From the IMG/VR virus record IMGVR_UViG_3300045988_083449, positions 481 through 64,480 of that record: a stretch of DNA of 64,000 nucleotides; one strand, given 5' to 3'. The notes beneath the pieces were generated by a model, which was given only the letters and a program-made list of their open reading frames with translations, did not search any database and was not told the DNA's origin. Source of the stretch: a virus. Positions 1-64,000 of this stretch are shown piece after piece. The position numbers were made by a program, and so were the translations under genes. Position 1 is the first letter of the stretch. Every line of letters begins with the position of its first letter.

Positions 1-659
1 GCAGGTTTCCAGTGAGTGCATTTGTATCCGACGGTTCCTTTCTCGTCAACACACTTCAGACCAACGAAGGCGTCAATGTATCCTGATTCTTTATCACGCT
101 TCAGAATGAAAGCCTTGTCTTCTGTCTCGTCTTCGATTAGTTGATCAAGGAAGTTTTTGCCTTCCTTGTTCTTACCGAAGGTAATAGAAACATCAAAGCT
201 GTCTTCAATGCCTTCGTCATCTTCCTCTGTTTCACCACCTGCGTCTTCTTCTTTTTCAAACGCCTTGCCTTTGTTAGCGAAAAGGAAAACATCAAGACGC
301 TGAACGAGCTTATTCCAAACCTCGGGTTCTGCATCGTTTGCAAAAATGTTAATGATGTCTTTGCTCTCAACACCCAATGCTTCAGCAAGAACTTTGATGT
401 AGGGCATATCACCAACGCCTTCCTTAAACACTTCAAGGATTGTGTTGTAAGACTCAATAGCCTTATACAGTTTCACGACTTCAAAGATAGTCGTTACTAC
501 TTCTTGGATACTGCGGTCTTTAGCATCCTTCTTACTGTTGGCAACGGTATCGGAAACCTTGCGGAACTGATCAAGCATCTGCTTCTGTTTTTCATTCAAC
601 TCAGCAACTGTTTTATCGGCGAGTTCATTGATGTGTTCTTTTCTTTCTGTCTGATTCAT
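1..659 (-). CDS. hypothetical acidic protein; partial, C-terminus runs off the left window edge
   Basis: ATG at 659 has AAGGA about 9 nt upstream. My translation (MNQTERKEHINELADKTVAELNEKQKQ...) stays open to position 1. It is absent from the track because it has no in-window stop. Track ORFs 141..713(+) and 137..457(-) overlap it and look like shadows. Confidence 0.55.
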   Translation of the reverse strand, partial: MNQTERKEHINELADKTVAELNEKQKQMLDQFRKVSDTVANSKKDAKDRSIQEVVTTIFEVVKLYKAIESYNTILEVFKEGVGDMPYIKVLAEALGVESKDIINIFANDAEPEVWNKLVQRLDVFLFANKGKAFEKEEDAGGETEEDDEGIEDSFDVSITFGKNKEGKNFLDQLIEDETEDKAFILKRDKESGYIDAFVGLKCVDEKGTVGYKCTHWKP

Positions 660-668
660 AATGGTTCC

Positions 669-1811
669 TTAAATAAATCCATTGTTAAAGGCGATAAAGT
701 TTGGACACGCTAAGGAGTCGCCTTGTTTCTCCGTGCTGTGTACGTCACACAACCAACGCTTACCTTCACCAGTCGTAATGGCTGATGCGTGTAAACATTG
801 GGCGCAAGTGTTAATTGAATTGGTCTTACCTTCCTGACACGCACTGCGTTTAAAGCAGAACTGACAGTAGAAATCTTTCTTAGGCTTTAACGTTCGAGCT
901 TCCAGTGCTTCCTTTGCTCGTTGCATCAACCCCATTGCCACGTCTTTGTTGTACGGAACAATCTCTGCACTAAAGTCAGAGTTATCCTTGCAGTAACAGA
1001 CAAACACTGCGTACTGCATACCGCTTAGGTACATACACAACTGAACCTGAGCGTAGTAATGCGGGTCGCTTAGTGCTACGCCTTGCAGTACAAAGTTCTC
1101 AAAGCGTTTCTTGTTCATGGACTTCACTTCGAGAACAGCTTTAAAGCCTTTCTCTCCCGTGATAATCCCATCCAAGTGACATACAACATGACCGCCTAAG
1201 GTTGTGTACTCATGCTGCTTTCCGTCTTCGGCTACTTCGGAGATGTTCAGACCACCAGCTTTTAGTTGAGCCACAACGAAGTCTTCAAGCGCATGTCCGT
1301 TCTGAAAGATGCGGGTCTGACGAGGTGTCTCTATATCGTTCGGAAAACCTCTCGCACACAAAGAGTTGTATGCGATACAGTCATTGCCGATGTGCGACGC
1401 TCCGATATAACGACGAGGTTTCTCCTTACCCATGTACAGTTTTGCAGTCCCTAAGTCGAATGCCTTCTTTACGACTTCAGCAGCTTCCTTAAACTTTTGA
1501 TCTAAGGCAGATGCAGAAACCTGAGAAGAGATTCGCTGGAGTGCTATTGCTTTCTTCTTTACAGGAGCGGGAACGGTGTCTGTCAACACAATCTTCCCGT
1601 CCGTGAACGTGTACATAGGAGGCAAACCCTCTATAGATTTCACCTCGTCATCTTGGACAGTGATCTGAACACTGGCTTTGATACCGCCTCTAGCCTCAAC
1701 CGAGAAACGGAAGACGTACAAGCTCGGGTCACCCGAAGGTATAGCCACTGCCCTGATGATTCGGAATCCCGCATCCTCAAGCAGTTGGGAGTGAGTAGGG
1801 ATTGAACACAT
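669..1811 (-). CDS. PD-(D/E)XK exonuclease, Cas4/RecB-like with Fe-S cysteine pattern
   Basis: HLDGII...AVLEVKSM gives a D...E-x-K core. The C-terminal CQFCFKRSAC is C-x2-C-x5-C, and an upstream Cys lies in HIGNDC, as in Cas4-family nucleases. It sits in a Sak4 recombination module. Confidence 0.65.
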   Translation of the reverse strand: MCSIPTHSQLLEDAGFRIIRAVAIPSGDPSLYVFRFSVEARGGIKASVQITVQDDEVKSIEGLPPMYTFTDGKIVLTDTVPAPVKKKAIALQRISSQVSASALDQKFKEAAEVVKKAFDLGTAKLYMGKEKPRRYIGASHIGNDCIAYNSLCARGFPNDIETPRQTRIFQNGHALEDFVVAQLKAGGLNISEVAEDGKQHEYTTLGGHVVCHLDGIITGEKGFKAVLEVKSMNKKRFENFVLQGVALSDPHYYAQVQLCMYLSGMQYAVFVCYCKDNSDFSAEIVPYNKDVAMGLMQRAKEALEARTLKPKKDFYCQFCFKRSACQEGKTNSINTCAQCLHASAITTGEGKRWLCDVHSTEKQGDSLACPNFIAFNNGFI

Positions 1812-1820
1812 ACTTATTCC

Positions 1821-2237
1821 TTAGAACGGGATTGCATCTGATTCATCAACGGGTTCCGTTACAGCTTCTTCCTTAGGAGGACGGAACACGTTTGCAACAC
1901 GTGTGTATTCACCGTCCTGAATGACAGTGATACCCACAGTCAAACCGATCAGGGAATTGACAGAGCCAGGATGCTTCGGTGTCGGGTGACCTGCGTATAC
2001 AAGCAGGGTGTAGAGTTTGTCGAGACCAATCTCGACAGCCTGTTTGTTGGCGTTTGCCACAACGATTGTCGTGGAGGTTGTACCTTCAGGTGCTTTGAAA
2101 ACGATGATCAGGTTTTTGCCTGTACCAAGTTTGTTATCTTTAACCTCAGCTTTAGTAATCGTTGCGACGTAACGCCCAGGCTTCAGAGGCTCTTGGATGT
2201 GAGCGTTGCTGAGGTCGAGATTAGAAAAATCAAACAT
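1821..2237 (-). CDS. hypothetical; possible DUF669/SSB-like partner of the Sak4 module
   Basis: 138 aa, located between the Sak4-like ATPase and the Cas4-like nuclease. Assigned by position and size only. Confidence 0.35.
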   Translation of the reverse strand: MFDFSNLDLSNAHIQEPLKPGRYVATITKAEVKDNKLGTGKNLIIVFKAPEGTTSTTIVVANANKQAVEIGLDKLYTLLVYAGHPTPKHPGSVNSLIGLTVGITVIQDGEYTRVANVFRPPKEEAVTEPVDESDAIPF

Positions 2238-2250
2238 TTAAATTAACTCC

Positions 2251-2580
2251 TTAGTTTTTCTGGGACTGTTTCCAGTGTTCTGTTTTGAAACGGACAAGGC
2301 TGCTGATCAGATCGAGATCGGCTTGAGCTAATCCAACGTTGTCAAAGAACTCTTCCTGCAACTTGAAGTAGTTATCTAAGTCGGAAGTGCCTTTAGCTAA
2401 ACTGTCTTTCATACGGTTGAGAAGGACGGTGATCTTTTCAGCACGGTGGACAACGTGCTCAGACATAACAGACAAAGCTGTCGGCCCTTTCACACAGTTG
2501 AATACAAGCGTTGAACCTGAAGGAAGGGAATTAGATTCCATCTCCTTTTGCATTAGGGTTTGAATGTTTGCATCGGACAT
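2251..2580 (-). CDS. hypothetical protein
   Basis: 109-aa ORF tightly packed in the minus-strand operon. Confidence 0.5.
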   Translation of the reverse strand: MSDANIQTLMQKEMESNSLPSGSTLVFNCVKGPTALSVMSEHVVHRAEKITVLLNRMKDSLAKGTSDLDNYFKLQEEFFDNVGLAQADLDLISSLVRFKTEHWKQSQKN

Positions 2581-2582
2581 GA

Positions 2583-3347
2583 TTAGTTCTCGATCTTTGA
2601 AAGAACATCAACAATGGACGCAGTGTCTTCAATCGGAAGGACACGTCTTTTCTCGTCACGTACTTTTGCGTGGTACCCACGGATGTCGTCCGTGATGACG
2701 TAACGTTTGATAGAGACTTTTCCGTCTTCTCCTTTAACGGAAACCTTTACACCTGCAAGGACGTTATCGAAGATGCCCATGAGCTGACTGCGCATCTTTG
2801 CGCCCTGAACGTTCGGATAAACTTCACGAGCTCCATCTTCGTTGTCGGATTCAACAGACAAGGCAGAGAGAACGACGTGATAGGGAAGGTCACGAATGAA
2901 CTTGCATGAGGCAAGGAACAATTGGTTGTAAGTGGCGAACTTCTCAAACCCGTTGACCTTCTTGCCAGTCTTAACGGCTGTAGCTTCGGCCTGAGCAGTT
3001 GCGTATTCCATCACCATATCAGAGAGCTCGGTGATTGAATCCACCATAATCCATTTGTATCCCTGATCTTTGAACTCTTTCGTGAGCATCATCTTCACAA
3101 TGCCTTTAAAAGAGAACACACCTTTATCAGGATCATGAGCTCCATCGAAAGAGGAGAACGGAAGGTAGTCGATTCCAGCTCCACGGATTGAAGACAATCC
3201 GCTTTCACCTGAAAGGACGAATCCCTTTCCGTACTTCTCTTGGTAATACTTGGCTTGGGTTGTTTTACCCCAACCAGCGTTTGCGTAAACCAATGTCTTT
3301 AAATAAGACGTGGTTTCGTCTGCTGTATTGAACGGCTTAAATGCCAT
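2583..3347 (-). CDS. Sak4-like RecA-fold ATPase (AAA_24-type recombination protein)
   Basis: Walker A in LVYANAGWGKTTQA and a Walker-B-like WIMVDSITE. The ~250-aa size is typical of phage Sak4 proteins. Confidence 0.6.
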   Translation of the reverse strand: MAFKPFNTADETTSYLKTLVYANAGWGKTTQAKYYQEKYGKGFVLSGESGLSSIRGAGIDYLPFSSFDGAHDPDKGVFSFKGIVKMMLTKEFKDQGYKWIMVDSITELSDMVMEYATAQAEATAVKTGKKVNGFEKFATYNQLFLASCKFIRDLPYHVVLSALSVESDNEDGAREVYPNVQGAKMRSQLMGIFDNVLAGVKVSVKGEDGKVSIKRYVITDDIRGYHAKVRDEKRRVLPIEDTASIVDVLSKIEN

Positions 3348-3360
3348 TAGTTACTTCTCC

Positions 3361-3726
3361 TTATTTAATAATGCGAACAACGACTGCTGCTTCAGGCGTG
3401 AAACAGTTATTGAGCACATCTCTTTCTTCTTCAGATAAAGACTCATAGATAGAGTCAGCGATTGAGAGTTTCCGACTGACAAACTCGGGAAGTGTCTGAC
3501 CGTAAAGAGCTTCCAGTTCTTTACTATCCCATTTCCTTGTTTTCTTTTCTTTCACTTTTACAGTGTGGTCAGAGCCGTTGATTTCTAACTCCACATCAGA
3601 AACCATTCCGGTCTCAACAATGGTATTAAGTAACGTCTCCTTGGCTTGTTTCGCTTCCTTTGCGAAATTCTTTGCTTGATATGACTTGCGAACGAAATCA
3701 TCTACAAGCGCTTTGAGGTCTGCCAT
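3361..3726 (-). CDS. hypothetical protein
   Basis: 121-aa ORF; first gene of the leftward block that diverges from the primase gene. Confidence 0.5.
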   Translation of the reverse strand: MADLKALVDDFVRKSYQAKNFAKEAKQAKETLLNTIVETGMVSDVELEINGSDHTVKVKEKKTRKWDSKELEALYGQTLPEFVSRKLSIADSIYESLSEEERDVLNNCFTPEAAVVVRIIK

Positions 3727-3817
3727 GTTTCAATTCCTTTCCTATTTGAATGAAAACAATGGTAATATAACTGAAAATTTTGAGTAATACAAGTAAATAT
3801 TTTCTCAAGGAAGTTAA

Positions 3818-5821
3818 ATGTCAGACGAAATAAAAGACGACGAGTTCTCTGAATACATGAAAGAGGTTCGGGAGTCTGCTGATCTTTATTTAGAACTTGG
3901 CTTATCCATCATTCCTATCAGCCTGACCGAAAAGAAACCTGCTATTTCATGGAAAGAATTTCAGTCAAGGCAACCGACAGAGGAGGAAGTTGACAGTTGG
4001 TTTAATGACGGAGTGCCCTGTGAAGGAGGCACAACTAAAGTCTTCGGACTCGGAATTGTCACGGGTGCGATTAGTAATTTAGTCGTTGTTGACTGTGACA
4101 ATCAGGAGGCTTTGGAGTACGCAGTAAACGACGGAGAAATTTTTAGTAATGTTACGGTAAAGACTACACGTGGAAACCACTTCTACTTCAGACATCCTGG
4201 CTTCCCTGTGCCGAACAAGGTTGGAAGTGTCAGCACAGACTGGCCCAACTTAAACGGCCTTGATCTCAGAGGCGACGGCGGTTACGTTGTCGCTCCTCCG
4301 TCTTTGAAGTGGAGCACAGAAGAGAATCGCTTCGTTCATCAGTACAGGTTTGAAACTTCTGAAGATATTCATGATGCATTTCTTTGGTTACCTACGTACA
4401 AAGGAATGCCCATTGTCGGGGAGGAACCTCAGCAACGACAGATTATGTCTAACGAGGACTTCTCGTTTGAACAACTAAGCCTCGAAGGTTGTAGAACTAG
4501 CGACACCGTTTGGGACGAGATAAAGGCCAAAACAAAAAAGCTCGGAAGAAAACTCCGAGAAGGAGAAGGTCGAAACATTTGGGTCACTCGTTACGTTGGT
4601 TACTGTTTGACGCTGGGTATGGATGTTGAGCAGATCAAGGTAGCAGCTCAACAGTTCATGGCTGAGTTCTTTGACTCTCTCCTTCCTGAGAGTGAATACA
4701 TGGCAACTATTCACAGTGTTGTTGACCGTGATAAACGTCGTCATCCTGAACGTTACGAAGCGAAGGATAAATACAACAACGCCAACCCTGTACGACAAGC
4801 AAGGGCTAAAGCTATCAGCCTGATCACTCCTAAGAACTTAGCTGAGTTGCACCAGTTGAACGGTGACAGGAACTTCCTGATTGACCCGTTCATATCACCT
4901 CAGTCCATCACGCAGGTTGTTGGTTTCAACGGTCACGGTAAAACACTGTGGCTGATGTCGTTGTTATGGGCGGCTTCTCTTGGCAAATCATTCGGAGCAG
5001 GTTCAGTGGACAAAGCTGTCAACGTTTTGTACTTGGACTACGAACTCTCTGCTACCACGATTGTTGACCGCATTGATCAACTCTCTACAGGCTTGGGAGA
5101 TATGCCTGAGAGTATGAGTATTTGGGCGGCTTCCGTATCTGATATTGATCTTGACCTCAACAGCGGACAAGGAATTACCAACCTTCAGAAGTTACTGGAA
5201 CAAACCAATCCTCAGATCGTTGTCATCGACACGGTGCGTTCGGCTTGGCAAGGAATGGAAGAGAACTCACCAGCAGCTTGGGTCAAAGTCAATCAACTTT
5301 GCATGGCGATACGTAACACAGGACGTGCAGTCGTGTTCGTACACCATAGAAACAAACCTAGTGCCAACGGTTTCGGTCGTGAAGCAGGTTCAACCGCACA
5401 GCTTAAAGACTTAGACACACAGATCATCGTAACAAAGGTAATTAAGGACGACGATCAAGCTCAACGTGAAGCCGGATTGCCGGATGCAATTACCAAAGTT
5501 GTGACCAACGACAAAGGTGCAGTTAATACCGCATGGAATTACTTAGCGTCTAAATGTCCGCTTGGTGCGGAACTCACAGCAGTATTCCAAATCGCATTCG
5601 GCAAGGTAAGACAAGTTACTGAAAACCACGAGACATCGTATGTCGGATTGTGTACCGACATCGGAACGGGGAAGACGATCTATGTCTCGTCTCTGTCTCC
5701 CCGTCAACGAGCAGAAGCATTGTACCGAGCAGGTAAGTCACCGCTTGATATTGCTATGCGCCTCAAGATTCCACGCAACGTCATCCAACGTTGGGTAGAA
5801 AAAACTGAAACGTCAAACTAA
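3818..5821 (+). CDS. bifunctional primase-polymerase / P-loop helicase
   Basis: N-terminal prim-pol signatures: LSIIPI..KKPAISWKEFQ, VVDCDN and DLRGDGGYVVAPPS. C-terminal P-loop GFNGHGKT, Walker B VVIDT and HHRNK resemble RepA/DnaB-like helicases. Confidence 0.75.
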   Translation: MSDEIKDDEFSEYMKEVRESADLYLELGLSIIPISLTEKKPAISWKEFQSRQPTEEEVDSWFNDGVPCEGGTTKVFGLGIVTGAISNLVVVDCDNQEALEYAVNDGEIFSNVTVKTTRGNHFYFRHPGFPVPNKVGSVSTDWPNLNGLDLRGDGGYVVAPPSLKWSTEENRFVHQYRFETSEDIHDAFLWLPTYKGMPIVGEEPQQRQIMSNEDFSFEQLSLEGCRTSDTVWDEIKAKTKKLGRKLREGEGRNIWVTRYVGYCLTLGMDVEQIKVAAQQFMAEFFDSLLPESEYMATIHSVVDRDKRRHPERYEAKDKYNNANPVRQARAKAISLITPKNLAELHQLNGDRNFLIDPFISPQSITQVVGFNGHGKTLWLMSLLWAASLGKSFGAGSVDKAVNVLYLDYELSATTIVDRIDQLSTGLGDMPESMSIWAASVSDIDLDLNSGQGITNLQKLLEQTNPQIVVIDTVRSAWQGMEENSPAAWVKVNQLCMAIRNTGRAVVFVHHRNKPSANGFGREAGSTAQLKDLDTQIIVTKVIKDDDQAQREAGLPDAITKVVTNDKGAVNTAWNYLASKCPLGAELTAVFQIAFGKVRQVTENHETSYVGLCTDIGTGKTIYVSSLSPRQRAEALYRAGKSPLDIAMRLKIPRNVIQRWVEKTETSN

Positions 5822-5832
5822 AGGAGAAAGTA

Positions 5833-6144
5833 ATGGACGAACAACAGAAAAGAATCTCTTGGAAACTCAGACCTGAAACAGAAGATATGTTGATGACTGT
5901 GTTCTCAACAGAAGCGGGAAGAGATGACGCAGTGCTGTTGGCATTGCGTGACTTGGAGGATTACTACAACGCAGGAGTACGTAACGAGACCTTGCCTGAG
6001 ATTATGAAACAGCTTTACGACTATGAGATGAAATGGGTGGAAGTGATTTGTCATCCCACCATGAATCGTTTTACTCATGCCATTACCTTTTGGTTGCACC
6101 TTGATGACGACTTTGAGTACATCAAAGACGAGGAGGTGCATTGA
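5833..6144 (+). CDS. hypothetical protein
   Basis: 103-aa ORF with AAGGAGAAAG upstream of the ATG. Confidence 0.5.
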   Translation: MDEQQKRISWKLRPETEDMLMTVFSTEAGRDDAVLLALRDLEDYYNAGVRNETLPEIMKQLYDYEMKWVEVICHPTMNRFTHAITFWLHLDDDFEYIKDEEVH

Positions 6145-6365
6145 TGAAGGATGCGTTAGCCATCATAAAGGACACCATCCTCTGCGTGGTTTGTTTTCCT
6201 ATGCTCCCGCTTGTATGCGTAATCCTTAAAGGAGTACAAGTGGACAACGAAAACAACACGATCAACATCGACACAAACACCACACTTACTCTAGTCATTT
6301 ATGGACTGGCTTATTGGCTCTCTCTGATGGGCGGAATATTCCTTATTTTGTCGGTGTTGTTATGA
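6144..6365 (+). CDS. small membrane protein
   Basis: ATG at 6144 lies 8 nt after AGGAGG; the track start at 6141 is TTG. Two hydrophobic segments are present. Confidence 0.45.
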   Translation: MKDALAIIKDTILCVVCFPMLPLVCVILKGVQVDNENNTINIDTNTTLTLVIYGLAYWLSLMGGIFLILSVLL

Positions 6366-6679
6366 GCGAATATGATCGTAAGGTTGCTCAGGCAACAGAG
6401 GAGTTGGCTAAGGAACTCCAGTACAAACGTGCATCAGGTGTTGCTTGGTCTCAGTTAGAGATTGAATACGATCTGTCTCGCAAGACAATCTTGAGAATCT
6501 TTAAACGATTTGATATGCAGGATATGGTTCTGCCTCCTGAAGAGATGTGGGATAGGCCGTGTCTGAAATGTCGCAAACCTATCCTCCGTCCTAAAGGTCA
6601 GTGGCTTTGCATGAAGTGCAAGTATTCAAACGTTGAAACTGCGTCCGGATTATCTAGCTCTTTCTTAGGATTAGTATGA
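6362..6679 (+). CDS. zinc-ribbon protein
   Basis: ATGA overlap with the upstream stop puts the start at MSEYDRK. CLKCRKP...CMKCK gives a CxxC...CxxC pattern. Confidence 0.5.
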   Translation: MSEYDRKVAQATEELAKELQYKRASGVAWSQLEIEYDLSRKTILRIFKRFDMQDMVLPPEEMWDRPCLKCRKPILRPKGQWLCMKCKYSNVETASGLSSSFLGLV

Positions 6680-7044
6680 CACCACGATCTGCAAAACAAA
6701 AAGGCTCTATGTATGAAAGAGAGTTGGCAGCTTACTTCAACGCCTGTCTTTTGCTTGACCCGCCTGTTAAGAGAGCGTTGCTAAGTGGAGGAGGGGTTGC
6801 TACAGGCGGAGCAGACTTGGTAAACACTCCGTTCATACACGTGGAAGCTAAACGTACAGAAAGATTCCAGCCTTACAAGGCGATGGAACAGGCTGAGGAA
6901 GCAATCAAGAAGTCTAACGAAGAGGACATCATGCCTGTCGTCATCAACCGTAAGAACGGCGTAAAGATTCAGGACAGCTTAGTTGTCATGCGTCTTGAAG
7001 ACTGGATAAATCTGTACTTCACGTACACGATGTGTCGCAATTAA
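6676..7044 (+). CDS. Holliday-junction resolvase-like PD-(D/E)XK nuclease (Hjc-type)
   Basis: KGSMYERELAAYF ... GADLV ... HVEAKRT gives the E / D / E-x-K order of Hjc-type resolvases. Confidence 0.5.
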   Translation: MTPRSAKQKGSMYERELAAYFNACLLLDPPVKRALLSGGGVATGGADLVNTPFIHVEAKRTERFQPYKAMEQAEEAIKKSNEEDIMPVVINRKNGVKIQDSLVVMRLEDWINLYFTYTMCRN

Positions 7045-7047
7045 CGC

Positions 7048-7081
7048 AAAACGTCACCATATCCTTGCGGGTATGGTGACG
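7048..7081 (-). terminator. intrinsic terminator between convergent genes
   Basis: A 13-bp stem (CGTCACCATATCC / GGGTATGGTGACG, one G-U pair) closes a TTGC loop. A U-run follows on the minus strand only. Confidence 0.6.
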
Positions 7082-7097
7082 CTAACGACATATCAGA

Positions 7098-7469
7098 TCA
7101 GATAGGCGTCCTAAGATCAGACTTAAGTCTCCTATATACATCCCTGTCAAGGTCATTCTTACGTTCTTCCAAACGCTGTCGAGCTTGTTTCTTAGTTTTG
7201 TAAAACTCATAGAAGCATATAGCATCAATGCGATCAGTCACGTTTTCGATACCCGTTCGGAACGTATCTAAGTCGGAATCATCCTGAGCATAAGAGATTA
7301 GCTTGTAGTTGTTGGCAAGGTCATAGCATCTTATGCCGTCCTTATTTGTCGTGAACGTTATACCGTACACCTCCGCAGGACTTTTCCTGTCGTAGTATTC
7401 GTCGTCTATCAAGCAAAGGGAAGGTGTTTGTTTTTCACGGACATACTTTAAAAGTTTAGTTCTTCTCAT
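7098..7469 (-). CDS. hypothetical protein
   Basis: The track ORF 7098..7517 overlaps its upstream neighbour. The internal Met (MRRTKLL, 7469) removes most of that overlap. The sequence is visibly AT-rich. Confidence 0.4.
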   Translation of the reverse strand: MRRTKLLKYVREKQTPSLCLIDDEYYDRKSPAEVYGITFTTNKDGIRCYDLANNYKLISYAQDDSDLDTFRTGIENVTDRIDAICFYEFYKTKKQARQRLEERKNDLDRDVYRRLKSDLRTPI

Positions 7470-7962
7470 CTCTCGACTCCCAAATGAAATTGTCAAACAA
7501 GTCCATGTATCCATCACACCTCTCTAGTTTTTTATTTATTCGCTCTTCTAAGTCTTTACGTCCTTTATAAGAAAGTTTTAGGTTACACAGGTGCTCGTAT
7601 GCGTCATCAAAAACGTCCCTTAAGAAAGATACATCCTTATAAGATAAAGTGATCTCTCTCTTAGGATAGAAAGCAACACGACAAACCTTGCCAAACTTAC
7701 CAGTGATGTCGTCATAGTCTTCGATTGAATCTTCACAGTCGTATGTGAAGTCAGCGTCATACTTTTTAAGTAAGTCAGCATATTCCCTATACTTTTCGTC
7801 GTCGATTAGAGATTTATTTAGAAGGAGATTGGAAAGTTCGCTGTCAATCTTGTAAAACTTATATCCTTCAGAGGCTGCTAAATAATCCATGTTGAGTTTG
7901 ACATAGGTTTCAAAGTTTTCGTACTGGTGATGTGGATTAAATTCTTCTGTGAAGTTGTCCAT
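7456..7962 (-). CDS. hypothetical protein
   Basis: 168-aa ORF, acidic and AT-rich. Confidence 0.45.
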   Translation of the reverse strand: MDNFTEEFNPHHQYENFETYVKLNMDYLAASEGYKFYKIDSELSNLLLNKSLIDDEKYREYADLLKKYDADFTYDCEDSIEDYDDITGKFGKVCRVAFYPKREITLSYKDVSFLRDVFDDAYEHLCNLKLSYKGRKDLEERINKKLERCDGYMDLFDNFIWESRDEKN

Positions 7963-7971
7963 GATTGTTCC

Positions 7972-8799
7972 CTAGATTTGTTCAACGATTGATTCCAGCT
8001 TGTTCCTCACTAAGCCTCTGTATCGCATCGTCATTTGCAGATTGGAATGTCCCAATGCAGAAGCTATGTCCGCCAAATCTCCTCCGTATGAAGCGATTAA
8101 GGCGGCGTATGCGTGTCTTAGATCGTGAAGTCTCAGCTCTTGATAGCCGAGAATTTCACAGCAGACTTTCAATGCTTTGCCTAAGACACGTGATGCTTCG
8201 TTGTGATTGGGGATTCTCTTTCCGTCCGGATATAAAAAGGGAACAGCTCCGCACTGGAACAAACATCTAAGTTCTTTTGTGAGCGGAACAACTCGTTCGA
8301 TTGTCTTTGTCCTTCTGCCCACAGGTTTGTGAATCACAATGGCTTTGCCGTCAGACCTGATGTCCTGATAGGTAAACCTCATTGCTTCACCCAAACGTGC
8401 ACCTGTATGTGCAAGAAGGAGAAGGGAAGGGTATGCCCAAGGATAAACTCTCTTTGCAACTTCGAGAATCATATGAAGTTGTTCAGGTGATATGTCTACA
8501 TAACGAGTGTTGTTTACGTAAGGAAGCGGTATCGGAGTAGGACGACTGATCAAGGCCGAACGATAGCCGAAGTTTCTTATTGCTCTTACCTGTACGAGAA
8601 TCCTTTGCCGTGTTGCAGGAGCTTTGCCTTCCCAATGATGGGAGGCAATCGCTGCCAACTCCACGCCGTCCGTTTCAGCGTCCAGCTCACCGAACACATG
8701 ACGAATGGCTCTCAGCTTCTCTAAAAGAGAAGCCCCAAGTTGCGGGGCTTCTAGAAGTTTGTACGCTATGTACTTATCTATCAGATCATTTACTCTCAT
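7972..8799 (-). CDS. tyrosine recombinase, short XerC/D-like form
   Basis: HTGARLGE (Arg), HDLRH, and ALGHSNLQMTMRYRG (His...Tyr) form the catalytic signature. At 275 aa it has no long N-terminal arm-binding domain. Confidence 0.8.
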   Translation of the reverse strand: MRVNDLIDKYIAYKLLEAPQLGASLLEKLRAIRHVFGELDAETDGVELAAIASHHWEGKAPATRQRILVQVRAIRNFGYRSALISRPTPIPLPYVNNTRYVDISPEQLHMILEVAKRVYPWAYPSLLLLAHTGARLGEAMRFTYQDIRSDGKAIVIHKPVGRRTKTIERVVPLTKELRCLFQCGAVPFLYPDGKRIPNHNEASRVLGKALKVCCEILGYQELRLHDLRHAYAALIASYGGDLADIASALGHSNLQMTMRYRGLVRNKLESIVEQI

Positions 8800-9110
8800 T
8801 TTGTGTTCCTTTCCTTGTAAGAACGAAGAGTGAAACGAGCCATAAAAATAGGGAAGTTCTCGTCAATAAAATCAAGAACTTCCCATTCATCCAAGCACAA
8901 AAATGTGCGGTACATTTTTTTCCACAGACTGTGGTCTATGTCTTTCCAATCTCCCTCCATGTAAGCATTAAGGATTTCATACAATTCGTCGGTGGAAAAT
9001 ACATCAACGAAGTCTGTCAGGAATTTGTTTAATTCGATCCCTGTATTCGTCTCTGTGTTCCCTCCAATCTTTTGGAACCCCTGTTTTCTGCTGAAACTCC
9101 TCGTTGTCAT
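8796..9110 (-). CDS. hypothetical protein; start uncertain
   Basis: 104-aa ORF. Its 5' ~107 nt overlap the end of the upstream gene, so the true start may be internal. Confidence 0.3.
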   Translation of the reverse strand: MTTRSFSRKQGFQKIGGNTETNTGIELNKFLTDFVDVFSTDELYEILNAYMEGDWKDIDHSLWKKMYRTFLCLDEWEVLDFIDENFPIFMARFTLRSYKERNTK

Positions 9111-9480
9111 ATTGCTTTAATCCTTCAGTAACTTCGAGAACACGCTGAGCTCCGTTGTTCATCCCAAGTGCTTCCCTTGCTCTGAATAAGTTCACTCTTA
9201 TCGAGTTCTCACTAACATCGAACACCTTGCTGAGTTCGTCTATCTTTGCGCCGTATAAAAAGAAGGCGGTTAAAATAAGGAGACGTTTAACAGTCAGAGC
9301 TTTGAGTTCGACTATTACGTTCGTTTCAGTTTTGTCTGTAACAGGAAGAGCGTTGTGAACGGCCTGTGTTTTCAGATTAAACTCACCCGTGGATAGCCTC
9401 TGAAGCAACTCTTCGTAAGCTCGTTTGTAAAAATCTCGTTCGTCTCTAAGGGACTGAATGTTTCTTTCTAATTTTTCCAT
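9004..9480 (-). CDS. HTH regulator resembling sigma-70 region 4
   Basis: ATG at 9480 follows AGGAGA. LYGAKIDELSKVFDVSENSIRVNLFRAREAL resembles sigma/LuxR region-4 HTH motifs. Confidence 0.45.
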   Translation of the reverse strand: MEKLERNIQSLRDERDFYKRAYEELLQRLSTGEFNLKTQAVHNALPVTDKTETNVIVELKALTVKRLLILTAFFLYGAKIDELSKVFDVSENSIRVNLFRAREALGMNNGAQRVLEVTEGLKQYDNEEFQQKTGVPKDWREHRDEYRDRIKQIPDRLR

Positions 9481-9588
9481 CACGTATCTCCTATAAGGAA
9501 AGGATTGGAAACAATTATACATACATTTCCAATCCTCAGTAATGTTCAGATATGATTACCTGAAAAGTTTTTCTTTTATTACTTAACG

Positions 9589-9858
9589 TTAACATCTATA
9601 GTACGGTTTCTTTTTTCTCCATCGTTTGAAACTCTTGTAACGAGCAGATTGATTTTCAAATTTGATTTGATCTTTTCTCCATTCGTCCTCCTGCATACGA
9701 ACGTATTGGGTATAGAGTTCAACTGCTTTTTCTCTGTCGTGAGTTTGTTCAAGACACGCATACCAAATCTTATCGAGCGACATTTTCCTTAGCCTCAAAC
9801 AAATCTCACGAGCAGTGGGGCTGAGTTTCATTGCTTCTTCGATAGGGATGATGCCCAT
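9589..9858 (-). CDS. hypothetical protein
   Basis: 89-aa ORF directly downstream of the vWA gene. It is preferred over the overlapping 9579..9761 frame. Confidence 0.4.
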   Translation of the reverse strand: MGIIPIEEAMKLSPTAREICLRLRKMSLDKIWYACLEQTHDREKAVELYTQYVRMQEDEWRKDQIKFENQSARYKSFKRWRKKKPYYRC

Positions 9859-9859
9859 G

Positions 9860-11824
9860 TTATTTCTCCTCTGCGATGATCTGTGCCATACGGGTTAAGA
9901 CTTTGCGGCTTATGTCTCCACACTCAACTTTAATGTTATCTGCGAACGATGTATCTAATGTAACTCCAAGACCTATTCCGAAAAGATGAATCCTATTTTT
10001 ATCTGCAAATTTCTTACAGTTAATGGATAAGTATTCCTTTACATCAGAGTCAAGATCACCGTCAGTAAGGACGATAAGAATCTTTTTCTTGGTCAGCATA
10101 CTTGCTTGGCGAAGCAATAAGATAGTTACAGCTTCAGCAATTGGTGTGTAGCCGAAGCCACAGTGTGAGTTAAACTCCAATCTTTCTTTGGTAACTGGTT
10201 GGTCAATCCTTTCGCTTAGTGTTTTTATTGCGGTGAGATTGCGAAATATCTTTGCACCTGTTGCCTTCGATTCAAAAAGAACATCTCTTCCATGTCCGGG
10301 AAAGGCAAAGATTTCAGTTCGACATCCCACAGATTCACAAGCCTTGCATAACACGTAGGCTGTTTTAGTTGATTCAAACATCCTTTCCCTTCCCATCGAA
10401 CCGCTTGTATCCATTAAGAATGTGACGGTTGTGTCCATCTCTCTTCCGTCTTTGCGATTCCTGTATACATAAGGGCTGCCAGTCACAGCTTCAACGAGGC
10501 GTTTTGAATCGAGCTTTCCTCTTAAGGCTCCGCTCTTCATGTCAACATCGTTACGAGCCTGTAAAGCTATCTCTAATCCACGCTTAGCCTTGATTACATC
10601 ATCCCTCACAGCGTCGAATAATTTGTCAGCGTTATCGGAATTTAAATCGCCACGAAAATCGTAGTAAATTTCATAGCTATTTACTTTCTCTGTAAACTTC
10701 GACGAATAAGGAAGGTCTTCCTCGCTGCCAAGCTCGGCACTAATATCATTGACCAATGCTTTCTGTGCTGCCTCCTTATCGAAACGATAAATTTGCGTCT
10801 CCTCATTTCCCATTCCTTTGCCTTGGCTGGAGGATGTGTTCTCTTTCTTTTGCTGATCAGCTTTGCCCTCTTGAGCTTGACCTTGATCAGCATTTTCTTC
10901 AGCGTCAGCCTTAGATTTATCCTCAGCCTTTAGTTTGTTCGAGTCCTTTGTTTCTTTTCCTTCTTCGCTTTGGCCCTGTTGATTGGGATTCTGAGAAGCA
11001 GAAAGCTGTTGATCAATCAACATCGCTTTGCCGTTTTTCTTTTTGTTGTTTCCTTGTGTCTGTTGTTGCTGTTGCTCCTTCTGTTCTTGTTGTTGGTTCA
11101 GCTTATCAACTTCAGCAATGAAAGCAGGAACCAGTGAGAACACTTTCTTAACGCCGTCTAAAGAAACCTGCTGATCAACACCGTGAGGTGTCCATCCTGT
11201 AGGAACTGAGTTGATTTTCTGTGCCCATCTATCTGCAAACTGTTTCCATTTATCGGAAGCAGTATCGTAAATATCAAACAGCGGGTCATATTCAAATCTG
11301 GCAGTCATACGTGCACGAGCCATCGTCACCATGTGTGCGTAGTACAACGGCTCATACAATGTCTCAGCGGTTACATCCTTGCCTTTCTTTTTCCATTTCT
11401 CCTGCTCCTTCTTAATGGTTTCAAGAATGTCTTCGCCTAGACTTTGATTCACAGCGTGAATGTTAGAAGCCATGCCGAAGTATGCTTCGTTAGCGCAACG
11501 TTCTATACGTATGTCTTCCAGGCAATTGAAGGTGAGTTTCTTGTCTATCTCATTGTTATCTACCCAACTCTTAATCTTGCTTTTTGAATAGTCCTTCATG
11601 TGAGAAAGTAAGATGTGCATTGTTTCATGGTCTCTGTAACCCTGAAAGATTTTCATTTGTTTGTCAGAGATATTTCCAAACGGAGGAAGAGAAGGCAGCG
11701 TAATCGTTGAGCCATCTGTGTAAGCACCATCTCCTGAGAAACGAACTTTAATACCGTTGTTTCTTCCAACGGCTTTTGATGTGTCACACGTTGCTTGAAT
11801 AAATCTACTGTTGTTCATGGTCAA
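9860..11824 (-). CDS. von Willebrand factor A domain protein, CobT-like
   Basis: MIDAS motif in FLMDTSGSMG and a later LTDGD. It has a central Q/K/E low-complexity linker and is paired with the CobS-like AAA gene. Confidence 0.7.
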   Translation of the reverse strand: MTMNNSRFIQATCDTSKAVGRNNGIKVRFSGDGAYTDGSTITLPSLPPFGNISDKQMKIFQGYRDHETMHILLSHMKDYSKSKIKSWVDNNEIDKKLTFNCLEDIRIERCANEAYFGMASNIHAVNQSLGEDILETIKKEQEKWKKKGKDVTAETLYEPLYYAHMVTMARARMTARFEYDPLFDIYDTASDKWKQFADRWAQKINSVPTGWTPHGVDQQVSLDGVKKVFSLVPAFIAEVDKLNQQQEQKEQQQQQTQGNNKKKNGKAMLIDQQLSASQNPNQQGQSEEGKETKDSNKLKAEDKSKADAEENADQGQAQEGKADQQKKENTSSSQGKGMGNEETQIYRFDKEAAQKALVNDISAELGSEEDLPYSSKFTEKVNSYEIYYDFRGDLNSDNADKLFDAVRDDVIKAKRGLEIALQARNDVDMKSGALRGKLDSKRLVEAVTGSPYVYRNRKDGREMDTTVTFLMDTSGSMGRERMFESTKTAYVLCKACESVGCRTEIFAFPGHGRDVLFESKATGAKIFRNLTAIKTLSERIDQPVTKERLEFNSHCGFGYTPIAEAVTILLLRQASMLTKKKILIVLTDGDLDSDVKEYLSINCKKFADKNRIHLFGIGLGVTLDTSFADNIKVECGDISRKVLTRMAQIIAEEK

Positions 11825-11827
11825 TCC

Positions 11828-13825
11828 TTAGAAAACATTCTTGTAAGCCTTAGTGTTGTCAATGCCAAAGGCAACCTGAGCAAGGGAGAGAATTGAATCA
11901 ACTGCGTCCTTGTCTGCTGAAGCAATAACAACTGCTTGTAATGCGACACGGGTTGCCTTTGCGAAGTCGTACTTAGCAACGGCCATCAAGAAGCTTGTCT
12001 TCTTAGCAAATTGAAGCTCTCTTCTTGGAGAGAATGAAACGGGGATTGTTCCGTTAATAAATCTGTCTCTCATACAACGAGCAAACTCAGTGATGGAATC
12101 AATCTGCTTATCGTTTAAGTTTCCTACCGAGCCTGAATCTTTTAGCAGTTTCTTTTCACTTACCTTGCTTAGATAATCAACCTCAATCCACGTTGTGAAT
12201 CTATCCAAGGTAGCTGCTGAAAGAGTTCGACAAGCAGGATATAGATTGAACTGATCACCGTTGCCTTTGGTGTTTCCTGTTGCAATGATTCGAGACATCG
12301 GATGGAAGTGAATCTCTCTAGCCTTAGTGCCAGTATCATCATTGGATTCAAGAACGAACTTAGTCTTATGTTCAAGCACATCCTGCATAACGTAAAGAGA
12401 ATCGGGCCTTGCACAATCAAGCTCGTCACACAGGAGAACGTAACCGTTAGGTAAGGATTGTTCCAAAATGCCCGGATTAAACTGAGACTTAGTACCTCCT
12501 TTACCATCGGAGATCAAAGTCGTTGTTCCCATGAGTTCGTACCGATCAATCGCATGATCGAATGCAACTCTGATCAAAGGATAGTTCAGCTTTGCACATA
12601 CCTGTTCAATCAACGTGGTCTTACCTGTGCCAGTGTGTCCGGACAACCAAATGTTTTCACCGTTAGCTATGCCTAACAGCAGGGGCAATAGAGTTTCAAC
12701 GTTGAAGACATAGTTAGGATTGATCTCAGGTACGTGAGGATGTTTGCCGTTCCATTCATAACCCTGCACTGTGAAGGAAATCTTTTTCTTCTTAAGCTCG
12801 GGGAATAGATTGGCAACGTCGTAAAGTTTTGTTGTTCCGCTCGGGATTGTTGCGTCTGTTGAATGAATTTCCAAGTTGGCAACTGATTGATTAGCAGACA
12901 GCGTTGCGATCTGAGTAGTAAGTTCTGATACTTTCTGCTCTAAGGTTTTAACTTCTTCCTTTTTACCTGCACATTCATTGGCTAATGCAATAAGCTCGGA
13001 TGCAGAAGGAGCACCAGTGGGTTTTAACACTGCGTCAATAATGTTCTTTTGATTGTCGGTAAGAGTAAACATGGTTGTTCCTTTAGTTGCAGGTTCTAAT
13101 TCACGAATGCCAACTCGAGTGGATAACTTGGATAGGCCATTGATTAACGCAGGAAATAAACTGTTGGTATCAATGGGGTCGTGGTTATCAACCGAGAATA
13201 AAAGGTTGGTGTACTCGTTGCTGTCGTAGCAGTAGTTGTTGTCGCCGTCTTTGTAGAAAGGGAAGGGCGGAAGAGGTTTAGCGTCATCGTAGAAATAAGT
13301 ATCTCCATGTTGATGCTTGTTTACATAATCTCTTACGGAAGCTAGAGATATACCCATCACACCAGTGCCGTCCTTACCCGTACCAAGATTGAAAAAGTAT
13401 GCGTCTATCGCATAGATAATCAGCATCGGATTCTCAGTCAGGACTCCAATTGCACAAGCGAGAAGACTTTGAAAACCGAGCAAGGTAATGAGTAATTGCA
13501 AGGACGGCTCTCCCTGTAAATGAAGATGACACTTATCAGGAAAGTCATTACATAATTTCTTTATGTATGCGTTAATGATTGCAGTGGTGTATGGGTCTAA
13601 TTTTTTAACGACCTCTCTGCAACGATCTGAATACACGGAGAGCGGAGCACCATCAGGTATCAAATTAGCAATGGCTTCATCAATCGCAACTCCCATTTCA
13701 CCAGGAAGGGTGATGGTTTCAATGTCACTCCATGTTATAAGATGGGTGAGAGCGTACTTTTCATCGGCTGAAATTGTTCTTGCGTCGAATCTTTCAATGG
13801 TATTGATATAGGTGTCGTATGTCAT
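11828..13825 (-). CDS. AAA+ ATPase, CobS/MoxR-like, with ~370-aa N-terminal extension
   Basis: Walker A LSGHTGTGKTTL and Walker B VLLCDELD lie in the C-terminal half. I recognise nothing in the N-terminal half. Confidence 0.7.
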   Translation of the reverse strand: MTYDTYINTIERFDARTISADEKYALTHLITWSDIETITLPGEMGVAIDEAIANLIPDGAPLSVYSDRCREVVKKLDPYTTAIINAYIKKLCNDFPDKCHLHLQGEPSLQLLITLLGFQSLLACAIGVLTENPMLIIYAIDAYFFNLGTGKDGTGVMGISLASVRDYVNKHQHGDTYFYDDAKPLPPFPFYKDGDNNYCYDSNEYTNLLFSVDNHDPIDTNSLFPALINGLSKLSTRVGIRELEPATKGTTMFTLTDNQKNIIDAVLKPTGAPSASELIALANECAGKKEEVKTLEQKVSELTTQIATLSANQSVANLEIHSTDATIPSGTTKLYDVANLFPELKKKKISFTVQGYEWNGKHPHVPEINPNYVFNVETLLPLLLGIANGENIWLSGHTGTGKTTLIEQVCAKLNYPLIRVAFDHAIDRYELMGTTTLISDGKGGTKSQFNPGILEQSLPNGYVLLCDELDCARPDSLYVMQDVLEHKTKFVLESNDDTGTKAREIHFHPMSRIIATGNTKGNGDQFNLYPACRTLSAATLDRFTTWIEVDYLSKVSEKKLLKDSGSVGNLNDKQIDSITEFARCMRDRFINGTIPVSFSPRRELQFAKKTSFLMAVAKYDFAKATRVALQAVVIASADKDAVDSILSLAQVAFGIDNTKAYKNVF

Positions 13826-13838
13826 GTTGATTCCTTGT

Positions 13839-14489
13839 TTAATTTGCGGACTTGCTGACTAAGAACGAAACCAGCGTCGCCGTTGTGATTCCGTTGTCGG
13901 TCATTGTTTTGTAGATTGTTTCCATTATTTCCGTAATATTACTATTACTTTCTGTAGTGTTGGAAACAACAGGGGTTTCTTCCGTACTAGAAGGTGTTGC
14001 AGATTCCTGCGGTTCTTTCTCCTGTGTCGTAACAACTTCAGGTTCCTGTTTCTCAGGTTCAACAGGTTCAGGTTTAGGTGCCTCGGCTTGAAGTTCTTGG
14101 ACTTTCTGCTCTTGTTCCTGCTGTTTCTTCTCTGCTTCGGCCTTCTCTTTTGCGTAGTGATTTGTGAGGAAATCTGCTACAGCTTTACTGCAAACCTTAT
14201 AGTCCTCCGTTTCAACCATTTCTTTTGTTAACGTAACGGCTTCTGGAGATGCCTTCTTGATGTGGTTACCAACAAAGTCGGCAACGACAATGAAGTCTTG
14301 GCACAGTTCGGGGTAGAGCTTTGCTTTCTGAGCAACGCGCTTGGAGATACGAGCGTAGAGTTCTTCGAGCAGCAGGATGGAACTGTCAACAGTTTGTTTG
14401 CCGGGGTTCTTGGCCGGGAGTGCTTTGATGATGTCGGTGATAGCGGAGATACGAAGAGCTGTGTATGTGAAGTGTTTACGTGTAAACAT
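13839..14489 (-). CDS. hypothetical protein with an acidic P/E-rich segment
   Basis: 216-aa ORF with an EKKQQEQEQK...PEPVEPEKQEPE low-complexity stretch. Confidence 0.5.
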   Translation of the reverse strand: MFTRKHFTYTALRISAITDIIKALPAKNPGKQTVDSSILLLEELYARISKRVAQKAKLYPELCQDFIVVADFVGNHIKKASPEAVTLTKEMVETEDYKVCSKAVADFLTNHYAKEKAEAEKKQQEQEQKVQELQAEAPKPEPVEPEKQEPEVVTTQEKEPQESATPSSTEETPVVSNTTESNSNITEIMETIYKTMTDNGITTATLVSFLVSKSAN

Positions 14490-14505
14490 ATAAGTACCTT
14501 TAAAG

Positions 14506-14536
14506 AAAAAGGACAGGAACTTTGTGTCCTGTCCTT
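14506..14536 (-). terminator. intrinsic terminator inside the leftward operon
   Basis: A 10-bp stem AAGGACAGGA/TCCTGTCCTT is followed by a U-run on the minus strand. Confidence 0.6.
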
Positions 14537-14559
14537 GGTTGGGATAAAACTAGAAGGGT

Positions 14560-14817
14560 TCAAATTCGTTTGAGATACAGTTGGTTGGCGTAGTCAACCT
14601 TGATCATGTACAGATCATCAGGCGGAAGGACTCCATCCAAGACAGTGATATAAATTCCTGTCTTGATTTTCTTGCAGAGGTAAGCACATATCCTTGCGAG
14701 GTTTACGCAACTCAACTCAGCAGGAGCGGAAGCTAAGACGGCCTCGATGTAGCGCAGGTTGTCACATTGCACCAACAGTGCAGGGAAGTTGGTATCCACG
14801 TAAGTTGCTATATACAT
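14560..14817 (-). CDS. hypothetical protein
   Basis: 85-aa ORF. Confidence 0.45.
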   Translation of the reverse strand: MYIATYVDTNFPALLVQCDNLRYIEAVLASAPAELSCVNLARICAYLCKKIKTGIYITVLDGVLPPDDLYMIKVDYANQLYLKRI

Positions 14818-15254
14818 AGACTGTTCTCCTTGATCACGTCATCGAAGTAACTGTCAAGTTTCTTTGCCAACTTCCTAGCTAAGTCTTTGGCTAAGGTTGT
14901 CTCAAGGATTCCTAGCTTGTTAGCGAAGTCATCTCCGCCGAGTTCGGTGAGGTTTACTTCGTGGTTGTATTCGTCTTCGTACTCGGAGTAATAACCAACA
15001 TCCCAGTCGATGTCGAAGTCAACGATTGTTCCCTTGCCGTAAGGTCTGCGGAAGAACCACAACTTACAGGATGGAAACCGACCAGCAATCTTTTCCTGCT
15101 CTCCGAAGATGCCAAGGAAAACATCAACTCCAAACTCAGGATCGTTTTCAAATCCGCAAACGTCTGCGCATTCGTCAGTCTCAGCAATGAGTTTGTACTT
15201 GTCGTTAAGGTTTGCTTCGTTCCAAATGACGGGTAATAACAGTTCGGTTCTCAT
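14808..15254 (-). CDS. hypothetical protein
   Basis: The ATG at 15254 lies just after the upstream stop. The longer track ORF start at 15308 would overlap the neighbour. Confidence 0.45.
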   Translation of the reverse strand: MRTELLLPVIWNEANLNDKYKLIAETDECADVCGFENDPEFGVDVFLGIFGEQEKIAGRFPSCKLWFFRRPYGKGTIVDFDIDWDVGYYSEYEDEYNHEVNLTELGGDDFANKLGILETTLAKDLARKLAKKLDSYFDDVIKENSLCI

Positions 15255-15256
15255 AA

Positions 15257-15604
15257 TTAACTCTCCATGAATCCGTCTTCCATTGCGCCGTAGTGGGTGA
15301 GCTTCCAACCATCACGGATAACCCATAGACCCATGTCGTAGTAATCTCCGATGTCAGGATCGTCGGTAATGCCGACACCCACACCAGTTGTTTTGTCGAT
15401 TCCTCTCATGACACAGATCAGACCAACCAACCTTGCGAATGCGTAGGAAATGTCACTGTCTAACGGCAAACAACCAAAGAAAGTCTTGGCTAACTGCATC
15501 CATTCTTGGAGTTCTGAATAACCGTTTGACCAATGCACATAGATGTAGGGAACTGGATTGCCTTGAGAAGGTCTTTCAAATGCGAGGATTAAACTTTCGG
15601 ACAT
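15257..15604 (-). CDS. hypothetical protein
   Basis: 115-aa ORF. Confidence 0.45.
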   Translation of the reverse strand: MSESLILAFERPSQGNPVPYIYVHWSNGYSELQEWMQLAKTFFGCLPLDSDISYAFARLVGLICVMRGIDKTTGVGVGITDDPDIGDYYDMGLWVIRDGWKLTHYGAMEDGFMES

Positions 15605-15607
15605 GAT

Positions 15608-15973
15608 TTAACCCATAATAAAAACTTGAACACCGTTGCTTACAACAGAACTGATGATGTCAATCTGCTCTTTAGTAAGAGAAACGCTGTTGCCTTCGTC
15701 GTCGTGACCAATGAGCAAAATGTTTCCTGCCAACTCACGACCACCAATGTAGGTGAGTGCAATCGGAGGCTCTTTCATAAGACCTTCGTCATCAACGTAT
15801 GCATCAATCAACTGATCGCCCAGCTTCAGGGTTGTGCAGTCAAAACATTCGCAGCCAATGAGCTGATACATCTCTTCGAGACAGTCTCGATACGTGACGA
15901 TCTTTGCTTCAGCTTTAGCGTTGTGAGGATTAACAGAAAGAAGAACACCAGTGATTGTCTTAGTCTTTTGCAT
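15608..15973 (-). CDS. DUF3846-like protein
   Basis: The pattern ...IDAYVDDEGLMKEPP...GNILLIGHDDEGNSVSL resembles the DUF3846 family found on phages and plasmids. This is from memory only. Confidence 0.4.
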   Translation of the reverse strand: MQKTKTITGVLLSVNPHNAKAEAKIVTYRDCLEEMYQLIGCECFDCTTLKLGDQLIDAYVDDEGLMKEPPIALTYIGGRELAGNILLIGHDDEGNSVSLTKEQIDIISSVVSNGVQVFIMG

Positions 15974-15985
15974 GATTGCTCCAAT

Positions 15986-16009
15986 AAAAAAGCCCTTCGT
16001 GTGAAGGGC
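15986..16009 (-). terminator. intrinsic terminator
   Basis: GCCCTTC-GTGT-GAAGGGC hairpin followed by a 6-U run on the minus strand. Confidence 0.65.
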
Positions 16010-16010
16010 G

Positions 16011-16307
16011 TTATCTCAAATTAAGTTTGTAACCATCGCCGTACAAGGCGAGTGACATCCGATAGACGGTGTAGAAACGCATATCAGTTCCTACTCCTCT
16101 GACACGAAAGCCTAGGTTTCCTAGGTACTTTGTTTGGAATAACAGTGCTACCATGACCGTGATGTCATTGCCTTCCGAGTTGATCACTCGTACAGTGCGA
16201 GACATTCCGCTCCTAGCGACGCTAGTTATCTCGACGGTAACCTTTGAACCAACAGGACAGCGAAGCTGGAGCCTACGGATAAGTTCTTGCTTGTCTGCTT
16301 TGTTCAT
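16011..16307 (-). CDS. hypothetical protein
   Basis: 98-aa ORF. Confidence 0.45.
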   Translation of the reverse strand: MNKADKQELIRRLQLRCPVGSKVTVEITSVARSGMSRTVRVINSEGNDITVMVALLFQTKYLGNLGFRVRGVGTDMRFYTVYRMSLALYGDGYKLNLR

Positions 16308-16420
16308 ACAAACTCCTTGATTACTTCAACAACACACCACCCTCCGAAGAGTGCGAAGATGACGGGATAAATTTTTGCTTCGAGACGATTTATAAGTTCG
16401 TCGTATTCACGATCTGACAT
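16304..16420 (-). CDS. small membrane protein (38 aa), below the track cutoff
   Basis: My translation is MSDREYDELINRLEAKIYPVIFALFGGWCVVEVIKEFV. It has an ATGA overlap with the downstream gene. Confidence 0.3.
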   Translation of the reverse strand: MSDREYDELINRLEAKIYPVIFALFGGWCVVEVIKEFV

Positions 16421-16421
16421 A

Positions 16422-16556
16422 TCAAAACTCCTTAAACAGCTTGTTGATTTCGTAGAAAGAACGAAGACCTTTCGGCCCATACTTTTGGAGAGCGTCCTTA
16501 CGGACGTTTTCGGAATGAATGCAGTCAGTGACCAACTCTTCCATTGCTTCCTTCAT
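16422..16556 (-). CDS. small hypothetical protein (44 aa), below the track cutoff
   Basis: My translation is MKEAMEELVTDCIHSENVRKDALQKYGPKGLRSFYEINKLFKEF. It fills the gap between neighbouring genes exactly. Confidence 0.3.
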   Translation of the reverse strand: MKEAMEELVTDCIHSENVRKDALQKYGPKGLRSFYEINKLFKEF

Positions 16557-16559
16557 GGC

Positions 16560-16748
16560 TCAGAGGGAATGCCATGCACAACGAAAAGCAGGGTGAAGAC
16601 GAATCGTCTTCTCAGTGGATGGAACCTTGCAGGTGCAGGAGAGAATGAAGAAGTAGTTCTTGCTGGGCTGAAGAACGTGGATCGTGAAATTACCGAGAGG
16701 GGAAACAACGTCGTAGCCACGATCGGTTTTTACATATTTTGCAGTCAT
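16560..16748 (-). CDS. hypothetical protein
   Basis: 62-aa ORF with GGAGGA upstream of the ATG. Confidence 0.45.
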   Translation of the reverse strand: MTAKYVKTDRGYDVVSPLGNFTIHVLQPSKNYFFILSCTCKVPSTEKTIRLHPAFRCAWHSL

Positions 16749-16772
16749 GATGTCCTCCTATGGACAGGAAAG

Positions 16773-16808
16773 AAAAAAGCCATAAGCACTCATGCGAATG
16801 CGTATGGC
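16773..16808 (-). terminator. intrinsic terminator
   Basis: GCCATA(A)GCA ... TGC(G)TATGGC stem with one mismatch and a 10-nt loop, followed by a 6-U run on the minus strand. Confidence 0.45.
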
Positions 16809-16843
16809 TTTGTCCCCTCGTTAGAGGGGAAAGGTTGTGATGT

Positions 16844-17041
16844 TTATGCGGGTTGTTTCCTTACGAAACGAACGGGAAGAGCCGGTGCTTTGTGTGCAGG
16901 TGAAACGTAAGAACGTTTACCGATAAGCTCCCATTGACGTTCGAGGCGACGAGCTTCAAACCAAATCAATGCGAAAGCCTGTTTACTTCCCCAACGTCTG
17001 TACTTCCAGTATTCGTAATTCAATACGGATGGATATGCCAT
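16844..17041 (-). CDS. hypothetical protein (65 aa)
   Basis: The internal Met (MAYPSVLNYEYWKY...) is preceded by AAGGAG. The longer 16844..17224 track ORF would overlap the next gene. Confidence 0.4.
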   Translation of the reverse strand: MAYPSVLNYEYWKYRRWGSKQAFALIWFEARRLERQWELIGKRSYVSPAHKAPALPVRFVRKQPA

Positions 17042-17051
17042 TTGTGTCTCC

Positions 17052-17270
17052 TTACATAGCAAAGAAAACCTTGCGAAGCACGAGCTTCTTGAGGTTGGTG
17101 AGGGATGTGTCCGAGAGGACGAGTTGGATGTTGGATGTGTACAGTGTGACAACGGCGAAGTACTTGCCGCTTCTAAGTGTGAAGTTTGCGTTTGCAATGA
17201 GGCTGTCTTCGTCGTCGAATACAAAGCCGTTATCTTCGATGACGAGGTTGTAGTTGTACGTGCGTGTCAT
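17052..17270 (-). CDS. hypothetical protein
   Basis: 72-aa ORF with an RBS-like AGGAGA upstream. Confidence 0.45.
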   Translation of the reverse strand: MTRTYNYNLVIEDNGFVFDDEDSLIANANFTLRSGKYFAVVTLYTSNIQLVLSDTSLTNLKKLVLRKVFFAM

Positions 17271-17305
17271 GGAATTTCTCCTAAAGTTGTTGTGCTCACA
17301 GGTAT

Positions 17306-17329
17306 AAAAAAAGCTCCCCGAAGGGAGCT
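17306..17329 (-). terminator. intrinsic terminator with UUCG tetraloop
   Basis: Minus-strand RNA reads AGCUCCC-UUCG-GGGAGCU followed by 7 U. Confidence 0.8.
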
Positions 17330-17340
17330 TTGTGTGGGTG

Positions 17341-17736
17341 TTACTTGCTCAGCTTGTTGAGGATGCTGAGGATTTGTGCCTGTGTGTTGGCGATAGAAGC
17401 GATGTCAGCTTCGAGCTTTTCCACACGCTTCGTGAGCGTGTTGGAAGTCTTTGCAACCTGCTTCGTGACCTTCTTGGCAACGGTCTTCGCAGACTTCATT
17501 GCGGGTTTGGACTTGGCGAGTGCGAGTTCGGTTCCGTCCTTGCGAGTGAAGACCAGCGGTTCTTCTCCGAAGAACTTGGCCATCGAGTTGTAAGAGCGAA
17601 TCTTTGCGCTGTTAGCGTGAGCGAGGTTGCGTGTGTTGGCCATACGTCTGCGCATTTCTGTCACGGCTTCGGGCGTTGTAGCGGCGATAGCGATGAGTTC
17701 GAGAGCGGTCATGGATGTGTAGGACTTGTTCGTCAT
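17341..17736 (-). CDS. hypothetical basic protein; first gene of the leftward early operon
   Basis: 131-aa ORF with a Lys/Ala-rich C-terminal half. Overlapping plus-strand ORFs are treated as shadows. Confidence 0.5.
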   Translation of the reverse strand: MTNKSYTSMTALELIAIAATTPEAVTEMRRRMANTRNLAHANSAKIRSYNSMAKFFGEEPLVFTRKDGTELALAKSKPAMKSAKTVAKKVTKQVAKTSNTLTKRVEKLEADIASIANTQAQILSILNKLSK

Positions 17737-17921
17737 GGTGTAACTCCTTCAAGAGTTGGTTAATCATGACCCCAATCTTCACTAGTCCTCTTTGAGGACT
17801 ACGGGTGCATACGCACGAGAGAGGGTGGAGGGTTGTGGATTGAACAGTTTTCCCAATATCAGATTGAAAAACAATATATAAAATCAAAGAAATCGGGACT
17901 GAATCCCCTAAAAAAGGGGTT

Positions 17922-17977
17922 GTGACACTAGGGGGCGTACCCCCGCTTTCGCCTTCGGGCGTCGCATTCAGTGTCAC
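17922..17977. other. 56-nt three-way-junction element in the early/late divergent intergenic region
   Basis: An 8-bp closing stem GTGACACT/AGTGTCAC encloses two hairpins: GGGGG-CGTA-CCCCC and CGCC-TTCG-GGCG. Confidence 0.5.
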
Positions 17978-18016
17978 TTAGTCCCTCTCAAATTTTCACC
18001 AAATTTTTAGAACGCT

Positions 18017-18427
18017 ATGGACACAGGATTAAAGATCGGCAAAGTCATTCTGGTAAACACAGAAGACGAACTCAGGAACCTCGTACACAAATACGACACA
18101 CACAGAACGTTAGATATCGATAACTGTTGCTTAGAAGATGTAAGCGGCTATACGTGTTGCATTCCTAACGAGAAGGAAGGTTTGGTACACGTTGTGTACT
18201 TAAACACAAAGCATGGGTTAGGTCGGGAATACAAACACGACTACATGATGACGGTCATTCACGAAGCCGTACACGTCAAGCAGGGCTATCTCAAGTACAT
18301 CTGTGAGGAGAATCCGGGGGACGAGATTGAGGCTTACTTAGTCGAGGGTATTGTTGATTCTTTGGTTCAGCAGTTTGCAGAGAAGGAGAAGAAATGGAAG
18401 AAGCAGTCCAAACGGAAGATCGCTTAA
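18017..18427 (+). CDS. small protein with HExxH zincin-like motif
   Basis: The VIHEAVHV motif is the only evidence. 136 aa; first gene of the rightward block. Confidence 0.35.
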   Translation: MDTGLKIGKVILVNTEDELRNLVHKYDTHRTLDIDNCCLEDVSGYTCCIPNEKEGLVHVVYLNTKHGLGREYKHDYMMTVIHEAVHVKQGYLKYICEENPGDEIEAYLVEGIVDSLVQQFAEKEKKWKKQSKRKIA

Positions 18428-19635
18428 TACCTGCGTTTGAGACAAGCCTTGGGATAGGTAAACCTGATGCTGTGATGGTTCCCGAGAGTCAGTTGAAGGA
18501 AGTCAACAAGAAAGTTGCTCCCAACGTTAGGTATGCAATGAAGTCGGCCAACATTGCTTCGCTGTATGCGAAGAGAGCAGTAAGACCTGATGAGATCGCG
18601 GCATTAAGACGTGAGATGTTTGAAGTCGTTAGGAGGAATTTGCCGGAAGTAGAACAGGTCATCCTTGGGAATAAGGCTTGGAAATCTTCTCAGGTTCGTT
18701 TGTATGCGTTGCTGACGGAACGTGTAATTCCGAAGATGCAGAGTGTGTCGATAGAAGACAACACGCAGAAGAGAGTGGAGGATTTGTCGATTGAGGAATT
18801 GGAGGCTTTGGCGCTTGGTAAGAAACGAGAGGTTCAGGAACGTCTTAACACGATTGAAATTGAGGCTAAGGAGATTGAAGCATCCGAAAGCAGAGTGGAA
18901 ACCGAAGAGACAAGACGAGAGGTTGTACGAGAACTGGCAAACATTCAAGCTCTTGATGATGCGGAGAAGAAATATATAACTCGACTGGCGATGCAGAAGC
19001 CTGAAGAAGCGGCAAAGCTCGAAGAGAAGAGACGTGACAGACCGCAGACGTATCACACACCTGAGCAGATAGCAAAGATCAGAGAGAAGAACGGTAGAAG
19101 TCTTGAGCAGAGATGGAGAGACAAGGGGTACTCAGAGGAAGAGATCAAGCAGAAGATGGCTGAAGTAGTGGCTAAAAGAGCCGCTACAAGGCGTAAGACG
19201 AAGGAGCTTGAAGATCAGGACATTGGGTATGGATGCGGATTAAGGTCTGCGGAACGAGCGATTACCGAAGACATCAAGGAGTCTCGGAATAAAACGTTTC
19301 GGGAGTTCAGAGTAAATCCGTTAAAAGGAAGACGAAGCAAGAGTGTTGTTCAACGTGAGATTGAAAAGAAACAAGCCGCAGAACAGAGACGTTACGACAG
19401 AGAAGTCAACCCCTTGGTGTTCACGACAGGTAAGGGATTGGGCATTGAAGAGGACATCACTGGGATTCACCTTCAGGAATTAAAACAGCGTTATCCGCAC
19501 ATCTTTGAGGTGAGCGAGGAAGATCAGGAAAGACTCAAACAAATAGACAGAGAGGTTTATGCAAAACGTAAAAACTCAGGTAACACAGCAGGAAGCGGCA
19601 AGATACCTGCTGAAGATCAAGAAAGCGGCTCTTAG
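18394..19635 (+). CDS. highly charged protein; possible small terminase subunit
   Basis: Lies immediately upstream of and overlapping the large terminase gene. It is K/E/R-rich. Assigned by position only. Confidence 0.3.
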   Translation: MEEAVQTEDRLIPAFETSLGIGKPDAVMVPESQLKEVNKKVAPNVRYAMKSANIASLYAKRAVRPDEIAALRREMFEVVRRNLPEVEQVILGNKAWKSSQVRLYALLTERVIPKMQSVSIEDNTQKRVEDLSIEELEALALGKKREVQERLNTIEIEAKEIEASESRVETEETRREVVRELANIQALDDAEKKYITRLAMQKPEEAAKLEEKRRDRPQTYHTPEQIAKIREKNGRSLEQRWRDKGYSEEEIKQKMAEVVAKRAATRRKTKELEDQDIGYGCGLRSAERAITEDIKESRNKTFREFRVNPLKGRRSKSVVQREIEKKQAAEQRRYDREVNPLVFTTGKGLGIEEDITGIHLQELKQRYPHIFEVSEEDQERLKQIDREVYAKRKNSGNTAGSGKIPAEDQESGS

Positions 19636-21274
19636 TTATCCGAATTTTATGGACTACAACTATCCTGATTTTGTCCGAGCGGACTTTCAGGAAGAGTTGG
19701 TTAAGACGTTGGACTTGTTAGAGAAGGATGAGTTGATCAACAGTCACGGAGTTCCGATTCGTAAGCTCTTGATCACAATGCCTCCTCGTCATGCGAAGTC
19801 TTTCTATGGGACGATTAACTTTCCTGCTTACTGCATGATGCGAGACCCGACACGAGAGATCATGGTAGCTGGGTATAACTCGGAGTTGGCTGCTACCTTC
19901 GGCAGACAGACACGTGAGATCGTAACGAATCCTGCGAACTTGAAGTCGTTTCCTAAGTTCAAACTCAGCCAGGAAAGTCGAGCTGTGGACTTTTGGAAGA
20001 CGGTAGAAGGCGGAGCTTACTATGCAGTGGGTATGGGTGGTACAACAACAGGCCGTGGTGCAAATATCCTGATCGTTGACGACCCGTATAAGACACGGGA
20101 AGAGGCCGATAGTACCGTCAAGAGAAACAAGATTTGGGACTTCTACACAGCGTCATTACTTACTCGTATGCAACCGCATAGAAACGGTAAACCGCCGATT
20201 CTTATTGTTACGCATACACGTTGGAATCCTGATGACATCGGTGCTCGAATCATGGAGTCCGACGAGTTCAAACGTGGGGAATGGTTTCATCTGAATTATC
20301 CGGCTATTCGGACGATTGAATCCGGAGTTGAAATCAAACGGAGTGACCTTCCTAAGGATGACCCGAGGTATATTCCTGCACGTATTATCGTTAACGGGAA
20401 GTACGTAAACATCACAAGCTCGTACATGAACAAGTCTAACAAGTACGTAAGCTGTGAAAGGGAAGTTGCCCTTTGGCCTGAACGTTTTCCGCTGAAGGAA
20501 CTCAAGAAAATTCGAGAACGAATCGGAGACCGAGAGTTTGAAGCTCTGTATCAGCAGAATCCTTACGTCTTAGGCGGCAACATTATCAAGATCAGTTGGT
20601 TTAAAAGATATACACCTGAGACTTGTCCGACGGAATTTCATGCGATTGTGATTGGTTTGGATACTGCGTTTAAGACCAAGAGCTGGAACGACTTCTCAGT
20701 GATTACGGTAGCTGGGATTACAGAGTTGGGAGACATCTACATCCTGAAGGTTTACCGAGAGAAGCTGGAATATCCCGACCTTAAACGTAAGCTCGTGAAC
20801 ATCAACTCCGTATGGAGAGGAAGAGGGCTTAGAGGCTGGTATGTTGAAGACGCTGCTTCGGGTCAGTCACTGATTCAGGATATGAGACACGGAAGTTCGT
20901 TGACGATTCTTCCGTGGAAACCTGGCACAAACGATAAGACCAATCGTTGTACCTCGATTACTCCGATCATTGAAGGCGGACGAGTGTTTATTCCTGAAGA
21001 GGCTGATTGGTTAGACGATTGGGAAGTTGAGCTGAGTCAGTTTCCTTCCGGCAAACATGATGACCAAGTGGACTCATTGGTAATCGTGATTGATGTTGCT
21101 TCTAAGATGGTTGTAACGGGAGAGAAGTTCTTTAATGAATCCATTGGGAACTACATTGTCTCTCCCGACTTCAAAGGTGACCTAATGTTTGGAAACGACC
21201 TGCACGAAGACAAGTACGGTTGGCAGGGCTCGTTCGGTCAGTCGTTAGGTGAGTTTGCTAGTTGGGGTGAATGA
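19559..21274 (+). CDS. terL: terminase large subunit
   Basis: ATPase motifs MPPRHAKS (Walker-A-like) and ILIVDDPYK (Walker B). The C-terminal nuclease shows GLDTAF...HDDQVDSL. An alternative start is the Met at 19649. Confidence 0.8.
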   Translation: MQNVKTQVTQQEAARYLLKIKKAALSYPNFMDYNYPDFVRADFQEELVKTLDLLEKDELINSHGVPIRKLLITMPPRHAKSFYGTINFPAYCMMRDPTREIMVAGYNSELAATFGRQTREIVTNPANLKSFPKFKLSQESRAVDFWKTVEGGAYYAVGMGGTTTGRGANILIVDDPYKTREEADSTVKRNKIWDFYTASLLTRMQPHRNGKPPILIVTHTRWNPDDIGARIMESDEFKRGEWFHLNYPAIRTIESGVEIKRSDLPKDDPRYIPARIIVNGKYVNITSSYMNKSNKYVSCEREVALWPERFPLKELKKIRERIGDREFEALYQQNPYVLGGNIIKISWFKRYTPETCPTEFHAIVIGLDTAFKTKSWNDFSVITVAGITELGDIYILKVYREKLEYPDLKRKLVNINSVWRGRGLRGWYVEDAASGQSLIQDMRHGSSLTILPWKPGTNDKTNRCTSITPIIEGGRVFIPEEADWLDDWEVELSQFPSGKHDDQVDSLVIVIDVASKMVVTGEKFFNESIGNYIVSPDFKGDLMFGNDLHEDKYGWQGSFGQSLGEFASWGE

Positions 21275-21277
21275 AAA

Positions 21278-21823
21278 TTACATTTGACTGCTAATTCTAT
21301 TGACCTCTCTTTCTTTCATCATCCTTGTCACCACAAGGCTGGTGTACTCGATATAAAAATCACCAAAACTATCACGTGCATCAATTATTAAATTAGGAAA
21401 TTTCCATATCCAAACGGAAATACGTGGGATATGCTTAACGGAAGAAGGTTTTCCGTATCGGTTTTCCAGTGCCTCTAGGTAATTCGGTATAGGACTCTCA
21501 TTGGCTAATTTCCTATCACCATCGAACAATAATGAGAAACAGATGGAAAAGACTTTGCCAGTCTTTTTATCGAAAGAATATCTAGTCCGGTATTCTCCTG
21601 GAAGATCGAAACAGCCTTCTAGTGAATAAGACTCGTCTTCGTTTTTTTCTAATCGACACTTCTTTTCATGTGCAATTTTCTTTACATCGTCTATCGTATC
21701 TTTTCCCAATTCGATTCCGAGTATTTTAAAAGTTTCTTGACTACTTAAATCTCTTTGGTTGTCAGCGCTTTGGGCGCCAACCGCTGAGAAAAAGAGTAAT
21801 AACATGACTACCAATTTTTTCAT
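21278..21823 (-). CDS. secreted protein (moron)
   Basis: Signal peptide MKKLVVMLLLFFSAVGAQS. AT-rich and convergent with terL. Confidence 0.5.
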   Translation of the reverse strand: MKKLVVMLLLFFSAVGAQSADNQRDLSSQETFKILGIELGKDTIDDVKKIAHEKKCRLEKNEDESYSLEGCFDLPGEYRTRYSFDKKTGKVFSICFSLLFDGDRKLANESPIPNYLEALENRYGKPSSVKHIPRISVWIWKFPNLIIDARDSFGDFYIEYTSLVVTRMMKEREVNRISSQM

Positions 21824-21849
21824 TTAGCTTATCCACCTGTTTGAAAGTT

Positions 21850-22185
21850 TTAATTTTTTAATAATGCCAAGAACTCCTTGAAACTGATTGGCTCTCCGTC
21901 GGAGTTGCGAATACTTTTGGCCTCTGATAAATATTCAATTAACTTATCAGGAAGGAAACCGTCTCTGATTTTGATCGAATAAGTAGGATGTTGCGAATCA
22001 TAGAGAAGTGTGCTTCTTTCTATAGAAAAGTCATTATTGTCTTTCTTAAAAATACTTTTCAGACAAACAGGACGAGCCTGTAGTTTTAGTTCACTTTCAT
22101 CAATTAGAGAATCTAAAAAAGAAGAATCTTCAAGCTCAAGAAGGAAAGGTTTTTGAGACTTGGAATAGGTAATTACTTGTATCAT
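21850..22185 (-). CDS. hypothetical protein
   Basis: ATG at 22185 (MIQVITY) follows AAGGA. The track start at 22221 is TTG. Confidence 0.4.
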   Translation of the reverse strand: MIQVITYSKSQKPFLLELEDSSFLDSLIDESELKLQARPVCLKSIFKKDNNDFSIERSTLLYDSQHPTYSIKIRDGFLPDKLIEYLSEAKSIRNSDGEPISFKEFLALLKN

Positions 22186-22252
22186 TTTTTTCCTTAGGAT
22201 GGATATGAAATTCTTTAGCAAGATGATCTAACAGTCTATTTTCTTTGTCAAT

Positions 22253-22279
22253 AAAAAAAGACCCCCATGCAGGGAGTCT
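22253..22279 (-). terminator. intrinsic terminator
   Basis: AGAC(C)CCC-ATGCA-GGG(A)GTCT hairpin followed by 7 U on the minus strand. Confidence 0.55.
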
Positions 22280-22302
22280 ATACATTGACGAAGAAATAGG
22301 TT

Positions 22303-22635
22303 CTACTGATTCATTCGTCGCTCAACCACTTCCATAATGGCGTAATTAGCTAAGTCGAGGAGGGTTTCTTCGATAGGTTCGTCTACCCTAGCAAGATCAA
22401 AATCTAAAGAAAGTGTTTTTAACCTTTCAAGTTTGTCAGATAAGCGAACTAAGATTGCACAAGGAAACTCTTGCCTTACCTTGTGAAAAGAGTTCCCGTA
22501 ATCGTGATTCTTGTCAATAAAAGTTCTATGAAGTTCTTCAAGGACTTCCTTGTGAACGTCATACATAGTAACCTGATTAGGGTCGGTCTTAATCATTTCA
22601 GGTGGAATTTCGGGAAAGACTCTATCTTGATTCAT
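22303..22635 (-). CDS. DUF1599-like protein (nucleotide-modification-associated domain)
   Basis: FIDKNHDYGNSFHKV...ILVRLSDKLERLKTL matches the remembered DUF1599 pattern KN.DYG...vRl.DKl.Rl. The start is taken at the internal Met (MNQDRV). Confidence 0.5.
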   Translation of the reverse strand: MNQDRVFPEIPPEMIKTDPNQVTMYDVHKEVLEELHRTFIDKNHDYGNSFHKVRQEFPCAILVRLSDKLERLKTLSLDFDLARVDEPIEETLLDLANYAIMEVVERRMNQ

Positions 22636-23101
22636 TGATTTTCTCCTTGAGTTCTGAGATCGGATGTAATGCTTCCTGCGGTACAAACCATGCAGGTCTG
22701 AGTTCGTTGGGATTGTCGAGGTAGGCATCGGTCTTTGCGTCCTTACCTCTAATCCACCCAATGATTTCAAAGGACGGAGCTTTGCCTACAACAAGAATGA
22801 AGATGTCGTCATCGTGATCATTGTCACGGACAATCAGACGACCGTTTGTGTGACGAGAACTCCTGACCTGAAACTGTCCAAGGTCAGGTGCCTTAAAAGT
22901 ATCGACACCGCCTTCCCAGTAAAGGCCAAGAGCTTTAGCGACAGCCATCTCTCCAAAGGCTCCGCAAATGTCGATACCCCATTTTTCATATTCTGTGAGC
23001 TTGATGATGTTCTTGAGTTTCTGCTTGATCGAAGAGATTCTGCGCATCACTCCGACATTAGCAGCCATCGTCATTTCAGCATCAGATAAAACAATTTCCA
23101 T
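22622..23101 (-). CDS. hypothetical; possible PD-(D/E)XK-fold protein
   Basis: GEMAVAKALG...APDLGQFQVRSS...IFILVVG resembles a nuclease-fold arrangement. This is weak. Confidence 0.25.
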   Translation of the reverse strand: MEIVLSDAEMTMAANVGVMRRISSIKQKLKNIIKLTEYEKWGIDICGAFGEMAVAKALGLYWEGGVDTFKAPDLGQFQVRSSRHTNGRLIVRDNDHDDDIFILVVGKAPSFEIIGWIRGKDAKTDAYLDNPNELRPAWFVPQEALHPISELKEKINESR

Positions 23102-23391
23102 TACCTGACACCTTCGTTTAGAAACTTCTTAGGCGGACGATTTAAGTTGTCATCTCTGTCCATGTAGTAAGAGTCAGGGTCAACATCATCGGGGTAGGCT
23201 AGTTCAGCCCAGTAGAGCACGTTAGGTACATTAAAGTCGCCTGTCTCCATAGAGAAGTGAGCGACGGATTGGTTGACAAAAATCTTATCACTGCTTGTTG
23301 TTCCGGCAAGAACAACAGTCAAGTAGGAACCACCTTGTGTAGGTTCTTCTTCGGCATAGTCGTGCCATACCAACTCTTTCTTATTATCCAT
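23101..23391 (-). CDS. hypothetical protein
   Basis: 96-aa ORF with an ATGA-type junction to its neighbour. Confidence 0.45.
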   Translation of the reverse strand: MDNKKELVWHDYAEEEPTQGGSYLTVVLAGTTSSDKIFVNQSVAHFSMETGDFNVPNVLYWAELAYPDDVDPDSYYMDRDDNLNRPPKKFLNEGVR

Positions 23392-23400
23392 TTACATCTC

Positions 23401-23832
23401 CTATAGGATTTTGATCTCTTCGTTGGTTTCGTTTTCCATGTAACGATTACGGTAGTGACCTGAATCGAAACGCTTGGTTTCTCCGTCATCCAACGGATTG
23501 ATCGAAGGTGTTCTTGCAAGTTGGGATGGGAGGGTCACTCCTAGGAGGTAATTGATTCGTCGTGCATGAGCACTCTGCCGAGTCTTTACCATTGCGTAAC
23601 ACTTGTTGCGTCGAGCGTACAACGTGAAGTAATCCTGATTATCGACGCTGAATCGGAATACTTTTTTATCCTTTTCTAATCTGCTTAATGCTTCCCATAC
23701 AGGCTTTAGCGGGTTTTGTTTCTCCTTGCCGATTTGAGTTTCTTCCTGAATCTCTCTTACGGTCTTTGCTTCCAAATTTTGCTTACTCAAGAAACTTAGG
23801 ATTTTGTCTTGGTTTGTTTCTTGAGAATCCAT
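23401..23832 (-). CDS. hypothetical; possible winged-helix DNA-binding protein
   Basis: ILSFLSKQNLEAKTVREIQEETQIGKE...ALSRLEKDKKV resembles a wHTH motif. This is weak. Confidence 0.3.
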   Translation of the reverse strand: MDSQETNQDKILSFLSKQNLEAKTVREIQEETQIGKEKQNPLKPVWEALSRLEKDKKVFRFSVDNQDYFTLYARRNKCYAMVKTRQSAHARRINYLLGVTLPSQLARTPSINPLDDGETKRFDSGHYRNRYMENETNEEIKIL

Positions 23833-23838
23833 AAATGT

Positions 23839-24024
23839 TTACGTTGCTAACTGTTCAACAACAACTCCTACTAATACGATTAAAAGACCAACTGCTAAGT
23901 AACCGTAAACAAACTTGGTTGATTTAGTTCTCAGCATTTCCGATATATCTTTAAACTGATTGAACAAGTACGGTAGGAACATGATTGTTCCGACGTTTAT
24001 GAGAATATTTCCGATCTCTTTCAT
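23839..24024 (-). CDS. small membrane protein
   Basis: 61 aa with two hydrophobic helices. Confidence 0.45.
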   Translation of the reverse strand: MKEIGNILINVGTIMFLPYLFNQFKDISEMLRTKSTKFVYGYLAVGLLIVLVGVVVEQLAT

Positions 24025-24371
24025 TACAGAAAGTCTTTGTGCAGGTTAAGTTCACAGGCGAGACCTTCTTTTTCAAACTGCTGAAGGTACATCGGCGCAT
24101 CAATCTTTGCCCAGTCTGTGATGTGAGCATCCATAGACGGGAAATCAAACAACTGCGTTTCCGCATCCCAATAGGCTAGGCGGATTGAGTAATGTCGGAT
24201 TTTCTTACTGTCCTCGGGATGACGTTTGCGTCTTCCTTCGTTACAGGCGACGAGATACTGCCCTGATTCGTCAGGTAATACGAGTTGATAGTCTTTCCAA
24301 TCAAGCACTTTTCTTCTCCTCTTCAATGCGTATGAGTTGACGTTTAATTTTTTCTGCCATGTATCCGTCAA
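24024..24371 (-). CDS. hypothetical protein; start uncertain
   Basis: The track ATG overlaps the upstream gene by 71 nt. A GTG at 24308 is an alternative start. Confidence 0.4.
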   Translation of the reverse strand: MTDTWQKKLNVNSYALKRRRKVLDWKDYQLVLPDESGQYLVACNEGRRKRHPEDSKKIRHYSIRLAYWDAETQLFDFPSMDAHITDWAKIDAPMYLQQFEKEGLACELNLHKDFL

Positions 24372-24657
24372 GCAGAATTTTTATTTTGGTGTTGTCAGGT
24401 TGATTTATTAGGTATTCAATCTGCTTCGCTAAGATCAACACGTCCGCCAACTCCTTCATGTTGGCGATACAGGCTGACTTCTTTTTCCGACCATAATATT
24501 TTTTGGCTTTGCGGCTGGATTCAAGGTGGCTGTAGCCGAGGAACTTAAAGAAGGATGCTGAATACTCCGAACATTCTTCAGCTAATTTGACCGTTTGGTT
24601 ATTGATGCCGTAGTGGTCGGCAATGATTTTTATTCCACGTTTACATTCAGGAAGCAT
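24301..24657 (-). CDS. MazG-like nucleotide pyrophosphohydrolase fold (tentative)
   Basis: KLAEECSEY...ELADVLILAKQIEYL resembles the paired E-rich helices of MazG-type proteins. Confidence 0.35.
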   Translation of the reverse strand: MLPECKRGIKIIADHYGINNQTVKLAEECSEYSASFFKFLGYSHLESSRKAKKYYGRKKKSACIANMKELADVLILAKQIEYLINQPDNTKIKILLDGYMAEKIKRQLIRIEEEKKSA

Positions 24658-25073
24658 TACTTACCCTTAGTCGCTTTCTTGACTTCTACTTCAAGTTGAT
24701 TCTTGATGTATTCCTCTGCCCAACGTAAGGCTCCCTGAGAGATGTTCTGTACCTGCGTGTTGTTGGTAATAGCAGGAAGTACAATCATGGCGGCTACCGT
24801 GCTACGTGAAGGGAGGAACAATGAGCCGAGAAAGGCGACAAACACAATTGGGCCTAGCACTCTATTTAGCCTATTGGTTACATATCGAAACCTTCTATAT
24901 TCCCTAATCACGCAATCACTGTAATCATTATTAGAAACATTAATGTATCCGAGAGTTTTGAAAACATTAGTAAGGAGTAAGACAACACCTCCAAAGAAGA
25001 CAATAAGTCCACACGCTTTATCAATTGAATTAAGTTGCCCAATGAAGTAAATGAGAAGAGGTGAGAGTTCCAT
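24657..25073 (-). CDS. membrane protein
   Basis: 138 aa with 3-4 hydrophobic segments. Confidence 0.5.
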   Translation of the reverse strand: MELSPLLIYFIGQLNSIDKACGLIVFFGGVVLLLTNVFKTLGYINVSNNDYSDCVIREYRRFRYVTNRLNRVLGPIVFVAFLGSLFLPSRSTVAAMIVLPAITNNTQVQNISQGALRWAEEYIKNQLEVEVKKATKGK

Positions 25074-25252
25074 TATTTATCCTTCGACTCAATGCGGTTA
25101 ACCTTGGTGACAAACATAAAGGAGCTGGATGGGGTTTCGTCCTTAGTTGAGGGATTTTTGTCTTCCTGAGACTTAGAATCCTTTCTCTTCATTTCTCGGA
25201 CGAGAATATCCTGTTCAGCAAAATTTCTTATTACATCGTTACGGTAGTTCAT
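25073..25252 (-). CDS. small hypothetical protein (59 aa), just below the track cutoff
   Basis: My translation is MNYRNDVIRNFAEQDILVREMKRKDSKSQ... It has an ATGA overlap upstream and a TAATG overlap downstream. Confidence 0.35.
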   Translation of the reverse strand: MNYRNDVIRNFAEQDILVREMKRKDSKSQEDKNPSTKDETPSSSFMFVTKVNRIESKDK

Positions 25253-25485
25253 TCTTCATCCTCGTCATGAAGTCCTACTTCTTCGGCAAGTTCGTCCACT
25301 TCTTCTATAAAATCCCAAAAGAGTTCAAGGACTTCTCCTTCTGCTTTAGCTTCTGCTTCCGAGATTTCGTTAATCTCCTTAAGATCGGATAGGTCTTTTT
25401 CCCACCTGTCTGCAAGTTGCTTGAGTTTCGACCAATACCCGTCTAAACGTTTCTTGTGATCGCATTGAATTACTTTCACCGTCAT
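25249..25485 (-). CDS. hypothetical acidic protein
   Basis: 78-aa ORF. Confidence 0.45.
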   Translation of the reverse strand: MTVKVIQCDHKKRLDGYWSKLKQLADRWEKDLSDLKEINEISEAEAKAEGEVLELFWDFIEEVDELAEEVGLHDEDEE

Positions 25486-25703
25486 ATCTGTTCTTCCTTT
25501 GCTTTTTTAATTGCGTACGAAAGGTTGTCCATTAGTTCAAAAAGTGCATCAGTTGGGAAGGGAGGCGAACGCCGTTCAGGAGGAGTAAAAGCCTTTCTCC
25601 TTACTGATAGACGGTCAACAATTTTCAGTAGACACCGTAAAAGGTTTAGACAGGCTTCTGCGTCTTCAATCGCTAGTTCAACTTTCTTCATTCTTATTTC
25701 CAA
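25482..25703 (-). CDS. hypothetical protein
   Basis: 73-aa ORF with a 4-nt overlap with its neighbour. Confidence 0.45.
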   Translation of the reverse strand: MEIRMKKVELAIEDAEACLNLLRCLLKIVDRLSVRRKAFTPPERRSPPFPTDALFELMDNLSYAIKKAKEEQI

Positions 25704-26173
25704 TGACCGTGATACCAGCGCTTAAAGATGCTTCCGCACCATTCCCAAAAAGCTAATCCAGCGGCAATGGGAAGAGGAGCCCAAATAGCCCATTCCTTAG
25801 GTACAAGGTGTGCGATTGTGTAGAGGGATGCTCCTAACAGCGTGAAGATAAGAACGACTTTGATGGTAAGGAAAAAGTAATCCCAAAAGACTTTGGTCAT
25901 GTTCGCTCTGATTTTTTCCATCAGGTCGATCTTCTCTTGGGCTTTGTTTTCTTGGCTGACCAGTTCGGCGATTCTTTCGTTGATCTTATCCTCGAAAGCA
26001 ATCTCTATGTCACTAGCCATACGGACACCATCAGGTCTGCTTTCGACAATCCTTTCAAAGTAAGGAAGCAGTGTGTTGCAATAACGTTTGTCGTAAGAAT
26101 CAATGTCAGGGTTATGTGCAATGTTCTTTAACTTCTGAGCTAGAAATTGACAATCAAAGTAACTGAGTTTCAT
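25694..26173 (-). CDS. membrane protein
   Basis: 159 aa with C-terminal hydrophobic helices. Confidence 0.45.
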   Translation of the reverse strand: MKLSYFDCQFLAQKLKNIAHNPDIDSYDKRYCNTLLPYFERIVESRPDGVRMASDIEIAFEDKINERIAELVSQENKAQEKIDLMEKIRANMTKVFWDYFFLTIKVVLIFTLLGASLYTIAHLVPKEWAIWAPLPIAAGLAFWEWCGSIFKRWYHGHWK

Positions 26174-26574
26174 TTTTTATTTCCTGTGTAAGGTTCCGGT
26201 AAAGCTCTGAAAGCCACTGCTTCGGGGTAATAAGAAGGCGTGTTTTCCCACCATTTGTCACAACCTTCAGGGCCATAAGTTGCATGAAAATCTCTGATAG
26301 ATAAGTCTCCGTACTTGTCCTGTACAAGCCATTCCCCTTCATTAGGAGGAGTGATTTGAGGGTAAGGATTCCAACCATTAGGGTTGTAAGTCAATTCAAA
26401 CTCGTTCTTGAAAATATCGAATACGACTGAACCAGCCGTAGGAGAAAGACCTTTACGAAGGGTTATTACTGATTCTATGGTGCACATTTGCTGACAGCAT
26501 TCACTGTCAATCTCTTCATCGGTGAACCATGTGTTGAGCTTCTGTTTTAGCTTTATATCTTTCAGTGTCCACAT
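26170..26574 (-). CDS. hypothetical protein
   Basis: 134-aa ORF; first gene after the tRNA cluster on the minus strand. Confidence 0.45.
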   Translation of the reverse strand: MWTLKDIKLKQKLNTWFTDEEIDSECCQQMCTIESVITLRKGLSPTAGSVVFDIFKNEFELTYNPNGWNPYPQITPPNEGEWLVQDKYGDLSIRDFHATYGPEGCDKWWENTPSYYPEAVAFRALPEPYTGNKK

Positions 26575-26588
26575 TGTGAATCCTTGGG

Positions 26589-26681
26589 TGCAGAGGGAGA
26601 GATTTGAACTCTCAATGCCGATCTGATCGTGCTTCGATTCACGCCATGTCGTCGGTGTTTCGCCTTCCTAACAGCCTCTGC
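26589..26681 (-). tRNA. tRNA-like gene with aberrant, extended anticodon arm (possible pseudo-tRNA or decoy)
   Basis: Acceptor stem GCAGAGG/CCTCTGC (7 bp), D arm GTT...AAC with a GG-containing loop, and T arm GAGAG-TTCAAAT-CTCTC are all canonical. Between D and T arms lies a 38-nt CCGA...TCGG arm with no Y-U-NNN-R loop. Confidence 0.5.
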
Positions 26682-26698
26682 ATTTAATCGTTACATGA

Positions 26699-26770
26699 TT
26701 CGGAGGGTGGGACTCGAACCCACGACACACCCTTATTAAAGGCCGCTCTTGCCGACTGAGCTACCTCCGA
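26699..26770 (-). tRNA. tRNA with shortened anticodon arm; anticodon unclear (AAU if the loop is UUAAUAA)
   Basis: Acceptor TCGGAGG/CCTCCGA, D arm GCTC-AGTCGGCAA-GAGC and T arm GTGGG-TTCGAGT-CCCAC are canonical. The anticodon arm GCCTTTAATAAGGGT forms either 5 bp with a 5-nt loop or 4 bp with a 7-nt loop. Total length is 72 nt. Confidence 0.6.
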
Positions 26771-26775
26771 CCGTT

Positions 26776-26955
26776 CGTATTTCCTTCAACAAAATGGCGC
26801 CTGTTGCCGGTCATACAGGACTGTCAGAGGCCAACCGACAGACCTTACACAGATGTTCGCTACACACCTGCACACCACCTCAAAAACCTACACGGACTCC
26901 GAGACACAAGCCTTGCGAGACCTATATGTCTCGGATAGTGCAGGTCAACTCCTAG
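26776..26955 (-). other. 180-nt structured spacer inside the tRNA cluster
   Basis: There is no T-loop. A long-range 8-bp helix ACCUGCAC/GUGCAGGU is present. UCCGAGAC can pair with either of two GUCUCG(GA) copies. Confidence 0.4.
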
Positions 26956-27030
26956 TGGAGCGGGTAGAGAGACTCGAACTCTCGTCAACGGCTTGGAAGG
27001 CCGTTGTTCTACCAGTTGAACCATACCCGC
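26956..27030 (-). tRNA. tRNA-Gly (UCC), CCA encoded
   Basis: Full cloverleaf read by hand: GCGGGTA / GTTC-AACTGGTA-GAAC / ACGGC-CTTCCAA-GCCGT / GAGAG-TTCGAGT-CTCTC / TACCCGC-T-CCA. Confidence 0.9.
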
Positions 27031-27038
27031 AACAACCT

Positions 27039-27128
27039 TGGTCGGAAGGGATGGATTTGAACCACCGAGTCACCACTAGGGGAAACGGATTTACAGTCCG
27101 CCGCTTTCAACCGCTCAGCCACCTTCCG
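27039..27128 (-). tRNA. tRNA-Tyr (GUA), type II with long variable arm, CCA encoded
   Basis: Acceptor CGGAAGG/CCTTCCG, anticodon arm GCGGA-CTGTAAA-TCCGT, an 18-nt variable region, and T arm GGTGG-TTCAAAT-CCATC followed by A-CCA. Confidence 0.85.
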
Positions 27129-27134
27129 ATTTAG

Positions 27135-27893
27135 TTTTAAACCCCCTGTGTATCAAGAGGCTTAAAACTGAGGTCTGTAAAGGTGAAAAACAGACCTCAG
27201 AGTGGAAATACAACTTTCTTTACTGAAGTTACTTAATGTGATTCCTTTCATTAAGTAACGTAATAATAGTAACGTTAAAGGAAATAAATGTAAAGCTCAA
27301 GGTAATAGTGATTACCCTAATAACGACATAACTTATTGAATTTTAAATAATTAAAGACGAAATAATCTCTAATAACTATAAATAGTTATTACTGTAATTA
27401 AGAGAAATATTTATCTGTAGAAATGTTTAATTGTTTCTACGATACTGTAGTAACGTTTCTCGGATTACATATCGGAATGTAATCCGACCTGCACTTCGCC
27501 CTACCCAGCCGAGACTAGGTTAGGGCACAGGTCAAATCACATCAGGAGATTTTTCAACCTCTCCTGTGGGTTCCTGCTGTAGAGCTCGTTGGTGCTCGGC
27601 TCCGCTCTGCACCAGTCCTTTGGGGTCTCTACTCAACCTCTCCCAAGATAGCTAATCACTCAAAGGCCAGTCGTTCACACCACCACTCCTTTGAACTTTT
27701 GCTATCGGCTTCGGACAATTCCCAAGTAGCCTTGTAATTCATCGACCTCCGTCTACAGTTCATCACTGCTTACCGAATCGACGTTCTCATTATAGGTATT
27801 AAGTGAAATGAATGTAATGCTTAATGTTTAGGTATTTACCCATATATAGCAGTTTTCAAACGATATTTTTGTGTCTAAGTCATTCTCTCTTTT
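27135..27893. other. 759-bp ORF-free, hairpin-dense region; candidate large structured ncRNA or origin
   Basis: No track ORF of 60 aa or more in any frame. I count at least 9 perfect stems of 6-10 bp, for example GTTACTTAAT/ATTAAGTAAC, CGGATTACAT/ATGTAATCCG, AATAACTAT/ATAGTTATT and GAGGTCTG/CAGACCTC. Confidence 0.5.
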
Positions 27894-29807
27894 ATGACTA
27901 GCGCTTGGTTTGATTACAGAAATCAAAGCTCACCGAATCAACATATTGCGTTCGTAACTGATCTGTCTCAGCATCAGACGGCTTTGATGAATTATCAGGA
28001 CATCTCTGATCTTCTGACTGAAGATCAAGAGAGGAGACTTGTTGATTATGTGAAGGTAATCAGCGAAATGTCCTATGACTCTATCTCGAAACGTTACGAC
28101 CACTGGAAGGAAAGTGACCGTGCTCACGACTTGTATGTTCCGCCGGATGCAACACGCTTCAGAAACAAGGTGGTGATTGCAGATACCCGTGCAATTAGTG
28201 ACACGGTGCTGACGTACTTCATGGCGGCTATCACCGGGCGTAATCCAATGTTCCAGCTAGAGGGGCTTAATCGAGAGTCTAGAAAGGCTTCTGCGTTGCT
28301 GGAAAGGGTACTGCACCAGCAGATGCGTAAAACTGCGGCAGACGCTCATTTAGCCATGCTCTTCCTAGATTCAATTCGGTATGGCTTCGCACCTACAAAG
28401 GTTGTGTGGTCAGACAAGCTCAACACGAACCTGCTGATCAACGCCGACCCGAGAAAGACATTCCCTGACCCGAGAGTTCAAGCAGGTGATGTGCAGAATA
28501 TGCAGTTCATTGTGTTCTCCGAACACGCCTCAGGGTCAGCCTTGGTAAGAACAGGTCTCTATCCGAAGTTAATCAAATATCCTCGGATGCTTGAGAACGA
28601 TATTGAATGCGCTGGTTGGAGCAGCCATACGTGGCACAAGGAGGAAGGCAATGGGTGGAATATCAATCAAACCGAGATTAACGACAGTAACGACGTGGGC
28701 TACTTCCGTGTGGGCAAGAGTCATGTCGTGGACGAAGCATGGATTGTGTTCAACGGGGCTGACATCGGTATGCCAGGACTCGGACAAGTGTGGATGGTTG
28801 TGGCGATTTTGGACGAGCGTTTCGTCATTCGTTGCCAACTTAATCCGTATGGTCAGAGCTTTCCTTGTGCGATTGGAGGATTTGGGTTCGATAGTCATAA
28901 GACACATCAGCAATCCCTTTACGATCTGCTTTTACCTTTACATAACCTTGGCACTTGGCTGCTTCGTTCTCGCATTGACAACGTACAGTCCGCTTTAAAC
29001 AACCTTATCTTCGTTGACCCGCAACGTGTAGCGGTTCACGACTTGATTAACCGAAACCCTTGGGGTGTCGTTAGAACACTTCCGGGCACAAAACCTGGAG
29101 ATGGCATTCAGATTGCACAGATACCTGACGTTACTCGTGGACATTGGCAGGATATACAGCTCTTGGGTGACATGAAGCAGAGACTTTCCGCCGCTTCTGA
29201 CGCTCAACAGGGTATGCCGACATCCGACGGCATCCGTTCCGCCACTGAAATCTCACGATTGACCCAGTTAGGTAGCCAACGACTTGGTGTTCTGTCTCGG
29301 ATTATTTCTGCAACAACGATACGTCCTATCGTCCGAATGATGGTAAGCAACGTACAGGATGCGTTGCGTTTCAATACGTCGTTGCGAGTGTCCGAGACAG
29401 ATGCCAATACGATCTTCGCTTCTATGTCTGAGGATGGTTATGTGGATATTGACCAGAATATGCTGGAAGGCGATGTTGAATACCTTGTTGTAGACGGAAC
29501 ACTGCCAGTTGAACCGACACGTTCTCCTGAAACTTGGTTGCAGATTATGCAGGTTGTCGGTCAGGCAGGTATGCAGATGGAATACGACATGGGAAGATTG
29601 GTTGAAGAGTCTATCCGTGCAATGGGTGTTCCCGATATTGACCAATTCAAGATTGATCAGAAGCGTCAAGCTCGTGAAGGTCTTACTCCGTCTCAGAAGA
29701 TGGCGATTATGGAGAAGATGCGAGGTCAGTCTTCCGTCATGCCGCAGGAACAAATCGAACAGGAAGTTATGAAAGGGAACCTCGTTCCCATGAAGGATGC
29801 AATGTAA
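27894..29807 (+). CDS. portal protein (putative)
   Basis: 637 aa; first late gene, upstream of the scaffold and capsid genes. Assigned by size and position only. Confidence 0.5.
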   Translation: MTSAWFDYRNQSSPNQHIAFVTDLSQHQTALMNYQDISDLLTEDQERRLVDYVKVISEMSYDSISKRYDHWKESDRAHDLYVPPDATRFRNKVVIADTRAISDTVLTYFMAAITGRNPMFQLEGLNRESRKASALLERVLHQQMRKTAADAHLAMLFLDSIRYGFAPTKVVWSDKLNTNLLINADPRKTFPDPRVQAGDVQNMQFIVFSEHASGSALVRTGLYPKLIKYPRMLENDIECAGWSSHTWHKEEGNGWNINQTEINDSNDVGYFRVGKSHVVDEAWIVFNGADIGMPGLGQVWMVVAILDERFVIRCQLNPYGQSFPCAIGGFGFDSHKTHQQSLYDLLLPLHNLGTWLLRSRIDNVQSALNNLIFVDPQRVAVHDLINRNPWGVVRTLPGTKPGDGIQIAQIPDVTRGHWQDIQLLGDMKQRLSAASDAQQGMPTSDGIRSATEISRLTQLGSQRLGVLSRIISATTIRPIVRMMVSNVQDALRFNTSLRVSETDANTIFASMSEDGYVDIDQNMLEGDVEYLVVDGTLPVEPTRSPETWLQIMQVVGQAGMQMEYDMGRLVEESIRAMGVPDIDQFKIDQKRQAREGLTPSQKMAIMEKMRGQSSVMPQEQIEQEVMKGNLVPMKDAM

Positions 29808-30913
29808 TGGCAGAAACAAAACCGATTGGTGAACAGCTACGATTCCTTTCCGCAAAGACGGGAGATCACGAACTTGATGCGTACTTAGAGGCGTGTGAAA
29901 TCGGAAGTCGTCCAGTTTATGACTTGTTGGAGGAAATTTTCTCAGACACCACAGGCCACGTAAGACCTGACTTCATTCGCTTACGTGTAGGAGGGGACTT
30001 CCAGCTTCAGATTCGAGCTGGTCAGTATGACGAGGATGGAGAAGGATGGCAGAACACAGGAGCTTTCTTTGCAAAGTTCCGTGGAAACTGGACACCTAAC
30101 ACTGCTTACCATGCTACGGACTATGTGGTTATCGAGAACATCGTTCAAATTTGTACAGAAGATCACACTTCAGCGCTGTTGCCGAACCGACAGAAGTTCA
30201 TTGCGCTGGTCGGTGCTCCATCGTTAGGTGCTTTATCTCAGGTCACGCCTACAGCGGACACGTTAGTCTTCTTCACGGGCGACAATTCCTCCGCTTTATG
30301 TACGCTTACACCGTATGCCCGACAGCTTTTAGATGATAGAAATCCCGCAGAAATGAGAGGCACCCTGCAACTGGGTGACTTCGCTACGGAAAATCATAAC
30401 GGTTGTAAGGCAATCAGGATGATTGAGCCTCTGACGTTAAATGATGACCCGATAGTTCCGCTTCATGCTGCGACGAAGCAGTATGTTGACCGCTTAATCC
30501 AAGAACTTGATGCAAAGAAAGAAGACGGATTAGGTTACACACCGCTCGATTCAGCGGGGGGAACTATGACAGGCCCTCTCTATGCGGCTAGAGAACCTGA
30601 GTCTGCGACAGAAGTAGCAACAAAAGCATACGTTGACGGACGAATCAACGAAGCTGATTACCTTGACTTAGCGACAGGGGGAACGGTAAACGGCCCTGTA
30701 ACGATCAAAGCAGGTAACAACACATTTACGGTCAGTCCTAACGGGATTACCTACAACGGAAAGAACCTTACGTGGGACGGAAACCTTACAAAGGAACAGG
30801 TCATTAGAGCTTTGGGCTATACACCGCTTCCTGATACCAACCCAACCATTCATGGCAACGCTTATTGCGAAGGACAGTTACGAGCAAGAGGCGACATTAT
30901 TGCCTTTACCTAG
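29807..30913 (+). CDS. fibre-like structural protein
   Basis: Repeated ATK(Q/A)YVD motifs plus GGTMTGPL and GGTVNGPV motifs, which are common in phage fibre proteins. Confidence 0.5.
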   Translation: MAETKPIGEQLRFLSAKTGDHELDAYLEACEIGSRPVYDLLEEIFSDTTGHVRPDFIRLRVGGDFQLQIRAGQYDEDGEGWQNTGAFFAKFRGNWTPNTAYHATDYVVIENIVQICTEDHTSALLPNRQKFIALVGAPSLGALSQVTPTADTLVFFTGDNSSALCTLTPYARQLLDDRNPAEMRGTLQLGDFATENHNGCKAIRMIEPLTLNDDPIVPLHAATKQYVDRLIQELDAKKEDGLGYTPLDSAGGTMTGPLYAAREPESATEVATKAYVDGRINEADYLDLATGGTVNGPVTIKAGNNTFTVSPNGITYNGKNLTWDGNLTKEQVIRALGYTPLPDTNPTIHGNAYCEGQLRARGDIIAFT

Positions 30914-30921
30914 GAGAACCG

Positions 30922-31080
30922 ATGGAGAAAAACAAGATTCAGATTGAGATCACCAACGATCAAGCTCGTAGAGCGTTAGCCGTACTTTCTCAGGGAAAGT
31001 ATTCGGAAGTCGCAGACGTTATTTCTGCAATAGTCCTTGGCCTCAAGAACAAGGTTAAAGGGAAGGATGACGAAGACTAA
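30922..31080 (+). CDS. small hypothetical protein
   Basis: ATG at 30922 follows AGGAGA (MEKNKIQIE...). The track ORF starts earlier, at 30865. Confidence 0.4.
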   Translation: MEKNKIQIEITNDQARRALAVLSQGKYSEVADVISAIVLGLKNKVKGKDDED

Positions 31081-31343
31081 TGGAGCCCGTTACGAAACAA
31101 GACCTAGCTGAGATCAACCATAAGCTCGACGGCCTTACCGAGCTCATGGAACGCCTGACAAGACAGGAAGAACGGAATAGTTCTCACAGCCGACGAATTG
31201 AGAACCTTGAAAAAGGATTGTCTGAGGTGAAAGCTGAGTGTGCAAGTATCTCCTCCCAGTTGGAGAAGATCGTTAATCGCCTTTGGGGTGTGGCTTTCGT
31301 CCTCTCCTTAGGTTTTACTTTATTGCAAGTATTCCTTAAGTAA
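31080..31343 (+). CDS. tail-anchored coiled-coil membrane protein (lysis-cassette associated)
   Basis: Coiled-coil N-terminus and one C-terminal TM segment (VAFVLSLGFTLLQVFL). Adjacent to the holin and endolysin genes. Confidence 0.4.
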   Translation: MEPVTKQDLAEINHKLDGLTELMERLTRQEERNSSHSRRIENLEKGLSEVKAECASISSQLEKIVNRLWGVAFVLSLGFTLLQVFLK

Positions 31344-31345
31344 TC

Positions 31346-31891
31346 ATGCTGTCAATCCTGTCCGCCATCTTCGGATTCTTAGCCCCGTTTATTCCTGAGG
31401 TTATTAAGACCTACCAACGTCATCAGGACGATAAACACGAGTTGGAGATGTTTCGCCTTCGTGTTGAACAGGCCGAGAAGGAGCACCTGTATCGCATGGA
31501 CGAGATCGGTGCAATGGCAGACATTAACGAGACAGTTGCCATCCATCGGGAATCTCCGACAACTGGAATCCAACTGGTTGATACCGTTCGACAATGGACG
31601 GAAGGAGCATGGTACTCCCCGATCATTATGGTTCCAGGGTTCTTTATCTACGCTCTATTAGACGTTCTCAATACGCTAGTAAGACCCGCCGTTACCTACG
31701 GCATGATCTTTATGTACTGCTTGGTTAAGTACGGTTTGTACCTTGAAGCTATGAAAAACGGTATGCCGTTGGAAAGCACCGTACAACTCCTTTGGTCTGA
31801 AGATGATCTTGCAGTCCTGACGCTTGTTCTTTCCTATTGGTTTGGCGCAAGAAGTGCAAAGCAATTCTTAAAGGGTAAGTCCATTGAGTAA
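31346..31891 (+). CDS. putative holin (multi-TM membrane protein)
   Basis: Hydrophobic N-terminus, a charged helix, then further TM segments. It lies immediately upstream of and overlaps the endolysin gene. Confidence 0.5.
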   Translation: MLSILSAIFGFLAPFIPEVIKTYQRHQDDKHELEMFRLRVEQAEKEHLYRMDEIGAMADINETVAIHRESPTTGIQLVDTVRQWTEGAWYSPIIMVPGFFIYALLDVLNTLVRPAVTYGMIFMYCLVKYGLYLEAMKNGMPLESTVQLLWSEDDLAVLTLVLSYWFGARSAKQFLKGKSIE

Positions 31892-32381
31892 GTTGCCGGA
31901 TGAAGTTCACGAGAAAGTATCTTCACTAGCAAAGCCGTTTGAGAAACTAGAACGTCTTGGAAAGGACGGACTTGTTTACGCATACCACGACCCTGTTGGG
32001 TATCCGACTATTGGGTATGGGCATCTTCTTTCCCGTAAGCGTTACGAAGACCTAAAGAAGTTCAAGCCGATTGAAAGAGAAGTAGCCGAAGCTCTCCTTC
32101 AAAAAGACATCGAGAAGGCAGGACTAGCTGTCTCACGACTTCTAAAAACAGAGGTGGATGTCGATCAGTTCTCAGCTCTAACTGACTTCGCATTCAATGT
32201 GGGTGCGGGAAATCTACAAATTTCAACGTTGCTAAAGAAGGTTAATAGACGAGATTTTGAGGGAGCTGCTTTGGAGTTTCCCAAGTGGATTTATTCAAAC
32301 GGGATAAAACTCAGAGGACTTCTCAGAAGGAGACTTGCTGAGCAAAAGATGTTTTTAGGAGAGACGAGTGACGAAGGATGA
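31884..32381 (+). CDS. endolysin, GH24 (T4-lysozyme-like) muramidase
   Basis: FEKLE...VYAYHDPVGYPTIGYGHLL...ALTDFAFNVG is the classic phage lysozyme signature. Confidence 0.8.
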   Translation: MSKLPDEVHEKVSSLAKPFEKLERLGKDGLVYAYHDPVGYPTIGYGHLLSRKRYEDLKKFKPIEREVAEALLQKDIEKAGLAVSRLLKTEVDVDQFSALTDFAFNVGAGNLQISTLLKKVNRRDFEGAALEFPKWIYSNGIKLRGLLRRRLAEQKMFLGETSDEG

Positions 32382-32640
32382 TTTGACGGCAGTAGACCCG
32401 ATGATCGTAAAGAAGGTTGGGTATTTAAAAGAGTTTGTTAATTCCGACGGATGGAAACTCATTAAAGAGGAAATCCGAAAACAAATCTACGATCATACGG
32501 TTGCCTTCGGCTCCAAGGCTGAAATGTCTATCCATGAAATTGATTACCGCCGTGGAGCGTTACTCACACTCAATGGCTTTCTCAGCTATCCCGACAATCT
32601 TCTTGAATCTTTAGAGAACCAATTACCGCTTAACGAATAG
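32368..32640 (+). CDS. hypothetical protein
   Basis: 90-aa ORF between the endolysin and scaffold genes. Confidence 0.45.
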   Translation: MTKDDLTAVDPMIVKKVGYLKEFVNSDGWKLIKEEIRKQIYDHTVAFGSKAEMSIHEIDYRRGALLTLNGFLSYPDNLLESLENQLPLNE

Positions 32641-32651
32641 GAGAGACACGA

Positions 32652-33722
32652 ATGGACGGTACAGATCAGGACATCATTAACCAACTTTCTAACCAGCTTT
32701 TAGGAGGAGCCGCAGGTCAACAAGCTCCTGTCTCCACACCTCCGCAGGAGGCCACACCACAGCCTGAGGTGCCTACGGAACCTCCTAAAGCTGACCCTAA
32801 TCCCACAGCTATTGAACAGGCAACTAAGCAGGGTGAGCCAAAGGACGGAGAAGGTGAATCTCCAATTGATATTTACGATATCAAAATGAAGGACGGTAAC
32901 GTCCAGCAATTCACTCAGGCTCAGATCGCAAACACGATGGAACGTTATGCAAGTCTGAACTCCCGGATGTTGGATAACAAAGATGTGCTCGACTTCGCTT
33001 CTCGTATCACTGAACAAGCTAAGAAGAACGGCTACACGCCTAAGGCTGGTGAGGTTGCGTCATTTCTTCAGGAAGCTGTAAAGGCATATACAAAGAACCC
33101 AACAATGGGCAATGTCGAAAAGAAACAACAGAATCCTGCCGACGGTCAGGAGGGGAAACCTGCACAGCCTCCTGCGGATGATGCCCTTGCCAACTGGGAA
33201 CGTGATAATGGTTTGAAACTTCCGCCTGGCTTTAGAGAACAGAACCAGGCAATGCAGAAGATGGCCCAGCAACTTCAGCAGATGCAACAGATGCTTGTTC
33301 AGATGCAGAACGGCGGAGCACAGTCTGCACAGCAAGGTCAACAGGCTCTCCAACAGGCACAGAAGACACAGGCAAACACCCAGCAGATGCAAGTGAAAAT
33401 GAACCTGAAAGAAGCCGCCAACACTAACGGAGTACCTGATGAACGAGCTAATGACTTCATGCTGTTTGCTATGCAACGTGGCTATACACCCGCCGACTTC
33501 CTTGACCCGCAGGTTGCCAACACATTGATGGCCGACTTCAGAGCAAACATGGATGCACCTGAAATTGCACGTCTGCGTGGCGTAATGGAACGCCGACAGG
33601 CATATACGGGAAATCCGACAGGAACTCCCTCTAATGCTGGTGCAGGAATCCCGCCTCAAGTGAGCCCTGATCAGCAGTTTATGAACGACTACATCAAGAA
33701 GGTTATGGCTAGTCGGATGTAG
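32652..33722 (+). CDS. scaffolding protein (putative)
   Basis: Q/A/P-rich, predicted helical, low-complexity sequence (QQMQQMLVQMQNGGAQSAQQGQQALQQAQ). It lies directly upstream of the capsid gene. Confidence 0.55.
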   Translation: MDGTDQDIINQLSNQLLGGAAGQQAPVSTPPQEATPQPEVPTEPPKADPNPTAIEQATKQGEPKDGEGESPIDIYDIKMKDGNVQQFTQAQIANTMERYASLNSRMLDNKDVLDFASRITEQAKKNGYTPKAGEVASFLQEAVKAYTKNPTMGNVEKKQQNPADGQEGKPAQPPADDALANWERDNGLKLPPGFREQNQAMQKMAQQLQQMQQMLVQMQNGGAQSAQQGQQALQQAQKTQANTQQMQVKMNLKEAANTNGVPDERANDFMLFAMQRGYTPADFLDPQVANTLMADFRANMDAPEIARLRGVMERRQAYTGNPTGTPSNAGAGIPPQVSPDQQFMNDYIKKVMASRM

Positions 33723-33746
33723 TAAATAAAAATTTTTATACGAAAG

Positions 33747-33771
33747 GAGCAGTTTTCCCACTGCTCTTTTT
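33747..33771 (+). terminator. intrinsic terminator
   Basis: GAGCAGT-TTTCCC-ACTGCTC followed by TTTTT. Confidence 0.7.
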
Positions 33772-33861
33772 GTTTAAAGGGAATATGTGCTTTGTCGATT
33801 TCGATGGAGCAAACGAACTCCTGAAATCAATTGAAAAATTCATTAAGGAGATATTCACTTT

Positions 33862-35124
33862 ATGGCACAACGTGCAATTGCAGGACTTCGTGGTACTGGT
33901 CAGTTTGATGAAAACACACGACCGACCAATTGGCGTGAAACGTTTACATTGCTGGAACCGAACGGTACTGCTCCGTTGAATGCGCTTTTGTCCTTTGCTC
34001 ATTCCACGCCGACAGACGACCCGAAGTACAACCATTTCCGTGACGAACTTCCGTCTCGTGTGTTGAAGGTATCCACTGCCACAACCGATTCTGCGACATC
34101 AATTGTCGTTACCGCTGACGACAACGTTCCGTTCGTTGTTGAAAACGCAACTCTCTACAACACCCGCACTGGTGAAGTTATGAGAGCTACGGCTGACGCC
34201 AATACTTCCACGAACACTCTTACAGTTGCTCGTGGCGCTGGTGGCTCCTCTACTAAGAAAGCTGTATCCCAGGGCGACGAACTCGTTATCATCGGCTACG
34301 CCGCAAAAGAAGGTTCTGGCAAACCGTCCGTTGCAACGTTTGACCCCACAACGGATTACAACTACACCCAGATTTTCAAGACTGGCGTTTCCATCACTGG
34401 TACTTTGAAACAGACCTATCTGCGTACTGGCGATAAAGAATCCGAAATGTTGACCAAGGCTCTTAAGAACCACATGGCTGACATTGAACGTGCATTCTTC
34501 TTTGGTCAGAGAGCAATCGAAGACGAGAACACCGCTACACCTCGTCGTTACACAGGCGGTTTGTTCTCCATGATTCCTAATGTCATTGATGCCGCTTCCG
34601 CCTTTGAAGACGAAAACGTCATCACTGAATACGAATTTGATCGTCTGTTGATCGAAGACTTGTTCGCTTGGGGTTCTAAGGAAAAAGTCATGTTCTGTGG
34701 CCCGAGAGTTATTTCTAACCTCATGCAGATCGCAAAAAATCGTTGGCAGCCGACTGCTGTAGACAATGCTTACGGCGTTTCCTTCGCTCGTTATCACACC
34801 TTTGCAGGTGACCTGCTTGTTTATATGCACCCGCTGTTCCGTCAGATTCCGTCCATGAACTCCAACGGCATCATCCTTGATATGGATTCCCTTGGCTATC
34901 GTTACATGAACGGTCGTGACACAACTCTGAAACGTGACGTTCAGGCTAACGACGTGGATGCGTCCGAACACTTCTACATCACTGAATGCGGTCTTGAACT
35001 GCTTCAGGCAAAACCTCACGCCATCATCAAGAACTGGCAGAGCGTTCGTCCTCTTGCAACCAAACCGTCTGAAGGCGGAGCTGGTGGAGCTGGTAGCACT
35101 GGTGGTGCAGGTCAGGGAGGCTAA
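33862..35124 (+). CDS. major capsid protein (putative)
   Basis: 420 aa, directly after the scaffold gene, with a strong RBS (AAGGAGA) and strong terminators on both sides. Gly-rich C-terminal tail. Confidence 0.6.
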   Translation: MAQRAIAGLRGTGQFDENTRPTNWRETFTLLEPNGTAPLNALLSFAHSTPTDDPKYNHFRDELPSRVLKVSTATTDSATSIVVTADDNVPFVVENATLYNTRTGEVMRATADANTSTNTLTVARGAGGSSTKKAVSQGDELVIIGYAAKEGSGKPSVATFDPTTDYNYTQIFKTGVSITGTLKQTYLRTGDKESEMLTKALKNHMADIERAFFFGQRAIEDENTATPRRYTGGLFSMIPNVIDAASAFEDENVITEYEFDRLLIEDLFAWGSKEKVMFCGPRVISNLMQIAKNRWQPTAVDNAYGVSFARYHTFAGDLLVYMHPLFRQIPSMNSNGIILDMDSLGYRYMNGRDTTLKRDVQANDVDASEHFYITECGLELLQAKPHAIIKNWQSVRPLATKPSEGGAGGAGSTGGAGQGG

Positions 35125-35132
35125 TTAACTAA

Positions 35133-35153
35133 GGGAGCTTCGGCTCCCTTTTT
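35133..35153 (+). terminator. intrinsic terminator with UUCG tetraloop
   Basis: GGGAGC-TTCG-GCTCCC followed by TTTTT. Confidence 0.85.
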
Positions 35154-35198
35154 AAGGAGAACTTATGACTTGTAAGAAGAAAGGTAAAGGAAGAGGAA

Positions 35199-35453
35199 AT
35201 GGCGGTCACTGCAAATAAGAAAGAAGTTGTTAAGGAAGAAGGTGCGTTCGTAACGTATTCCACCGTTCGTCCTTGCAACATCCTCTTTAACATTCTTTGT
35301 AAGGGCGAGATTATTTACGGACGTTTCGCAGATCACCGCACAGCGGTTCGTTTTGACGTGCCGAAACACTTGGTGTCTGTATTTGATAAACACCATCATG
35401 TTCGTAAAGGCTTCATTGTTCCGTTGTCTAAGCTCCCGAAGAACCTTCAGTGA
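35199..35453 (+). CDS. hypothetical protein
   Basis: 84-aa ORF with a GGAAGAGGA RBS. Confidence 0.45.
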   Translation: MAVTANKKEVVKEEGAFVTYSTVRPCNILFNILCKGEIIYGRFADHRTAVRFDVPKHLVSVFDKHHHVRKGFIVPLSKLPKNLQ

Positions 35454-35473
35454 AGGTTGGGATTGGTAAGTAA

Positions 35474-35887
35474 ATGGCTGAGTCGGTTTCTCCAATCTCC
35501 CCGCATATCGGTGACGGTTTAACGTCACCTTTATCTGTCCTAACAAACAGAGCTCTTCGCAGATACGGAGAGTGGAATGCATCTACCGTTGATGCAGAAA
35601 CGCAGTCCTTGTTTATCGACTTGGCTAATGAAATTGTTGATGATGTTCGTGGTCATCCGTACTGGAATAACTTTCCCGAACTTGAGTATTACGTTTCCTC
35701 TGAAGACGTAAGACCTGTTCCCGATCCCGTGATGATTGCTGGTTTGTTAGCTAAATTCGCAGTGAATCAAGGTTCTAATAAGTGGGAAAAGTACGAGAAC
35801 GATTATTACCAAAGACTCAATCAGCACCTTTATTACGGGGCCACTGGTGGCTCTATGCCTCTTAACCTTCAAGTAGTGAGACGTTAA
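35474..35887 (+). CDS. hypothetical virion protein (possible head-tail adaptor)
   Basis: 137 aa. Assigned by position after the capsid gene only. Confidence 0.3.
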   Translation: MAESVSPISPHIGDGLTSPLSVLTNRALRRYGEWNASTVDAETQSLFIDLANEIVDDVRGHPYWNNFPELEYYVSSEDVRPVPDPVMIAGLLAKFAVNQGSNKWEKYENDYYQRLNQHLYYGATGGSMPLNLQVVRR

Positions 35888-36867
35888 TGCCGTTTGTAGA
35901 TTTATCAATGCACACCGACCCCAACAGGGGAATACCGAGAGGCCCTAAGAAGGCACATCACATAACCATTATTGGTGAACGTGGTCGTCAAGGTATTCCC
36001 GGACGTGATGGCAAGGACGGTAAGGATGGCCTTCGAGGTCTTAAAGGCGATAAAGGAGACAAGGGGGATAAAGGTGATAAAGGAGATCGTGGACTTCAAG
36101 GTGAAGCCGGTGAGCAGGGTATCCGAGGCGAGAAGGGGGATAAAGGAGACCCTGGTGCATCGTTTATCCCTAACGTATACGACATAGAAGCGAACAAGTC
36201 TAATTATGACGATCAACCTAAAGGCTTCTCGATTCTCTGTATGGATACAGGGAATGTCTACTGGAAACTCTCTGACACCTCTGGTGATTGGACGACCACT
36301 CCTCTTAGGTTCATAGGGCAGAAAGGGGACAAAGGTGATAAAGGAGACACTGGCGAAGCCGGGGTTAAAGGAGACCGAGGTTATACGGGAGCCCAAGGGC
36401 CTCGTGGTGCCACAGGTCTTCAGGGCGAGAAGGGTGAACAAGGCATCCGAGGTTTGAAAGGCGACAAAGGGGAGAAAGGGGATAAAGGCGACAAGGGTGA
36501 TGTCGGAGCTTCCTTCGTTGCCTCTGCCTCCGACCTTCGTTCCGCTCGTTCCCAGTATGCAGATCAGCCTAAAGGTTTTTCTTTCCTAGCGATTGACGAA
36601 GGAAAGCTGTATTGGAAACTTTCAGACGAAGACGAGTGGTCAACGGGATTTGAGTTCGGCCCAGGAGAGAAGGGAGATAAAGGTGATAAGGGAGAAGCTG
36701 GTAAGGATGCGACAGACATTGTGTTAGACCCTGATCCTGAGGAATATTTCATGTCTATCTATGGGGTTACAGAAGGAAATGTATTGACCAGTTCTGTCAC
36801 AAAGGTTGAGGCTTTAGACCCGAGTCCCTTGGAAACTTACCTAACAACGAGAGGTATTGATGACTGA
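35887..36867 (+). CDS. collagen-like repeat structural protein
   Basis: Three G-X-Y tracts separated by two copies of a ~53-aa globular module: ASF...QPKGFS(I/F)L..D.G..YWKLSD. Confidence 0.8.
   Translation: MPFVDLSMHTDPNRGIPRGPKKAHHITIIGERGRQGIPGRDGKDGKDGLRGLKGDKGDKGDKGDKGDRGLQGEAGEQGIRGEKGDKGDPGASFIPNVYDIEANKSNYDDQPKGFSILCMDTGNVYWKLSDTSGDWTTTPLRFIGQKGDKGDKGDTGEAGVKGDRGYTGAQGPRGATGLQGEKGEQGIRGLKGDKGEKGDKGDKGDVGASFVASASDLRSARSQYADQPKGFSFLAIDEGKLYWKLSDEDEWSTGFEFGPGEKGDKGDKGEAGKDATDIVLDPDPEEYFMSIYGVTEGNVLTSSVTKVEALDPSPLETYLTTRGIDD
35974..36156 (+). repeat. collagen G-X-Y tract 1 (20 triplets, GDK-rich)
   Basis: GERGRQGIPGRDGKDGKDGLRGLKGDKGDKGDKGDKGDRG... Near-identical 9-bp units occur at the DNA level. 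Confidence 0.9.
36316..36507 (+). repeat. collagen G-X-Y tract 2 (21 triplets)
   Basis: GQKGDKGDKGDTGEAGVKGDRGYTGAQGPRG...GDKGEKGDKGDKGDVG. Confidence 0.9.
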
Positions 36868-37267
36868 TACGGCAAATCCTAACACTCCTTACACCCTTCT
36901 TGAACAGCAATTAAATGAGATGGCAAGAAGGATGGCCTTGGATGTCAACTCGATGGAGGAATTTGTTTCCACGGGAAAGACAGCTCTTCTCAAAGCTATA
37001 GATGACAACAAAGATGAAGTAAACACTTTTATTACCGGGAAGACTTCCGAAATAAATTCTGTGATCTCAGGTATGCAGTCTGACGCAGAGGAAGTTCTTA
37101 CAGAACTACAGACCGATAACTCAGCAGCAGTAGCCGCAATTAACACTGCGGCGGAGACACAACGAGCACAGATTCAATCACAGGTTGATAGCTTGGTTGC
37201 AGGACTTACGGGTTCTGACTATGAGGCAGTCTTTGTTGCAGAACTGAATAAAACAGAGGAAGGGTAA
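36857..37267 (+). CDS. coiled-coil fibre-associated protein
   Basis: 136 aa, helical and acidic. Located in the fibre gene block. Confidence 0.4.
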   Translation: MMTDTANPNTPYTLLEQQLNEMARRMALDVNSMEEFVSTGKTALLKAIDDNKDEVNTFITGKTSEINSVISGMQSDAEEVLTELQTDNSAAVAAINTAAETQRAQIQSQVDSLVAGLTGSDYEAVFVAELNKTEEG

Positions 37268-37639
37268 ATGTCAGAAACAAACATGAATGAGCAGATCATC
37301 AAGGTGGTTGGACGTATCGCAAAAGAGATGCGGAACATCGTTGCCACTGTGATGACTAAGGTGAGTACGGACGATTTCAATACAGCATTAGCGGCTAAGG
37401 CGGATGCGGCTACAACAACTGCGGCCTTGGATGGAAAAGCTGAAACTTCTGTAGTGAACTCTGCCTTAGCTTTAAAGGCCGATAAGACTGAAGTTCAACA
37501 GATTGTGGAAAGTTTAGGCGAAGGAGATTTAGCTACTAAGACCTATGTTGATACCGCAGTTGCAGGAGTTCAGGTCGGCGCCGGTTCTATCACGGCAGAT
37601 AAGTTAGCTGACGTTATTGATTTAGGAACGATTGAATAA
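37268..37639 (+). CDS. fibre-like protein with (A/L)xxKAD repeats
   Basis: ALAAKADAATTTAALDGKAETSVVNSALALKADKTEV is a typical fibre-shaft heptad-like repeat. Confidence 0.45.
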   Translation: MSETNMNEQIIKVVGRIAKEMRNIVATVMTKVSTDDFNTALAAKADAATTTAALDGKAETSVVNSALALKADKTEVQQIVESLGEGDLATKTYVDTAVAGVQVGAGSITADKLADVIDLGTIE

Positions 37640-38001
37640 TGACAATTCGTCTTCAGCTTAAACGAGCTACCGCAACTAAGAACGACACATATACAGGTGC
37701 CGAAGGTGAGATCACTGTAGACCTTACGAATATGAGGTTGCGAGTACATGACGGGTCTACTGCCGGTGGATACCCCGTTGCAAAAGCCGAAGATATTAAA
37801 ACGAAGCTGACCGATTATTCCGACTCTCCTTACCATACGAAGACTAGTTTGACAGGATTAAGTCAACTAACGAACGACGCTGGGTATTGGTCAAAGACCT
37901 CCTTAACGAAGTTGTCGCAGTTGACCAACGACGCTGGGTATATCACTGGATACTGTTCACATTGTTCGGGATATTGCACTTACTGCACACATTGTTCATA
38001 G
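37639..38001 (+). CDS. mini-fibre paralog 1 with C-terminal Cys ladder (5 Cys)
   Basis: N-terminal tail-fibre-type domain (LQLKRAT...GEITVD...VHDGSTAGG), two LSQLTNDAGY repeats, then a TGYCSHCSGYCTYCTHCS tail. Confidence 0.75.
   Translation: MTIRLQLKRATATKNDTYTGAEGEITVDLTNMRLRVHDGSTAGGYPVAKAEDIKTKLTDYSDSPYHTKTSLTGLSQLTNDAGYWSKTSLTKLSQLTNDAGYITGYCSHCSGYCTYCTHCS
37948..37998 (+). repeat. Cys-ladder tail of paralog 1
   Basis: GYCSHCSGYCTYCTHCS. TGY codons recur with a 9-nt period. Confidence 0.9.
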
Positions 38002-38008
38002 GAGAGTA

Positions 38009-38476
38009 ATGACAACACTTCAGTGGAAAAGAGGAACGACTGAGAAGGTTGAAGGATACGCTGAGACCGCTCTTGAGGGAGAGCTGGTCGTTGACACTGC
38101 GACTCATAGGGTGAGTGTGTATGACGGCGCAGGAGGAAGAAACGAAATTCCTCTTCTCTCTGATGTCAAAACAACTCTCGCTTCCTTAACGAATGATATT
38201 AGTGCTTGGAGTAAGAGTGATTTAACCAAGGTAAGTCAGTTAAGTAATGATTTAGATTTTTGGTCAAGCGGAACACTTAGCAAGGTAAGCCAGTTACAAA
38301 ACGATAGTGGCTTTAAGACGGGGTACTGTACGCATTGCCAATATTGTCAGCACTGTCAGCAGTGTAGTAATTGTCATAACTGCAACACCACACAATGTAC
38401 AACTGTCAATTGCTCCATTCAACATTGCCTAGTGATCTATTGTCTGTGCAATTGTGATTGCACTGACGATAGTTGA
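38009..38476 (+). CDS. mini-fibre paralog 2 with C-terminal Cys ladder (14 Cys)
   Basis: LQWKRGT...GELVVD...VYDGAGG N-domain, three (L)(T/S)KVSQLxND repeats, then a 51-aa tail GYCTHCQYCQHCQQCSNCHNC... Confidence 0.75.
   Translation: MTTLQWKRGTTEKVEGYAETALEGELVVDTATHRVSVYDGAGGRNEIPLLSDVKTTLASLTNDISAWSKSDLTKVSQLSNDLDFWSSGTLSKVSQLQNDSGFKTGYCTHCQYCQHCQQCSNCHNCNTTQCTTVNCSIQHCLVIYCLCNCDCTDDS
38321..38473 (+). repeat. Cys-ladder tail of paralog 2
   Basis: 14 Cys in 51 aa. The first seven are spaced exactly C-x2-C. Confidence 0.9.
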
Positions 38477-38488
38477 TAGTTAAAAGAT

Positions 38489-39070
38489 ATGAAAACAACT
38501 CAGTTAGAAAATGCGGCAAAAGTTCAGTTAGTTAGAGGAAGTAACGAAGCCACTTCCGCCCTATCAGGGTTGGAAGGAGAGGTGGTTTTAAACCTTACAG
38601 ATTTAAGTTTAAAAATAAATGATGGGGCGGCTCAAGGTTGGGTTGCTACGGCCTCTAATCAATTGGCGGCTCTTTCTCAGCTAGTGGATTCTGACTCAAT
38701 TTGGACATCAACAACTTTAGCCAAAGTAAGTCAACTCGCAAACGATTCTCAATTTTGGAAAAAATCTGAATTAACAAAAGTAAGTCAGTTAGAAAACAAC
38801 AGCGGGTACAAGACTGGTTACTGTACTTACTGTTCCCACTGTACTTATTGTCAAAAATGCAGCCGCTGCAATAACGTGCAATGTAGTCAGGTTCAATGTG
38901 GAAACTGCAATCACTGTACACAATGTTTTAAATGTCGGAGCACCGGAAACTGCGGGGACTCAGTTGTTAACTGTGGTCAATGTCATTGCTCGTATTACTG
39001 CAATGGTTATTGCTCAGATTGCACATACGTTCACTGTGTTTCCGATTGCATAAATCAACTAAACCAGTAA
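38489..39070 (+). CDS. mini-fibre paralog 3 with C-terminal Cys ladder (21 Cys)
   Basis: VQLVRGS...GEVVLN...INDGAAQG N-domain, three SQLxNDS repeats, then an 84-aa tail GYCTYCSHCTYCQKCSRC... Confidence 0.75.
   Translation: MKTTQLENAAKVQLVRGSNEATSALSGLEGEVVLNLTDLSLKINDGAAQGWVATASNQLAALSQLVDSDSIWTSTTLAKVSQLANDSQFWKKSELTKVSQLENNSGYKTGYCTYCSHCTYCQKCSRCNNVQCSQVQCGNCNHCTQCFKCRSTGNCGDSVVNCGQCHCSYYCNGYCSDCTYVHCVSDCINQLNQ
38816..39067 (+). repeat. Cys-ladder tail of paralog 3
   Basis: 21 Cys in 84 aa, mostly with C-x2-C spacing. Confidence 0.9.
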
Positions 39071-39081
39071 TAGGAGACAAT

Positions 39082-39975
39082 ATGGGTTATTCAAGACATG
39101 TTATTTGTCAAAGTGAAATTCCTTTCGTGATGAATATTGTCATCAATGATGACTCTATAGCTTTCAGGCTGCTGTCTGAAATTAATGAAAGCGTAAACGT
39201 AGCGACTGATGCAGTTCAGTTTGGGGTGGAAAAGTTACTAACAACGGAACAGCTCTCTTTTAATCCAGTGGCTTTCAACGTGAATGACAAAACGTTTTTA
39301 GTTGACGGAACAGAGTATGCCATCTACTCGGAGTTAATCTTTAATCGTGAAGATACTACGTATAACCGCCTACTTGTACCGGGAGCTCACTTTTGTTTTT
39401 GGTTGGATTTAAGCCGCCACCCTCGACTGTGCTTAGATGTTCGTGGAACGATGACTTATTTCAATCAGAGAAACACTGCTGAGTTGATAAAAGCGAAAGG
39501 CGGTCTTTGGCTGTTTGACTTTTGGATTCGTAATCCAGAAGACTCTTTCAAACAATGTAATCGTTCGATTACTACTTCGGTAACTACAAAACTTATTACC
39601 AACATAGATGACCTCGGGGAAGAGTGGGCTGCCGAAGATGTGATGACAGGCACTACCTCTAAGTGGTTGAACTTGGCGTATGAGTTAACGCCGAACAAAA
39701 CAGAGGTTGAACCTGAAGGCTGGGTTACATTCACTCTAAAAGTCCTTGACGGAAAGACTAAGGAGTTAGCGACTGATGTTACATATGACGGATATATTGT
39801 GGAGGCTGTCGATGGTTATGCGCCTCACAAGCGTGTGAATGTCGTTGACGGAATTGGAACCTTCAAAGTAAAGGCTTTCGGCTTGGAAAATGGAGATAAG
39901 CTGCGAGTCAAGATTAACCAACGTTTTTATACATCTCGAGTTGAAGCAACGGTTGATGTCGTATCGCCAACTTAA
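39082..39975 (+). CDS. hypothetical protein with C-terminal Ig-like (Big-type) domain
   Basis: ATG at 39082 follows AGGAGA; the track start at 38980 lies inside the previous gene. The C-terminus WVTFTLKVLDG...YIVEAVDG...GTFKVKAFG...LRVKI looks like a bacterial Ig fold. Confidence 0.5.
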   Translation: MGYSRHVICQSEIPFVMNIVINDDSIAFRLLSEINESVNVATDAVQFGVEKLLTTEQLSFNPVAFNVNDKTFLVDGTEYAIYSELIFNREDTTYNRLLVPGAHFCFWLDLSRHPRLCLDVRGTMTYFNQRNTAELIKAKGGLWLFDFWIRNPEDSFKQCNRSITTSVTTKLITNIDDLGEEWAAEDVMTGTTSKWLNLAYELTPNKTEVEPEGWVTFTLKVLDGKTKELATDVTYDGYIVEAVDGYAPHKRVNVVDGIGTFKVKAFGLENGDKLRVKINQRFYTSRVEATVDVVSPT

Positions 39976-40939
39976 CATTATGTTCGGTAGTGCCTGTGAT
40001 ATGAAGTGCGGGTACTGCCTTCAAACAAACGGTTTATCCCCAGCTGATAAGAAAGCAGATGCACAAGAGTTTGTGCAAAAGTTACTGCCGCACTTAAACG
40101 GTCAGACTCCTAAAAAAATAATGTATTGGGGCGGAGAGCCGATGCTTTATTGGGAGAGGATAAAAACTATTCATTCCCTCCTATCTGAAAATGGAATTGT
40201 TCCAAGTCAATCTGTAATCACTACTAACGGAAGAAGGCTGACAGAAAGCTATGTGGACTATGCGAATAGTCATGAAGATATATGGACAACCGTTTCCTGT
40301 CATGGCTGGGATTTCACGGATAAACAGTTAGAGACGATCTTTAAACTTAAGCGCTTCTCTCTGTCTGAACTTGTGCACCACTTCCGAACAGACCTATGGG
40401 AAATACGGGACAGGTACTACGAAATCAAAGATAAGTTCGGGGTTTCGCCCAATCTGTGTGTGCACTTTCTCAGAGCTAACGATGGGTGTAATACAGCCTA
40501 CTACATGACTAAAGAGGATGTGGATAAGTTCTGCGACCACATTCGTACTGAAGTAATCCCAATGGCTAGGCTAGGAGATGAATGGGCGCAATGGCAGTGT
40601 TCCCAACTCTTATTTGAACGAGACCGCATAATCGCCAAAGGCATTGGCCCTTTATGCGTAAGAAGCGATCAGCTATCCATTGACCTTCACGGCAATGTGT
40701 ACAACTGCCATCACAATTACTGCAAGACAAACATTGTGAGAAACGTTTTTGAAAAAGTAATACCAATTCAAAAAGCAGATTCATTATGTGGTTCTAGGTT
40801 TTTTAATTCCGAGGAATGCCAGTCTTGTGAATTATTAGAGCAGTGCAGAGGTGGCTGCTACACCTCTAATACACACGAGGTTGATTGTTACTTCGCAAAG
40901 GAAAGGGCAAAACTTTACGAGATTATGGAGAGACGATGA
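39956..40939 (+). CDS. radical SAM / SPASM-domain maturase 1
   Basis: CDMKCGYC (C-x3-C-x2-C, 39995-40018), YWGGEPMLYW, and a C-terminal C...NVYNCHH plus CQSCELLEQCRGGC (C-x2-C-x5-C-x3-C). The start could be 39956 or 39980. Confidence 0.85.
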   Translation: MSYRQLNIMFGSACDMKCGYCLQTNGLSPADKKADAQEFVQKLLPHLNGQTPKKIMYWGGEPMLYWERIKTIHSLLSENGIVPSQSVITTNGRRLTESYVDYANSHEDIWTTVSCHGWDFTDKQLETIFKLKRFSLSELVHHFRTDLWEIRDRYYEIKDKFGVSPNLCVHFLRANDGCNTAYYMTKEDVDKFCDHIRTEVIPMARLGDEWAQWQCSQLLFERDRIIAKGIGPLCVRSDQLSIDLHGNVYNCHHNYCKTNIVRNVFEKVIPIQKADSLCGSRFFNSEECQSCELLEQCRGGCYTSNTHEVDCYFAKERAKLYEIMERR

Positions 40940-42189
40940 AGTTAAAGTTGCATTGCAAAACGCATGACGGCAAACAGGAAGACTGGATTTACGACAACGT
41001 AACAAACGAGATTTGGAACAGTAATGGAGATTTAGTCGATCTATCTAAAGATGAAAGACTGAAGCCTTATGCGATGACAAAGCAACGAGAAAAACCTTCA
41101 CCAGTTTCTAATCACAAGTCCAATGAGATTTGGAACTTAAAGATTCAGTTAGGCCTTAAGTGCAATATGCATTGCAAGTATTGCGCACAAACTGGAAACG
41201 AAATCGGAGCTTCTGTTTTCACTCAGCGAGATGTCGAACCGTTTATCAAGAAACTCGTTGACAATAAGATCGAGGCTGTTGGCTCCATTGAACTATGGGG
41301 CGGAGAGCCCTTTGTCTATTGGAAAGTCCTTCAAAAGTTGATCCCTGAACTTAGAAGAATTTATCCCAAAGTGTCAATCGGGATGATCACAAACGGAACC
41401 CTCCTAACAGAAGAGAAGATTGAGTTCTTAGAAAAATATAAGTGCGGACTTACCTTCTCTCATGACGGACTTGGTTTTCACCTTCGTGGCAAAGACCCGT
41501 TGGACGACCCGAAGATGGTTGACCTTTGGAGGTTGGCAATTCAGAAACTCGGTGCAAACATCAACTGCGTACTCACTCCTGCAAATATAGACATTAACGC
41601 AACGGCGGAGTACATCCGGGAGAAACTTGGAGGAGTTTATTTCAACTTTGAAGGCGTGATGACCCACGTAGGTGTTCAGGATTCCGAGTTAATGTTTACA
41701 CCAGCTCAGATGCTCACGCTTCAGAAAAACATCTTTAACGAACTAACTAAGAATGGTTGGGATAAATTCCCAGCACTGACGAATGAATGTAACGAACTGC
41801 TCTTGCAACTGACTCAGAGAAAGAAGTTAGACCTTGGTACAGTTAAATGCGGAATGAATCGAGAAAACGTTTGTGCAATTAACCTCAACGGAGATGTTCT
41901 TTCGTGTCACGACTTTGCGACAAAGGAAAAGTACGTTGGTCATATATCTGCAATGGGTAAAGTAGATATTTCCAAACACTTTAAGTCTTGCGGCGAAAGA
42001 GAGAAGTGCCGAAAGTGTTTGCTTCTGTCCATGTGCCGTGGTGCCTGTCCTCAGATAGAAGGACTCGCTCGAACACTGACGTGTAAGAACGAGTTCAACT
42101 ATCACTTCGCTATTTTTCAGGCTGTGTGGTGGCTGCTGTTTGGTTTGACTATTGAGAGTTACGAGACTTTAAGTTGTCACTTGCAGTAG
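40936..42189 (+). CDS. radical SAM / SPASM-domain maturase 2, with ~70-aa N-terminal extension
   Basis: ATGA overlap with maturase 1. Motifs CNMHCKYC (41161-41184), LWGGEPFVYW, CGMNRENVCAINLNGDVLSCHDF and CRKCLLLSMCRGAC. Confidence 0.85.
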   Translation: MKLKLHCKTHDGKQEDWIYDNVTNEIWNSNGDLVDLSKDERLKPYAMTKQREKPSPVSNHKSNEIWNLKIQLGLKCNMHCKYCAQTGNEIGASVFTQRDVEPFIKKLVDNKIEAVGSIELWGGEPFVYWKVLQKLIPELRRIYPKVSIGMITNGTLLTEEKIEFLEKYKCGLTFSHDGLGFHLRGKDPLDDPKMVDLWRLAIQKLGANINCVLTPANIDINATAEYIREKLGGVYFNFEGVMTHVGVQDSELMFTPAQMLTLQKNIFNELTKNGWDKFPALTNECNELLLQLTQRKKLDLGTVKCGMNRENVCAINLNGDVLSCHDFATKEKYVGHISAMGKVDISKHFKSCGEREKCRKCLLLSMCRGACPQIEGLARTLTCKNEFNYHFAIFQAVWWLLFGLTIESYETLSCHLQ

Positions 42190-42533
42190 AGTTTTCGGAC
42201 GATATCGGACGGAGAGTCGGGAACAATAGGCATCCATCCTTCCGTCGAAACATCTAATCTAAATTGTGGGGAACCCTGTGCGTTAAACCCATTATGAACA
42301 TATGCAGAATCCACTTTGAAGTACTGTTTTTTGCAATCGACCAAGACGTGGTCTTTTACAGAAACACCTCTTTGGGGTATGTTTGTGACACTCCAATATC
42401 CAATCTTATTCTTAGTGATGGAATTAACAGAAATAAGTTTGGTTTGTGGGCCAAGTTGCATAAGCTCTTTTCCAATAACTAGATTACTGAATAAGAAACA
42501 CGAGAGACAGAGTAGTATCTTTAAAGATTTCAT
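42177..42533 (-). CDS. secreted two-Cys moron protein, paralog A
   Basis: Signal peptide MKSLKILLCLSCFLFSNLVIG, then ...VLVDCKK...IVPDSPSDIVRKLYCK. AT-rich and antisense to the late operon. Confidence 0.55.
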   Translation of the reverse strand: MKSLKILLCLSCFLFSNLVIGKELMQLGPQTKLISVNSITKNKIGYWSVTNIPQRGVSVKDHVLVDCKKQYFKVDSAYVHNGFNAQGSPQFRLDVSTEGWMPIVPDSPSDIVRKLYCK

Positions 42534-42551
42534 ATTTTTTCGTCTATCAGG

Positions 42552-42962
42552 TTATTTAGGTAGTCGCTTACATAACACATCGGCAAACACTCTCACCATA
42601 TTGCTCTTATCGGGAGACATTGCTGACCATCGTTTTACAATATTCGGGCCATCGAGACTTATGCAATTTTTACCCATCTCTTTAGAACAGTAGTAGAGAG
42701 AGTCGATAGTAAATCTTTTAGTTCGACAGTTAGCTAAAAAGTAAACTTTTTTTGATTTGAATTTTTTTCCTGATAGTTCCTCTTCTATATTTAACAACAT
42801 CCACCAACCGACAATATCTGGACTTTCTCTCACCTCCGATCCTTTTACGTAAAAGTCGGTTTCAGACATTTGAAGTAAATCTTCAATCTCTTGAGATTGG
42901 GCTAAGGAGGTGAAGGAGAGGGTGATAATAGAAATGAGAGTTAATTTTATAAATTTAAGCAT
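42552..42962 (-). CDS. secreted two-Cys moron protein, paralog B
   Basis: Signal peptide MLKFIKLTLISIITLSFTSLAQS, then ...YFLANCRTKRF...VFADVLCKRLPK. Confidence 0.55.
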   Translation of the reverse strand: MLKFIKLTLISIITLSFTSLAQSQEIEDLLQMSETDFYVKGSEVRESPDIVGWWMLLNIEEELSGKKFKSKKVYFLANCRTKRFTIDSLYYCSKEMGKNCISLDGPNIVKRWSAMSPDKSNMVRVFADVLCKRLPK

Positions 42963-43024
42963 CTACACATTCTTCCAAAGAGATTCGCCCTTCAATTATA
43001 TGATTGAAACAGTCGTTTTATAAA

Positions 43025-43046
43025 GGTAAAGGAATGGTAAAGGAAT
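43025..43046 (+). repeat. 11-bp tandem duplication (GGTAAAGGAAT x2) spanning the RBS and start of the next gene
   Basis: Read directly from the sequence at 43025-43035 and 43036-43046. Confidence 0.9.
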
Positions 43047-43239
43047 GAGATTAGATTGCAAATTAGAAATAATTAAAGACGAGGAACGTACCCCCTGTGA
43101 GATATGGACTCGTGTCATGGGTTACCATCGCCCAATCTCCTCATTTAACATCGGCAAGAAAGGGGAGTTTGCCAACCGCAAATACTTTAAAGAACCTAAA
43201 GGCGGAGTACCGTCGTCCTGTACTTGCCGAGGTAAGTAA
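43045..43239 (+). CDS. stand-alone NrdD-C-terminal-like glycyl-radical mini-protein
   Basis: EIWTRVMGYHRPISSFNIGKKGEFANRKYF matches the class III RNR C-terminal motif ...R(I/V)xGY.rp...(W/F)N.GK..E...R..(Y/F). The putative radical Gly is G26 (43120-43122). Confidence 0.65.
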   Translation: MRLDCKLEIIKDEERTPCEIWTRVMGYHRPISSFNIGKKGEFANRKYFKEPKGGVPSSCTCRGK

Positions 43240-44114
43240 TGGCCCAACATCTCCCTGAAAGCGGAACGATTGGATTGGGAATGGCTCGTAGCCAATGGAA
43301 CGATAACGGGCCGAATCCTGTTACTTCCATCAGTCTTGGTGGCAGCCAATGCCGCTCCTTTGCGCAGAAGCCTAACGGTGCCGTAAAGATGTCTGACCTG
43401 TACGCAAAGTACCGAGGCTATAAGATGCAGTTCTTTAGTTATCCTGTCACTTGCAAGATTGATGTGGATAATACTTACGATGGCGATGGGCAGATTGACG
43501 TACCAGCTCACACTATTGGCGGTAACTTTATTGGTGTCGGAGCCTTTAGGCGACAAGTGGTTAATTGTCTCTTTCCGTTTCACGACATCCCAACATACAC
43601 GATCAACCTTGGGAACATCACGCCGCAAAAGTTCGGCACAGTCTCGTTAATGTTTATCGGCTACACGAGAACTTGTTCTAATTGGTACAACCGGACTTGG
43701 GATTCAATGGGGATTTCAGTTCAGATTGACGGCCTACCGAATCCTGTTATTGAGAACGGAAACTTCGGAGCTGTTACTGATAACCGATACCCATTAAACC
43801 TCTCTATGACTTATCGTCGTAACAGCAGCTCCCTCAAGTCGATAACCTTTAGAAAGGTCTGTCACCAGCCGAGTAATGGCGGTAACTACATGGTGAGCGA
43901 ACCGTGGTTATTTGGCCGTCAATACACTGGTCAGTATTCGGGTGCTAAGGCCGTGTGGACAATGAGAGAATTAGGAAACCTAGGTCTGACTTGTAATCAA
44001 GCAGGACAACCTGGCGGAAACAAGATGTGGCTTGTCTCCTACTATTACGGCGGCAGAGAACCATTCAACGTAGGAGACCAAGTGGAGATCGTGGATATTA
44101 GTTATTGGTGGTGA
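43239..44114 (+). CDS. hypothetical virion-module protein
   Basis: 291 aa; its start overlaps the stop of the mini-protein (TAATG). Confidence 0.45.
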   Translation: MAQHLPESGTIGLGMARSQWNDNGPNPVTSISLGGSQCRSFAQKPNGAVKMSDLYAKYRGYKMQFFSYPVTCKIDVDNTYDGDGQIDVPAHTIGGNFIGVGAFRRQVVNCLFPFHDIPTYTINLGNITPQKFGTVSLMFIGYTRTCSNWYNRTWDSMGISVQIDGLPNPVIENGNFGAVTDNRYPLNLSMTYRRNSSSLKSITFRKVCHQPSNGGNYMVSEPWLFGRQYTGQYSGAKAVWTMRELGNLGLTCNQAGQPGGNKMWLVSYYYGGREPFNVGDQVEIVDISYWW

Positions 44115-44524
44115 TACGCTTCTCCTAAGCGTTTACAAACCAATTTAGCAATCTTTTCCTGATAAGAATTTGGAATAATTTTTTCATAATCGCTTGTTGG
44201 GCTGTATTTGTTTTTTTTGTTGTCGAAGGTGGTTACTTGCCGAACTAATAACCACCAAGTTCCGCTCCTACAATTTATGAAATAAACTTCTCTCTCTAAC
44301 CAAATCGCTTCGTTATTTGTCTCTTCGGTGTAATTGTGTTCTACGAGAAGGGCAGCTTGAACAATTCCGCTCTTGTCCGTGCTGAGTTTAGAAAATTTTG
44401 TGTCTAAATAAACAGTAAAAGGTTTCACCTTATCAATAATTTCTAAACTCGGATCGTCGTTCGGACTAAATGAAAAGGCATGATTTGTAAGGATGAGCAA
44501 AGCTAAGAATAAAATTTTCTTCAT
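44102..44524 (-). CDS. secreted two-Cys moron protein, paralog C
   Basis: ATG at 44524 follows GGAGAAGG. Signal peptide MKKILFLALLILTNHAFS, then ...VYFINCRSG...IIPNSYQEKIAKLVCKRL. Confidence 0.55.
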   Translation of the reverse strand: MKKILFLALLILTNHAFSFSPNDDPSLEIIDKVKPFTVYLDTKFSKLSTDKSGIVQAALLVEHNYTEETNNEAIWLEREVYFINCRSGTWWLLVRQVTTFDNKKNKYSPTSDYEKIIPNSYQEKIAKLVCKRLGEAYHHQ

Positions 44525-44597
44525 TGTCCTTCTCCTACAGTTTCCCATAGTCTAAAAGCCTAAAACCATAACCTCAAGCGGAACTATTTGAGGTTAT

Positions 44598-46109
44598 ATG
44601 ATTCGTTCCGTTCCATCTTCTAAAACATCCAAGCTCATGTACGGGGGCTTTACTGGCTTAGATACAAGCCGAAGTGAAGTCGTACATGAGGTCAATGAAC
44701 ATCAGCCTTTTGCTAATGTGAATAACGCATACATAGATTGGAGTGGCTACGTTTCTAACGAACGAGCGATTGAAAGAATCGGTAAGGAAGGACGGTACAT
44801 TTCCCATGTTCGCTTTGCGTACAACGGAGAGATTCTGTACGCCACAAGAGGAGAACAGAGCATAAGTATTTGGAACTCTCGTGAGCTAGAGAGCGGAAGG
44901 AATGAGTCCAAGATTGTTTTCCCTACGAACACGATCACCTCTACATTATCTAACGGCGAAGTCGTCTTTTGTGCAGGAGAGGCACCTTATCGTTATGTTG
45001 CTCAAGAATGGAAAAGGATTGACTCCCCTGACGCATACGGTGCGACCTTATGTGCGTCCGTGTCAGGACGCTTGGCTTTAGCCGGATTTAAAAATGCTCC
45101 CACGGTTGTTCGTTTCTCTCGTGTGGACGACAACGAAATCTTTGAATGCGACGAAGATGTTGCAGATATTCAGGTAACAAAGGCTGGAGGCATCAACCTT
45201 AAGACTGTGCTCAATAGAGCAGAAACGATTACAGCTTTGTTCCCCTTCGGTGCGAATCAGCTTCTTATCTTTACGAATGCTCGTTGTCTCATCTATGAGA
45301 TCAATGCGGATTTGACCACATGGAAGCAGGTTTCGGACGTTCATATCTATGTCGGCTGTGTGTCTCAGAACTCTATCTGCGGTTGGGCAAACGAGGTTAT
45401 CTTCTGTAGCCGTTACGGTATTTACACGCTTAAGCGTTCTGTGGCAAACGGTACGGCTCTTGTGGTCTTGCCTTATTCGCATAAGGTACAAAGCGTTTAT
45501 CAAGAACTGCTTTCTCGGTTGGAAGACCCGAGACTAATCAACGCAGTCTTTGATTCAGATTGTGGTCGTTATCACATATTTTTCCCGTTAAGTCCACGAG
45601 GAGCTTCACGGCTTTCCTGCTCAGTCTCTCCAGTTGCTCAAGAAGAGGGAAGCTCGGGTTCTCCATCGTGGTCTTTTTCCGAATACGGCAATCTAACGTG
45701 CGGAGACTTTCTAGATGGAAAGTTACTTATGGGCAGTTGCGGTGGTATTTGGAGAATGAAATCCGAGTACGAGGAAGGAGGAGATATCGGAGAGGCAGTC
45801 TTCTCAACTCCTTTGCTTTGGATGAACGAACGTTTTATGCCTAAGCGTGGTCATCAGATCGGAATCATTGCCGACGGGGCTGGTCAGATAGAAGTTGAGA
45901 TTGAAAACGAAGAAGGACAGATATTGGATGTCCTTCGTTGGGACTTGCCCTATGAAGATCAATCGGTATTTCACGGAACTCGAAAGGGCAGACAGTTCAC
46001 TCGAATTTTTCCCCATTTATTTACAGGCGTAAAGCTCACCTTCCATATACGGAACGTGACCAAGAGCTTACGTATTTACGGATTCACTATCGAAATTAAG
46101 GAGCAATAA
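44598..46109 (+). CDS. virion structural protein (possible tail tubular or nozzle component)
   Basis: 503 aa. Assigned by position in the late operon only. Confidence 0.35.
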   Translation: MIRSVPSSKTSKLMYGGFTGLDTSRSEVVHEVNEHQPFANVNNAYIDWSGYVSNERAIERIGKEGRYISHVRFAYNGEILYATRGEQSISIWNSRELESGRNESKIVFPTNTITSTLSNGEVVFCAGEAPYRYVAQEWKRIDSPDAYGATLCASVSGRLALAGFKNAPTVVRFSRVDDNEIFECDEDVADIQVTKAGGINLKTVLNRAETITALFPFGANQLLIFTNARCLIYEINADLTTWKQVSDVHIYVGCVSQNSICGWANEVIFCSRYGIYTLKRSVANGTALVVLPYSHKVQSVYQELLSRLEDPRLINAVFDSDCGRYHIFFPLSPRGASRLSCSVSPVAQEEGSSGSPSWSFSEYGNLTCGDFLDGKLLMGSCGGIWRMKSEYEEGGDIGEAVFSTPLLWMNERFMPKRGHQIGIIADGAGQIEVEIENEEGQILDVLRWDLPYEDQSVFHGTRKGRQFTRIFPHLFTGVKLTFHIRNVTKSLRIYGFTIEIKEQ

Positions 46110-46112
46110 TCA

Positions 46113-47654
46113 ATGGCACGTATTCGCCAACTTTACCCGTCTCGGTACTCTTCTACAGAGGCTACTTCAGCAGAGTTTGAAAACATCATCCGCTATCTCA
46201 GAAGCGGTGAAATTGGAAATAGAACTTTATCTGAATTGCTACGCCAAATCTTTAACTCCGAAGGTAACTTAGATGTTGGCTTGGAAATTCGCTTTGATTC
46301 TAAGTACGGGCTCGAATATCGAATCGGTGGAGACGATCAGGAGTGGTTGCAGATCATTGAACCTGAAGCGTTGCGTGGAGAACCTGGTGAGTATGTCGGT
46401 GAGATTGGCGATGCCCTGATGTTCAACCGAGCTGACTATGATGGTGACGGCACAACTACGGTCTTCAACTACGCTTTCTCTGAATCAGAGGCCGAAACCA
46501 TTCTATTTAGAAACGGTCTGCTTCAATCTCCTAACGCCTACACGTTAGATCAAATCAACGGGACAATCACAATCTTTCCGGCTATTGGTGCTAACGAAAC
46601 TCTAACGGTGTTTCAGACCAGAAAGAGTGAGCTTAACGGATTCTCTCGGACAGAGATTGTTGCTACTCAGAATCAGTACATCATTCCGTTTAAGTTCAAC
46701 AACGAAGATCAAATCTTTGTTTATCGCAACGGCATTCTTTATAAGGAAGGTGAGAACGACGACTACATCCTAAACGCTGGAACATCCACGATTACGTTCT
46801 TAGCTCCTATGGCCTCAGGCGATGTTGTCACAATCCTTCGTATGCAGGGAGGCGGTCTGAGAGCTGTTGGGGGACTGCTGATGCAAGATCAGTATTGCTA
46901 CAACGGAAAGATTCTTTACGACAAGATTCTGATTGACGATGGCGATATCTCTCCTGAAAAGGTTGAAGGCTTGTTAGGACTAATGGAAAAGTCCAAGCGG
47001 GTATTCGTTCAAGATACCGAGCCTATCGACACCGACGAAGTAGAAATTGAAAGCGGAGACTTGTGGATTAAGACAGGTCTGCCTATATCCGTCTTGTATT
47101 TCTATGACGGACTTCGTTGGGTTTCTACTGCGCCTGACGGTTCCGTTCCAGCAATCAACAAAGGAGACGAGCTTCGCTATCTCCGTGTGAACTCTGCGGG
47201 TTCTGCTCTTGAATTTGCTGCTATTGATCTGTCTACCTGCGTAAAGAAAGATGAAGTTGGCAACCCTAACGGTGTCGCACCTTTGGACGAGAACGGACAG
47301 ATTGCGGACGAGCTGATCAAACAGCATTACTCCTATGCTCCGATTCAATATCGCACGGATGGAACCATTGCTAAGGACGCAGTTCTTACGCTCGGGTATA
47401 TCGCAAACGTTCAGTCTTACCTAGACAAGATGACACTTTCCTTAGATGTGGGTACAGCAACCGTTCAGCTCTATGTCGGAGATATGGCGGTAGGTGCTAC
47501 GACAGATCTTACGACAGCAGACGTTACTCAGACTTGGGTTGCTAAGAAGTTTGACGGACGAACTATTCCTAAGAAGATCACGTTAGAGATCACAGCCGCA
47601 TCTGATGACGCTAAAGGTCTTACTGTTAATCTGCGGCAGAGAATCGTAGGGTAA
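46113..47654 (+). CDS. virion structural protein
   Basis: 513 aa. Assigned by position only. Confidence 0.35.
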   Translation: MARIRQLYPSRYSSTEATSAEFENIIRYLRSGEIGNRTLSELLRQIFNSEGNLDVGLEIRFDSKYGLEYRIGGDDQEWLQIIEPEALRGEPGEYVGEIGDALMFNRADYDGDGTTTVFNYAFSESEAETILFRNGLLQSPNAYTLDQINGTITIFPAIGANETLTVFQTRKSELNGFSRTEIVATQNQYIIPFKFNNEDQIFVYRNGILYKEGENDDYILNAGTSTITFLAPMASGDVVTILRMQGGGLRAVGGLLMQDQYCYNGKILYDKILIDDGDISPEKVEGLLGLMEKSKRVFVQDTEPIDTDEVEIESGDLWIKTGLPISVLYFYDGLRWVSTAPDGSVPAINKGDELRYLRVNSAGSALEFAAIDLSTCVKKDEVGNPNGVAPLDENGQIADELIKQHYSYAPIQYRTDGTIAKDAVLTLGYIANVQSYLDKMTLSLDVGTATVQLYVGDMAVGATTDLTTADVTQTWVAKKFDGRTIPKKITLEITAASDDAKGLTVNLRQRIVG

Positions 47655-50200
47655 TGGCAACCAACAACGACTCCAACTGGGTAACAATCAATGGTGGTAA
47701 GTTTCCTGCCACCATTGGCGAGGAGTTTATTAACACTTGGGGCAAGTGGGAAACTGAAGGTTACAACGGCTTCAAGTTCAATGATTCACAGGCTACTTGG
47801 CAGGACTCCCAGTACAACGGTTCCTTTAGAGATTATGTCGGCATCAATAGTGACAAAAATATGCTCTATTGGATGAAGGGCAACTATGGCGACAAAAAGA
47901 AAGACTTTGACTTCAACGCTTGGGCTGATGCTCACCCTGATGAATATAAGGACTACAGAGACGAGAACGGAACTTGGTATCTAACCCCGGAAGGTAAGAC
48001 TGACCTTGAAGGAAGGGCTTACACACAGTGGTTAAAAGAGCAGAAGTATGACGTTAACAACACCAACCCAGTTGTCCAAATTAAGACTGGAAAGAAAGAA
48101 GGGACACAAGTTACATATAAATGGGACGAGTCTCTAAATGCTTACGTTCCTCACGAAGGTAAGGTTGTCTATTGGGATACTAGCAGTGGTCTTGGTCACG
48201 CTCTAAAGTCTTTTGGCTCTGCCATTGCAACGGGTATTGCCTCCTACTTTGGAGGCCCTTGGGCTGGAGCAGCAGTAGGTGCTGCTTCAGGACTAATCAC
48301 TTCTGAGGGTGATAACAAACTCCTTGACGCTGGTATGGGAGCTCTCGGTGGTTACATGGGTGGAGCAAACATGGCAGGAAATATCGGCGCCACAATTGGT
48401 GGCTCTGCCATTAAAGGAATAACTAAGAACGCTCTTCCCGATCTTGTTTTGAACATGGTTCAGACCGAGAGCGATCCAGGGAACCTTGCAGGAATCGTTA
48501 ATCAATGGAAGGTTGAGAACGGTAAAACAGCAGGTACAAGACCATTGACTGATGCTGAAACTGCGTTAATCAATCAATACGTTAATAACGCGAAGACTCT
48601 CTATCCATCGTTGTCGGAAGATCAAACAAAGAAGTTGGCTGATTACGCTGAGACTCTGACCCGAATGGGTTTATTCACAGAAGACACCGTTACCCAAAAG
48701 AATGATCAATGGCAACAGCTAAAGGAAGCTCTTGAGAAGTATCAGACCAACACTTCTCTCGGCAACGGAGGAAGCACAAACCTTGGAAACTCAATATCCA
48801 AAGATGTTCAGGACAAACAAGAAACAGCAGAAAAGACACTGCTCGGAGTGCTTGGCGGTACAGCTCTCTTAGGCGGATTAGGAAATATAGGACAGACAAG
48901 TATGGCAGATACAAACAACTTACTAAGCTCTCTCGCAGGGCTAGGAGCAGATGGCTTTAGAGTTTATCGAGGATACAGAGACTCGGGTAAATTCAACGAT
49001 TTATTTAACCAGTGGAGTGGTACGGCTGGTTCTCTTGTTAATAACGGACAGAACTTAGCCAACTCTCTTCAGAATCTTTACGACAAGACGGCCGATGGGA
49101 ATGACAAACTCTACGAGGCTCTTAAGGAAAAGATTAAAGTTCCGACTCGGAACGGAGATGAATGGCAGTCAACACCGTACTATCAAACTGCAACCCAAGG
49201 TTCTGAGAATGTCAACAACGCATTCGCAAAAGCATTGAATGCGGCAGATCAAATCAGCGGAGTGTACAACGACCTCGGTAAAGCTAAGTTCTACAACGAA
49301 GATGACGTGTACGGAATGTATCGCAAGTTTGCGAACGCTCGTACACAGTTGGCTGATAGAGCTGCGGCCTTGACAGACTCAAGAACGTATGCGGCTAACC
49401 GTGCAAATGGTGTCGGAACATCTACGGTACAGCAGGAAGCTCAGGCAGAGAATGCCCGTAAGTACATGGCAGACCTTGCCAATATTGATAGCCAGGCTTA
49501 CAGTGATGCTCTCAGCTACGTCTCCAACCTTTCTAAGTTGCAGACAGACCAGCGTAATGCGGCTATTGCTGAAGCGGTCAATGCGTTATCTCCGACAATC
49601 TCAACATCTACAAACGATGCGACAAACCAACTCCGTAACTCTCAGAATGAAATCGGAGCTTTGTGGTACGGGGATAAGGCGGCTGATCTTGAACGTGGTT
49701 GGTTGGCTAATACCTACGGCATTGGTTTGCAGAATCAAGGCAATATTCTTAACGCTCTAGTTGGTTTAAATTCCAACAACGTAAACGCCGCTACTAATCT
49801 CGCTAGTGGATTCGCAGGAGCATACGGACAGGCAATCAATGGATTAGGTCAAGCCTTAAATAAGACAACAGCAGACTTGTCTTCAGGTACAGGAGGCGGT
49901 TTACTTCAGGCGCTAGGACTTGCAGGTAAAGCATCAGGTCTTTCCGGACTTTTCGATGGAATCAACTACGCAGGAGCTAATGCTGCGGCTGATTCTTGGA
50001 ATGCATTGGTTGAAAGAACTGCATCACAAACGGGAACATCCTTAGAAGAAGCGGCGAAATGGTTGATGAATGCTGGTGGTGACCCAATTGAAGAAATCAT
50101 TAACGCCTCTGAGAGCGGAGGTTTTTGGTCGGGAATCGGCGACTCCATTTCTAGCGGTTGGGATTCACTAACCAATTGGTTTAGCGGACTGTGGTCGTAG
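47654..50200 (+). CDS. internal virion / ejection-type protein with glycine-zipper segments
   Basis: 848 aa with GGPWAGAAVGAASGL...GMGALGGYMGGANMAGNIGATIGGSAIKG. It lies upstream of the transglycosylase protein. Confidence 0.45.
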   Translation: MATNNDSNWVTINGGKFPATIGEEFINTWGKWETEGYNGFKFNDSQATWQDSQYNGSFRDYVGINSDKNMLYWMKGNYGDKKKDFDFNAWADAHPDEYKDYRDENGTWYLTPEGKTDLEGRAYTQWLKEQKYDVNNTNPVVQIKTGKKEGTQVTYKWDESLNAYVPHEGKVVYWDTSSGLGHALKSFGSAIATGIASYFGGPWAGAAVGAASGLITSEGDNKLLDAGMGALGGYMGGANMAGNIGATIGGSAIKGITKNALPDLVLNMVQTESDPGNLAGIVNQWKVENGKTAGTRPLTDAETALINQYVNNAKTLYPSLSEDQTKKLADYAETLTRMGLFTEDTVTQKNDQWQQLKEALEKYQTNTSLGNGGSTNLGNSISKDVQDKQETAEKTLLGVLGGTALLGGLGNIGQTSMADTNNLLSSLAGLGADGFRVYRGYRDSGKFNDLFNQWSGTAGSLVNNGQNLANSLQNLYDKTADGNDKLYEALKEKIKVPTRNGDEWQSTPYYQTATQGSENVNNAFAKALNAADQISGVYNDLGKAKFYNEDDVYGMYRKFANARTQLADRAAALTDSRTYAANRANGVGTSTVQQEAQAENARKYMADLANIDSQAYSDALSYVSNLSKLQTDQRNAAIAEAVNALSPTISTSTNDATNQLRNSQNEIGALWYGDKAADLERGWLANTYGIGLQNQGNILNALVGLNSNNVNAATNLASGFAGAYGQAINGLGQALNKTTADLSSGTGGGLLQALGLAGKASGLSGLFDGINYAGANAAADSWNALVERTASQTGTSLEEAAKWLMNAGGDPIEEIINASESGGFWSGIGDSISSGWDSLTNWFSGLWS

Positions 50201-50208
50201 GAGTAGAC

Positions 50209-52761
50209 ATGGCAGACGTAGCACAAACTAAATATAAATTCTCTGACAGTTACAGCGGTGTTCCTACTGGAATATTCAATGGAGCCGCAGGAGGTTATCA
50301 CTTCGGAGGAGGTTGGGACGCTGAGACAGACCGCAGAGCATCCAAACGAGCCGAAGGTCTACAGTTATTCAAGGACTATGTACAGACCTTAACGGACAAC
50401 GGAATTGTTCCTAATCAAAACTCTCTCAACAATTTCCTTGGCCAAGCAAGTGGCTTTGGATTAGATGCTTCCTACGGGTTTGACCCGTATGCGGCACAGC
50501 AGATGATGGAGTCGGCGATTGCTCAAGGTGTAAACAAGAAGCGGGAAATCGCAGAGAAGAAACTTAAGACTGAAGCGGAAAACTCAGCGAACATTACAAC
50601 GCTCTTATCTACGGAAAGAGGTAATTACAAAACAATGGAGGAAACTCTTGAGAATGTTGCTCAGAGAAATCCTGACATTGATAAGACTCGTATTGCCAAC
50701 CTAGCTGCTACCGCAGAACAGAAATGGAACGATGATGTCTTTAAAGGTATCGACGTAACAACTAAGGGAGTTATTGACGAGGACTCGTTTGAAGGTTGGA
50801 AGCAAAGCAATCCCAACTCCACGGAACAACAGCAGAATTACTACAAACAAGCCGTTGCCAACAACAGAACAACTCTGATTGAAAACACAGCAAAGACCAT
50901 TGGTCTTGATGTCGGCAACCTAACGAAGTCAGACGAAGAGCTTACGAAGATGGCTATTGCTCGTTTGCCGGATAACGCTAAGAACGATCAGGGAATCGTG
51001 TCAGGTGTTGTAAAGGCTATTCGTGGTAACGCTCTAAACCAAAACGCTACCACAGGCAGAACCGTCGCTGAAAATGTTGCGAAGTCTATTCCTGAAGTTG
51101 CAACACAATCTTTCGAGCAAAGGGAAAAAGAAGAGGTTGCTAAACAGCAGACTCGTGCCAAGCTGGACGAAGCGGCAAGACAAGGCCCTCAGAATCGTTC
51201 TGCAATGAAGGCAAGGCTCCGAGAGAACTTGACTAAAGCAAAAGGGAATAAGGAAGCCAACAAACTTTCTGTCGCTCGTACAGAGGCGATGATTGACTAT
51301 ATGCTTTCTCCTAAAGCGGAAGAGTTAATCGGCAATGCTAAGACGGAGAGTGAACTAAAAGAAGCGTTGGCTGATGCTGTGAAAAAACACTTAGCCTTTC
51401 CGAGAGAAATTGAAGATCAAATTACTCTACAGGACAACGGTTTTACCAATCCTACAAGAATCTCTTCCTCTTACGGAACGAATCCCTCTCACGACTACAA
51501 CACGTTCGTCCGTAACGCTAACCCTATCGTGAATCCGTTGATCGAAGGAAACGTTGATGCCATTCAGAAGGCAAGAGTTTCAGGAATTGAGAAGGACTTA
51601 ACCTCTGCTAGAGACAGTATCGCCGCAGTTATTGGAGGAAGACTTCAGTCAGTTCGTGACGGATTAGCTTCTGCGGGTGTTCATGCTTATTCCGATGCTG
51701 AGTTGATGAAGCTGGAAAGTCAGTATGTCGGCGAAGCCTTGATGAATAAGGGGTTGACCAACGAAGATCGCAGATACATTTTCAACAAGGTGTATGCCTC
51801 TATCGGAAATCCGCCCTTTATCGAGAAGTCTGTAGATGTGGTTGAGAGAAACTTCGGACAGCTCAACAGCCTTATCAGAGCTAACGTTCCTCCGAGTTCT
51901 GTAAACACTATGTATCCCAATATTGGGGCTGACACCTCCAATAGAACTCAGCCTGTTCCGATGACACCTGAGCAGAGACAAAAGATCATCAATGAGTCTT
52001 GGGCTCATTGGCAAGGTATTCCTTCTCAAACTATGCCGACCCCTAAGCCTGTACGAGCGGAAGAATCTCTGATCGAAAAAATAATTCCGTCGGCTAATGC
52101 GGCTGAGTTTAGACCTGCAAGGGAAAACGTATGGATGGATTCCGAGACAGGAGAAGCAACAAACACTCCGTATGTTACGCAGTTGAAGCAATATCCTGAA
52201 TCGTTCTTCAATACCATGAGATACGATGACCCGAGGCTGAATAAAGCGGCTGTTCATTTGAACAACCAATACGGTCTGCCCACAGGGTTGCTCAACGCTA
52301 TCAAGAATGCAGGTGAACGTTCAAATAATAATCAACGCCCTGACTTTAAGAAGACTGGTTCGACTGCTCAAGGCGTGATGCAGATTACGAATACAACAAT
52401 GAAGGGAACAACTAAGTACGGAAGCCTAAAGCATAATCGCCTCAATGCTGTGGAGAATATGGAAGCCGCCGCTAAGTTGTTGTCCCATGAATATCAGAGA
52501 CTACAAAGAGCCATTCCTGCATGGAGTAATGCAAATCCGTTGTTGGCAACAATCATTCAATACAACGTTGGGTCAGAAGCGGCAAACAAGTACATTAAGT
52601 CCGGACGGATAGACAACATTGGTCTTCAGTCTCATCAGTTCGCATACCTCAGGCGAGTCCTTGAATACATGAGAGATCATCAGAAAGAAGAGGCTTTAGA
52701 GTATCGGAACGACATGGAGAACGGGACAAGCGGTGCGACCTGGGAGATCGCAATGAACTAG
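50209..52761 (+). CDS. internal virion protein with C-terminal lytic transglycosylase (SLT) domain
   Basis: ATG at 50209 follows AGGAG. NAGERSNN...GSTAQGVMQITNTT...IIQYNVG resembles the E...AxGlMQi...Y SLT signature (about 52260-52650). Confidence 0.6.
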   Translation: MADVAQTKYKFSDSYSGVPTGIFNGAAGGYHFGGGWDAETDRRASKRAEGLQLFKDYVQTLTDNGIVPNQNSLNNFLGQASGFGLDASYGFDPYAAQQMMESAIAQGVNKKREIAEKKLKTEAENSANITTLLSTERGNYKTMEETLENVAQRNPDIDKTRIANLAATAEQKWNDDVFKGIDVTTKGVIDEDSFEGWKQSNPNSTEQQQNYYKQAVANNRTTLIENTAKTIGLDVGNLTKSDEELTKMAIARLPDNAKNDQGIVSGVVKAIRGNALNQNATTGRTVAENVAKSIPEVATQSFEQREKEEVAKQQTRAKLDEAARQGPQNRSAMKARLRENLTKAKGNKEANKLSVARTEAMIDYMLSPKAEELIGNAKTESELKEALADAVKKHLAFPREIEDQITLQDNGFTNPTRISSSYGTNPSHDYNTFVRNANPIVNPLIEGNVDAIQKARVSGIEKDLTSARDSIAAVIGGRLQSVRDGLASAGVHAYSDAELMKLESQYVGEALMNKGLTNEDRRYIFNKVYASIGNPPFIEKSVDVVERNFGQLNSLIRANVPPSSVNTMYPNIGADTSNRTQPVPMTPEQRQKIINESWAHWQGIPSQTMPTPKPVRAEESLIEKIIPSANAAEFRPARENVWMDSETGEATNTPYVTQLKQYPESFFNTMRYDDPRLNKAAVHLNNQYGLPTGLLNAIKNAGERSNNNQRPDFKKTGSTAQGVMQITNTTMKGTTKYGSLKHNRLNAVENMEAAAKLLSHEYQRLQRAIPAWSNANPLLATIIQYNVGSEAANKYIKSGRIDNIGLQSHQFAYLRRVLEYMRDHQKEEALEYRNDMENGTSGATWEIAMN

Positions 52762-52837
52762 TTTTTCTAACAGTTTCCCGAAAGAAAAGCTCCGTTGACT
52801 AGATGATTGGCACACACATTTAGTCACGGAGTTTTTA

Positions 52838-55800
52838 ATGTCTGTTGAATCGCTTATCCAAGCAGGACAAAAAGGTTACGCCAACATTCACGATAACGAC
52901 TTTTACTTTTCCGATTCCAACTTTAAAGAGATTGGAGAAAATGAAGAGTTAACAAAGTTCTTTATGAAGCAAGTTGACCCTGACGGCTCTAAGTATGGTG
53001 GAGATGTTGAGAAGGCAAAGACGGGTTTCTTGAATGACTATACATTCAAATCAAACTCCATTTGGGGAGAGGTGAAGGGAGCGGTTCAATCTGCCAATTA
53101 CTCTGAAGAAGAAAGACAGCAGAAGAATTTCCTTCAGCGTATGTACGATACAGCTCCCAACCGTTTGACAGGTAGTGACGGTGTAAGCGGAGCCGCTCAA
53201 GCCTTAGGTTACGGTTTGGCTGGTGGTCTTGTCGGTGAAGACGGTGTTGATCTTGGAATCAATATCGCATCTACTGCCGCATCATCTTGGCTTGGTGCAA
53301 AGATGGGTGCTGCGGCTGGTACTGCTGTAGCTCCTGGTGCAGGTACAGTTGTAGGTGGAGCTCTTGGTGCAATTACAGGCGGAGCCTTAGCCTTATTTGG
53401 CAAGGGAGCTTTGGTCAAAGGAACTCAGCAACTCACTAAGGAGGGGGCACAACAGCTTCTAAAACAAATTGCCACGAAGGAAGGCAAAGACGCCTTAGTC
53501 AAACAGGTCGCTAAAGAATACGGATGGAATACAGCTAAGGCAGAGTTCGCAGTCAATGGTGTGTTAGGCGGAGTAGGCGGAGCCGCTGAGGAATACAAGA
53601 ACGAAAACATCGGGCTGTCTGAAGGCAACTTCACGGACTACCTAACGTCAGCAGGTGGCGGTGCTTTAATGGCTGGTGGTATCGGCGGAGCTTTAGGCTA
53701 CGTTACTTCTCGATTCGGAGAAGGTCGCCGCCTCAGTAAAGAACTGGTTCAGGATACCCGTGACGGTCAGAAGATCATGGCTACCATCGGTGATGACGGC
53801 CCTCGTACTTACCGTGAAGCTATCGAACAGAGACTCAAGGACATTGAGGAAAAAGAAAAGCCGACACAAGACGAGATTATTCAGAAACAACAGCTTGAAG
53901 CTGAAAAGAAACTCTACGATAAGTACCGCATTCCCCTGACAGAAGAACAGCGACAGGGTGTCAACGATCTCTGTTCTGATCTTTCTATCCAGCTTAGACA
54001 GGAAGCTAATGAGCTTGACACATTCCCGTCTACTTCCGGGCATTCTCCTGAAAAACTCAGAGCTGTGGCTGATATGTTGGACAACCTTCTTGACTTCAAC
54101 TCGGCAGAGAAAGCTGTGGTTGATGCCGAGAAATCGTTGGTAGGCGGAGGTGATGATGCACGAGCTAACCTTGCGAGAGTGAAGGCTAAGTGGTCTGCTT
54201 TACGCAGTATTGGCAAGTACCTAAACGACAATAAGTTAGGCGAAAGAGATTCCGTCTACAGTCTCTTAGATGACGCAACGTTCATGGACTTCGCCAAGAA
54301 CCTGGACGAGAACGTTAAGAATGCGATTATTGCTGAGAACAAACGTGTCTATCCTGAAGCAGGTCTGCGTCCAGGAGAAGAGCTCCATCCCCAAACGCCT
54401 ATCGCTCAACCTAAGGACACAAAGGGAGCTACCGCAACCAAACCTCAGCCTGACACTAAGGCGTCCCGTAAGAAGGCAGATATAGCCATCAAAGATAATC
54501 AGTCCGGCAAATCCGCTTCTAAGATCATTGACGAACTAAAGCAGGAAGCTCAAACCAATCCTGAGGAATCAGCCTTAGCTTCCATGACACCTGATGAAAT
54601 CGGAAGCATTGCACCGACAATTGAGGATGTGATTGCTGGAATGCCGAAGGAACAGGCATCTGTTCTGACCCAGCTTACTCAGTCTTCCGTTAAGCCTGAC
54701 GGTACTCCGTCTCAAGTGCCTAAAGAGTTCATGGATGCTTTGCGTTCTATTCCTGAAGACGAAGGTCAGTTCCAACAGTTGGTAGCGAATCTATCCCAAG
54801 GTTCTGGTATTCCAGCCGATCAGTTGGCTCCTGCGTTGAAGGCCGCTAAACAAAGCTATGCCGCAAAGGTTACAGAGATTGAAGCTAAGGTTGGCGATCT
54901 TAAAGCGACTAGTGAACAGATTCTTGAGAGATTAAAGAACGCCCAAGAACAAAGTGCTGCTACGTCTGAAGCGACACCTATATCTGCTGAGATTACACCT
55001 CCGAAAAAGACTCACGAGCAAATCTCTCGTGAAGCTCAAAAGAAACGTGATCAGCTTCAAGCTGAAGCAGATATGACTAAGGCAGACAAAGACGAAGTTG
55101 TCCAACGTCTGAGCCAAAGTGTATCCAAGACTCGTGAAGTATTCGCATCTAAGGAAACGGAAGTCACTAGCTTGATTCAGGATGGAATGTCCTTAGAAGA
55201 TTTCAAAGGCACCGTTCCTGAAAGACTTCAACCGTTGATCGAAGGCGTCACCGATATGGCTACTGCTAGAACAGTGATCAAAGAGAATGCCCAGAGACTT
55301 GCAGACTACTCAATCCTTTCGTCTATCAACGATGTTGTAGGCAGTGAGAACCTGGTTCTCTTTAAGAAGTTCCTACCGTTGTTCGGTGATGATAAGGATG
55401 CAGTACGCCTTGCTAAACGACTGGATAACGTCGTTGCAGACATACACGCTAGAGCGCTCAACGAAGCCGATGGTGAGGGTTTTGATTCCGTCTTAACTTC
55501 CGCCATCAACAAGGGCTTGGTGCCTCTCAAAGGCGCAAGAAAAGGCCGTATTGACCCTGTTCTTGAAGCGGCTAAATGGCTTCCTGAAAACGTAGATGAG
55601 AAGGTTAAAGCCAAGGCGGAGACATTAGCCAAGCGGGTTGCAAAGAGCTGTGAACATAACGCTCAATTTAAGAAGCTATCTGAAGAAGCTCAGAACTCCA
55701 TTAAGGTTCGTCTGATTCAGTCCAGGGTTCAAGGTTACTTAGCTAATCGAGCTGAGTATGAAGGCGTCAAGAACTCAGTTGCCGCCGATATTCAGAAAGC

Positions 55801-58800
55801 ATTCGACAGTGTTGAAGCATTAAAGGGTCAGAAGTTTGACACTATGCAGGATGCAATGTCTGCCATTGGTTCCGCTGAAGAACGCTATCGCTATGTACAG
55901 TCGGAAGATTACATTCAGTCGAAGTTGGACGACTTCTTTAATAAGTATCAGGAACCTGCCAACCTTGCTCCGCATCAGAAAGAAGAAGGCGGTAAGCCTG
56001 TCTATGATGAAAAAGGCAACTTGGTTAAGGTCGAGAAAAAGAAGGGCGTAGTTGACGAGAAGGGTAATGCTGTATACGAAACTCGATATAAGAACGTCAA
56101 CCTGAATACAAGCTCGTCTAGGTACAACCTTCGAAAGAACTTTGATCAGGTTAAAGCTAATGCTCTCGCTACAGCTTCCGGTAGAAAGGCCGGTAAAGAG
56201 ATTGCAGCTCTTGCCCAGAAATTAAATCCGGAAGGATTCAAATCCTTAGATGCAAAAGGATTAACAGAGAAAGAAGCTGAAGGCTTGATCTTGGAAGGAA
56301 TGTTTGATCGCATTATGAATATGCGTGAGAAACAAATCCTCGACCGTCTTGTCAAGAACATGGTTGACGGAACGGAAGACCTCGACGAACAGGCGTTTGA
56401 AGAGATCGGTAGAAAGTTTTGGAATACCAAGTTCACAGATTCCGATAAAGCAATCCTGAAAGAAGTTGCACGTGACGAGTTTGAACACGCTAGAGAACGT
56501 GAAAAGCTGAAAGCGGTCATCACTGCTTATGCTGATAAAGAGAAACTTACTGGAGCGGACAAGCAGATTCTTTCTCGAATCATCGAAGGTATGAACCGAA
56601 TGCTGAAGGAACAGCATGATGTTGTGATCGAGAAGAAAACCAAAGGTGCTAAGAACGCCGTTGACTTTAACAAGACAACACCTATTGTCGAAGCTAAAGA
56701 TGTTGTCCTTGACGAAAAGACTGGCAAACTTCTTATCTTCGGTAAAGAGTACGGTACTTTTATTAAAGACGAATCAGGAAGAATTGTTGTCACGAATCAG
56801 GCAGGTAACACACTCACTCCCGCAGAGAACCTTGAGAAGCTGATGGGACGCAAAAACTTCCAAAAGATTTTACGTAAGGCGGAAAAAGAACAAGCACAAG
56901 AAGCAAAGCCGAAGGTTGCAAAGGAGACAGAAACTAAAGCTCCTGTGACTGCCGATGAAATTATTGAGGAAGTTAGAGCTGATGCTGTTGACGAGATTGT
57001 CGAGAGAGAAGCGGTGAAGTCTGCTGAGACAGAGAAGTCTATCGCCGACTCTGCTTCCACGTTTACGTCCGAGGATTTAGACCGTCCGATCACTGACTAC
57101 TATGCTTTAGTAACAGACGATCAGTTCATTACTGCCCGTGTAAAACGAGCTGATGGTTCTGTGGCGTGGAAACATATCTATATAAACAAGGCTAACCCTA
57201 ATGCTTCCATGAGAACAGCCTTGGGTAATTATCAGAAACAGATCGACCTCGGCAATGTAACGATCATGGGTTGTCCTCTTCGTGGTGGAAAGCGTAAAGG
57301 AGCTGATACTGATTGGTGTGCTCAGAATGCTTTCTACCTAACGAACAACAAAAGAGGAAAGACCGACCCTGCGTGTATCTCAGAGAAAAAAGCTCAAACA
57401 AAACTTGACGGAAGAGTTGCTGAGATTAAAGATTCAATCGGCAACGATGACCCATTGATTCACTTAAAAGCTATGGATTATCCGTTAGAGGAGAAGGAGC
57501 TGAAGTCCGTCTTCTTTACGGGAGAAAACGGAGAAGAGATCAACGGCCTAGACTTTATCAATTCGTTTGAACAACGAGCACAGCAGCTCTCGATTGCGCC
57601 GGGTATGACTCGTGATGCCTTTGAGAAGGAAGTTGCAAAACTCTCTTCGATGGCAAGACTAATTAACGAGAAGCTCCCTTACGGTTATCGCAGAGACAAT
57701 TCAAGCCGCATCAACTCTGCTCGTGGTCTTATGGTAAGAATGAAAGGACTCAATCCGTCCGAGAAGATTTCTGCCTTGAGAGCATTGCAACAGTTGGATA
57801 AAGACTTAGCACCCAACTCCTCACCCTACATCTTCAAAGGTACAGACGAAACACCCTCAGGATTTGGTTACGAGCAGAACGGAAAGATCAACAAGAACGG
57901 TAAGAGAGCAGATAAGATTCTTGTACCTAACGGAACCGATGGGGTTCAATGGTCTCCTGCTGTATCACACGAGCTTCTGCACTGGGGCTTTACCAATCTG
58001 CTTACGCCTGATGAAAAGATTCAGTTCCTTGAAACTTGTGCCAAGAAGTATTTCAACGAGGACGGGACGGTTAATACCAAGTTAGCAGTGAAGATCGGCG
58101 GAAGTAAAGAAGCTGTGTTTAAGGCCGACGGTTCTTTAGATGTAGCTGAGCTTTTCGCATACGAAGGAACAGGTTATTACGGAGACCGTTTAACCAAACA
58201 GGCTGCTCAAGCAAACGATTCCTTCTGGGATATGTTGGTATCTAAGTTCAAAGATTTGATGTCTTGGATTCAAGGCATGAGAAACGACATCTCGCCTGAG
58301 AATATTGAACTCTTTGAAAAGATTCTCCCAAGTGAGTACAACTCCAATCGTTATGAAGCAGGTGTTCTGTACGACTTGACCGCTAAAGAAAGAGTCGCAG
58401 TTTCTACGCTTGATTCAAAGACCAACAAAGGTGTTCATGGTTTGAACATTATGAACAACCTTGAGAAGGTTAGAGCTGATGCATTCAGAGCTATGTTCGA
58501 CCCGTCTATGTCTTTGCTTGATCGAGCCGAAGCAATGAAGAGTGTTGCCGGATATCTCAAGGGAGTGATTCACGGCTCACGTACTGAGATTGGTTCTGAG
58601 TACATCGCAAAAATCAGAGGAAAGATTATCGGCTACGCCGAACAAATCTCTGATGCTGAAGGTAATAAGCTCATTGAAAGTAAGCTGAAGACTAACAACT
58701 TATTTATTAAAGGCAAGAAAGATAACCGACAGTTCGGCACAGTTCTTGAGGTTTATCAAGATCGGTACAAGAGCCTTGGCTACTCAGACGAAGAAGCAAA

Positions 58801-61800
58801 GAGATTGGCTGAAGGTTCTGTTATTGATGACGTATTGGATAAGGCAGAACGAGGTGATGCTTTGTATTCCGACGATCTTCTGTTTGATGATGTTGGAGAA
58901 GATGCAGGATACCGTGCAACCAATACTCAGTCTCCTGATGCTGACACTCGTTCCTTGTCCCCTGAACGTTTAGCTGAGATCAACGAACAGGCAGAAAAGG
59001 AAACATTGGACGAAGCTAATAAGTGGCTGAGGGAAAACAACCTTCCTGAAGTTCACTCGGACAACGAACTGTCTGCCGCTTTTGAAGCAGGGAATATTCC
59101 TCGGGAAGAGATGATGGACTTCATGGACTTCTATGAAACCCGTCTCGAAGAACTTAAAGGTACAGCACAAGCGGAGCTTGTTAATAAAACAGAAGTGGGA
59201 GCGCCGAGAGGAAACAGTGCTGCTGTTCAGAAAACATTGGGCAGACTGTACGACATCATTGTTGACGCAGAAGATTCTGTTATCACAACGATGAAGAACA
59301 ACGGTTATGCTCTTGCTCCTAACGAACGTCACCGTCCGAGTGTTGCACCTAAGGGAGAGAAGTTCACTCCTCCGTCTAAGCCAAGTGGCCCGAAGACTCC
59401 TGAGGTAAACGTCGTCAAAGAAAGCGTTGATGCCAAGGCTCTGTTAGGTGAAACAGACGGCATTCCGAATCTTGCGCCTCCGAAGATTAAAGCAGTTCTC
59501 GATTCTATTCTTACATCAGAAAAGCCTGAGGTTAGAGACGCCGTTCGTAGAATGCTGTTCCGCTACAGTGAGTTCTTAGGCAGGGATGATCTAACAGTCA
59601 GAGACATTGCAAACCTATTAGACATTGAGCTTCCTGAGTTTATTGACCCTGATAAAGTGGTAGATGCCTCTGCTAGTTTTATTGCGAATCCGAACGGCAG
59701 AAAAGCTGATGCTGACTTTTACACAGATGCGACAACTAAGCTCAAGTCAATCGGCTTGTACCTTACTCAGGGAGCGAAGTCTGATGTGAACCAGTTGCTA
59801 TCCGCCAATCTCTATCTATCCTTAAGCGACAGCATGAGTATGGATGTGTTGGAAGATGGAATTAAATACATCTTTGATGTTGGAGCTACTCCAAGAGTTA
59901 GCCGTGATTCTTACAAAGCAAGACTTCTCAATCTTCCAGAGAACGTCCTTGACGGCATGAGAGAGTTCCTGAAGACTGACGATCTTAAGAAAGCCTTTGC
60001 GGATATTGACTTTGAGAAAGGAACTGAAGGAGCATTCTTTACCATTGATGGCAAGAAGGTTCCTGTCGGTGATGTGGTACAGACTGTTTACAGCAACCTT
60101 GCTCCTGAACCTACAACAGTCAAAGCCTACACCCCAATTACAGGAGCGATGGATACAGCAATTGATAACGGTTATGCACAGAACACATCGTCTGCCGCTG
60201 TTCGTATCGCCGCTTTGGGTAAGGGATGTACTCCTGCCCAAGCTGAGGTTACAGCAGGTTTAATTCCCACACGCATTCGTAATTGGTGGGGAGACTCTGT
60301 GTTCAAGAAAGCTCTGACTTCTATGGACAACGGTCTGTCTGTTGTTCTTTCATCCAACACCAAACGCTGTAAGGACTTAGGCGCCAACTTCCTTGCCGAA
60401 ACAGGACGATTCTTCTACGAAGATAAGTCACGCTTCATTGGTAAACACTACGACAAACTTCAGACTGCTTTGCGTGAGCTGAGAGGAAGTGAGGTAAAGG
60501 GTAGATCAAACCTTCGCAATCAGATCGGCAACGACTTTGAAGATATAAAGCGAAGCCTTCTGACGAACAACCATCTCGGTATCGTTACAGAGAACGAACG
60601 TGGAGTTATCGACTTTATGCGTACAGCTACAAACGATAACTGGCAACGCAAATGGGATAACCTTAACGAGGTTCAGAGAAATGCCGTCACAGAACTGACC
60701 AACCAGTTTGAAACCATTCGTAAGGAGATGGTTGATCTCGGTATTCAGGTCAACGACTACCGTGGAATGAACGGCATTCTCCATTACCTGCCGCAGAGAT
60801 TCAATAAGGATTGGGTCACAAACAACCATGACAAGTTTATGGAAGGTATGACTAAGTTCTTCGTGAGCGAAGGAAAGTCTCAGCGTGATGCAGTGAACGT
60901 TGCGGAAAGTCTGTACTCCCACATTGCCAACGACTTTGAGTTCTCAGGATTCTCAGGAACCGACCCGAAGTTTGCTCGTAAGAGCGGTGAAGGTTTGTAC
61001 GCTCGTGTACTGAACATTAAGCCCGAGCAGTGGAAAGAGTTTGGTCTGACCGATATGTTCGACAACAACCTTGAAGCATTGGCTCGTGACTACATTGACC
61101 ATGCAGGTACGCTGATTGAACGAACCAAACGTTGGGGTGTTGAAGGACACGGAAGAGCTGCTTATTTCTCCGTACAAGCCGGTGGTCTTGACGGAGCTGC
61201 TAACGTTCTGATGCACAGTCAAGAAGCACAGAAACGAATCTTCCAAAGCGGAGACAACGCTAGATTAAATTCCGCATTGGAAGTAAATCTCTTCGGGCCT
61301 TTAACAACCAATCCTGAGGAAGCAAAGAAGATTGCAGAGTCTATTGAAAGAGCACTGAACGATGGAGTTTCGGTTGACAACATTGTGAACACGCTCGTTC
61401 AGTTGTATGCCGCAAACAGAGGAGCAGGGCTTGTTCACTTCCAGCGTGAAATGAACTGCCTTGTCAACGGCATTAAAGACTTCGGTCTGTCTGTCGGCCC
61501 TGATGCAAAGATTCCTCAGAAACACGCTAAGTATTTAGTACAGGCGTCTGACCTTCTTACAGGCATGAGAGGAGCTCCCAAAGACGACATGGCTGCTATC
61601 GGTTGGATGACATCTCTGAACAACATGACCATGCTTTCAATGGCAACGATTGCATCCTTGTCCGACGTTGGTTTGATCGGTGTTCGTTCAGGTGAAGTGA
61701 TGCCGTTCATTAAAGGTATCAAGGCAACCATGAAGCAGATGGCAGGAGGAGATCAGGCAGAACGTGATGCCATTCGTTCTCTCGGCGTCCAGTTTGAAAC

Positions 61801-62887
61801 CGACCGAATGAATAACTTCCTCAATAACAACAACGGTCGTATTCAGGGTATGAACAACGCCTTCTTCAAGGCAACAGGTCTTACTCAGTGGACAGCATTC
61901 TCTCGACAGATGTCGGCCAACGTTGGCTTTGAAGCGATTAAGTGTTTCCAGCGACAGGCTCGTGAAGCAATGGCCTCAGGTAATCAGAACAGTCTGACCT
62001 ATCGTAAGGCTATGTACTGGCTGAGAACGCTTGGTCTGAATGACCCCGAGTTTATTAACGGCAGAGCCTTAACCTCCTACGCAGATATGATCGAAGCGTG
62101 TAAGGCAGACCCGAGTCTAGAAAGCATGAACGAGAAGGTTGCAAGAGCTGTGGTTAAGTTCGTCAACCAATCCGCCTTTGCTCCCAACCGTGCAGACACT
62201 CCAGCTTGGGCACAGTCAGGATTCGGAAGACTGGTGTTCCAGTTCAAGTCTTACCCGTTGATGTTAGGTCGTCTGACTAAGTGGGCTTTAGATTCCGCTC
62301 GTTTCAAGAACGGTGCCAACATCAAACCGTTAGTTCTCCTTGCGACACTTGGTGTCGGAATGGGCGCCGGTGGTCAGGCATTACGTGATGTGATCTCAGG
62401 TCGCAACATTGACTACGAAGATGACGATCAGTCCTTTGCAGATATGCATAGTGTCAAGCAGAGACTCGCTTCTGAAATCTGCCGACAGATGGGTTGGGAA
62501 TCTTGGGCGGACAGCCTTGAAGGTACACAGGTTGATTCCATTATCGGTTGGTATGCCTCAGGTCTGATGGGTCTTGGTGCCTTGGGTGTCATCGGTGACT
62601 TCGCATTCAACCTTACCGAATCCACACAGGACGGAGCTTACGGGGAACTCAACGTTGCTAAGCAGCTCTTCGGCCCGTCATTCGGTACGGTCATGGATGC
62701 CTACCATGTTGCTAAGACTGGCTACAACATGACGGCGGAAGGTCTTGGTATTAAGAGTGAACGTCCGAGCAACAAGGACGAGAGAAGGGCTTTCAGTGTT
62801 CTTGAAAGCCGCATCCCTGTCGTCGGTGGATTCCGATCTCTCGGACGTGAACTCAAGGATTACTTAGTGCCCTTAGAGGAGAACTAA
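52838..62887 (+). CDS. giant (3349 aa) multidomain virion/ejected protein with HExxH zincin motif
   Basis: A single uninterrupted ORF. Gly-zipper hydrophobic segments lie near both ends. SHELLHWGF contains HELLH at 57968-57982. It is the last gene of the late operon. Confidence 0.6.
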   Translation: MSVESLIQAGQKGYANIHDNDFYFSDSNFKEIGENEELTKFFMKQVDPDGSKYGGDVEKAKTGFLNDYTFKSNSIWGEVKGAVQSANYSEEERQQKNFLQRMYDTAPNRLTGSDGVSGAAQALGYGLAGGLVGEDGVDLGINIASTAASSWLGAKMGAAAGTAVAPGAGTVVGGALGAITGGALALFGKGALVKGTQQLTKEGAQQLLKQIATKEGKDALVKQVAKEYGWNTAKAEFAVNGVLGGVGGAAEEYKNENIGLSEGNFTDYLTSAGGGALMAGGIGGALGYVTSRFGEGRRLSKELVQDTRDGQKIMATIGDDGPRTYREAIEQRLKDIEEKEKPTQDEIIQKQQLEAEKKLYDKYRIPLTEEQRQGVNDLCSDLSIQLRQEANELDTFPSTSGHSPEKLRAVADMLDNLLDFNSAEKAVVDAEKSLVGGGDDARANLARVKAKWSALRSIGKYLNDNKLGERDSVYSLLDDATFMDFAKNLDENVKNAIIAENKRVYPEAGLRPGEELHPQTPIAQPKDTKGATATKPQPDTKASRKKADIAIKDNQSGKSASKIIDELKQEAQTNPEESALASMTPDEIGSIAPTIEDVIAGMPKEQASVLTQLTQSSVKPDGTPSQVPKEFMDALRSIPEDEGQFQQLVANLSQGSGIPADQLAPALKAAKQSYAAKVTEIEAKVGDLKATSEQILERLKNAQEQSAATSEATPISAEITPPKKTHEQISREAQKKRDQLQAEADMTKADKDEVVQRLSQSVSKTREVFASKETEVTSLIQDGMSLEDFKGTVPERLQPLIEGVTDMATARTVIKENAQRLADYSILSSINDVVGSENLVLFKKFLPLFGDDKDAVRLAKRLDNVVADIHARALNEADGEGFDSVLTSAINKGLVPLKGARKGRIDPVLEAAKWLPENVDEKVKAKAETLAKRVAKSCEHNAQFKKLSEEAQNSIKVRLIQSRVQGYLANRAEYEGVKNSVAADIQKAFDSVEALKGQKFDTMQDAMSAIGSAEERYRYVQSEDYIQSKLDDFFNKYQEPANLAPHQKEEGGKPVYDEKGNLVKVEKKKGVVDEKGNAVYETRYKNVNLNTSSSRYNLRKNFDQVKANALATASGRKAGKEIAALAQKLNPEGFKSLDAKGLTEKEAEGLILEGMFDRIMNMREKQILDRLVKNMVDGTEDLDEQAFEEIGRKFWNTKFTDSDKAILKEVARDEFEHAREREKLKAVITAYADKEKLTGADKQILSRIIEGMNRMLKEQHDVVIEKKTKGAKNAVDFNKTTPIVEAKDVVLDEKTGKLLIFGKEYGTFIKDESGRIVVTNQAGNTLTPAENLEKLMGRKNFQKILRKAEKEQAQEAKPKVAKETETKAPVTADEIIEEVRADAVDEIVEREAVKSAETEKSIADSASTFTSEDLDRPITDYYALVTDDQFITARVKRADGSVAWKHIYINKANPNASMRTALGNYQKQIDLGNVTIMGCPLRGGKRKGADTDWCAQNAFYLTNNKRGKTDPACISEKKAQTKLDGRVAEIKDSIGNDDPLIHLKAMDYPLEEKELKSVFFTGENGEEINGLDFINSFEQRAQQLSIAPGMTRDAFEKEVAKLSSMARLINEKLPYGYRRDNSSRINSARGLMVRMKGLNPSEKISALRALQQLDKDLAPNSSPYIFKGTDETPSGFGYEQNGKINKNGKRADKILVPNGTDGVQWSPAVSHELLHWGFTNLLTPDEKIQFLETCAKKYFNEDGTVNTKLAVKIGGSKEAVFKADGSLDVAELFAYEGTGYYGDRLTKQAAQANDSFWDMLVSKFKDLMSWIQGMRNDISPENIELFEKILPSEYNSNRYEAGVLYDLTAKERVAVSTLDSKTNKGVHGLNIMNNLEKVRADAFRAMFDPSMSLLDRAEAMKSVAGYLKGVIHGSRTEIGSEYIAKIRGKIIGYAEQISDAEGNKLIESKLKTNNLFIKGKKDNRQFGTVLEVYQDRYKSLGYSDEEAKRLAEGSVIDDVLDKAERGDALYSDDLLFDDVGEDAGYRATNTQSPDADTRSLSPERLAEINEQAEKETLDEANKWLRENNLPEVHSDNELSAAFEAGNIPREEMMDFMDFYETRLEELKGTAQAELVNKTEVGAPRGNSAAVQKTLGRLYDIIVDAEDSVITTMKNNGYALAPNERHRPSVAPKGEKFTPPSKPSGPKTPEVNVVKESVDAKALLGETDGIPNLAPPKIKAVLDSILTSEKPEVRDAVRRMLFRYSEFLGRDDLTVRDIANLLDIELPEFIDPDKVVDASASFIANPNGRKADADFYTDATTKLKSIGLYLTQGAKSDVNQLLSANLYLSLSDSMSMDVLEDGIKYIFDVGATPRVSRDSYKARLLNLPENVLDGMREFLKTDDLKKAFADIDFEKGTEGAFFTIDGKKVPVGDVVQTVYSNLAPEPTTVKAYTPITGAMDTAIDNGYAQNTSSAAVRIAALGKGCTPAQAEVTAGLIPTRIRNWWGDSVFKKALTSMDNGLSVVLSSNTKRCKDLGANFLAETGRFFYEDKSRFIGKHYDKLQTALRELRGSEVKGRSNLRNQIGNDFEDIKRSLLTNNHLGIVTENERGVIDFMRTATNDNWQRKWDNLNEVQRNAVTELTNQFETIRKEMVDLGIQVNDYRGMNGILHYLPQRFNKDWVTNNHDKFMEGMTKFFVSEGKSQRDAVNVAESLYSHIANDFEFSGFSGTDPKFARKSGEGLYARVLNIKPEQWKEFGLTDMFDNNLEALARDYIDHAGTLIERTKRWGVEGHGRAAYFSVQAGGLDGAANVLMHSQEAQKRIFQSGDNARLNSALEVNLFGPLTTNPEEAKKIAESIERALNDGVSVDNIVNTLVQLYAANRGAGLVHFQREMNCLVNGIKDFGLSVGPDAKIPQKHAKYLVQASDLLTGMRGAPKDDMAAIGWMTSLNNMTMLSMATIASLSDVGLIGVRSGEVMPFIKGIKATMKQMAGGDQAERDAIRSLGVQFETDRMNNFLNNNNGRIQGMNNAFFKATGLTQWTAFSRQMSANVGFEAIKCFQRQAREAMASGNQNSLTYRKAMYWLRTLGLNDPEFINGRALTSYADMIEACKADPSLESMNEKVARAVVKFVNQSAFAPNRADTPAWAQSGFGRLVFQFKSYPLMLGRLTKWALDSARFKNGANIKPLVLLATLGVGMGAGGQALRDVISGRNIDYEDDDQSFADMHSVKQRLASEICRQMGWESWADSLEGTQVDSIIGWYASGLMGLGALGVIGDFAFNLTESTQDGAYGELNVAKQLFGPSFGTVMDAYHVAKTGYNMTAEGLGIKSERPSNKDERRAFSVLESRIPVVGGFRSLGRELKDYLVPLEEN

Positions 62888-63906
62888 TCTAACAGGTCTG
62901 CTATGCGGTCTGCCGATTCTCGGTAGTACCGCATAGTCATCTTTATATCTGTGTGTCCTAGCTGACGAGCTAACGCTAAAGGCGGTAGCTTCTGAGCGGC
63001 ATGAGTGCAGAACGTGGCCCTTCCGTCATGGAAACGGAGGGCTTCTTGTATTACGTTGCCGTGGCTGTCTTTCTTTATTGTGAATCCCAGCTTATCTCTA
63101 AGTCTTCTAAATATAGTAGTGACTGAACCTCTATGTAATCCGAACACCTTTGGGTAGCCTAACGGAAGAAGTAAGCTCAACAACTTCCGTGCTTCAGATG
63201 ATAATGCGACATCTCTTCTGCGATTTGTCTTAGTGGCTTCGGCTGGAAGTGAGATTGACTTGTGACCAATCCATGATCTTTCAAGCTCACAGATTTCTCC
63301 CAGCCTCATTCCTGTTAATGTTGAAAAGACAAATGCTGCTACGACTCTTTGCGTAACAGACTTAGGCATATCTCTTGCATACCAACCTGCTTCTTGACAG
63401 AGCATGGCGATCTCTTGATCGGAGGCAATCCTTTCCCTAGGCGGGAGGCTTCTTAATTTCATAACGCCAGTCATAGGATTGGATTCAATGTAACCTTTGC
63501 GAATCGCAAACTGCAAAGCCGAATGCATTATTGCCCGTTCCTTTTTTAGAGTACATTCGCACACAGTTGTATTCCTATTTGTCTTTACCTTAAGGCGCCT
63601 ACAGAAGTAGTCGTCGAAGTCTTTAACTTTCAGTTGAGAGATTTTGACGGAGGAGATACGAACATCTCTTTGTATCTTTTTCACTCGGAGAATGTCCTGC
63701 TTCGCTCCCTTGTGATACTTCGCTACCTGATCTGCGTACAGATCAAGCAGTTGCTTAAAGCTGATGTTTCCATCATCTTCAAAATAGCCTGAAGGATTGA
63801 GACTAAAGGCTTTCGCTTCCTTGAGTGTATCGAATGTCCCCCTGTGGAACTTGCCTTGTATAGTGAGGGTTACTCGATACTTGTTGCCACGTTTTTCGAT
63901 ACTCAT
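62884..63906 (-). CDS. int: tyrosine integrase
   Basis: TGMRLGEI (Arg), RFHDGRATF, and LGHTDIKMTMRYY (His...Tyr). At 340 aa it has an N-terminal SAM-like/arm domain. It is adjacent to a tRNA 3' fragment. Confidence 0.85.
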   Translation of the reverse strand: MSIEKRGNKYRVTLTIQGKFHRGTFDTLKEAKAFSLNPSGYFEDDGNISFKQLLDLYADQVAKYHKGAKQDILRVKKIQRDVRISSVKISQLKVKDFDDYFCRRLKVKTNRNTTVCECTLKKERAIMHSALQFAIRKGYIESNPMTGVMKLRSLPPRERIASDQEIAMLCQEAGWYARDMPKSVTQRVVAAFVFSTLTGMRLGEICELERSWIGHKSISLPAEATKTNRRRDVALSSEARKLLSLLLPLGYPKVFGLHRGSVTTIFRRLRDKLGFTIKKDSHGNVIQEALRFHDGRATFCTHAAQKLPPLALARQLGHTDIKMTMRYYRESADRIADLLD

Positions 63907-63968
63907 TGCACGGATAGAATTTATGTGTATAATCTACCCACGTTGCTTGAGAGCTCCGATGAATAGTC

Positions 63969-63996
63969 GGGAGTTCGAGACTCTCAGCATCCACCA
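63969..63996 (+). other. tRNA 3'-end fragment (T arm, acceptor 3' strand and CCA); candidate att core
   Basis: GGGAG-TTCGAGA-CTCTC-AGCATCC-A-CCA. No matching 5' acceptor strand (GGATGCT) or anticodon arm lies upstream. Confidence 0.6.
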
Positions 63997-64000
63997 AGGA

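Follow-up and report, generated by a model that had tools for sequence, protein, structure and literature searches.

What occupies the 759 bp between a tRNA cluster and a portal gene, if no open reading frame of 60 aa or more can be found there? In the window, that is, the whole 64,000-nt stretch of phage DNA analysed (44.9% GC), this region lies at 27135-27893. The earlier note considered it a large structured RNA, either GOLLD or ROOL or a new one, or alternatively a replication origin or packaging site. Its description of the region holds. The longest reading frame lying wholly inside counts 36 aa, and the rest 30-34 aa. The inverted repeats were all located by a repeat search where the note had placed them, and GGTAAT/ATTACC can be read directly in the sequence at 27300-27316. 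The AT-rich left and GC-rich right parts were recovered as well, with 21-28% GC at 27250-27450 versus 45-55% at 27450-27750. The adjoining tRNA cluster consists of Tyr, Gly and Ile tRNAs, all on the minus strand.

The genome likely belongs to a temperate phage of Parasutterella, the likely host genus. The phage carries an integrase, was found integrated in Parasutterella DNA, and is present on hundreds of human-gut contigs. A Bacteroidota host had been suggested by missing Shine-Dalgarno motifs and was rejected, as the flanking host genes and the named portal entry point to Parasutterella. An ORF of 3349 aa, which has no Pfam or PHROG match, had suggested an N4-like phage and with it hairpin promoters or terminal repeats; the SU10-type portal and the integrase led us to reject this as well. 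A literature search on Parasutterella phages returned nothing relevant.

On the right, the region borders the divergently oriented portal ORF at 27894-29807 on the plus strand (SU10_portal; PHROGs, PF23899). On the left, a minus-strand tRNA island extends over 26589..27128. It comprises tRNA-Tyr(GTA) at 27039-27128, tRNA-Gly(TCC) at 26956-27030 and tRNA-Ile(AAT) at 26699-26770, each called by ARAGORN and Rfam, and a sub-threshold tRNA-like element at 26589-26681. The 185-nt spacer between tRNA-Gly and tRNA-Ile is itself structured (fold z -3.25). Beyond the island, the ORF list contains ~15 small ORFs at 21278-26574, also on the minus strand. With the tRNAs and these small ORFs, the RNA described below, hereafter type A, makes up a cassette that runs leftward and is inserted between the terminase and portal genes. 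None of the cassette ORFs has a match in Pfam, NCBIfam or PADLOC; in PHROGs, one has a MazG-like match and two others match a family without assigned function.

The two halves of the 759 bp are different things, and only ~27433-27783 is a constrained element. On the minus strand, the GC-rich half folds at -125.5 kcal/mol (z -6.4, with 0/100 shuffles as good), versus -98.8 kcal/mol on the plus strand (z -3.7). Fold scores for the AT-rich half are z -6.2 on the minus and z -3.2 on the plus strand.

The constrained element is the candidate non-coding RNA gene type A (27433..27783, minus strand, ~351 nt, 50% GC). From 5' to 3', it is predicted to consist of a hairpin H1 (27740..27783, 16 predicted pairs), a small hairpin H2/3, a long hypervariable hairpin H4/5 (27647..27706, 21 pairs, diversity 0.167), a nearly invariant core with the predicted helices H6-H13 (27461..27646), and the 3' hairpins H13 and H14. 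Substitutions in H4/5 exceed the synonymous-site level of diversity. Overall, the predicted structure is mainly a row of hairpins plus one multi-branch domain, and GGAGAGGUUGA is present twice in the core. Elsewhere in the genome, a search found no targets of GGAGAGGUUGA or the apical loop above chance. Three candidate pairings were rejected: the long-range helix (GAAUUAC with GUGAUUU) that closed the fold of the single sequence and is disrupted by variants; a helix of columns 9-13 with 346-350, which falls inside the promoter; and the pair 194/203, which is broken in strain L104. A small protein encoded in the core was also rejected, because in L104 the 34-aa ORF no longer has its TTG start.

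A sigma-70-like promoter, P1, is predicted directly upstream of type A at 27789..27818 on the minus strand, with a -35 box ATTACA (27818-27813), an 18-nt spacer and a -10 box TATAAT (27794-27789). P1 was the top match of the promoter scan (10/12 positions), and the predicted transcription start, at ~27783-27780, falls at the base of H1. The -10 box is invariant in 26 strain sequences, and the -35 hexamer is different in L002-type strains. At the other end, the terminator scan called no canonical intrinsic terminator 3' of the RNA.

The core hardly varies between strains. Across 24 distinct strain variants, nucleotide diversity in the 191-nt core is 0.0052. In the same strains, it reaches 0.106 at third codon positions of the portal gene, 0.107 in the AT-rich spacer (27201..27432), and 0.065 in the promoter region, which is also the plus-strand upstream region of the portal gene (27796..27893). 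Counted as sites, 9 of the 191 nt are variable, versus 64 expected at the portal third-position rate (binomial P about 1e-22). Even strains that share only 76-80% identity in the neighbouring 131-aa protein have the same core. Such figures place the ~190-nt core under what must be very strong purifying selection.

Could the segment nevertheless have no function of its own? It might be hitch-hiking or newly acquired DNA, or what is left of a decayed gene or a tRNA, and look conserved after a recent sweep. Its occurrence in a single phage species would agree with this, as would the mosaic nature of the segment, whose left and right flanks have different histories. However, both flanks, synonymous sites of the portal gene included, are 10-20 times more diverse than the core in the same strains. 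Substitutions in the stems are compensated, and the segment contains neither an ORF remnant, as judged from the ORF list (none above 36 aa in 27135-27893), nor a tRNA-like match at E<=10. We consider a segment without function highly improbable.

The compensated substitutions also reveal on which strand the structure is kept. The structure was derived from 5 sequences, and the pair statistics cover 24 distinct sequences of one phage species; the changes at pairs 21/58, 22/57, 36/42, 192/206 and 241/252 come from strains added after the structure was derived. Standard pairs make up 99.1% of the pair cells on the minus strand versus 89.0% on the plus strand. Compensatory double changes were found at 8 predicted base pairs, and at only 0-1 pairs in controls with slid partners. 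In total, 58 double-change cells were observed versus 21 +/- 4.5 after shuffling (0/500 shuffles reach 58), a control that, according to the description of the tool, related sequences without any structure can also exceed. One-sided variant types that keep a pair did so ten times on the minus strand only and once on the plus strand only (sign test 0.006).

Most of these events are located in H4/5, which exists as two major alleles, about 50:50, plus minor ones. Its sequence is replaced while the stem is kept, with compensatory double changes at 6/21 pairs, for example from AAAGG/CCUUU to ACGUG/CACGU. Because they concentrate in this one hairpin, whose two alleles were possibly spread by recombination, the covariation events are not independent. 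In H1, the pair of columns 34/44 changes from A-U to G-C in 3 distinct sequences, and all five one-sided changes keep minus-strand pairing (G.U, U.G, A-U, U-A). In the core, the pair 241/252 changes from A-U to U-A in L104, and the pairs 192/206, 274/309, 275/303 and 287/292 are each changed on one side with pairing retained. With every known copy belonging to a single phage species, the core hardly varies, and its helices are supported by this one compensatory and these four one-sided changes. The predicted helices are evidently maintained by changes, compensatory or of the G.U type, that preserve pairing on the minus strand alone.

Our preferred reading, to which we assign a probability of about 0.62, is that the minus strand of 27433-27783 is a previously undescribed structured RNA gene of ~350 nt, transcribed leftward from P1 as the first product of the accessory cassette. 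The new RNA suggested earlier stands for the right half, where purifying selection meets compensatory and strand-specific, G.U-preserving changes on the minus strand. It does not stand for the 759 bp as a single unit, as the AT-rich left half shows neutral drift and indels, without covariation.

The rest of the 759 bp would be promoter DNA on the right, and on the left an AT-rich spacer under neutral drift, which includes a second promoter-like site, and two hairpins preceding the tRNAs. The spacer (21-35% GC) varies at close to the neutral rate, and strains differ in it by indels, among them a 38-nt deletion and a 25-nt insertion. Mismatches accumulate in one of its hairpins, at 27233-27264, part of which is deleted in strain L003. 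The second promoter-like site, P2, came from the promoter scan (TTTACA 27294-27289, TACTAT 27271-27266, minus strand), and both of its hexamers are unchanged in all aligned strains. Directly 5' of tRNA-Tyr, inverted repeats form two adjacent minus-strand hairpins at 27133..27200 (diversity 0.072), and on that strand UUUU follows the first of them (27168-27200). They may serve for RNA processing or as a leaky terminator. The scan called no terminator at 27133-27200, and, on inspection, their pairing is not consistently kept by substitutions on either strand.

The same features could be read as those of a DNA-level element, such as a replication origin, a pac or cos site, a recombination site or the end of the genome. 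The length of the stretch without coding sequence, the AT-rich part beside a GC-rich block, the many inverted repeats and the short AT-rich direct repeats (two-copy only) would suit such a function, and 4/6 independently assembled contigs break inside the AT-rich spacer. Yet these breaks lie at four different positions, at the border between conserved and polymorphic sequence, as mixed-strain assembly predicts. The AT-rich part drifts neutrally, with indels, and double-stranded DNA would leave the strand-specific, G.U-compatible substitutions unexplained. Furthermore, relatives with ~60% identical portals are devoid of the region, their terminase-portal gap being only 35-59 nt. All contigs of 63-64 kb have their ends ~28 kb away from the portal, adjoining the integrase at the window ends, where the attachment junction also lies, and integrated as well as circular junctions were observed. 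A terminus within 27135-27893 is thus unlikely. The proposed origin or packaging site finds no support in these observations, and we regard a DNA-level element as very improbable.

If the right half is an RNA, is it one of the known large RNAs? With Rfam 15 (4227 families, cmscan), the whole window returned tRNAs only at the gathering score. At E<=10, the 1.6 kb of 26400-28000 returned tRNAs and chance matches, with no GOLLD, ROOL, drum or pRNA among them. ARAGORN found no tmRNA, and RNase P RNA, 6S, SRP, group I-II introns and riboswitches had no Rfam match. Type A is in no Rfam family, and its setting is typical of GOLLD and ROOL. These RNAs are found in phages and prophages, often near tRNA islands (PMC12286853, PMC5737381), and GOLLD has been described as conserved in its 3' part and variable in its 5' part (PMC12286853). 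Type A is likewise a highly structured non-coding RNA beside the tRNA island of a prophage, so that the genomic analogy drawn in the earlier note was apt, and it shares with GOLLD the contrast between 3' conservation and 5' variability. In contrast, it measures ~350 nt, versus about 581 nt or >800 nt, and falls short of the size of GOLLD and of ROOL; it matches no Rfam model, and Parasutterella, its host, is a betaproteobacterium.

The shared setting and pattern would be explained if type A were a known large RNA, such as GOLLD or ROOL, so highly diverged that the Rfam models miss it, and a possible loop-loop complementarity in type A would fit this. However, none of the 4227 models matches at E<=10 over the 1.6 kb, the element is too short, and it is unlike the type B and drum RNAs of the relatives discussed below. 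The proposed identity with GOLLD or ROOL was not borne out, and a diverged member of these families appears extremely improbable. GOLLD and ROOL assemble into homo-oligomeric RNA-only cages via kissing loops and A-minor contacts. Compared with these cages, type A has only one 7-nt complementarity between two core loops (AGCCGAG 27595-27601 with CUCGGCU 27507-27513), which by our own estimate is no more than expected by chance in 350 nt. The pRNA of phi29 forms rings via complementary hairpin loops. Like pRNA, type A adjoins portal and terminase genes and has two mutually complementary loops, here at chance level. It differs in that it has no Rfam pRNA match, the phage encodes a large terminase of the conventional type, and relatives package their DNA without type A. 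Drum RNA resembles type A in being structured and, in one related phage, in lying within the tRNA island, but is only ~110 nt long and shares no sequence similarity with it. GOLLD, ROOL and drum have long been puzzling: they are all elaborate and conserved, and we know of no function for any of them. In drum (Rfam RF02958), a terminator follows the RNA (PMC5737381).

Related phages carry another RNA at this position. In sister clades of Parasutterella-type phages, a homologous promoter (TATAATGAGAA) is followed by a previously undescribed RNA found in this analysis, type B, then by tRNA-Asn and the tRNA island, and by homologous ORFs of 134 aa and 159 aa. TATAATGAGAA has a single occurrence in the window. 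In the sister clades it lies upstream of the tRNA island, ~500 nt before tRNA-Asn, at every locus in which both were located. Type B is ~500 nt long, abuts tRNA-Asn without a spacer, and is distributed over several clades, in which the neighbouring protein is down to 48% identical. The two RNAs are alike in slot and promoter, and in having an invariant core of ~160-190 nt with variable, compensated hairpins. Type A differs from type B in its length of ~350 nt, in the AT-rich spacer that follows it, and in the missing tRNA-Asn. A covariance model built from the type A core (R1) found no match on the sister loci (E at least 0.16), and the model built from the type B core (R2) reached 9 bits at best on the window (E 0.26). 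Type A and type B appear to lack sequence and covariance-model similarity in either direction. By its position, type A evidently fills the same promoter-proximal slot as this unrelated, equally conserved RNA of ~500 nt.

The distribution of type A appears narrow, and it is known from one phage species only. Beyond this species, the R1 search returned nothing in the sister loci, in phages with 68-70% identical portals, in 83 further sources and in a third clade. Searching the region with nhmmer against 80 portal-related loci and the sister loci retrieved near-identical strains only, and blastn of 26400-28000 against 50,697 phage records retrieved tRNAs only. Two core patterns scanned in viral_contigs found the same 5 contigs each time, and two patterns scanned in genome_contigs had no match. 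In metagenome_contigs, one pattern found 7 copies from the same phage and 1 chance match in a GC-rich coding region.

The layout of the locus raises another possibility, namely that type A acts in cis, as a 5' leader that modifies RNA polymerase for processive antitermination or organises processing. The put RNA of phage HK022, a two-hairpin element of ~70 nt, is such an antitermination leader. Type A shares with put that it is a promoter-proximal folded RNA of a temperate phage, with a terminator-like hairpin before a long operon. It stands immediately 3' of the promoter and its predicted start falls at the base of H1; the hairpin with UUUU at 27168-27200 lies between it and the tRNAs, so that transcription would have to pass this hairpin into the tRNAs and the 5-kb ORF cassette. 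Type B, which reaches tRNA-Asn without a spacer, is co-transcribed with it by layout, and the evidence for structure and selection fits a leader equally well. Type A is far larger than put, however, with an invariant core of 190 nt versus ~70 nt for the whole put element. A near-neutral, variable spacer (about 230 to 500 nt, with indels) parts it from the tRNAs, tRNA-Tyr lying 305 nt downstream in the window, and the conserved promoter-like P2 within this spacer could drive the tRNAs independently. In addition, two unrelated RNAs in one slot would both need to act on the same polymerase. On balance, a leader seems unlikely to us.

As a product of its own RNA gene, type A would, as our best guess, accumulate as a stable, folded molecule acting in trans. 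It would either be transcribed separately or be cut from a longer precursor that includes the tRNAs. The invariant 3' core could represent a functional tertiary fold or a surface that binds a protein or RNA partner, and the hypervariable hairpin a peripheral arm, which is required only to stay a hairpin. Our leading guess for its role is host takeover or counter-defence, based on its place in a prophage tRNA island and on a relative that carries a Tad2-like gene in the slot.

As a new example of a prophage tRNA-island RNA outside all known families, type A offers features that can be tested: an invariant 190-nt core, a hairpin in which only pairing is kept, and a natural replacement, since sister phages carry type B behind the same promoter. 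Should the two RNAs be interchangeable, they would allow the role of tRNA-island RNAs to be studied in a compact system; otherwise, type A stays a well-supported, narrowly distributed new RNA gene. A tentative extension, towards which we remain more doubtful than confident, is that the head of the tRNA island is an exchangeable RNA slot behind one conserved promoter, into which type A was swapped as a functional analogue of type B. Most lineages would then hold type B (~500 nt), with one relative adding a drum RNA. The RNAs in such a slot may be self-assembling or protein-sequestering, and serve host takeover or counter-defence alongside the tRNAs; they would be counterparts of GOLLD and ROOL on a small, tractable scale, in a Gram-negative host. 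The drum RNA lies in the homologous tRNA island of the related phage (L150, 4376-4483) and scores 73.2 bits versus a gathering score of 43.

Between the tRNA genes and the portal gene (27135-27893), every ORF is a mechanical one of 30-36 aa, in line with the earlier note, which reported none of 60 aa or more there. The nine inverted repeats it named are all present (9/9), and so is the shift from an AT-rich left (GC 21-28% at 27250-27450) to a GC-rich right (45-55% at 27450-27750), the mean of the whole window being 44.9%. Directly to the left, the minus strand carries tRNA-Tyr, tRNA-Gly and tRNA-Ile genes as well as a tRNA-like element that scores below threshold. Compared with dinucleotide shuffles, the left and the right half are both more stably folded, each with its larger excess on the minus strand (GC-rich half, z -6.4 and -125.5 kcal/mol versus z -3.7 and -98.8 kcal/mol on the plus strand; AT-rich half, z -6.2 versus -3.2). 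The first observation on this stretch is therewith confirmed.

The earlier note treated the 759 bp as one element. Strain comparison divides them into unlike parts. Same-species sequences from IMG/VR, Logan, ENA and JGI supplied the RNA segment in 32 copies with 26 distinct sequences, and nucleotide diversity was computed across 27 of the gathered strains. It amounts to 0.072 in the hairpins beside the tRNA (27129-27200), 0.107 in the AT-rich spacer (27201-27455), 0.0052 in a core (27456-27646), 0.167 in a variable hairpin (27647-27706), 0.043 in the 5' part of the RNA (27707-27783) and 0.065 in the promoter and portal upstream region (27784-27893). In the portal gene, codon positions 1, 2 and 3 have diversities of 0.013, 0.0009 and 0.106. 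Variable sites in the core number 9 of 191 nt, versus 64 expected at the portal third-position rate (P about 1e-22), and the core is identical even in strains in which the 131-aa protein next to it has just 76-80% identity to that of the window. Hitch-hiking DNA is an unlikely explanation, since in the same strains the core is so much less diverse than either portal third positions or the spacer. The AT-rich half, on the other hand, behaves like neutral DNA: strains differ there by indels (a 38-nt deletion, a 25-nt insertion), and its hairpins gather mismatches without compensation. The right part thus stands as a constrained RNA, while the left is better described as a neutral spacer. Four of six independently assembled contigs with this exact portal stop in the spacer (at ~27332, 27368, 27431 and 27437), probably as assembly breaks at the border between conserved and polymorphic sequence, not at a physical end. 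The invariant core contains the 11-mer GGAGAGGUUGA at two sites (27554-27564 and 27633-27643, minus strand), 79 nt apart; the window holds no further exact copy, and two one-mismatch matches are within chance.

The constrained part corresponds to type A, a structured RNA of ~350 nt on the minus strand (27433-27783). A consensus structure derived from the first five sequences was scored on 24 distinct sequences, where standard pairs fill 99.1% of cells. The covariation check on related phages, run here on same-species strains, revealed 8 pairs changed on both sides; these make up 58 cells versus 21 ± 4.5 in shuffles, none of 500 of which reached 58, although this control overstates significance because the sequences are close relatives. 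When partners were slid by 1-3 columns, double changes remained in just 0-1 pairs. Most covariation lies in the variable hairpin, where several alleles swap the stem sequence and keep pairing. In the 5'-most helix, H1, one pair is compensated, and pairing survives each of five one-sided changes (5/5). In the core, the pair at alignment columns 241/252 changes from A-U to U-A in the most diverged strain (L104), and pairs 192/206, 274/309, 275/303 and 287/292 show one-sided changes with pairing retained. Most core helices are without any variation among strains and are predicted helices. A 7-nt loop-loop complementarity (27595-27601 with 27507-27513) is within chance expectation.

The earlier note also considered a replication origin or packaging site. 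Among one-sided variant types, the pair is kept solely on the minus strand in 10 and solely on the plus strand in 1 (sign test 0.006), and pairing cells reach 99.1% on the minus versus 89.0% on the plus strand. Such strand asymmetry is not predicted by double-stranded DNA elements. Furthermore, in all contigs of 63-64 kb the portal lies 27.8-28.8 kb from the contig end that carries the integrase, so that genome or attachment-site ends fall outside 27135-27893. A DNA-level origin or packaging role is therefore unlikely. For several contigs bearing this portal the length is 97-143 kb.

Directly upstream of the RNA, the promoter scan places its highest-ranking sigma-70-like site for this area, P1 (27818-27789, minus strand; ATTACA, 18 nt, TATAAT). 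Its -10 box is unchanged in all strains, and the predicted start, 6-8 nt past this box, is the base of H1. At the 3' side, conservation stops after the second 3' hairpin (~27433), after which no canonical terminator was found. Between the RNA and the tRNAs lie a second conserved promoter-like site, P2 (27294-27266), and two hairpins adjoining tRNA-Tyr (27133-27200). Type A may be transcribed on its own or form the 5' portion of a tRNA precursor. The main rival reading, that the same RNA is a cis-acting leader through which the operon is antiterminated or processed, seems to us rather improbable. We favor, at a probability of roughly 60%, a functional structured minus-strand ncRNA gene giving a stable trans-acting RNA, for which the genomic context tentatively suggests a role in host takeover or counter-defence. 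The evidence that type A is an RNA gene is good. A new RNA, one of the options in the earlier note, is supported by the low core diversity and the compensated pairs in the GC-rich half, and the finding is more specific than that proposal.

Its other option, GOLLD or ROOL, did not hold up. No Rfam 15 family matched, whether the window was scored at the gathering threshold or 26400-28000 at E ≤ 10; the library includes GOLLD, ROOL, drum, pRNA, tmRNA, RNase P and introns. GOLLD and ROOL are prophage RNAs often found close to tRNA islands; ROOL is about 581 nt long, and GOLLD, at >800 nt, is conserved in its 3' region and variable in its 5' region (PMC12286853, PMC5737381). Type A resembles both in its prophage and tRNA-island setting, and GOLLD also in its conserved 3' and variable 5' regions. 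However, it differs in size, sequence and the lack of a model match, and is thus not a member of either; a hidden member is unlikely. All known copies belong to one phage species, and searches for diverged copies outside it returned nothing. Type A is a structured RNA not described before; it has a narrow distribution, sits in a setting like that of GOLLD and ROOL, and has a neutral spacer next to it.

The phage encodes a large terminase (19559-21274), a portal (27894-29807, Pfam SU10_portal) and a major head protein. A 3349-aa ORF (52838-62887, plus strand) has no Pfam or PHROG match, and neither do the two ORFs immediately upstream, 848 and 856 aa in length. A tyrosine integrase (62884-63906, minus strand) and a second integrase-like gene (7972-8799, minus strand) are present. 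In other assemblies the integrase adjoins bacterial genes (autotransporter, adenosine deaminase and DcuC; L133, L134), and a circular junction is visible in one (L132), which together indicate a temperate phage. As to the likely host, Parasutterella, the flanking adenosine deaminase falls in a cluster of at least 90% identity with a Parasutterella sp. protein, and one portal copy is deposited under Parasutterella excrementihominis. Of the 149 member sequences in the portal cluster, the 13 full-length ones that were compared are >99% identical to the portal of the window, and hundreds of human-gut contigs carry this portal type.

By comparison with relatives, 27135-27893 is part of an inserted cassette. 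In ~60 relatives with a ~60% identical portal, mostly from aquatic viromes, the terminase-portal gap is only 35-59 nt. Relatives with 68-70% identical portals have 2-3 minus-strand genes in this slot, one of them Tad2-like, and a gap of 250-530 nt. Small divergent cassettes with Tad2-like (PF11195) and DUF5710 genes occur in L103 (7536-7997 and 8472-9001), L100 and L101, and the L103 slot has a 528-nt GC-rich non-coding leader. In the species of the window the slot spans 6.6 kb (21278-27893) and holds, leftward, the non-coding region, tRNAs and ~15 small ORFs. Pfam, NCBIfam and PADLOC gave no match to any of the small ORFs; PHROGs added only a MazG-like match for one and, for two others, an unknown-function family. 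The tRNA-like element (26589-26681, minus strand, 93 nt) scores 28.7 bits, just below the Rfam tRNA threshold of 29, and has no ARAGORN call. The acceptor and T arms seem intact, strains differ in the middle part, and a tRNA bearing an insert or a long extra arm is one possible reading. The 185-nt spacer between tRNA-Gly and tRNA-Ile (26771-26955, minus strand), GC-rich and conserved among strains, has a fold z of -3.25, and at least one substitution in it (U-A to U.G) is compatible with a minus-strand hairpin. This spacer may be a further small RNA or processing element.

For the first cassette ORF (134 aa), other gut phage contigs encode relatives of 59-72% and 47-49% identity. In loci fetched from both identity tiers, the motif TATAATGAGAA and homologous upstream DNA lie ~500 nt before tRNA-Asn. 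Those ~500 nt, up to tRNA-Asn and behind a homologous promoter, are filled by another RNA, type B (L091:5622-6131, plus strand; also L092, L093, L138-L145 and L150-L153). Within it, a core of 163 nt hardly varies, even where the adjacent protein has just 48% identity to that of the window, and the flanking hairpins vary with compensated changes. Type B has no Rfam match, and covariance models of the type A core (R1; E ≥ 0.16 on sister loci) and type B core (R2; E 0.26 on the window) do not detect the other type. Judging from these searches, type B is an undescribed RNA unrelated to type A. In one sister phage, a drum RNA (RF02958; L150:4376-4483, plus strand; 73.2 bits versus a gathering score of 43) lies inside the tRNA island between tRNA-Trp and tRNA-Ile (NCBI GCA_003555745.1, QWCE01000133.1).

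Some strains of the window's species (L001, about 4966-5227; L002; L099) carry an extra 260-nt segment between tRNA-Tyr and the two hairpins (window ~27130). The segment corresponds to the sister clade's Asn-Tyr spacer but contains no tRNA-Asn, and seems to be left over from the replacement by which type A came in. With this remnant, the lineage of the window appears to have replaced type B and tRNA-Asn by type A and the AT-rich spacer. A third clade (L151-L153, about 3250-5080) has a 1.8-kb non-coding stretch with the type B RNA and five tRNAs, including an odd one of 100 nt to which ARAGORN assigns no anticodon. The neighbourhood of this stretch includes PNKP-like, metallophosphatase, RNase T and DHFR genes, a hint at an RNA-repair theme.

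Follow-up and report, generated by a model that had tools for sequence, protein, structure and literature searches.

Cysteine-tailed phage fibre proteins linked to radical-SAM/SPASM enzymes: a candidate system for thioether stapling of fibre tips

Cys-rich C-terminal regions encoded beside radical-SAM/SPASM enzymes with two auxiliary clusters are familiar from ranthipeptide/SCIFF systems (CteA-CteB, freyrasin PapA-PapB) and from sactipeptides. In the ranthipeptide/SCIFF systems several regularly spaced Cys are each made into a thioether (PMC8172795), and a similar fate is proposed here for the tails of three phage fibre proteins, P1, P2 and P3, encoded in a 64,000-nucleotide stretch of viral DNA (the window; positions 481 to 64,480 of IMG/VR record IMGVR_UViG_3300045988_083449). 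The ranthipeptide linkage joins the Cys sulfur to the β or γ carbon of the acceptor, that of sactipeptides to the α carbon. Yet the known substrates are leader peptides of ~45 residues, whereas those considered here are fibre proteins of 120-480 aa with folded N-terminal domains; the phage cassette has no RRE, protease or exporter matches, its enzymes score far under the equivalog cut-offs, and nothing in the peptide systems corresponds to the zoning of C-x2-C, C-x4-C and C-x-C spacings or to the fixed trio of paralogs with an accessory gene, ACC. The 'Cys every fifth' pattern of CefA/CefB is resembled only by the C-x4-C zone of the tails, and the cut-offs of that family are missed. The closest working analogue is QhpC/QhpD, where a radical-SAM/SPASM enzyme installs several Cys-to-Asp/Glu intra-protein thioethers that stabilise a small protein, a precedent for a protein substrate (PMC8172795); however, QhpC belongs to a periplasmic enzyme of bacteria, has three links and a quinone cofactor and stands outside any fibre context, and the cassette has no qhp context.

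Among phage proteins, the Mtd of Bordetella phage BPP-1 has the Mtd_N domain in common with P1-P3 and is a distal, host-range-determining fibre protein; it ends in a retroelement-diversified C-type-lectin fold, whereas P1-P3 end in Cys tails and have no DGR. The needle of T4 gp37 likewise carries short-period residues of metal-binding type at the distal tip of a trimeric fibre. These are HxH iron ligands and come without modifying enzymes, whereas P1-P3 lack HxH repeats, do not conserve His and are linked to radical-SAM (rSAM) genes. A search of the full-text literature, with most subscription journals outside its coverage, returned no paper in which fibre or virion proteins of phages are tied to radical-SAM enzymes, and chemical stapling of fibre tips, probable in this phage, is not known to have been described for any virus particle.

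Three paralogs with cysteine tails

The genes on the fibre side of the cassette are the following:

37268..37639, + strand: coiled-coil fibre segment, 123 aa, C-terminus ...VIDLGTIE; its stop overlaps the P1 start
37639..38001, + strand: P1, 120-aa putative fibre-tip paralog: Mtd_N, LTKxSQLxND repeats, then 5 Cys in a tail of 17 aa (37948-37998)
38009..38476, + strand: P2, 155-aa paralog with a 51-aa tail (38321-38473) with 14 Cys
38489..39070, + strand: P3, 193-aa paralog with an 84-aa tail (38816-39067) with 21 Cys

A sequence-only reading of the window had singled out three tandem paralogs with 5, 14 and 21 Cys in their C-terminal tails, and the open reading frames and tail sequences match the letters it quoted. 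P1, P2 and P3 are three adjacent ORFs on one strand with a common layout, an Mtd_N domain, three 17-residue LTKxSQLxND repeats and, past a conserved TG(Y/H)C junction, a Cys tail; all Cys lie in the tail, the first ~105 residues having none. The shared junction that had been described, ...TGYC(S/T)(H/Y)C, is indeed present at the start of all three tails (in P1 the G of the junction lies at 37948). Cys accounts for 25-29% of the tails of P1-P3 against 0.73% in the 17 long ORFs of the window, with binomial chances of 1e-7 (P1), 1e-18 (P2) and 3e-26 (P3). To call the tails a strict C-x2-C ladder was, on the other hand, an overstatement: this spacing makes up 20 of the 37 Cys-Cys intervals over the three proteins and beyond the first 5-7 Cys is no longer strict, the other intervals falling into ordered C-x4-C and C-x-C zones. 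Cys-to-Cys spacings are 3, 4, 3, 3 in P1; six of 3, four of 5 and three of 2 in P2 (a seven-Cys C-x2-C run, four C-x4-C and three C-x-C), whose tail ends in CDCTDDS; and five of 3, then 5, 5, four of 3, then 6, 7, 3, 2, 4, 4, 3, 5, 4 in P3. Between the Cys the commonest residues are Thr, Ser, Asn, Gln and Asp; each tail has 3-7 Tyr and 2-4 His, and in the first tail zone the residue before each Cys is almost always Y, H or F. The 9-nt recurrence of TGY codons, also reported from the sequence, stands at the protein level only; in the DNA, TRF found just two weak arrays (38345-38365 and 38818-38851). Given how few and weak these are, the period is maintained in the protein rather than by recent repeat expansion, and fresh 9-nt DNA slippage was rejected as the origin of the ladder.

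That these are fibre-type proteins is borne out by domain and repeat content. Mtd_N (Pfam PF18454) scores 35.7 bits in P1, above the cut-off of 26.3, and 21.1 bits, under it, in P2; P3 itself has no PF18454 match, and most P3-type homologues have a precomputed PF18454 annotation. The LTKxSQLxND repeats are also found in thousands of long phage fibre proteins. No NCBIfam model matched P1-P3 at E<=0.01. The exact P2 protein is on 142 public contigs, so that the system is abundant, with 'major tropism determinant' as its sole annotation, a name that P3 also bears in public records; among 50,697 phage records neither the nucleotide sequence nor the P3 protein found a match, and hence the window phage has no close sequenced relative in that set. 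An AF2 monomer model of P3 (from a 23-sequence alignment) has a pLDDT of 42 overall and ~33 in the tail, with no fold readable. Proteins preceding P1 elsewhere share the end motif of the 123-aa coiled-coil segment (...IDLGELS in locus L016, ...VDLGGLS in L025), and this segment is the probable attachment point on which P1-P3, short proteins of the presumed fibre tip, would dock.

The period-three Cys are conserved, and the lack of conservation that the sequence-only reading had named as a refutation is not borne out. All 29 aligned homologues, of the P1, P2 and P3 types together, keep every one of the five junction Cys, the invariance extends across ~18 clusters at 50% identity, and among close relatives of P3 none of the 21 Cys columns varies, against 31 of 62 non-Cys tail columns (50%) and 23% of N-terminal ones. 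His and Tyr (also Phe) swap freely at the position before Cys across orthologues, and the tail zones devoid of aromatics (C-x4-C, C-x-C) still keep their Cys. P1 orthologues occur in every cassette, at 117-121 aa with 4-5 Cys. The graded expansion from 5 through 14 to 21 Cys holds for this phage and does not generalise, related cassettes having 5/14/17-18, 5/16/13 or 4/16/10; what cassettes generally share is a short form with 5 Cys and two long ones. A different reach or specificity of the three tail lengths, as had been suggested, is plausible in view of the fact that P3 and ACC are the diversification hot-spot of the cassette.

Self-cleaving fibre C-termini (endosialidase-type chaperones; Hint/BIL) offer a further comparison. 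Some P2- and P3-type orthologues have a Hint-like domain fused directly after the Cys tail, as does the fibre gp028 of Achromobacter phage JWF, the only case confirmed by Pfam (the P0137 match is under the cut-off); P1-P3 of the window have no such domain. Hint-like domains cleave at their N-terminal Cys, and in the fusions this Cys aligns with the stop codon of window P2 (...CNCDCTDDS, then CFVSG), so that self-removal would expose the same C-terminus as that of P2. Because the cleavage Cys coincides with the P2 stop codon, the mature proteins appear to retain their tails.

A fixed and mobile gene set

The next three genes after P3 had been passed over in the sequence-only reading:

39082..39975, + strand: ACC, 297-aa accessory protein with a beta-rich N-terminal part and a C-terminal Ig/macroglobulin-like domain
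39956..40939, + strand: rSAM1, radical-SAM/SPASM enzyme of ~327 aa, overlapping the ACC end, with an uncertain start in an ORF that opens at 39890
40936..42189, + strand: rSAM2, radical-SAM/SPASM enzyme of 417 aa, its ATG overlapping the rSAM1 stop, with an unassigned N-terminal extension of ~65 aa before the core

ACC has no match in Pfam, NCBIfam or PHROG, and none of the 46 clusters of its homologues has a functional name. Its AF2 model (pLDDT 91) is all-beta plus an Ig-like domain; a fold search against the PDB found only generic Ig/macroglobulin-like domains and no RRE, chaperone or enzyme fold, and its matches in BFVD are all uncharacterised phage proteins. Pfam and NCBIfam likewise gave no RRE-type family match in rSAM1, rSAM2 or ACC.

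Both enzymes have intact cluster motifs. Against Pfam Radical_SAM (cut-off 29.5) rSAM2 scores 50.8 bits and rSAM1 28.0, just under, and against the SPASM model TIGR04085 (cut-off 27) the two score 36.1 and 34.3 bits. The CX3CX2C motif of the [4Fe-4S]/SAM site (C16, C20 and C23 in rSAM1; C76, C80 and C83 in rSAM2) is conserved in 44-50 of the 50 homologues of rSAM1 and in all 39 of rSAM2; the seven SPASM Cys (CX9-15GX4C ... CX2CX5CX3C ... C) are kept in 50/50 and 38-39/39, respectively, and of the eleven motif Cys of rSAM1 ten are present in every one of the 50 homologues and the first in 44. The nearest families of both are Cys-thioether RiPP maturases (PapB, SCIFF, CefB, QhpD, CcpM), the best NCBIfam family being PapB for rSAM1 and PapB, nif11 and SCIFF maturases for rSAM2; relatives in the PDB are SuiB and CteB for rSAM1 and, as best match, CteB (5wgg) for rSAM2. 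Scores of the two enzymes are 59 and 87 bits with the PapB model (equivalog cut-off 340), 43 and 67 with the SCIFF maturase model (425), 40 and 57 with the QhpD model TIGR03906 (453), 26 and 61 with CefB (600), 28 and 38 with TIGR04463 (525) and 48 with CcpM (500). Since both are far under every NCBIfam equivalog cut-off, any reaction type assigned to them is a nearest-neighbour guess.

The linkage of these genes to the tails is strict. Gene order is P1-P2-P3-ACC-rSAM1-rSAM2 in all 34 IMG/VR loci counted (ACC identity of at least 41%), and both rSAM genes are present in each of the 30 loci with at least 2.3 kb past ACC. Approached from the fibre side, ACC always follows (six contexts), and so do rSAM genes in the four of four contexts where the contig continues. 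The cassette moves as one unit across unrelated phage backbones, being found in the SU10-capsid temperate phage of the window, in the myovirus-type prophage L016, where the genes for baseplate J, wedge and gp10 immediately precede it, and in genomes of Parasutterella, Sutterella and Duodenibacillus (Sutterellaceae). Hosts are likely Sutterellaceae, in gut samples; these bacteria are anaerobes.

In distant versions, too, fibres with a Cys-rich end are accompanied by an rSAM gene, and there such ends also occur on fibres of 250-480 aa. Two fibres of 409-420 aa (L055 and L066) end in ...CDCACDCDCGDD and ...CDCRCDCDCNDD, that of L063 in ...YCSYCSYCSYCCRDCCDDCGDD and that of L020 in ...CNCNCNCCNCGDD, with a Hint-like domain next; JWF gp028 reads ...CNCDCNCNCS before its Hint domain, and ORF048 of Ralstonia phage RSP15 ends in ...NCQCGN. 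The number of rSAM genes per cassette ranges from one (JWF) to four or more (L013, L019), and their presence and absence gave no clean rule for assigning rSAM1 or rSAM2 to particular tail zones. The rSAM genes of Ralstonia phage RP12 and of faecal clone L065 have no Cys-rich fibre neighbour, and these clusters are probably unrelated systems.

Candidate chemistry of the fibre tip

We think it reasonably likely that the tails are protein-borne, RiPP-like substrates which the phage enzymes staple with thioether bonds, giving a redox-independent fibre tip. P1-P3 would form the distal tip, with Mtd_N serving attachment and trimerisation and the repeats forming the shaft, and the tails would act as RiPP-precursor-like core regions borne on a structural protein. 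During cytoplasmic fibre assembly rSAM1 and rSAM2 may turn the Cys thiols into thioether (Cys-S-C) cross-links with neighbouring residues, within one chain or between chains, and ACC, which co-varies with the tails, may assist as a substrate-presenting or assembly factor. The product would be compact, covalently stapled and independent of redox state; the frozen Cys would provide its scaffold, and the fast-evolving residues between them an exposed surface, probably in contact with the receptor. In anaerobic hosts disulfides are unreliable and oxygen-sensitive rSAM enzymes are able to work. Up to seven C-x2-C repeats in a row have no characterised counterpart among the thioether substrates known to us. 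Known acceptors include Thr, Asp and Glu, and the natural motif of PapB is Cys-X3-Asp (PMC8172795), a spacing included in the conserved C-(D/N)-C-x-D-D tail end. More doubtful is a specific geometry, that of a tapered heterotrimeric needle, in which P1, P2 and P3 would be held in register from Mtd_N along the three repeats of the shaft up to the fifth C-x2-C rung and would end in turn 17, 51 and 84 residues past the junction; staples made by the phage radical-SAM/SPASM enzymes, possibly inter-chain, would lock it, and hypervariable inter-Cys residues would bind the receptor.

The linkage of rSAM genes to fibres could, for its part, reflect another job at the fibre. A metal-thiolate ladder and a disulfide needle, the two hypotheses of the sequence-only reading, give way here as leading explanations, as they leave two linked radical-SAM/SPASM enzymes and an accessory gene unaccounted for. 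The enzymes might instead carry out other radical chemistry on the tails (aromatic-to-Cβ cyclophanes, C-C or C-O links, epimerisation, conversion of Cys to formylglycine), which we consider unlikely: the (Y/H)-C-(S/T/Q) triplets of the first zone do resemble aromatic-X-X triceptide motifs, weaker NCBIfam matches point to the cyclophane-forming YhhB and FxsB families and to the anaerobic sulfatase maturase, and the variable number of rSAM genes per cassette suggests several chemistries, yet the invariant residue is Cys and not an aromatic, also in the aromatic-free zones, and thioether formers give the best matches in family as well as structure searches. Formylglycine in particular finds neither a C/S-x-P/A-x-R sulfatase motif nor a sulfatase-fold partner in the cassette, and on these grounds the sulfatase-maturase reading, after the annotation of JWF gp030, was rejected. 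Period-three Cys that face the axis of a trimer and bind Zn, Fe, Cu or Fe-S, on the model of the T4 gp37 iron sites and with the rSAM enzymes serving elsewhere, are in our view quite unlikely. The Cys content with CxxC, CxC and CC spacings is metallothionein-like, His often adjoins Cys, with a period of three all Cys would point to the same side of an extended or PPII-like strand, and the apo P3 monomer is not folded by AF2. However, the interchange of His, Tyr and Phe speaks against His as a conserved ligand, no metallothionein or metal-binding family matched in Pfam or NCBIfam, and this reading gives no reason why two SPASM enzymes and ACC are invariably linked to the tails. Metallothioneins are typically poor in aromatics and His, and the aromatic-rich composition of the tails is atypical of them. 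Sequence searches of the PDB with the bare tails returned nothing significant, with no match for P2 and, for P3, chance-level multihaem nitrite reductases (E ~0.1). Attachment of c-type haem (CxxCH) was discarded, since CSNCH of P2 and CGQCH of P3 become C..CY in relatives, so that His is not conserved.

Pairing of Cys within or between chains after release, into a knotted and rigid tip, would agree with frozen Cys and variable loops as in disulfide-rich mini-proteins, and beta-helical antifreeze proteins space the Cys of their disulfides just as regularly; we nonetheless hold it to be decidedly improbable. With odd Cys counts (5 in P1, 21 in P3) a homotrimer of either protein cannot pair all Cys, and the same goes for a 1:1:1 heterotrimer minus P2; the cytoplasm in which the fibre is assembled is reducing, and the likely hosts, anaerobic Sutterellaceae, release the phage into an anoxic gut; and the cassette has two rSAM enzymes yet no thiol oxidase or isomerase. 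Least probable of all, and by our estimate very improbable, is that P1-P3 are RiPP precursors in which a Cys-rich core is cleaved from a fibre-like leader and set free, to serve for instance as a bacteriocin. The succession of leader, Cys-rich core and rSAM-SPASM enzyme is that of ranthipeptide and sactipeptide clusters (PMC8172795); against this, the cassette has no protease or exporter, its genes belong to tail modules and immediately follow those for the baseplate or the fibre shaft, fibres of 250-480 aa bear the same Cys ends, and the Hint-like fusions cleave after the tail and not before it.

Should thioether stapling of the tails be true, RiPP-type radical chemistry on the phages' own structural proteins would constitute a new class of virion post-translational modification, the substrate range of SPASM maturases would widen from peptides to assembled fibres, and it would be explained how phages that infect strictly anaerobic gut bacteria gain disulfide-like rigidity without oxygen. 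Host range would then be set by a compact scaffold, made of frozen Cys with variable loops, that could be engineered. The tapered stapled needle, if true, would be the first virion protein cross-linked by radical-SAM enzymes and would give viruses of strict anaerobes a replacement for disulfides that is independent of redox state. A distant version of the cassette is present on contig WSRP01000009.1 of the Parasutterella muris genome assembly GCA_009767915.1, which we take to come from a cultured isolate, so that the hypothesis may be directly testable.

The fibre trio and its cysteine tails

The three tandem paralogs with 5, 14 and 21 tail cysteines noticed in the sequence-only reading are borne out by three adjacent plus-strand ORFs, P1, P2 and P3, which head a six-gene cassette with an accessory protein (ACC) and two enzymes (rSAM1 and rSAM2).

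Genes of the cassette and the segment before it (in brackets, identity to the sister phage L052)
35887-37639: short fibrous-protein chain 5' of P1; collagen-like 326 aa, coiled-coil 136 and 123 aa (123-aa segment, 89%)
37639-38001, + strand: P1, ORF, 120 aa (91%)
38009-38476, + strand: P2, ORF, 155 aa (69%)
38489-39070, + strand: P3, ORF, 193 aa (55%)
39082-39975: ACC, directly 3' of P3, 297 aa (45%)
~39956-40939: rSAM1, radical-SAM/SPASM enzyme (80%)
40936-42189: rSAM2, radical-SAM/SPASM enzyme (98%)

The start of P1 overlaps the stop of the gene before, and gaps of 7 nt (P1-P2) and 12 nt (P2-P3) follow. All cysteines lie in the C-terminal tails, with none in the first ~105 residues; they make up 25-29% of the tails versus 0.73% of the window's long ORFs (n=17), an enrichment with a binomial chance of 1e-7 to 3e-26. 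As proposed, a common junction, TGYC(S/T)(H/Y)C, opens all three tails, at nearly equal positions (residues 106, 107 and 112); the first five rungs are shared and the chain ends then differ in length, a layout compatible with three homotrimeric tips as alternatives or with a single tapered heterotrimer. The ladder had been described as strictly C-x2-C; such intervals are present, but they amount to 20 of 37, the Cys-to-Cys spacings being 3, 4, 3, 3 in P1, 3x6, 5x4, 2x3 in P2 and 3x5, 5, 5, 3x4 in P3, irregular after that. Likewise, the supposed 9-nt TGY period is seen in the DNA as two weak 9-nt arrays and nothing beyond these; thus, the period is maintained in the protein and does not reflect recent repeat expansion.

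Taken together, the Mtd_N domain, adjoining repeats and gene context indicate that P1-P3 are short distal fibre proteins, with a Cys tail in place of the usual C-terminal receptor-binding domain. Pfam Mtd_N matches P1 above and P2 below the cut-off, most P3-type homologues carry this annotation, and three ~17-residue LTKxSQLxNDxGxW repeats lie C-terminal to Mtd_N. The family profile recovered 9,182 proteins at E<=0.001 among 1.84 billion representatives searched; among the matches listed, long fibre proteins prevail, with hits at several sites in these N-terminal parts, and the C-x2-C ladder tail occurs in only about 18 representatives. In a related prophage (L016) the trio lies directly 3' of baseplate J, wedge and gp10-like genes, and in the window it is preceded by several fibre segments in a row, collagen-like and coiled-coil in type. 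Cassettes that are otherwise unrelated have a common C-terminal motif on the protein just before P1 (...VIDLGTIE in the window, ...IDLGELS at L016:6575-7144, ...VDLGGLS at L025:2306-4150), which may be a docking site for Mtd_N domains.

Conservation of the cysteines in homologues, a check named in the sequence-only reading, is borne out at the junction, whose five Cys are invariant across 29 homologues, all three types included. The tails are divided into zones. In the first, a C-x2-C run, each Cys is preceded by Y, H or F and followed by S, T or Q; next come a C-x2-C stretch rich in Q/N, C-x4-C units (TTVNC, SQVQC), a variable zone and a final C-x-C run with a (G/T)DD end. When P3 is compared with its close relatives, none of the 21 Cys columns is variable, against 50% of the remaining columns in the tail and 23% in the N-terminal part; a relative at 77-82% identity keeps all three paralogs and every Cys, with the inter-Cys residues changed. 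In many orthologous fibres, the Cys tail is immediately followed by a self-cleaving domain of Hint or Hint-like type (L025:4525-5457; P0017, P0134, P0137; L001:4811-6262, which is JWF gp028; L020:2986-5139), its predicted cleavage point being the position of the P2 stop codon in the window. In P2- or P3-type orthologues with a Hint-like fusion, the first Hint-like Cys falls at the exact site of that stop (...CNCDCTDDS|CFVSG), which suggests a mature protein that still ends in its Cys tail. Speculatively, the thioester made by Hint could also serve C-terminal ligation or cyclisation.

Distribution of the cassette and the accessory protein

Viral contigs searched with an ACC alignment returned 43 loci. 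The order P1-type, P2-type, P3-type, ACC, rSAM1, rSAM2 is kept in 34/34 loci with ACC identity of at least 41%, and both enzymes occur in all 30 with at least 2.3 kb beyond ACC. Starting instead from six fibre homologues, ACC came next in every case (6/6), with rSAM genes in 4/4 where the contig continues. Genome matches fall in Parasutterella, Sutterella and Duodenibacillus, all Sutterellaceae, and Parasutterella muris is the named source of rSAM1 homologues. In more distant cassettes the fibres are quite different, and a Cys-rich fibre end is still paired with an rSAM gene.

Cys-rich fibre ends in distant cassettes
L055: ...CDCACDCDCGDD
Parasutterella muris assembly: ...CDCRCDCDCNDD
L063: ...YCSYCSYCSYCCRDCCDDCGDD
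L020: ...CNCNCNCCNCGDD, Hint-like domain after
Achromobacter phage JWF gp028: ...CNCDCNCNCS, then Hint domain, Pfam-confirmed
Ralstonia RSP15 ORF048: ...NCQCGN, then ACC-like ORF047

One distant cassette (L066:4885-8044) lies on contig WSRP01000009.1 of a genome assembly, GCA_009767915.1, from the cultured species Parasutterella muris, and so offers an experimental handle. It consists of an rSAM1-like enzyme, an ACC-like protein and a fibre of 409 aa whose end reads NCNCDCRCDCDCNDDNCGE, and adjoins NrdD and a further rSAM gene. In a low-GC variant on a 275-kb contig (L013:4714-13305), the trio is surrounded by an aminotransferase gene and four genes for radical-SAM enzymes, with ACC between P2 and P3. 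The 649-aa product of an rSAM gene at L020:10253-12202 includes a fused domain resembling a separate ~270-aa ORF (L020:5124-5975; L019:441-1244) that sits between Hint-fused fibres and ACC; through this fusion, the ORF family may be a second accessory family of the system.

ACC has no match in Pfam, NCBIfam or PHROG, and none of its 46 homologue clusters bears a functional name. Its confident AF2 model (pLDDT 91) combines a beta-rich N-terminal part with an Ig/macroglobulin-like C-terminal domain, and its full-length structural relatives are uncharacterised phage proteins only. A TEC(A/N)RSITT motif at residues ~157-165 (C159, R161, S162) is nearly invariant, and ACC co-varies with P3, not with the enzymes. 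A 331-aa version in the mechanical ORF list (38980-39975), whose upstream extension overlaps the P3 tail in a different frame, is an artefact, because orthologues begin at the MGYSRHV Met (39082).

Enzymes and candidate tail chemistry

The starts and stops of rSAM1 and rSAM2 overlap, and in both enzymes CX3CX2C and the full set of seven SPASM Cys are intact. All 50 rSAM1 homologues compared have 10 of its 11 motif Cys, and 44/50 have the first one; those of rSAM2 are kept in 38-39/39. Their closest families are the Cys-thioether RiPP maturases PapB, SCIFF, nif11, CefB, QhpD and CcpM, with scores far under equivalog cut-offs; among solved structures, CteB and SuiB come nearest.

On the most economical reading, the P1-P3 tails would be protein-borne RiPP-like cores, cross-linked by the two SPASM enzymes, most likely through Cys thioethers, with ACC as a putative tail-specific helper. 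Known thioether acceptors are Thr, Asp and Glu, QhpD is a precedent for thioethers within a protein, and Cys-X3-Asp is the natural PapB motif (PMC8172795); the conserved C-(D/N)-C-x-D-D tail end contains a Cys-X3-Asp. Other radical chemistries on the same tails are possible. The two alternatives of the sequence-only reading are less likely: its metal-thiolate ladder is weakened by the interchange of His and Tyr and by the lack of any metal-family match, its disulfide-locked needle by odd numbers of Cys and by surroundings that are reducing and anoxic. Given anaerobic hosts, thioethers would be a sensible replacement for disulfides. Haem-c-like CxxCH sites in P2 (CSNCH, 38366-38380) and P3 (CGQCH, 38969-38983) were rejected: relatives have Tyr in place of the His, and multihaem reductases are matched in the PDB at chance level.

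Public records use 'major tropism determinant' for P2 and P3, 'hypothetical protein' for ACC and 'SPASM domain-containing protein' for the enzymes. PHROGs hold no family for the tails or ACC, and the full-text literature, at incomplete coverage, yielded no description of phage fibre or virion proteins being modified by radical-SAM enzymes. The enzymology is that of the known SPASM maturases; what is new is the proposed class of substrate, the fixed trio of paralogs, ACC and the setting in a virion.

Divergence from the sister phage and the wider window

Identity to L052 falls to its lowest values at P3 and ACC, which therefore form a diversification hot-spot of the type seen at host-range determinants. 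Elsewhere in the window, a 3349-aa ORF (52838-62887) has no Pfam match, and the 856-aa ORF before it (50191-52761) carries an SLT transglycosylase domain at its C-terminus. The window closes with an integrase gene on the minus strand (62884-63906); the phage is therefore probably temperate.
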